Source: an uncultured virus (IMG/VR IMGVR_UViG_3300022555_000012) (Duplodnaviria; Heunggongvirae; Uroviricota; Caudoviricetes). From it: a stretch of DNA of 20,000 nt. The notes under the pieces were generated by a model that was not told the origin of the DNA, did not search any database, and saw nothing but the letters and a program-made list of their open reading frames with translations. A program made the position numbers and the translations under genes. Where the stretch lies: IMG/VR virus record IMGVR_UViG_3300022555_000012; one strand, given 5' to 3'. Below are positions 1 to 20,000 of this stretch, piece after piece (position 1 is the stretch's first letter; each line of letters starts with the position of its first letter).

Positions 1-103
1 TCACAGCATCCTTGTTTTCCCCACCAAACGTACTCTTGTTGATCGTGGCACAAATGGCCCCAATCCTTATCGCCCGTTCATCACGAGCTTCTTTCTTAGC
101 CAT
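1..103 (-). CDS. Start of a gene running off the window edge; probable RecA/UvsX-like recombinase N-terminus
   Basis: Not in the ORF track. Manual translation from ATG at 103 (GGAGG upstream) gives MAKKEARDERAIRIGAICATINKSTFGGENKDAV..., resembling the RecA N-terminal helix (AL.QIEKQFG). It follows UvsY-like and SSB genes. Confidence 0.5.
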   Translation of the reverse strand, partial: MAKKEARDERAIRIGAICATINKSTFGGENKDAV

Positions 104-114
104 ACATCCTCCAG

Positions 115-153
115 AAATAAAAGGGGATACGGTCAGTCACCCAACCGTTCCCC
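115..153 (-). terminator. Rho-independent terminator after the SSB and its frameshift-extension ORF
   Basis: Minus strand GGGGA-ACGGTTGG-GTGA-CTGACCGT-A-TCCCC followed by TTTTATTT: GC-rich stem, GNRA loop, U-tract. Confidence 0.75.
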
Positions 154-159
154 CAGGTT

Positions 160-369
160 TCATTTACCGGCCGCTTTAGCAGCACACTCTTCGTTGAATT
201 GACACTTCTGACACTCCGGATGTCCCTCGTCAATCGTGCCGAAACATACATACATCTCTGGCTGTACCTTTCCAACATCTTCGACTTTCGGTTCATCTTG
301 AGCAACCGATTCCGTAGAAGTTGCAGACTCCGGGATTACCGGAGCCGCAACCACAACAGGTTCAGTTAC
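160..369 (-). CDS. Cys4-motif domain, probably a -1 frameshift extension of the SSB (the ORF track calls 160..354 from GTG)
   Basis: The frame is open from the A9 run at 370-378 and reads VTEPVVVAAPVIPES...YVCFGTIDEGHPECQKCQFNEECAAKAAGK. There is no clear SD before GTG 354, and the terminator lies right after its stop. Confidence 0.65.
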   Translation of the reverse strand, partial: VTEPVVVAAPVIPESATSTESVAQDEPKVEDVGKVQPEMYVCFGTIDEGHPECQKCQFNEECAAKAAGK

Positions 370-1451
370 TTTTTTTTTGCGGTGCCATCCAGAAGCCCAT
401 CTCCATCACCTGAGTCAGTTCCTTCCCCACCAAGAACATCCTGAATTGCTGCGGCTTCCACCGTAGAAACAGGCTTCTTTGCGAGACGATCCAACACAGA
501 AGAAGGAACCTTACCAGCCGTCGGAGCCGGTGCCTTTACAGGTGCCGGGGCCGGAGCCTTCACGGGAGCCTTCACGGGAGCCGGGGCTTCCGCCTCAGAC
601 ACATCCGCAACTGCCGCGTCAACCGCTGCATCAACCGTCTCATCGTCACCGGTTGTATCAGCAACATTGGCCGAGATGATCTCACGAAGATCCTCATGGA
701 GAGCATCGACGATCTTTTCCGCCTCGGTCTGCTTCCCACAACGAACCTTCAGGTCATTCATTTCCAATGCCAGTTCTTCCTTCGTGAAGGGAGTGACCTT
801 CAATGAAGTGCCCTCGATAACTGCACGAGCCGAGTATGTCGTTCTCGCACCCTTGGAATCCTTGATCACCTCAAGATCGATACCCCGAGTCGGGTCGTTA
901 ATGTCATAACCGACCTGCTTTAAGATACCGAAAATGTCTTTTGCCGCTTCCGGCCCGACAGACGCGATCTTGAACCCCAGGACTTTCTCGTCCTTGCCGT
1001 TTTTTTCGACGATGACCATCGGATCATCACGGTCGATAATGTTCCACTTGAGAGTGGAAGTCGCCCGTGTCGCCTGACGGAGAGCCTCGAAGAACTTTTT
1101 CTCGTCCTCACCCGGCTTTTCAGCCAGAACAGCCCGTGCCACCGCATTCAACTTGCAAATAGGGCAAGTCTTTTCCTTCAGAGGACGTTCCAACGCGATG
1201 TCCCAGTTCAGGCAGTTGATTACCTGCGGGATTTTGTCATCACCCTGAAATGCCGTCTGAGCACACAAACCACGATCCTTGCGTTTCGGTGCCGGTGCAA
1301 TGAAATGCGTCCGAACCTCCACAAAGTCCCCGGCCAGACGGATCTTGTTGCCCCCGTCCTTCCATGTGTGATAAATGCCCTTCATTCGTGCCCCGCCCCC
1401 ACCTTGCGGTCGAGCGGCCTGTACCTTTGCCAATCTGTCTAATACACTCAC
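366..1451 (-). CDS. Single-stranded DNA-binding protein, T4 gp32-like
   Basis: GxNKIRL...H...C...CPIC zinc motif, wNiiDr, INDPTRGIDLEVIK...TTYS core typical of phage gp32-family SSBs, then an acidic and Pro/Ala-rich tail. GAGGAG SD. Next to a UvsY-like gene. Confidence 0.75.
   Translation of the reverse strand: MSVLDRLAKVQAARPQGGGGARMKGIYHTWKDGGNKIRLAGDFVEVRTHFIAPAPKRKDRGLCAQTAFQGDDKIPQVINCLNWDIALERPLKEKTCPICKLNAVARAVLAEKPGEDEKKFFEALRQATRATSTLKWNIIDRDDPMVIVEKNGKDEKVLGFKIASVGPEAAKDIFGILKQVGYDINDPTRGIDLEVIKDSKGARTTYSARAVIEGTSLKVTPFTKEELALEMNDLKVRCGKQTEAEKIVDALHEDLREIISANVADTTGDDETVDAAVDAAVADVSEAEAPAPVKAPVKAPAPAPVKAPAPTAGKVPSSVLDRLAKKPVSTVEAAAIQDVLGGEGTDSGDGDGLLDGTAKKK
369..378 (-). other. Slippery sequence GCA AAA AAA AAG TAA (A9 run; A-AAA-AAG heptamer)
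   Basis: Seen directly at the last SSB codons. A 13-bp bulged hairpin follows at 320-351 (GTTGCGGCTCCGG-TAATC-CCGGAGTCTGCAAC). Confidence 0.65.
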
Positions 1452-1527
1452 TATCTCTTCTCCTCTTTTGCCTTGTTTTGCCTAGATGCCCAGGCGTTTT
1501 GTTGTGCCTTTCGGCGTGTTATGGCTT

Positions 1528-2163
1528 TTAAGCCCCTTTCCTACGCTTCTCCATCATATCCCGAACAGCTTGAACTCTGGCACTCGAAAGTGGCAGTCGT
1601 TCATGTTGCTCGCCTCTGCCAGGTTCACTGTCTCCAGATCCCCTGCCAAAATCTTTTCCCTCTTCACCCGTTATGGATGTTTTGGAATTCCAACGCTCAT
1701 CATTCGTAATACTGATGTGCTCTTGAAGTGCAAATGACTTCTGTCTCCAGGCTTCATACCAAGAGTCCAGGGTGTCTGCTTCCTCTTGTGCCTTATCAAT
1801 CTGCTTCTCCTGTCTCTCAATTTCAATTTCGTTGTCCGCAACGAAACGTGATTCGATATCCGCCTGAGTTGGCTTCCATTGGGCTGTTGACCCCGAAAGA
1901 ACGGATATCTTGGCAACTGCCCACTGTTTCTGCTTCCAACGCTCGTAATTCCGTTTCAGCATCGCCAGACGACGATTGGCTTCCTTCTTCATCGCCCCAA
2001 AATAAGCGATTGCTGCCGGCTGCATTGCAACATGCCGATCAAGGTCCATCGATCCTACATCCAAAAGTCGGACATCTGCTGATTCCAACTTGATACCAGA
2101 CAAGTCAACTTGACCCATCCCATCTATCGCATTCTTCACATTTTCAATCAATGACATCGTCAT
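1528..2163 (-). CDS. UvsY-like recombination mediator (coiled coil)
   Basis: Helical protein with pattern QPAAIAYF...PTQADIESRFVAD...LDSWYEAWRQKSFAL resembling the UvsY family. GAGGAG SD. Lies directly upstream of the SSB and the probable recombinase. Confidence 0.55.
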   Translation of the reverse strand: MTMSLIENVKNAIDGMGQVDLSGIKLESADVRLLDVGSMDLDRHVAMQPAAIAYFGAMKKEANRRLAMLKRNYERWKQKQWAVAKISVLSGSTAQWKPTQADIESRFVADNEIEIERQEKQIDKAQEEADTLDSWYEAWRQKSFALQEHISITNDERWNSKTSITGEEGKDFGRGSGDSEPGRGEQHERLPLSSARVQAVRDMMEKRRKGA

Positions 2164-2181
2164 TCTCCTCTTTGTTTATGC

Positions 2182-2874
2182 CTATTGTGCCTGTTGAGAT
2201 TCCCGGACACCTTTTTCCAGGAACTCAATTTCTTCCCTTAACTTCTCTATCATTATACTCCCATCTCGGAACCCAGTGAGAACATCTACGATCTTTTTCT
2301 TAATATTTTCATCCGAAGCATAAATTCTTATCAAAACACGGCCCCTGGCAATCAAATCCAAAGAAGCCTTCTTCCTGATTTCATCCTCACGACGCTGTTT
2401 AATCTTCTCCTTGTTCTCATACAAGAACTTCTCCACAACAAAATTACTACAGGAAAACTTGATAGTCGGAGGACAAAACTTTGGATTTTCACTTAAAAAT
2501 TGTTCAAATAGCCAAGCCAGATACTCATCCACATCGAACCCATTATCCGTCATCACCTTCACCAACTGGTTAATTAACCTTCCATCCACCCCGGTAATCG
2601 CCCGAGAATATTCCTGGTCTACCAGATGCAGATACCGATTTTTGAAGATTGATATAAACTTGCGACGATCTGCCGACATCCGGTGTTGAGGTGTCCCAGC
2701 AAATTTTGACTCAACTATCTGTCTTTCAATCGCCTGACCCAATAATTCAACATAATGGAATACTTCCGGAATATCTTCGATTCCAAATGGTTCCACGAGC
2801 GAATATACCACTCCCATAAACCGCTCCAAGCGATCTTCGGGAACTGCGTGTCTATCTACATTGTCCCGCTTCAT
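2182..2874 (-). CDS. Hypothetical protein (helical, possibly replication-associated)
   Basis: 230-aa ORF overlapping the upstream gene in an operon. No recognisable motif. Confidence 0.7.
   Translation of the reverse strand: MKRDNVDRHAVPEDRLERFMGVVYSLVEPFGIEDIPEVFHYVELLGQAIERQIVESKFAGTPQHRMSADRRKFISIFKNRYLHLVDQEYSRAITGVDGRLINQLVKVMTDNGFDVDEYLAWLFEQFLSENPKFCPPTIKFSCSNFVVEKFLYENKEKIKQRREDEIRKKASLDLIARGRVLIRIYASDENIKKKIVDVLTGFRDGSIMIEKLREEIEFLEKGVRESQQAQ
2249..2260 (-). promoter_or_regulatory. Putative promoter motif GAGTATAATGAT upstream of the uvsY/SSB genes
   Basis: Perfect TATAAT within a 12-mer also found at 9190-9201 and 13788-13799. Confidence 0.45.
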
Positions 2875-3310
2875 CTATATACCGTTTAATCCTTTTCACA
2901 ACATTGTCATCCTCGTCGAATACCAGGGGGAATAAGGCATCCACTTTGCCAGCCCTCCGGAACATCTCGACCGCTGCATCTCGAACAAACTTGTCGTCGG
3001 AACTCAAAAGTTTCTCAAGAACTTCCAATGCCCCTTCCTGCTTTCCTAAAATCGCCAGCAACTCTAGCAGAGTCTCCCGGTCCTCCGTGATACATGCCAC
3101 CTTAACCACTTCCTCAATAATACCCTTTTCAACCTGAATCCTTGCCGCCGCCATTCTCACTTCATTCGGATATACCGCTCTCAAGAATTCAAGAAGTTGT
3201 GACACATCCACCTTCTTACATTTAAGCACATCCCGGATATGGCTCTCATCCACTTTTCCCGTGGACCAATCCCGATAACACGCATCAACCGCTCTTTCTG
3301 GAAACCCCAT
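2852..3310 (-). CDS. HEAT-repeat-like helical protein
   Basis: LEKLLSSDDKFVRDAAVEMF, LVFDEDDNVVKR and YPNEVRMAAARI resemble HEAT/PBS-lyase repeats. GAGGGA SD. Confidence 0.6.
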   Translation of the reverse strand: MGFPERAVDACYRDWSTGKVDESHIRDVLKCKKVDVSQLLEFLRAVYPNEVRMAAARIQVEKGIIEEVVKVACITEDRETLLELLAILGKQEGALEVLEKLLSSDDKFVRDAAVEMFRRAGKVDALFPLVFDEDDNVVKRIKRYIDEAGQCR

Positions 3311-4307
3311 CTATTATCCCTCTCAAAAGTTCCTTGAATGACTCATCTATGTCGTCTTCAATGTTTGGAAACACATCTGCAATACTTTCTGCGTCCCGTG
3401 CTCCTACATTATACAAATAATCAGCCCTACCTTTTGTCATTCCTGGCAATTTACACAAATCTACCAAAGGTATTGATATCGCCTTCCGAACCATCAATTC
3501 CATATCATCGAAAAACATCCCCCGATTCCATCCGGCATCCTCTTTGTCCAACCGGATCAATGCTCTCTTAATCCGACCAATGTCCTCTTTCAACTCAAGC
3601 ATCTGATTTCTCATCTTGCCGACTGGCGGTCCTCCCATCAGACACCACCACAAAGTCGTCTGAATGATCGTCCCAGGCTCAGCATCGAGGCCCATCGGCA
3701 AAGCACTCTTATACTCTGACATTACAAACCTATGATCCCCAAAGTCCCCTTGACTCTTTCCCTGGTTACGAGTCCCCAATGCCCAGGCTATCGCCGCATT
3801 ATCGTTCTCCATCCCCAACTCAAACAACTTGGTGAAGTTATTCTTCCAGGATTGAATGTCTTCCGGGTGAAAGTAAAGGTCAGCCGCAATCATTCCCACC
3901 CTTGTCGCCCTCACCATGTCCCCAGGAACCCGTCTGATTGCCCCTACAACCTCCAATTTGTCAAAGAGCTTACCGAAGTTCACCTTTCGCCCCTGCGAGG
4001 CCGCAAGGCTCCTCTTGAACCACCTTATCGCAGTTATAACATCCTCAACCTTGCCCGAGACAATCTCAGGCATTAAATGGAACAACAAACCGTCTGTTTC
4101 CCCGAAAGATGACCGGACATCCATATTCTGTCCCTTTTCGAGTCCAGCCCGAATATCCTCAATCCTATCTTCCTCTACGATGACATTGGCTAACGCTGCT
4201 TCCCCACCGTGTTTTCTACCTGCCCGGCCTACCATCTGCTTGATTTCAAGGACTGGAACGGATTCCTTTCCCCTCTTTGTCCCTACAACTATGACAACAT
4301 CAGCCAT
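3285..4307 (-). CDS. Ski2/Hel308-like SF2 helicase, C-terminal half (motif VI, winged helix, ratchet, HhH)
   Basis: Starts MADVVIVVG...EIKQMVGRAGR (motif VI), then ATRVGMIAADLY (Hel308 T.lG...s.lY) and LCKLPGMTKGRADYLYNVG (HhH). GGAGG SD 9 nt upstream. Confidence 0.85.
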   Translation of the reverse strand: MADVVIVVGTKRGKESVPVLEIKQMVGRAGRKHGGEAALANVIVEEDRIEDIRAGLEKGQNMDVRSSFGETDGLLFHLMPEIVSGKVEDVITAIRWFKRSLAASQGRKVNFGKLFDKLEVVGAIRRVPGDMVRATRVGMIAADLYFHPEDIQSWKNNFTKLFELGMENDNAAIAWALGTRNQGKSQGDFGDHRFVMSEYKSALPMGLDAEPGTIIQTTLWWCLMGGPPVGKMRNQMLELKEDIGRIKRALIRLDKEDAGWNRGMFFDDMELMVRKAISIPLVDLCKLPGMTKGRADYLYNVGARDAESIADVFPNIEDDIDESFKELLRGIIDGVSRKSG

Positions 4308-4548
4308 TTATACATGCCTCCGCCAAAACCAATAATCCTTCTACTTCCGCCTTTGAAGTCGTTCCCATCAGAATCGGAACACTATAATCCATTATCTCCC
4401 GAGCAAATTCCTTGTTCGTGTTGACCATCTCGATAAGGTCGGACCACACATCGTTTTTCAATATGAAGTCCTGCTTTAAACATCCTTCCCTCATATCCTT
4501 CAAGAAAGGCTCCACATCGAAGTAATTTCTGTTTATTGGCCTATCCAA
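4300..4548 (-). CDS. Small hypothetical protein inserted between the two helicase halves
   Basis: 82 aa, TTG start with GGGAGAGG SD. In frame with the upstream helicase half across a single TAG. Its 3' end overlaps the start of the C-half. Confidence 0.55.
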   Translation of the reverse strand: MDRPINRNYFDVEPFLKDMREGCLKQDFILKNDVWSDLIEMVNTNKEFAREIMDYSVPILMGTTSKAEVEGLLVLAEACING

Positions 4549-4563
4549 GAAACCTCTCCCTGT

Positions 4564-5469
4564 CTATCCACCCATGTTGACCCCGGCCCCTAATGTGGAT
4601 GTAGCCACAACCACATTCAAACCAGATGTCATCTCATTGAACACCGTCTCAATTTTTCGCCTCTTTGCCCCAGACAAAGAAGCATTATGGAATACTGCCC
4701 GAACTCCTACTCTCCGCAGCCTCTTGACAATATCCCCTCCTGTAACCTTTGAATGAACGAAAACTAAGGTCTTCATGATTGAAGCCTTCTTCGCCAACTC
4801 AACAGCTTTGACGACCTTCTCCTCATAATCGTCTATGAGGTGATACTCCACTTTAACCTGGGTTGGCCGCCACGAACTCGTAATGCATTTGGTCTGTTTA
4901 CCATTGAGAGTTTTCAACCACTTTGCCAGTTCTATCGCATTCCCCATTGTGGCAGACAGAAACACAATCCGAACTGTCGGATTTAACTCTGTCAGTCTCA
5001 TTATTGCCGATTCCATTGCACCACCTCTCGGGTCATCCCCGATAATGTGTGCCTCATCAAATACGACACAATCCAAACTCTTAATCCAGGGTATCCACCA
5101 GTCCGACCTCGTCTTCATATCGAATGACTCTAAAGTCGCAACGATCAATCTTCCCCCGTCCCTGCCATCGTCATCACTGTCACTTGACCATAATATGGCC
5201 CCATACTTGCTTAGTTGTTCTTCGTCTGTCCATGACTTGAACTTCTCCGATGCCAAACTTTTGAACGGACAGACATATGCAACTCGGCTATCCTCCTTGA
5301 CTGACAGATGGTATCCAAAACAACATTCTGCCAACACAGTCTTGCCAACCGCCGTGGAGAAAGATATCACCAGATTCATATCCTTGTCCAAGAATGGAAT
5401 CGCGGCCGCTTGTGCCTCGTTATATTCGGGGAATGGGGGATGATACCATGGGTAATCAATCGTCCTCAC
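4564..5469 (-). CDS. Ski2/Hel308-like SF2 (DEAH) helicase, N-terminal half (Q motif to motif V)
   Basis: YNEAQ, STAVGKT, PFKSLASEK, DEAH, LSAT, FVHSK, FHNASL, VATSTLGAGVN. Stops right after motif V (GVNMGG*). Confidence 0.88.
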   Translation of the reverse strand: MRTIDYPWYHPPFPEYNEAQAAAIPFLDKDMNLVISFSTAVGKTVLAECCFGYHLSVKEDSRVAYVCPFKSLASEKFKSWTDEEQLSKYGAILWSSDSDDDGRDGGRLIVATLESFDMKTRSDWWIPWIKSLDCVVFDEAHIIGDDPRGGAMESAIMRLTELNPTVRIVFLSATMGNAIELAKWLKTLNGKQTKCITSSWRPTQVKVEYHLIDDYEEKVVKAVELAKKASIMKTLVFVHSKVTGGDIVKRLRRVGVRAVFHNASLSGAKRRKIETVFNEMTSGLNVVVATSTLGAGVNMGG

Positions 5470-5885
5470 AGCATCTCCGTCAATACCGACTCTACCTCTT
5501 CGATACTGTTCAATGATCCAAAGATCCTGGATTTGCCCTTCACAATCGAAACGACTTTGATCTTTCCCATTGCTCCAATAGCAATGGCGATCACCGTCTT
5601 CCCATCTTTCTTAAATTTATGGAGAACAGCATTATCTTTTGTCTCGATCTCCTGGTTGTATTTCCCATCAAGACTCTGCAAGAGATATTCCAACGGAGTT
5701 ACTGGTTTCGGCACCTCCAACTCATTGTTTTCCGGTTCAGAAGGTTTTTCTGCTTCCTCGATTTTGGCCTTGGTCCTCTTCTCACAATTGTCTGAGAGAG
5801 CACATCTAATACATTCCGGATCTGAAACAACCCATTTTCCGAAACATTTCGCATACTCATGCTTTACCCATAATTTCGTAGACAT
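5466..5885 (-). CDS. Hypothetical protein with an N-terminal Cys4 (Zn or Fe-S) motif
   Basis: CFGKWVVSDPECIRCALSDNC. Its ATG abuts the sigma-factor stop (TAA ATG) and its stop overlaps the helicase start (GTGA). Confidence 0.7.
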   Translation of the reverse strand: MSTKLWVKHEYAKCFGKWVVSDPECIRCALSDNCEKRTKAKIEEAEKPSEPENNELEVPKPVTPLEYLLQSLDGKYNQEIETKDNAVLHKFKKDGKTVIAIAIGAMGKIKVVSIVKGKSRIFGSLNSIEEVESVLTEML

Positions 5886-6827
5886 TTAACAACCCTCAAA
5901 TTGTTGCCTGAAAAACGGACGAACCACTTTGCTGTAAAATGTACGAGCCTGACTGTATTCCACGCCGGCCGCTTTCGCCGCATCCGAAACACAAACAGAA
6001 CTCGCGAACATAAATTCTCCCTGGTCAGGATCACCAAACATTTGCAGAATAAGCTCCTTATGTTTTGGATATTGTACCGCAAGACTACGAACTGAATCCA
6101 TCATTTCATGAGCCAATATGCTATTGCATTCACGGTGTTGGACTCCTGAGATCGGTAATGAAGGCCTATTCTCCAACGTGCTTTCCCCTTCATCATTTAA
6201 AATATGTCCTTCGTCAACGATAAGATTCTTTGTACGAAGCCCGACACGATATTTCTTACTCAAAACATTCTGGCAAACACGCCATGTCCAAGTCGTGAAC
6301 CGGCCTTTTTTCGGATCAAATTTACAGAGCTGTTTAAGGACTCGATACATACAATCCTGTGCGAGATCATCCACATCGTCCTGACAAGTTGTGGAGAACT
6401 TCAATGCCAATTGATAAACCATTTTTCGAATCGAAGAATATAACGCCGTGTTCACGTCAATACGATCATTTGGAGAAAGAATTTTCTTTCCCGTCATATC
6501 AAGAGCGACAGCCACGGCCATCTGTTCTTGAGTCATCGGCTTATCCGTCAAATCCATCTTGCCAGTGGCAAGAGTTTTTTTATCCAAATATGCCTTTCGG
6601 ACTTTATGAATAAAGTCGTTAATCATCCCAGTCTTGGTAAGACGCGGATATTCAGTGATAGTGTCTCGTTCAATTGGAACTGTATAACCAATGTATTGAC
6701 TTGTGATTTTACTGATTTGGTCGCGAACAGAAACCTGTTCGGAGTGAGAAACATCCAACACTACAACTTGCCCGTTTTGCATGATACGCCTCTTCTTTTC
6801 GTTTTTATTTATGTCGAATTTCGACAA
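5886..6827 (-). CDS. Phage-encoded sigma-70-family RNA polymerase sigma factor (true start may be ATG 6782)
   Basis: Region 2 signature DDLAQDCMYRVLKQLCKFDPKKGRFTTWTWRVCQN and a C-terminal region-4-like HTH VSDAAKAAGVEYSQARTFY. A GAGG SD precedes ATG 6782. Confidence 0.8.
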   Translation of the reverse strand: MSKFDINKNEKKRRIMQNGQVVVLDVSHSEQVSVRDQISKITSQYIGYTVPIERDTITEYPRLTKTGMINDFIHKVRKAYLDKKTLATGKMDLTDKPMTQEQMAVAVALDMTGKKILSPNDRIDVNTALYSSIRKMVYQLALKFSTTCQDDVDDLAQDCMYRVLKQLCKFDPKKGRFTTWTWRVCQNVLSKKYRVGLRTKNLIVDEGHILNDEGESTLENRPSLPISGVQHRECNSILAHEMMDSVRSLAVQYPKHKELILQMFGDPDQGEFMFASSVCVSDAAKAAGVEYSQARTFYSKVVRPFFRQQFEGC

Positions 6828-6858
6828 TTGGACTACCTGTCCTATTTATGGAAAAGGC

Positions 6859-6887
6859 AAAATACCGGAGAGTCGAAAATCCGTCAA
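6859..6887 (-). promoter_or_regulatory. Sigma70-type promoter for the sigma-factor operon
   Basis: TTGACG-N17-TATTTT with an A-rich upstream tract. Confidence 0.5.
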
Positions 6888-7966
6888 CATCTTTTTCTTT
6901 CAATTAATTTCAGTAAATCTGCATGACCTAATGTCTTCGGGTCACGACCTTTTGGGAGGAAGCATTTTTGGATAAGATTACCCGGAAATACCTCCTCAAG
7001 AGCTTTTGCTGAACGTGTCGTAATCGCCACCCCAGCATCATCCCCGTCAAACATTAAAATTATTCTTTTCGGACATAGCTTAGAGAGTAAAATCTGATGT
7101 GTCCCACTAATATATGCCCCAAGAATCGCTACCGCTGAGAAGCCCTCCTGTCTTAGTTTCATCACTTCCCGAGCACCCTCCGTCACAATGACAAAGTCTT
7201 CATTCTTTTGACAATCATCAAATCCGAACAAACAATCTGTTGATACGAAGTTCTCCGGGTAACGAACCTTTCGATACTCCTTAATATTCTGACTTGGATG
7301 TGCCTTCTGCCATTCTTCCTTTCCCAACAGATCTATGGCACTAAACCCAACAATCTTTCCCATCATGTAATACGGTATGATTACCCTATCAGAATAGAAT
7401 CCCCAGGTTCTCTCAAACACTTTAAATCGATCCACCGTCTCCCGGCTGATATTTGTCGGATATTTCTTACCAGGAGGATGAATAAAGAATTGATACCCCC
7501 GTTCAGACATCTTCCTTTTCAAAGTGTCCTTCTCTATCGCATCTAATCCCTTAATCGGATCGGCAGCCTTCAAACCTTCTTTTGTTTTATGGAGATTAGT
7601 CATTTTGAATTGGATTGCTGCCATCTCCAATTCTGCCATGTTTGCCCCAGCCGCCTTCCCCGTTACGAACCGAGCGGCCTCATCCGGCGAACATTTCAAC
7701 AGGCGACATACCGTCCAAATGATGTTGCTTCCACGAGCTTCCGTAAAACAGAATGTTTCCCCAGTCTCTGTATTGATCGTCCAATTTGGATCAGAAGATT
7801 TTCGACCGGTATAAATATGATGATCTGGACAAAACGCCCGAATCTCATTCCCCTTCTTTGGCTCTGAAATTACCCCGAGTTTCAAGAGAACGCTCTCCAG
7901 GTCAATGCTTGCCATTAACCAGGAGACATCTTTGTATCGATTCCGCTCTTTAACTCCGGCATCCAT
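6884..7966 (-). CDS. dnaG: DNA primase (Zn-binding domain + TOPRIM)
   Basis: CPDH...CFTE Zn-binding domain, RVIIP, and TOPRIM VTEG...AILG...MFDGDDAG...GRDP. Adjacent to the DnaB module. Confidence 0.88.
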   Translation of the reverse strand: MDAGVKERNRYKDVSWLMASIDLESVLLKLGVISEPKKGNEIRAFCPDHHIYTGRKSSDPNWTINTETGETFCFTEARGSNIIWTVCRLLKCSPDEAARFVTGKAAGANMAELEMAAIQFKMTNLHKTKEGLKAADPIKGLDAIEKDTLKRKMSERGYQFFIHPPGKKYPTNISRETVDRFKVFERTWGFYSDRVIIPYYMMGKIVGFSAIDLLGKEEWQKAHPSQNIKEYRKVRYPENFVSTDCLFGFDDCQKNEDFVIVTEGAREVMKLRQEGFSAVAILGAYISGTHQILLSKLCPKRIILMFDGDDAGVAITTRSAKALEEVFPGNLIQKCFLPKGRDPKTLGHADLLKLIERKRC

Positions 7967-7981
7967 AGGTAAATAGAGAAA

Positions 7982-8140
7982 TGAGGGTCATACAGGCGTC
8001 CCTTCCACCGGCTCAGAACATGCTCCTTACCAGATACTCAGGTGCCCCTCTTTACTCCAACATCTAAGAACTTATCTCAACAGAACCGAGGTGAGCCTGT
8101 TTATTGATTCGTAAATGATGCCAGACCTGTATGACCCTCA
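7982..8140 (-). ncRNA. Putative structured RNA or cis-element closed by a perfect 15-bp inverted repeat
   Basis: TGAGGGTCATACAGG (7982-7996) and CCTGTATGACCCTCA (8126-8140). Inner GGCTCA/TGAGCC helix plus further helices that need G-U pairs on the minus strand. Fills almost the entire intergenic gap. Confidence 0.5.
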
Positions 8141-8145
8141 AATTG

Positions 8146-9141
8146 TTATGCTGTCCGAATCCCCGTGTAATACTTACGACCCATTGACGGGTCCCAGGCC
8201 GTGAATTCTTCCGTCTTGTTCACATCCGACTCAATGAAGTCCATCGCGTCCACAACCTGAGCATCCGTGTTGAATGCCACATTCAGAACGATCGCTTCCT
8301 TCGTCATCGGCTGAACACAAACACCATCATGTGCCGTCACCGCGTGAAGAATCCTAACAACCGTCTCCTGATCCACCGACTTGTCGGCGTTCTTCAAGGC
8401 CGTCACAACCCGCTTCAAAGCCGTTGAAACACGACTCATTGTCAGATTGTTGATTCCCAGGAGTGTCCCCTTCTTAGTCATAACCGGCATACAATCCTTG
8501 AAACCAAACGCCTCAATCGCTCCGATTCGAGCCAACAATGCCGAAGCAAGCAAAACTGCCCGTTCCTGATCCGTCAGATTATACGACTCTGCCGCCTTAA
8601 GACTTGCCTCCGCCACACGAACCGTATTGGCAAGCAATCCACCCTGACAACCGTAATGAGGACGACCACTTCCCGGTGCCACAACGAAATTGGCAAAGAA
8701 AGTGGCATTCTGGTAGACCTCATCAACGATCATCCCAGCCGTCGGATTACCCGTCTTCACCTCGATTGCTTTCAATTCAGCCCGAATCTCGTCAAACCTG
8801 GACGCATTGGTCGTGGCACCAGAATCATCATAGATCGGAACATAATTGGAAAGATCCGCAGGAATCTCTGTCTTCTCGACATTCTTTGCGACGATACTCG
8901 GTGTCCCCTGATATTCATCAACGTGTGCCGCGATAAACACGAAACAACCCTTCTCGACCCCCGCTGCCTTGGCCCACAATTTCACATTCCTGGAACCAGA
9001 CTTGTCCCGGAGCATCAAATCCGTGTAGTCCTTCTTTTGGACTGTCTGCTTCACATATGCACTCTCGACGTAATAAACGCCTTCGAATGTGTCCCCAATA
9101 CCCTGATGCCTTATCAACGCGTGTTCAACTGCCTGTGTCAT
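8146..9141 (-). CDS. YhaM/Cbf1-like OB-fold + HD-domain protein with a degenerate HD site
   Basis: OB fold YTDLMLRDKSG...KLW...VDEYQG, then APG...HYGCQGGLLANT, LLARIG, ILHAVTAHDG, PMTKEA...DA, matching the YhaM layout with metal ligands substituted. Confidence 0.78.
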   Translation of the reverse strand: MTQAVEHALIRHQGIGDTFEGVYYVESAYVKQTVQKKDYTDLMLRDKSGSRNVKLWAKAAGVEKGCFVFIAAHVDEYQGTPSIVAKNVEKTEIPADLSNYVPIYDDSGATTNASRFDEIRAELKAIEVKTGNPTAGMIVDEVYQNATFFANFVVAPGSGRPHYGCQGGLLANTVRVAEASLKAAESYNLTDQERAVLLASALLARIGAIEAFGFKDCMPVMTKKGTLLGINNLTMSRVSTALKRVVTALKNADKSVDQETVVRILHAVTAHDGVCVQPMTKEAIVLNVAFNTDAQVVDAMDFIESDVNKTEEFTAWDPSMGRKYYTGIRTA

Positions 9142-9189
9142 ATTCTTTCTCCGTTTGTTTTTAATAATGCCATTTCGGCAAACTCATAA

Positions 9190-9201
9190 ATCATTATACA
9201 C
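9190..9201 (-). promoter_or_regulatory. Putative promoter motif GTGTATAATGAT overlapping the dnaB stop codon
   Basis: Second copy of the recurrent TATAAT-containing 12-mer, upstream of the YhaM-like gene. Confidence 0.45.
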
Positions 9202-10939
9202 CGGTCGGATTAAACTTTTTCAAATTAAGTCGCTCTAATGTGGTTTTCGGTCTTTGTTCCACCACTTGTTCAATCCTTTTTGCCTCAAGTTCCTCGGCTG
9301 TCTGAGGTGGAACCGGAGCATTCTTAAAAGATTCCTCAGCATCTTTCATCGCCTTTTCAATCTCTTGGTCCTCCTGGGATGATATCCCCGGAGCCTCGTC
9401 ATCCTCACCCTCTATCGCTCCATCAATCGCCTCTGCAAACTCCATAGACCTATCCCGCAGCCCCGTAGACGCCACCGGAAGAACCGGGACGACTGGTACT
9501 GCGGTCGGCTTTACTGTGGTTCCCAAGTCCTTTACAGCATCCTTTACGGCATCGTTTACTGCCTTCGCCTCCGCCGTTCCTGGTTTTTTCCTCTGATCGT
9601 CATTTTCCGTAACCCTTCCTATCTTGACTTCGTGCTTTGCGTTAAAATTGAACGGTGCACCATCTCGATTCTTTTTGGCATCACAAAGCCAGTAAACATC
9701 CCGAAGATAATCCGGAACAAGAACCTGAGTGTCATCCGTCCCCGCATAAGTGATAATCAAAAAGGTGTTCGCAACATGAATCTGTCCCTTTGACCCATAA
9801 ACGTCCATCTTTCCAGCACGTTTTCCTTGATTCGTCTTCTTTTCGACATCTGTTGCCGCCTGAGTCGGAGTAATAACAGGAACTCTCAACCATCTCGCCA
9901 ACTCCTTACAATCTGTCGCCGCCTTTGCCCGTTCATCGTTCTCTCCCCAGGCTTGTTGAATCGGCTTAACATGAGGTAAATGGTCAATGATGATCGCGTG
10001 AATCGGAATCCCCTTGTTCTCCAACAACCTGTATTGCTGTTCAATCAAAGAGACATCGGTAAAAGCAGCTACTTCCTTAATGAATATTTGCCCCCTACCA
10101 GCCGCCTTCATGTCCTCCTGCATATACTTCTGCCAACGCTCAATCTCTGCATCACTGATCTTGGCAAACTTAAAGTCCTGATAGGGTATCCCGGTGAAAA
10201 CGGCATCATACTTGTGTTGAACCTGTTCCAAATATTCCTCATTCGCAACATGCAACACATTCTTGGCCCCGTTCAAGGTTGTGATCCCCCTGGCGAGACT
10301 TCTACACATCGTAGATTTGCCTAATCCCGTGATGCCGGCAATCAAAGTCAATTCACCGGGAAACAATCCGCCAGTTTGCTCATCAAATGTTTTGAACCCG
10401 GTCTTAAGCCCCATATACTTCATCGGATTCTGCTGCTTGTCCCTAATCATCGCCAACCGAGGAGCAAAATCCGTCAATTCTGCCAGAGGCCGATCTTCCT
10501 TTTGCCCCCCAATCAACATCGCCTCTCGCTTCAAAAACGACACAGCATCTTGGATTTGACCTTTGGACAACATCTCAACGACACTCTCAGAAAGTCTTAA
10601 AGCATTCCTTCCTGTCTCTGCATCCTTCAATTTTCCCAAAATAGCTTCCGGGGCATCAAAAGATGTCACCCCATCAATCATATTCCATTCTCCGACATAA
10701 CTCGGAAAATCCTGATCGGACAATCTGGACCCCACTTCATACTCATAGACCGCCCGAGTCAATAGAGTGTTTGACTCCGATAGTGCCAATGATGCCAAAG
10801 CAAAAATGAGTTGCCTTGGAGTAGATGTGAAGTATTCCTCTCTGCCCTGGTGAAGATAAGTCCGAGCCATAATCACACTGCTCGTAATCGCCTTCAAATA
10901 GGCACGCTCAAGGTCCAAGGTATCATTAAAACTCGCCAT
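9194..10939 (-). CDS. dnaB: Replicative DNA helicase (DnaB family) with a long acidic C-terminal tail
   Basis: GLKTGFKTFDEQTGGLFPGELTLIAGITGLGKS (Walker A), IIIDHL, KELARWLRVPVITPTQ, KNRDG. Confidence 0.92.
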   Translation of the reverse strand: MASFNDTLDLERAYLKAITSSVIMARTYLHQGREEYFTSTPRQLIFALASLALSESNTLLTRAVYEYEVGSRLSDQDFPSYVGEWNMIDGVTSFDAPEAILGKLKDAETGRNALRLSESVVEMLSKGQIQDAVSFLKREAMLIGGQKEDRPLAELTDFAPRLAMIRDKQQNPMKYMGLKTGFKTFDEQTGGLFPGELTLIAGITGLGKSTMCRSLARGITTLNGAKNVLHVANEEYLEQVQHKYDAVFTGIPYQDFKFAKISDAEIERWQKYMQEDMKAAGRGQIFIKEVAAFTDVSLIEQQYRLLENKGIPIHAIIIDHLPHVKPIQQAWGENDERAKAATDCKELARWLRVPVITPTQAATDVEKKTNQGKRAGKMDVYGSKGQIHVANTFLIITYAGTDDTQVLVPDYLRDVYWLCDAKKNRDGAPFNFNAKHEVKIGRVTENDDQRKKPGTAEAKAVNDAVKDAVKDLGTTVKPTAVPVVPVLPVASTGLRDRSMEFAEAIDGAIEGEDDEAPGISSQEDQEIEKAMKDAEESFKNAPVPPQTAEELEAKRIEQVVEQRPKTTLERLNLKKFNPTGV

Positions 10940-10947
10940 CTTTTACC

Positions 10948-13785
10948 TCACAACAGTTTTGCCATGTCTTTCGGACCTAAACGCCTTAAGACTAAATCAT
11001 CCGTCTCATCACCAAGCACTTGAGCCGTAATCTTATTCTTGGAATAAATCACACCACGAATACGTTCCTCAATGGTGTCCTTACAAATGAAATTTACAAC
11101 GGTAACGACATTCCTTTGCCCGTTACGATGACAACGATCTTCTCTTTGAGCCATAATTGCCGGTGACCAGTTGTCATCATAATTGATAACATAGTCCGCC
11201 GATTGGAAGTTCAATCCCGCAGACATTGCCTCGCTACCCACCATCACGTCAATACTTTTATCCTCATTAAATTGTTTCTGCATCGTTGCCCGTTCAATGG
11301 GTTTCACCGATCCATCAATCCTCATATACTTGATTCCCAGCTTATCCAGTTCCAGGACAATCACATCCAACATTTCCGTATACTGACTGAAGATCAACGC
11401 CTTATGGCCATTCTGCATTACAACCTCGTCCAAAACTTCTTTGAAGGCATCCATCTTTGAGGAAGTCTTACAAGTGTCATCGATCATTGAAGGGTAGTTG
11501 CAGAACTGCTTACACCGGATAACTGCGACCACAGCCAGAGCATCCTCTGTAGCCACATGCCCCTGCGAAGCCAATTGCTTATAGATAGCCTGTTCCGCCG
11601 GGTCCATCGCCACAATCCGATTCTCATAAACCTTGTCAGGCAGATCCTTTAACACATCCCTCTTCAAACGCCTCAAAAAGAACGGTTGAATCTTCTGTGA
11701 TACTTCACCAATCTTTTTGTATCCAGTCACTCTTCCCCAGAAATCCGTCTCCACATATCTCTGAAAGAACCGAGTCTTAGACATCAACAATCCAGGGGCG
11801 ACAAACTGCATCAGACTGTGTAACTCCTCAAGCCGGCCGTCCATGGGTGTCCCGGTTAAGGCCATCCGACATCTTCCCCGTAATTCCTTTGTGTGTCTCG
11901 AACGAAGACTGCTGTGGTGCTTTATAGCCTGTGCCTCATCAATAATGATGATGTCCCATTCTCTCTTCCGGATTTCCGACAACATCCCCTGACGTTTCTT
12001 GGCCTTTGACAAGGTCTTTTCCCGCCTCAACCTCGCCTCGTCCGTTTCATCTTCCTTCTCTTTGAGTTTCTTTCCCCCGAAGAGATCTGCCGTCAATAAT
12101 TCATAGTTCACAACATGAAAGAACACATCAGTCCTCATCCACTGACCTATTCTCTCCTCCGGAGTCCCATCAACCACCACATACTTCTCATCAGTGAATT
12201 TCTCAATTTCCAATGGCCAATTAAATTTCAATGATGCCGGGGTAACAATCAGAGCCCTCTTTGCACCTGCGTTCGCCTTCATAAACAACGCAGTACCAAT
12301 GCCTTGCAATGTATTATGAGTGACAATACAATGTTCTGTAACATAGAGTTGATCTTGAGCCTCGACTGAGATGCAAATCGTCTTCTCCTGATTCTCCATC
12401 TTCTCTATTTTAGAGATATATCTTGCGGGCAGATATTTTGAACACACATCATGGCTGGCAACCTTACGCTTTAATCCAAATAGGCTCATTTCAGGAGGAA
12501 GTTTAATGTTGAGCCGATAAGCCAATCTCCCATATTTTTTAACTCCCTTATACTTATAAGAAGGCTTCTTCTTTATTCTTACCCTGGCAATCCCTCCCAA
12601 TGTTTGCACGATCTCCGAAACATCGTCACAAAGCTGTTTTGAGGTGGTGCAATATTCTGTCGAACAATCTCCCGCATTTCCATCCGTGTCCATCAATCCT
12701 CTTAACACCTTAAGCCGGACTTCGACAGAGCTATATTTGAACTCATTCGGAATAAACTTTTCCCAGGCTCTCTTACCACTAAGCCCCAATCTTTTTAATT
12801 CGCTTTCATATTCCGTAAAAGACTCAATGGACATATGATTCTTGGAGCATTTATGTGTTTTTCCACAAAGGACCATCTCCGAAAGATCTTCTTTCAACAT
12901 TTCCAATTTTACATACCCAGAAGAAGTAATGTGGCCGTCTCCAAGAAAGACCCCAAGTAGATAAGGATCAATTAAAACACTTTTTGTCTCAAATTCAATA
13001 GGATCTACAATCGGAATGCCCCACTTGTTATCCCCATTAGGCTTCTTGTAATAAGTCTTAAAACTATAAGTCTTCCCCTTATTGTATCCAGTTCCACATC
13101 TCTCCTCGAATCCTTCCTTGTCCAAGAGCTGACTCGTCGATAAAACAACCCCGTCTGTCTCTCGCTTTGTACTCTGATTGTTGTTTGAATAAACTTCCCA
13201 TAGATGAGCACCATCAACCACCGTTGAGAATCCATCACTGAATGTTACCTTATACACATCCTGTACCGGCTGGGGATACACCCCCGTTACTTTTGTTGGC
13301 TTACCATTCTTTCCAATTACGAAATCTCCCACCTTAATAGTCTCTATTTTTACCGGACCATTAGTTGTAAATACCTGGCTTCCAACCACTTTTCCTTTCC
13401 CTAATCCCATCTCGTCCGCCAGAAGTAATCCAACTCGATTGGTAGAAGCATACATCACTCCCAGACGCTGATAGTTATACAGAGACAACTTCAATCCAGG
13501 AATACGGAGACATACAGGAGTATCCTGTTTGGACATCCCTCTTAACTGATCCAACTTCGCTTCCTTATCAATTTGATTCTTAACCTGAAGCTCCATAGAG
13601 GCATCAACTGATAAGTCCGGTATTTTGTCGAGGAGACTTTCCAGGTTGGAAACGGTAAAGACAATCCTCCAGACCTTGTCTATTGCATCCCAGCAACCCC
13701 CAAGATCTGCGATAGCTGTCCGTTGCTCATAAGCACCCTGGACAACCAATGAATTATCAGATGGATCTACAAATAAAAAGGCCAT
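10948..13785 (-). CDS. SNF2-family helicase/ATPase containing an intein
   Basis: LYNYQ, LLADEMGLGK|T, PASLKFNW, IIDEAQ, LTGTP, LRRLK, LIFSQY, GLNFQ, QREDRCHRNGQ. Confidence 0.93.
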   Translation of the reverse strand: MAFLFVDPSDNSLVVQGAYEQRTAIADLGGCWDAIDKVWRIVFTVSNLESLLDKIPDLSVDASMELQVKNQIDKEAKLDQLRGMSKQDTPVCLRIPGLKLSLYNYQRLGVMYASTNRVGLLLADEMGLGKGKVVGSQVFTTNGPVKIETIKVGDFVIGKNGKPTKVTGVYPQPVQDVYKVTFSDGFSTVVDGAHLWEVYSNNNQSTKRETDGVVLSTSQLLDKEGFEERCGTGYNKGKTYSFKTYYKKPNGDNKWGIPIVDPIEFETKSVLIDPYLLGVFLGDGHITSSGYVKLEMLKEDLSEMVLCGKTHKCSKNHMSIESFTEYESELKRLGLSGKRAWEKFIPNEFKYSSVEVRLKVLRGLMDTDGNAGDCSTEYCTTSKQLCDDVSEIVQTLGGIARVRIKKKPSYKYKGVKKYGRLAYRLNIKLPPEMSLFGLKRKVASHDVCSKYLPARYISKIEKMENQEKTICISVEAQDQLYVTEHCIVTHNTLQGIGTALFMKANAGAKRALIVTPASLKFNWPLEIEKFTDEKYVVVDGTPEERIGQWMRTDVFFHVVNYELLTADLFGGKKLKEKEDETDEARLRREKTLSKAKKRQGMLSEIRKREWDIIIIDEAQAIKHHSSLRSRHTKELRGRCRMALTGTPMDGRLEELHSLMQFVAPGLLMSKTRFFQRYVETDFWGRVTGYKKIGEVSQKIQPFFLRRLKRDVLKDLPDKVYENRIVAMDPAEQAIYKQLASQGHVATEDALAVVAVIRCKQFCNYPSMIDDTCKTSSKMDAFKEVLDEVVMQNGHKALIFSQYTEMLDVIVLELDKLGIKYMRIDGSVKPIERATMQKQFNEDKSIDVMVGSEAMSAGLNFQSADYVINYDDNWSPAIMAQREDRCHRNGQRNVVTVVNFICKDTIEERIRGVIYSKNKITAQVLGDETDDLVLRRLGPKDMAKLL
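12313..13395 (-). mobile_element. Intein (361 aa) with LAGLIDADG homing endonuclease, inserted in the SNF2 Walker A (GLGK|T)
   Basis: Removing GKVVGSQVFT...HCIVTHN restores DEMGLGKTLQ. Terminal His-Asn with Thr at +1. LAGLIDADG motifs PYLLGVFLGDG and LRGLMDTDG. Confidence 0.92.
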
Positions 13786-13787
13786 GA

Positions 13788-13819
13788 ATCATTATACTCA
13801 AAAAGCGAGAATGTTTGAA
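13788..13819 (-). promoter_or_regulatory. Promoter at the head of the replication module, probably giving a leaderless SNF2 mRNA
   Basis: TTCAAA-N17-TATAAT, with the ATG 5 nt after the -10 box and no SD. Confidence 0.55.
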
Positions 13820-13821
13820 GA

Positions 13822-14169
13822 TTATCCAACAGATTTCTGAAGATCTATGACCCCGTCTAAGACCGTATATGTCTTGCCGGAAGCCAGTGTCACACGAATG
13901 TCAAAGACATATTGGCGAATGGCGAGACTCTCCGTATCCTCCGGGACTATGTAGAAGAAAACCTCTCCCTGATCTGGTGACCCAATTTCACCCTGATCTG
14001 GATAAGCCGTTGACTTCTGGAAAGTTATGGCACTTGTGGCCTTGTCTGTCTTAACCGTAAAAAGGCACAAAGCCCCTGTCAGATTAACGATGTCCAAATC
14101 GGGGTTTTTAACATAAACCCGGAATGTCCGATTATCACCAGTATTAAGATCTATCATTACAAATGGCAC
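13822..14169 (-). CDS. BppU N-terminal-like Ig-fold virion/baseplate protein
   Basis: GDNRTFRVYV...VNLTGA...FTVK...GEV.F.I.PEDT...YVFDIRV...TVLDG pattern. GGGGAGG SD. Follows the tail genes. Confidence 0.6.
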   Translation of the reverse strand: MPFVMIDLNTGDNRTFRVYVKNPDLDIVNLTGALCLFTVKTDKATSAITFQKSTAYPDQGEIGSPDQGEVFFYIVPEDTESLAIRQYVFDIRVTLASGKTYTVLDGVIDLQKSVG

Positions 14170-14347
14170 AACAACCTCCCCTTTTTTTCTCGATTGACTT
14201 CCTATCTTTCCCTGGTGATTTACCGCTAACAGGTTTATTCCCTACTTTATAGGATTCCAAAGTCCCGTTCAAAACAGTCTCAAATGTCAGTATTCCCAAT
14301 AAATCCTTGGGATGTAAACTCTTTGTATCATATAAATAAACAGGCAT
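14144..14347 (-). CDS. Small hypothetical protein
   Basis: 67 aa with AAGGAG SD, in an operon position. Confidence 0.55.
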   Translation of the reverse strand: MPVYLYDTKSLHPKDLLGILTFETVLNGTLESYKVGNKPVSGKSPGKDRKSIEKKRGGCCAICNDRS

Positions 14348-14362
14348 GATTTCACTCCTTAT

Positions 14363-14773
14363 TTATGGAGATACTGTTGGATCAACAACTGGATCTGTTG
14401 GTGGATCAACAACCGGTTGAACATCGGGAGCCGCCTTGTCTTCCAAGACTGCCTTCAAGAATTGCAGAGTCAGACCCATCAACTGCCCGCCCATCTGTAT
14501 AGTCGCCAGAGTCAATTTAGGCTCAACCTTAGTCCCTTGAAGAATCCCAAAGAGGTCTGAGATATCAACTACTCTCTCGGTTTTATCTCGAATCAGGATC
14601 TCTCTGGCACCTGTTGAAAGAACACAAGACGGTCTGACAATGGCATAAAGCCTCACATTGGTAGGGTCATCAGCAAACACCTTAAACTCTGTAACCCACG
14701 GAATGTCATACCTTTTCTCTTCTTGTGCTGGTATGACAATCACATCACCGTCAATTGTCGGTAAGTCGCTCAT
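14363..14773 (-). CDS. Hypothetical tail-associated protein
   Basis: 136 aa, GAGG SD, ATGA overlap with the upstream ORF, C-terminal PVVDP repeats. Confidence 0.65.
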   Translation of the reverse strand: MSDLPTIDGDVIVIPAQEEKRYDIPWVTEFKVFADDPTNVRLYAIVRPSCVLSTGAREILIRDKTERVVDISDLFGILQGTKVEPKLTLATIQMGGQLMGLTLQFLKAVLEDKAAPDVQPVVDPPTDPVVDPTVSP

Positions 14774-14937
14774 GCTGGTTTCACCTCTGTTAGTTTCTTT
14801 TGAATCTCCTGTTGGATGACTCTAATGTTATCACGAAATTGATTTACGGGTTCCATTGCCGCTTCCAATTTCACCACCTGGTCATAGGCTAATGCCTTCA
14901 ACTCTATCACAGTCATCTCTTCTAATTTCTTTTCCAT
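14770..14937 (-). CDS. Small coiled-coil protein (55 aa), possible tail-fibre assembly chaperone
   Basis: Below the ORF-track cutoff. AAGGAG SD, then MEKKLEEMTVIELKALAYDQVVKLEAAMEPVNQFRDNIRVIQQEIQKKLTEVKPA*. Its stop overlaps the next ATG. Confidence 0.7.
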   Translation of the reverse strand: MEKKLEEMTVIELKALAYDQVVKLEAAMEPVNQFRDNIRVIQQEIQKKLTEVKPA

Positions 14938-14946
14938 ATTTTCTCC

Positions 14947-15150
14947 TTATTTCAGATTTCCTTTGTAAAACACGCCAGCATATAAAACATCCACAATAGT
15001 TGGACTATTATTATCCACTCTCAATCCTAACATTCTCGGATAAAGCATGACAATACCACCTTGATCTATCTTACAACATAGTAGGCGAGGGACAATAGGG
15101 GGAATTGCCGTCTGGTCTATTTTTATTGCCTGTAGTCTGGGATTTGCCAT
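14947..15150 (-). CDS. Small protein with three 17-aa repeats
   Basis: PRLQAIKIDQ..., PRLLCCKIDQ..., PRMLGLRVDN... at 17-aa spacing. Fills the gap in the tail operon. Confidence 0.6.
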   Translation of the reverse strand: MANPRLQAIKIDQTAIPPIVPRLLCCKIDQGGIVMLYPRMLGLRVDNNSPTIVDVLYAGVFYKGNLK

Positions 15151-15153
15151 AGT

Positions 15154-16419
15154 TTACCCTGCAACATCAGCACTTTGGAAAGTTATCTCGACCTGAAGAT
15201 ATCTACCATTAACACCCGTCAGTGGAGATTCAATGTTTACCTCAACCCAACTTGGAGAAACGTCTCCCTGATTGAAGGTTGAGGCAGATGCCCTAATCCT
15301 GACTGTTTGGTGATTAGGACGAATATCCGATGTGGTATAGTCCAGCATGGCAGTTGGCCAAGTTTGTTGAGATGCCAGTGATATTTTAGTGTTGGATAGA
15401 GCAGAACCAAGGTCATAGACCGGTGAGACGATCACTCCAGATGATCCCGATGTTAATTCAAAAGCTCCATCTGTTCCATTCTTCGTGATGTGTCCATCAG
15501 CATTATACCATCCTGAATTATCTGCCGAACCTGTTATGATCCACTTCCCGTCAGAATTGGCAGAAGCTCCTTTAGTCATGGATGAGTAAGGATAAGCCCC
15601 ATAAGTCCCAATAGAACTCAGATACCAAACTCCATTGGCAGGATCAACCAAACTTGGATTGGCTGAGTAACCTTGCAACTCAGAACCGATAGCCTGAACT
15701 GCCGCCAAGGTTGTGTAATTAGTAGCATTTACGGTTAAGAGGTTAGTAGTTGTGTAGTAAATATTGAAATTTAAGTTGGTTGTTACACCTGACTGTATTC
15801 TAACTGACGTGGTACAAGTATGAAATATATTATAGAAAGCGGTAGCGGTTGTTCCACCAGAACAAAAAATACCATAGCCACAATTATAGAAGGTGTTGCT
15901 AACAAATGTTTGTTGATAGTTACCAGAGTTGTAATATCCATAACCAGAACAACCAGAAAACACACAGTTCTGAACAGTCGCTGCAACGCTACTGCAAGAT
16001 ATTCCTACTGTATTATTTACATTACCATAGATTTCACAGTTTGAAATGTTCGTGGTTGAACCAGTGCCGCTTAGATTTATTGTTCCTAAAGTAGAACTTG
16101 AAACATTGTAATTCTTAAAGACAAACTTGCCGCCAGTCGTATATGCTGCGATGTTAATAGTTTGATACGCAGCCATACCAGTAATAGCACAACCAGTTCC
16201 AGCCAAACCTGTGCCATCTAATAAAACAACCCCATCAGAGTATAGATTAAATCCATTGTTCGTATTTGTTATCCTTTCATTATAACTTCCACTACCAACG
16301 ATTAAAGTGTCTCCATTAGCTGTCAACGCCAAACCCGCCGCAATAGTTAATTTCGCTAATGTTGGTGTTGTTCCATTATTTGCGTTTGAACCTGACTTGT
16401 TCACATAATATGTCGCCAC
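15154..16419 (-). CDS. Right-handed beta-helix (pectin-lyase-like) virion protein / possible depolymerase
   Basis: N-terminal TYYV...GSNANNGT...TIAAG...GDTLIVGSGSYNE and Asn/Cys-rich parallel beta-helix repeats (NCEIYGN, NCVFSGC, NTFYNC, NIFHTC). Confidence 0.75.
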   Translation of the reverse strand: MATYYVNKSGSNANNGTTPTLAKLTIAAGLALTANGDTLIVGSGSYNERITNTNNGFNLYSDGVVLLDGTGLAGTGCAITGMAAYQTINIAAYTTGGKFVFKNYNVSSSTLGTINLSGTGSTTNISNCEIYGNVNNTVGISCSSVAATVQNCVFSGCSGYGYYNSGNYQQTFVSNTFYNCGYGIFCSGGTTATAFYNIFHTCTTSVRIQSGVTTNLNFNIYYTTTNLLTVNATNYTTLAAVQAIGSELQGYSANPSLVDPANGVWYLSSIGTYGAYPYSSMTKGASANSDGKWIITGSADNSGWYNADGHITKNGTDGAFELTSGSSGVIVSPVYDLGSALSNTKISLASQQTWPTAMLDYTTSDIRPNHQTVRIRASASTFNQGDVSPSWVEVNIESPLTGVNGRYLQVEITFQSADVAG

Positions 16420-16428
16420 AAATCCCCC

Positions 16429-19400
16429 TTAAGTTAGTATCCCCAAATTTTTCAAAACCCTCACAACTTGTTGAATGGTATAGCCGTCAATCGTGTCGGT
16501 TGATGTCAATGTTGTTCCACCATTTGAAACCAATGTTCCAGATGCGAAAGCTGTTGTCGGTCTTGCAATAGGTGTCGCCCCAAACAATCCCAATCCCCTA
16601 ATACTGGGATCTGTCTTGATAATCCAAGAAACATTGTCATTCACAATCAAGGCGTCTGTCGCCCCATTTCCCAAAGCAGAATTTATGATCAGCCCCTTAT
16701 TAAGATTTGACTGTCCTATGCCCTGTCCTATCGTTACGGCCCCATTGATCGTCAGAGTCTGGTTAGCTGGTGTTGAATTGAAGACACCATAGATCAATGC
16801 ATTGGTAGCCTCAAGAGCCGCAGAGGTCCTGTCCTGATTATCTATAATTAATAAATTTGAATTTGTTGTTTGATTATAACCCGCTGAATATCCTATCATT
16901 ACGTTAGTAGAGCCTGATGTTAATTTACTACCGGTATATGCTCCTATGCAGGTTACTCGTCCTGTTCCACCAAGTAAAGTGTTACCAGCTTGATGTCCAA
17001 ATAGTGAATTATTAGAAGTAGTTGCAATACTTATTCCAGCGTTATCCCCAAAAATAGTATTTTGTGTTCCTGATGTAATTCCCTTACCAGCATTTTCTCC
17101 CATTACAGTATTAAAATTACCAGTTAAAGCTGTTGGTGGTCCGCTTAATACACCCGCAATCCATATATTACTTGTTCCAGTAGAATTTCCTATTTTTAAA
17201 TAACCATTAGAATCCTGAGATAATCTTACCGTTGATCCATCACTTGCTAATACTTGAAATACATCGTTTGTTTGAGTTGCATTTTGGATAATCTTTGTTT
17301 GAACAATATCGCTTGAACCAGTAATGTTTAGTTTGCCTGTTCCCGCTGTTCCAATTGAAACTAAACCACTACTGTCAATTCTCATTCTTTCACCCATAAT
17401 AGAGCTGGAATTTCTGGTAAAAAATCCTAAATTTGATTGACCAGTAGCATGTGCTATCGTTTGTTGGGCGATTCCAGAACCAGCACTATGATCGGCGTTT
17501 ACAAATGTTAAACCGACCCAACAATTATTAGTTGTATTGGCATTTTCAATAGATAATCCAGTATTATTAATAGCTCCACTGAATGCTGCATTATTATCAT
17601 TTAATAATAAATTAAGTAATAAATTGGGAGAACTTGTTCCAATACCTACATTACCATTAGTATCAATTCGCATTTTTTCTGTTCTTCCTGCGTTATTAAC
17701 ACCTGTTGAAAATATTAAAGTTTGGTTCAAGTCAATTCTTGAGCCATTGGAAACATAATCGTGAATACTTGATATTGCCAAGAAACCTGTCACTTCAGCA
17801 TTACCAACAACATCCAATAATAAAGCAGGGCTAGCTGTTCCTATTCCTATTCTTCCGTTAGTCGAGTCAACTGTCAGAATATTAGTCGTGCCATCAGCTT
17901 TGTTTATTTTTAAAGCTGTGGTTGAGTCAACAGTAGGCCTGATATATGCACCACCCTTAAGGCTCAAATTACCAGAATTGTCTATGGTAGAAGTGATCGT
18001 AGTCCCATCACTGGCATAGATAGCAAAAGGAGAAGTTGTCTGGGTTGCATTAGCTAATATCTTAAACTGCACAGCATCACTTGAACCTGTAATAGTATTA
18101 GGTAAAGTCCAAGCCATAGATGTTCCAGAAAGAACTCCTTTTGAAGCACCTAATATATTAAAATTATGAGATAATCCCTCATAAGTGTTCTTACTTCCAT
18201 AAGTGGTTGCATAATTACCGAACTGGATTCTGCTTGTTTCACCTGTCAAAACCGAATCAACAACATTAACAATAGCTATTTCATTGGTTGTTCCTGCCAA
18301 TGGGACAAATCCTGTAACCCATCCAAGTGCATTATTAAGGGTCAAGTTGCTTCCCGCAAATGCTGTCGCTGTTGTTCCTGTTCCATCATTCAAATGGTAT
18401 CCTGCCAGCAACCCGCTATTCCAAGGGGCATTGGAGATATTACCAATCAATCCTGCACCACCATTATAAAGGGTTGTTATTTCCCCCGTTGATAATGCCC
18501 TGTTGAAAATCAATGGTTCGTCAATAACACAATTTTGTTGAAAGGTTGATCCATCGTTTCTTTTAAAAATAGCCAAATTAGTTGCAGTAACAGGTGCTAA
18601 ACCAGAAGCGGCAGTTACGCTTCCTTGACTAATCCCGTTAACATATAAAGTTGAGTTATTTGTTCCTGTTCCGCTACGAACAACTGTTATGAAATTCCAG
18701 CTTCCGTTTGTTGGTATACTATATCCAGAAAATGTTTGCCTGTCAGTATTTACCCGAATCATGTATTGATTACCACTAGATGCCCATATAGCATATCCAT
18801 TTAATCCGAATGTTAAATCTCCTATCTCAATCAATGGGGACTGATTGCCTGTCGCTCCTGTGCAGTTCAACCAGAAAGATATAGAGAAATCACCAGTGTT
18901 AGCTGTAACTGTACCTGTTGCATAATATGCTAACGCACCTGATTGCAAAGCATAACTCGCCCCACCCTGTTGATAGCTTTTATTGTAAAGATAAAATGCA
19001 TTGCCCGTTGAACTTCTCACCAACCTTGAATAATTTGTTGCTTCATCAGTCAATCTGAATTCAGGAGTTGTTTTTGTGACATTGAGATTACCAGTAAAAG
19101 GTTGGTTAGTTCCGTCAAGTTTGGCGAATATAGATGTATCCGCACCCATCCCTTGAGAACCCTGAAAACCCTGAGTGCCGCTTCCAGTGATACCTTGATT
19201 ACCCTGATTACCTTGTGCCCCACTCCCTACCGCACCCTGCCATCCTTGAGCACCCTGATTGCCTTGTGAACCCGAAGAACCGACATTACCTTGAAATCCT
19301 TGATTACCTTGGGAGCCCTGATTGCCCTGAGATCCAGATGAACCCACATTCCCTTGAGGCCCTTGTAATCCCTGATTACCATTAGCTCCTACATCACCTT

Positions 19401-20000
19401 GAGCCCCGGAAGAACCTGTCGATCCCTGATTCCCTTGGTTCCCTTGAAATCCCTGTGAGCCATCTAAACCAATGTATCCAGCGTTTCCTTGGAATCCTTG
19501 ATTACCCTGGTTTCCCTGATTTCCTTGATTTCCTTGATTTCCTTGATTACCCTGAGAACCGTCTAAACCAATATATCCGGCATCACCTTGAAATCCTTGA
19601 AATCCCTGCGAGCCCTGATTCCCTTGAAATCCCTGCGAGCCGATCAAACCCTGATTGCCTTGATTGCCTTGATAACCTTGATAACCCTGATAACCCTGAT
19701 ATCCCTGAAGACCGACATTACCCTGTGGTCCTTGATTACCTTGAAACCCTTGATTGCCATCAACTCCTATACTCCCCTGCCATCCTTGGGCACCCTGGCC
19801 TCCTTGGAGCCCTTGGTTCCCTTGGAACCCTTGACTACCTTGGTTTCCCTGATTGCCTTGAAAACCTTGGTTACCTTGACTACCAGAAGCTCCAACAAGT
19901 CCTTGGAGCCCTTGGAATCCCTGATTACCCTGTAAGCCGATATTACCCTGATTACCCTGAGAACCAGAATTACCTTGATGACCTGTAACTCCCTGGAATC
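16429..20000 (-). CDS. Tail-fibre/adhesin-like protein with collagen-like, LamG and fibre repeats; starts beyond the window
   Basis: Manual translation shows the frame stays open from 19647 to the window edge as G-X-Q triplets. LamG motifs (FSISFW...WNFITVV...LYVNG...IDE..IFNRALS), RIDxxGNVGIGT fibre repeats and N..xG..AG adhesin-like repeats. Confidence 0.85.
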   Translation of the reverse strand, partial: FQGVTGHQGNSGSQGNQGNIGLQGNQGFQGLQGLVGASGSQGNQGFQGNQGNQGSQGFQGNQGLQGGQGAQGWQGSIGVDGNQGFQGNQGPQGNVGLQGYQGYQGYQGYQGNQGNQGLIGSQGFQGNQGSQGFQGFQGDAGYIGLDGSQGNQGNQGNQGNQGNQGNQGFQGNAGYIGLDGSQGFQGNQGNQGSTGSSGAQGDVGANGNQGLQGPQGNVGSSGSQGNQGSQGNQGFQGNVGSSGSQGNQGAQGWQGAVGSGAQGNQGNQGITGSGTQGFQGSQGMGADTSIFAKLDGTNQPFTGNLNVTKTTPEFRLTDEATNYSRLVRSSTGNAFYLYNKSYQQGGASYALQSGALAYYATGTVTANTGDFSISFWLNCTGATGNQSPLIEIGDLTFGLNGYAIWASSGNQYMIRVNTDRQTFSGYSIPTNGSWNFITVVRSGTGTNNSTLYVNGISQGSVTAASGLAPVTATNLAIFKRNDGSTFQQNCVIDEPLIFNRALSTGEITTLYNGGAGLIGNISNAPWNSGLLAGYHLNDGTGTTATAFAGSNLTLNNALGWVTGFVPLAGTTNEIAIVNVVDSVLTGETSRIQFGNYATTYGSKNTYEGLSHNFNILGASKGVLSGTSMAWTLPNTITGSSDAVQFKILANATQTTSPFAIYASDGTTITSTIDNSGNLSLKGGAYIRPTVDSTTALKINKADGTTNILTVDSTNGRIGIGTASPALLLDVVGNAEVTGFLAISSIHDYVSNGSRIDLNQTLIFSTGVNNAGRTEKMRIDTNGNVGIGTSSPNLLLNLLLNDNNAAFSGAINNTGLSIENANTTNNCWVGLTFVNADHSAGSGIAQQTIAHATGQSNLGFFTRNSSSIMGERMRIDSSGLVSIGTAGTGKLNITGSSDIVQTKIIQNATQTNDVFQVLASDGSTVRLSQDSNGYLKIGNSTGTSNIWIAGVLSGPPTALTGNFNTVMGENAGKGITSGTQNTIFGDNAGISIATTSNNSLFGHQAGNTLLGGTGRVTCIGAYTGSKLTSGSTNVMIGYSAGYNQTTNSNLLIIDNQDRTSAALEATNALIYGVFNSTPANQTLTINGAVTIGQGIGQSNLNKGLIINSALGNGATDALIVNDNVSWIIKTDPSIRGLGLFGATPIARPTTAFASGTLVSNGGTTLTSTDTIDGYTIQQVVRVLKNLGILT
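19148..20000 (-). repeat. Collagen-like Gly-X-Y (mostly Gly-X-Gln) coding repeat with a 9-nt period
   Basis: Continuous GNQ/GFQ/GSQ/GYQ triplets, with the GYIGLDGSQG block duplicated. Confidence 0.93.

Follow-up and report, generated by a model that had tools for sequence, protein, structure and literature searches.

A phage Hel308-like helicase encoded in two adjacent pieces: probable ancient fission at the end of motif V around a variable gene slot

Since two RecA domains share the ATP site in superfamily-2 helicases, these enzymes are, to our knowledge, nearly always made as one polypeptide. A locus in which the gene of such an enzyme is interrupted within the second RecA domain, with a small open reading frame (ORF) in the gap, raises the question of whether it encodes a broken gene, a product rejoined at the RNA or protein level, or a working enzyme in two parts. 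The locus considered here lies in a window of 20,000 nt, the whole stretch of DNA that was analysed, taken from an uncultured freshwater phage of the Caudoviricetes (IMG/VR record IMGVR_UViG_3300022555_000012). An initial annotation, made from the sequence alone, had described the split and had proposed a natural two-subunit helicase, an intron or recoding element, or a protein-ligation substrate as its explanation.

The serial order of helicase N-half, 82-aa ORF and helicase C-half was confirmed from the ORF list and the sequence (Table 1). The N-half ends in VATSTLGAGVNMGG before its TAG, with GVNMGG as the last residues, and the C-half begins with MADVVIVVGTKRGKESVPVLEIKQMVGRAGR (MADVVIVVG) and later reads QMVGRAGR, which is motif VI. 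The break had been placed between motifs V and VI, which holds in essence and can be refined: it lies where the motif V loop ends, immediately ahead of the following RecA2 core β-strand and ∼20 residues before motif VI. The insert is likewise present, but its reported length of 265 nt is corrected to the 256 nt (4308-4563) that separate the N-half stop from the C-half ATG. The genes are tightly packed, a 15-nt gap being followed by an 8-nt overlap in which the TGA of the 82-aa ORF and the ATG of the C-half coincide as ATGGCTGA, and, as proposed, a Shine-Dalgarno-like stretch is found before the small ORF and a GGAGG Shine-Dalgarno sequence before the C-half. Upstream, the stop codon of the 139-aa ORF (5466-5468) shares 2 nt with the GTG start of the N-half (5469-5467). 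The 82-aa ORF is in the same frame as the N-half (frame 3) across the TAG, as first noted, and the C-half frame is closed by a TAA directly before the C-half ATG. In a promoter and terminator scan of 2800-7000, no terminator-like site was detected between the halves, and the other promoter and terminator counts equalled the shuffle expectation. A homologue of the downstream HEAT-repeat ORF is also present behind the C-half in two relatives (L002 and L004).

Table 1. Features of the split helicase locus (positions in the 20,000-nt window)
Feature	Position	Strand	Description
Upstream ORF	5466..5885	-	139 aa; same gene string; no family match (Pfam, PHROG)
Helicase N-half	4564..5469	-	301 aa; GTG start, TAG stop; RecA1 and most of RecA2
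N-half motifs		-	I (GKT), II (DEAH), III (SAT) to V (TSTLGAGVN); from ORF and alignment
Spacer	4549..4563	-	15 nt, N-half stop to small-ORF TTG; holds GGGAGAGG, Shine-Dalgarno-like
82-aa ORF	4300..4548	-	TTG start, TGA stop; matches without assigned function; acidic, all-helical
GGAGG Shine-Dalgarno	4317..4321	-	9 nt upstream of C-half ATG, within 82-aa ORF
Helicase C-half	3285..4307	-	340 aa; ATG start
C-half domain order			RecA2 core β-strand (ADVVIVVG), motif VI (QMVGRAGR), winged-helix, ratchet, helix-hairpin-helix
Downstream HEAT-repeat ORF	2852..3310	-	152 aa; Pfam HEAT_2; 26-nt overlap with C-half end

The two ORFs can be assigned to one helicase. The N-half contains a DEAD/DExH ATPase domain with motifs I, II, and III (Pfam DEAD, 2.9e-19) and matches Helicase_C only over profile positions 5-81 of 110, a complete Helicase_C with motifs IV-VI on one chain being absent and motif VI lying on the C-half. 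In phrog_6819 (Holliday junction branch migration helicase, 645 positions), the N-half covers positions 20-302 and the C-half 322-460, and these consecutive spans indicate that the ORFs follow one another as portions of a single helicase, without any substantial gap. The initial statements that essentially no residue is lost at the break and that removal of the insert gives a helicase of consensus length agree with these spans, and the second also with the continuous relatives. The C-terminal winged-helix, ratchet, and helix-hairpin-helix (HhH) parts are recognized in the C-half profile, which matches residues 341-488 and 616-665 (HhH) of Hel308 9b15 and also 2p6r, 2zj2, and 2va8; the closest solved relatives of both halves are Hel308 9b15/2p6r. 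The archaeal Hel308/Hjm enzymes (2p6r, 9b15, 2zj2, and 2va8) have the same domain order of RecA1, RecA2, winged helix, ratchet, and HhH and the same motifs I-VI; unlike the window helicase, which is in two parts, they are single polypeptides of ∼700 aa. Against the NCBIfam Hel308 equivalog NF040935 (cut-off 1200 bits), the N-half scores 104.1 and the C-half 27.2 bits, and even the continuous relative in L001 scores no more than 208 bits. These scores are far below the cut-off; the window helicase is a divergent phage branch of the Hel308 family and not an orthologue. When the break is mapped onto the AlphaFold2 model (pLDDT 84.1) of P0076, a continuous relative, it lies where a loop of low confidence ends (residues 301-311, with a block pLDDT of 57), immediately ahead of the strand 314-318.

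The split is shared by a wide set of relatives. The cut is at the same residue in all nine split IMG/VR relatives (L002, L003, L004, and L008-L013), whose C-halves are 32-68% identical to that of the window and in which both ORFs are intact and adjacent (9/9), so that both pieces are kept side by side as in the NrdA of Aeromonas phage Aeh1. At the junction, the N-halves of these nine end in GVN[MVIL]G(G/N/SSG) before the stop, and the C-halves start with M[AS]D..V[IV]V. A continuous gene was found in L014 (28% identity) and in the phage records LR756511 and Microcystis phage Mvi-JY20. A wholly continuous set of close relatives, which the initial annotation had named as evidence against its own reading, is thereby contradicted, the close relatives all being split. 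When the C-half was searched against 1.84 billion representatives of 50%-identity clusters, 472 matches were obtained at E ≤ 0.001, and 70 of the best 150 of these are stand-alone C-halves whose own residue 1-6 aligns to query residue 1-8, 37 of the 70 with an MAD start. The remainder of the best 150 comprises 51 continuous or longer proteins, 5 that start at motif VI (P0039 is such a protein), 9 fragments, and 15 others, which are mostly truncated. A word-index search likewise returned 61 clusters of near-length C-halves at E ≤ 1e-10. Conservation of the split point, which the initial annotation had suggested as a check, thus holds in the nine split relatives as well as in the 70 of the best 150 cluster representatives.

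The split forms fall largely into a single clade. In a FastTree phylogeny of 129 rows, from which 22 of the best 150 were left out owing to short coverage or inteins, a branch (support 99) separates 61 split, 5 motif-VI-start, 2 fragment, and 1 continuous sequences from 50 continuous, 9 unclassified, and 1 split sequences, with a minimum of 3 changes between the split and continuous states. A quick IQ-TREE run on a random 56 rows gave the same bipartition (SH-aLRT 97) and 3 changes, the trees being built from divergent sequences over ∼320 columns, with many of their branches long. The exceptions are P0076, continuous within the split clade, and P0087, split-like within the continuous clade; the local support of these placements is only 78 and 70, and either at least three changes are needed or the placements are wrong.

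Sequence constraint points in the same direction. The dN/dS ratio is 0.05-0.06 for the N-half, 0.09-0.19 for the C-half, 0.07 for the uracil-DNA glycosylase (UDG) gene described below, and 0.36 for the small ORF, these values coming from few estimable pairs because synonymous sites are saturated in most pairs. Both halves are thus under strong purifying selection, in line with the earlier view that they are intact and not decaying. In addition, Q24, G27, R28, and R31 of motif VI are invariant in 28 stand-alone C-halves, and no variation in motifs I, II, III, and V occurs among 8 N-halves (alignment A5). In superfamily-2 helicases, motif VI works only jointly with the ATP site of motifs I and II, which here sits on the other polypeptide. 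The invariance of motifs I-V and VI on separate chains is hard to explain unless one ATPase site is formed.

The same cut across a large group of uncultured phages argues for an old, working two-part enzyme rather than a broken gene or an intron, and the probable explanation is an ancient in-place fission, which produced a Hel308-like helicase of two non-covalently associated subunits and has a variable gene slot at its site. According to this explanation, which takes up the natural two-subunit helicase of the initial annotation and is favoured by the recurrent cut, the single clade, and the purifying selection, a single gene for a Hel308-like superfamily-2 DNA helicase would long ago have been divided in place to become two genes. 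The N-half would bring RecA1 and most of RecA2 with motifs I-V, and the C-half would add the RecA2 core β-strand that follows, motif VI with its arginines, and the domains of the winged-helix, ratchet, and HhH types. Both chains would be produced from one tightly packed gene string, presumably co-transcribed and probably translationally coupled, and the halves may then come together again without a covalent bond, strand complementation restoring the RecA2 sheet, to form an active helicase, with RNA splicing, ribosome bypassing, and protein ligation playing no part. The content of the slot would be variable, with UDG accompanied or not by small ORFs in the split relatives examined and the 82-aa gene remaining here; UDG would be ancestral in the slot, the small ORF gained, and UDG later lost in the window. 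The 82-aa gene would then be a lineage-specific passenger or accessory and not an assembly factor.

The slot itself differs between the window and its relatives. A family-4 UDG gene lies between the halves in all nine split relatives, in some with extra small ORFs, and the window is the exception, its slot holding the 82-aa ORF alone; no UDG was found among the ORFs examined in the 20-kb window. In the window and the nine split relatives, the insert ranges from 256 to 1215 nt and the slot always holds at least one gene. The UDG assignment is based on PF03167 (96.3 and 90.9 bits vs a cut-off of 24.3), which also matches the nested genes of G001-G004, and on TIGR00758 (cut-off 125.3), for which L009 scores 125.8 and L004 (108.7) and L011 (123.9) are slightly below. 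Exactly one UDG match, the nested one, was found in each of the 4 relatives' records searched. As a different origin, a helicase with an internal UDG domain that was later broken up was considered and rejected, with PF03167 present in 0 of the 51 continuous relatives.

The 82-aa protein is 45-46% identical to ORFs that occupy this position in L002, L003, and L004, and its family consists of 10 clusters among 5.8 billion proteins. The protein has no family match in Pfam, PHROG, or NCBIfam, and AlphaFold2 gives an all-helical compact model (pLDDT 90.9) for which a Foldseek search of the PDB found no usable match (best E-value 0.84). Similarly, the best result of VIA-align wide (Z 5.2), a part of a BREX BrxC-BrxB chain, is in the range common for helical bundles, in the ESM Atlas clusters without a name reached 0.91-0.92 and leads to HEAT repeats 0.89, less than the stated bar, and hhalign found no relation to the downstream HEAT-repeat ORF (probability 0.12). 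A complex prediction of the N-half, the C-half, and the 82-aa partner scored 0.00 and 0.00, with controls not run, and carries no weight either way. The 82-aa ORF is a real gene confined to a small subclade, and with this limited distribution it cannot be a general assembly factor. The initial annotation had suggested a check of whether the intervening ORF is conserved among homologues and had raised the possibility that its product assembles or controls the helicase, which is not supported as a general mechanism: the ORF is absent from six of the nine split relatives, which have UDG in its place.

A stronger role for the slot may still be considered, in which the cut is adaptive and not merely tolerated, the nested gene (normally the family-4 UDG and here the 82-aa helical protein) being co-translated and docking at the re-formed RecA2 as part of a composite repair machine. 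This is rather unlikely; if true, base excision or another activity would be coupled to Hel308-type unwinding, and the slot would be a site for exchangeable modules inside a motor protein gene in a whole freshwater-phage clade. Slightly less likely again is a third subunit restricted to this lineage, the 82-aa protein assembling or regulating the split helicase here, perhaps in the place of UDG. Such a role would suit a real, conserved gene that lies exactly between the halves, is probably translationally coupled to the C-half, persists despite the absence of UDG in a slot that is never without a gene, and encodes a compact helical domain that is confidently folded in the model; however, with its 10 clusters the family is missing from L008-L013, whose halves are equally conserved, the dN/dS of the small ORF is much looser than that of the halves, and no family or fold can be recognized.

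That the two ORFs no longer cooperate, the helicase being inactivated and decaying or the halves having separate functions, is improbable. A cut through the core sheet of RecA2 is expected to be damaging, yet this cut is kept in sequences that have diverged to ∼25-30% identity, 9/9 split relatives have both ORFs undamaged and side by side, dN/dS is low in both (0.05-0.19), and the motifs of the two polypeptides are invariant.

Rejoining of the halves into one product, through an unrecognized intron, ribosome bypassing, TAG readthrough, or Gly-Gly protein ligation, is very improbable. For an intron, none of the classes represented in Rfam, group I and II included, was found in 3900-5000 at E ≤ 10, the insert shows no stable RNA fold (z-score -0.71), and its 256 to 1215 nt are filled with conserved protein-coding genes that have their own starts; the intron suggested initially is thus not borne out, even though removal of the insert would leave a helicase of consensus length. 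The sole Rfam match in this interval is a tRNA-like one at chance level on the other strand. Ligation is disfavoured since the Gly-Gly end is not conserved (G, GG, GN, or GSSG) and neither half has a Pfam match to an intein or Hint domain. The bypass of T4 gene 60 spans a 50-nt gap and needs a matching landing codon, with take-off at GGA followed by UAG. The N-half end recalls this take-off site, and the small ORF continues the N-half frame across the TAG, but GGA-TAG occurs only in the window, the relatives ending in GGG-TGA, AAT-TGA, and similar. Their N-half stops vary (TAG, TGA, or TAA), every C-half has its own ATG or GTG start, and the TAA before the C-half ATG closes its frame here, so that a conserved take-off and landing codon pair is absent and the recoding idea was dropped. 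The T4 topoisomerase gp39/gp60 (10.1101/2022.08.31.505936) is alike in that the gene of a phage enzyme subunit is reported to be interrupted by mobile-element activity, and in the GGA-TAG; it is unlike the present locus, where the gap is 256-1215 nt long and protein-coding and the C-half has its own start. An alternative genetic code was also considered and rejected, since each of TAA, TAG, and TGA is used as a stop by ORFs of the window and TAG readthrough leaves the C-half out of frame.

An assembly chimera or sequencing error, which the metagenomic source of the window might invite, is hardly credible. In runs of three studies, both junctions are spanned by contigs that show 0 differences and join the sequence in no other way; the metagenome contig L015 (possibly from the same sample) agrees with the window at 100% identity across 10,548 bp in which the split lies; and the architecture recurs in 9 other contigs. 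The Logan contigs cover 4225-5600 (X4 record 3), 3939-4694 (X5 record 5), one junction each (X6 records 10 and 11), and 3200-5600 (X1, possibly the source).

The fission proposed here has parallels among other phages. In Aeromonas phage Aeh1, NrdA is split into NrdA-a and NrdA-b by the homing endonuclease gene mobE (Crona et al., 2011, PMC3045599). Both cases involve an essential phage enzyme of DNA metabolism that is cut in place by an inserted gene with its pieces kept adjacent, and non-covalent assembly without RNA or protein splicing restores the function there and would do so here. The Aeh1 insert is a recognizable homing endonuclease, whereas here it is UDG (in relatives) or the 82-aa ORF; the new tails at the Aeh1 break are essential for assembly, whereas here there are at most 1-2 extra residues; and the helicase split is old and clade-wide rather than limited to one phage. 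A second parallel is provided by the "fractured genes" of marine phage metagenomes, for which a model has been given where the invader supplies an upstream stop and a downstream Met, with overlapping coding sequences (Dassa et al., 2009, PMC2677866). In that study, the stop/Met overlap resembles the one at ATGGCTGA, and the host genes encode DNA replication and repair enzymes, including the helicase gp41. Their fractured genes carry ligating split-intein halves with a homing endonuclease gene in between, whereas the helicase halves have no N- or C-intein halves at the break and abut at homologous residues of continuous relatives. Neither is a homing endonuclease found between them, the small ORFs having no Pfam, PHROG, or NCBIfam match and UDG being the only recognizable nested gene.

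Selfish elements have also entered the same helicase family nearby. Continuous relatives contain inteins in motif V, 3-4 residues upstream of this cut; for example, the Helicase_C matches of P0112, P0135, P0144, P0149, and P0157 stop at profile position 78, and the fragments P0110 and P0122 read ...HN|CN[LM]PAR. Motif VI inteins are found in P0054 and P0067, and inteins in both motifs mark this stretch of the gene as a repeated target of selfish elements. Unlike the split, which consists of a stop and a start and has no intein remnants, these inteins are in frame and splice out. A profile scan of genome_contigs with the N-half alignment detected no prophage with the split form and thus gave no clue to the host; it returned only distant cellular Hel308-like genes with 26-35% identity (Micrarchaeota, Dehalococcoidia, and others). 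No published description of this arrangement was found in a full-text literature search, most subscription journals being outside its coverage, and the split helicase belongs with the known phage "genes-in-pieces" as a variant not described before in the literature found.

The locus represents a natural cut, between motifs V and VI of the second RecA domain, that has been stable in evolution and is kept in at least 70 clusters at 50% identity. It indicates where the motor core tolerates fission and offers many ready-made sequence pairs for the study and engineering of split helicases. With the constant nesting of UDG beside recurrent motif V and VI intein sites, it is also a good case of selfish or accessory genes fracturing essential phage genes and of the adaptation of the host gene to the fracture. 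In their sources, the stand-alone halves are named "hypothetical protein" or "replicative superfamily II helicase", and annotation pipelines could easily flag such halves as pseudogenes.

Three serial ORFs were identified on the minus strand of the window, namely the N-half, a small ORF, and the C-half (see table), and profile coverage together with a continuous homologue indicates that the two halves follow one another in a single Hel308-like helicase, the break adding about one residue. The N-half matches Pfam DEAD, its Helicase_C match stops at profile position 81 of 110, and on PHROG 6819, a 645-position profile with the annotation Holliday junction branch migration helicase, the N-half occupies positions 20–302 and the C-half positions 322–460. 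The continuous 675-aa homologue in LR756511, a huge-phage record, reads ...IIATSTLAWGLNLPARRVVILGVHRG...QMVGRAGR. The N-half stop is separated from the C-half ATG by 256 nt; the small ORF shares its reading frame with the N-half, its stop codon and the C-half start overlap in ATGGCTGA, and a GGAGG lies 9 nt upstream of that start. The initial annotation had described a helicase gene split between motifs V and VI, which is borne out with small corrections. The arrangement is no assembly artefact. Metagenome contig L015 matches the window at 100% identity across 10,548 bp, split included, and may come from the same sample, and the stretch is present in six DNA runs from three studies (freshwater and lake metagenomes). 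Contigs of four of these runs were aligned on 3200–5600: record 3 of X4 (4225–5600) and record 5 of X5 (3939–4694) each cross both junctions, records 10 and 11 of X6 cross one junction each, and X1, possibly the source run, covers the whole interval, with 0 differences in any of them and no alternative joint in the contigs of the four runs over this interval.

Coordinates of the split helicase gene, its neighbours in the window, and the Trp-rich ORFs of two relatives
Feature	Record	Position	Strand	Description
N-half	window	5469..4564	-	301 aa, GTG start, C-terminal end ...VATSTLGAGVNMGG then TAG
GGA-TAG codon pair	window	4564-4569	-	N-half end
Small ORF	window	4548..4300	-	82 aa, TTG start, end ...ACING then TGA
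C-half	window	4307..3285	-	340 aa, N-terminus MADVVIVVGTKRGKESVPVLEIKQMVGRAGR
Sigma-70 region 2 protein	window	5886-6827	-	313 aa
Toprim primase, 331-aa ORF, DnaB-like helicase	window	6884-10939	-	
SNF2-like helicase ORF	window	10948-13785	-	945 aa
Tail-fibre-like ORF	window	16429-19647	-	1072 aa
Trp-rich ORF	L002	3613-4008		131 aa
Trp-rich ORF	L008	4573-5001		142 aa

The split is old and extends across a clade. Relatives of the C-half are encoded in ten distinct IMG/VR loci, nine of them split (L002, L003, L004, and L008–L013), with identities to the window of 32–68% for the C-half and 44–76% for the N-half; in all nine, GVN[MVIL]G(G/N/SSG)-stop closes the N-half and M[AS]D..V[IV]V opens the C-half. 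L014 (28%) encodes a continuous helicase. When 1.84 billion representatives clustered at 50% identity were searched exhaustively with HMMER, 472 matched the C-half at E<=0.001, and the best 150 of these comprise 70 stand-alone proteins whose own first residues align to those of the query (37 beginning MAD), 51 continuous or longer proteins, 5 with their start at motif VI, 9 fragments, and 15 others, mostly truncated. A word-index search yielded 61 near-length C-half clusters at E<=1e-10, named 'hypothetical protein' or 'replicative superfamily II helicase' at source, one of which has a member on a 318,775-bp contig. In a FastTree phylogeny of 129 rows of the best 150 (22 omitted because they contain inteins or cover fewer than 260 residues), a branch supported at 99 divides 69 rows (61 split, 5 starting at motif VI, 2 fragments, and 1 continuous) from the remaining 60 (50 continuous, 9 unclassified, and 1 split), and at least three changes between the split and continuous states are needed. 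A quick IQ-TREE run on 56 randomly chosen rows, under a site-mixture model, recovered the identical bipartition (SH-aLRT 97). The split form was found in no cultured phage of the INPHARED copy, the helicase of Microcystis phage Mvi-JY20 being continuous as in LR756511, and the cellular genomes searched gave distant Hel308-like genes only.

Two kinds of protein nested within the split clade depart from this pattern. P0076 (659 aa) is continuous and groups as sister to P0073 (local support 78); the halves may have re-fused secondarily in this protein (junction ...GVNLSCDRAIIV...), or the tree may misplace it. Five others (P0027, P0039, P0055, P0064, and P0158) begin exactly at motif VI (MAGRAGR or MAGRCGR), at the insertion point of the motif VI intein; they may point to a second site of fracture or stem from faulty gene calling.

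The gap of all nine split relatives contains a gene of 190–212 aa for a family 4 member of the uracil-DNA glycosylase (UDG) superfamily, which scores 96 and 91 bits against PF03167 and 109–126 bits against TIGR00758 (cut-off 125.3), the models ranking after it being archaeal type-4 UDG and UdgX; in four relatives' records, the nested gene is the PF03167 match and the sole UDG. The order is N/UDG/C in L009, L010, and L011, and likewise in L013, where a 36-aa ORF is listed before C. The UDG is preceded by an 85-aa ORF in L012 and followed by a 142-aa ORF in L008, by a 92-aa ORF in L004, and by a 92-aa and then a 131-aa ORF in L002 and L003. The window is the exception, its slot holding the small ORF and no UDG, and the 92-aa ORF of the relatives is homologous to this small ORF (45–46% identity). 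Parsimony over the compared loci suggests that the slot originally held the UDG, that an ancestor shared by the window, L002, and L004 acquired the small ORF, and that the window's slot subsequently lost the UDG. The 131- and 142-aa ORFs are also homologous (31% identity, E 4e-22); this Trp-rich family lies between the UDG and the C-half in two lineages and has no match in Pfam or PHROG.

Both halves are under purifying selection and appear to depend on one another. Most pairs were saturated at synonymous sites, and where dS was estimable, dN/dS was 0.05–0.06 for the N-half, 0.09–0.19 for the C-half, 0.07 for the nested UDG, and 0.36 for the small ORF. Motifs I (GKT), II (DEAH), III (SAT), and V (TSTL.AGVN) are invariant in eight N-halves, and in motif VI the residues Q, G, R, and R do not vary among 28 stand-alone C-halves. 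In SF2 helicases, motif VI functions only as part of an ATP site to which motifs I and II also contribute. Of the indirect evidence, its strict conservation on a separate polypeptide therefore argues most strongly for reassembly of the halves. The closest solved structures are archaeal Hel308 (9b15 and 2p6r), to which the C-half aligns from residue 341 and again over the HhH domain (616–665). In an AlphaFold2 model of the continuous P0076 (pLDDT 84.1), the break maps to the end of the motif V loop, residues 301–311 being the lowest-confidence block of RecA2, and since it sits immediately before core strand 314–318, the N-half's RecA2 sheet would have to take a strand from the C-half. The 82-aa protein had been proposed to assemble or control the two-subunit helicase, and it cannot be a general requirement, because most split relatives have no homologue of it; it may be a lineage-specific accessory. 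Its family numbers 10 clusters only (77–89 aa) among 5.8 billion proteins, without a match in Pfam, PHROG, or NCBIfam. The protein is acidic (15 Asp and Glu vs. 9 Lys and Arg, counted from the sequence), and its confident all-helical model (pLDDT 90.9) gave no convincing neighbours in a structural search.

Routes by which the halves might be rejoined had also been suggested, and none of them was supported. A recoding element could draw on the GGA-TAG at the N-half end, which is the codon pair of the T4 gene 60 take-off site. Bypass and readthrough are disfavoured because the relatives' N-halves end differently (GGG-TGA, AAT-TGA, and similar), no landing site matching GGA-TAG was found, a TAA shuts the C-half frame right before its ATG, and TAA, TAG, and TGA are all in use as stops in the window; the resemblance was judged coincidental. 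Protein ligation, suggested by the Gly-Gly end of the N-half, is disfavoured since that end is not conserved and neither half contains intein sequence. An unrecognised intron is likewise unlikely, as no intron model matched the gap region, shuffled sequences fold about as stably as the RNA of the gap (z -0.71), and the gap codes for protein.

The helicase family itself has been targeted repeatedly by selfish elements. Many of the 51 continuous relatives carry inteins, and none has a UDG domain. In at least five of them (P0112, P0135, P0144, P0149, and P0157), the Helicase_C match breaks off at position 78 of the profile, with an intein after it, and the fragments P0110 and P0122 read ...HN|CN[LM]PAR; this recurrent site (...WG | intein ...HN | CN[LM]PAR) lies in motif V, 3–4 residues upstream of the cut. 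The stand-alone C-halves P0054 (764 aa) and P0067 (742 aa) begin at the common split point (MADVVIV and MSDHVII) and contain a LAGLIDADG intein in motif VI (KQM|C...THN|CGR), so that the gene is at once fractured and invaded by an intein. Dassa et al. (2009; PMC2677866) describe a fission model in which a free-standing mobile gene invades and supplies an upstream stop and a downstream start, and Aeh1 nrdA/mobE is a case of it according to Crona et al. (2011; PMC3045599). An ancient mobile-gene invasion is a plausible origin of the cut, the slot later being occupied or kept by the UDG; no recognisable endonuclease was found in any slot examined. The split helicase is of a known kind, the intein-less 'gene in pieces' among phage DNA-metabolism enzymes. 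New are the enzyme and the place of the cut (an SF2 helicase divided within RecA2, motif V on one side and motif VI on the other), how deeply and broadly the cut is conserved, and the constant nesting of a UDG, of which the window is a UDG-less variant with an 82-aa gene. A full-text literature search, with most subscription journals outside its coverage, returned no description of this arrangement.

The sigma-70 region 2 protein lies directly upstream of the helicase gene string and is followed by the primase, the unassigned 331-aa ORF, and the DnaB-like helicase, which places the split helicase in a replication module. An intein bearing a LAGLIDADG domain lies within the SNF2-like ORF (Pfam LAGLIDADG_3 356–410, Hom_end_hint 137–181, and SNF2 domain match 107–767); as read from the translation, the intein splits motif I (DEMGLGK | GKVVGS...IVTHN | TLQGIG) and seems to start with Gly rather than Cys or Ser. 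The 1072-aa ORF, whose frame stays open to the window edge, has strong matches to tail-fibre/collagen-like minor tail PHROGs (e.g. phrog_5073, 1.6e-34).
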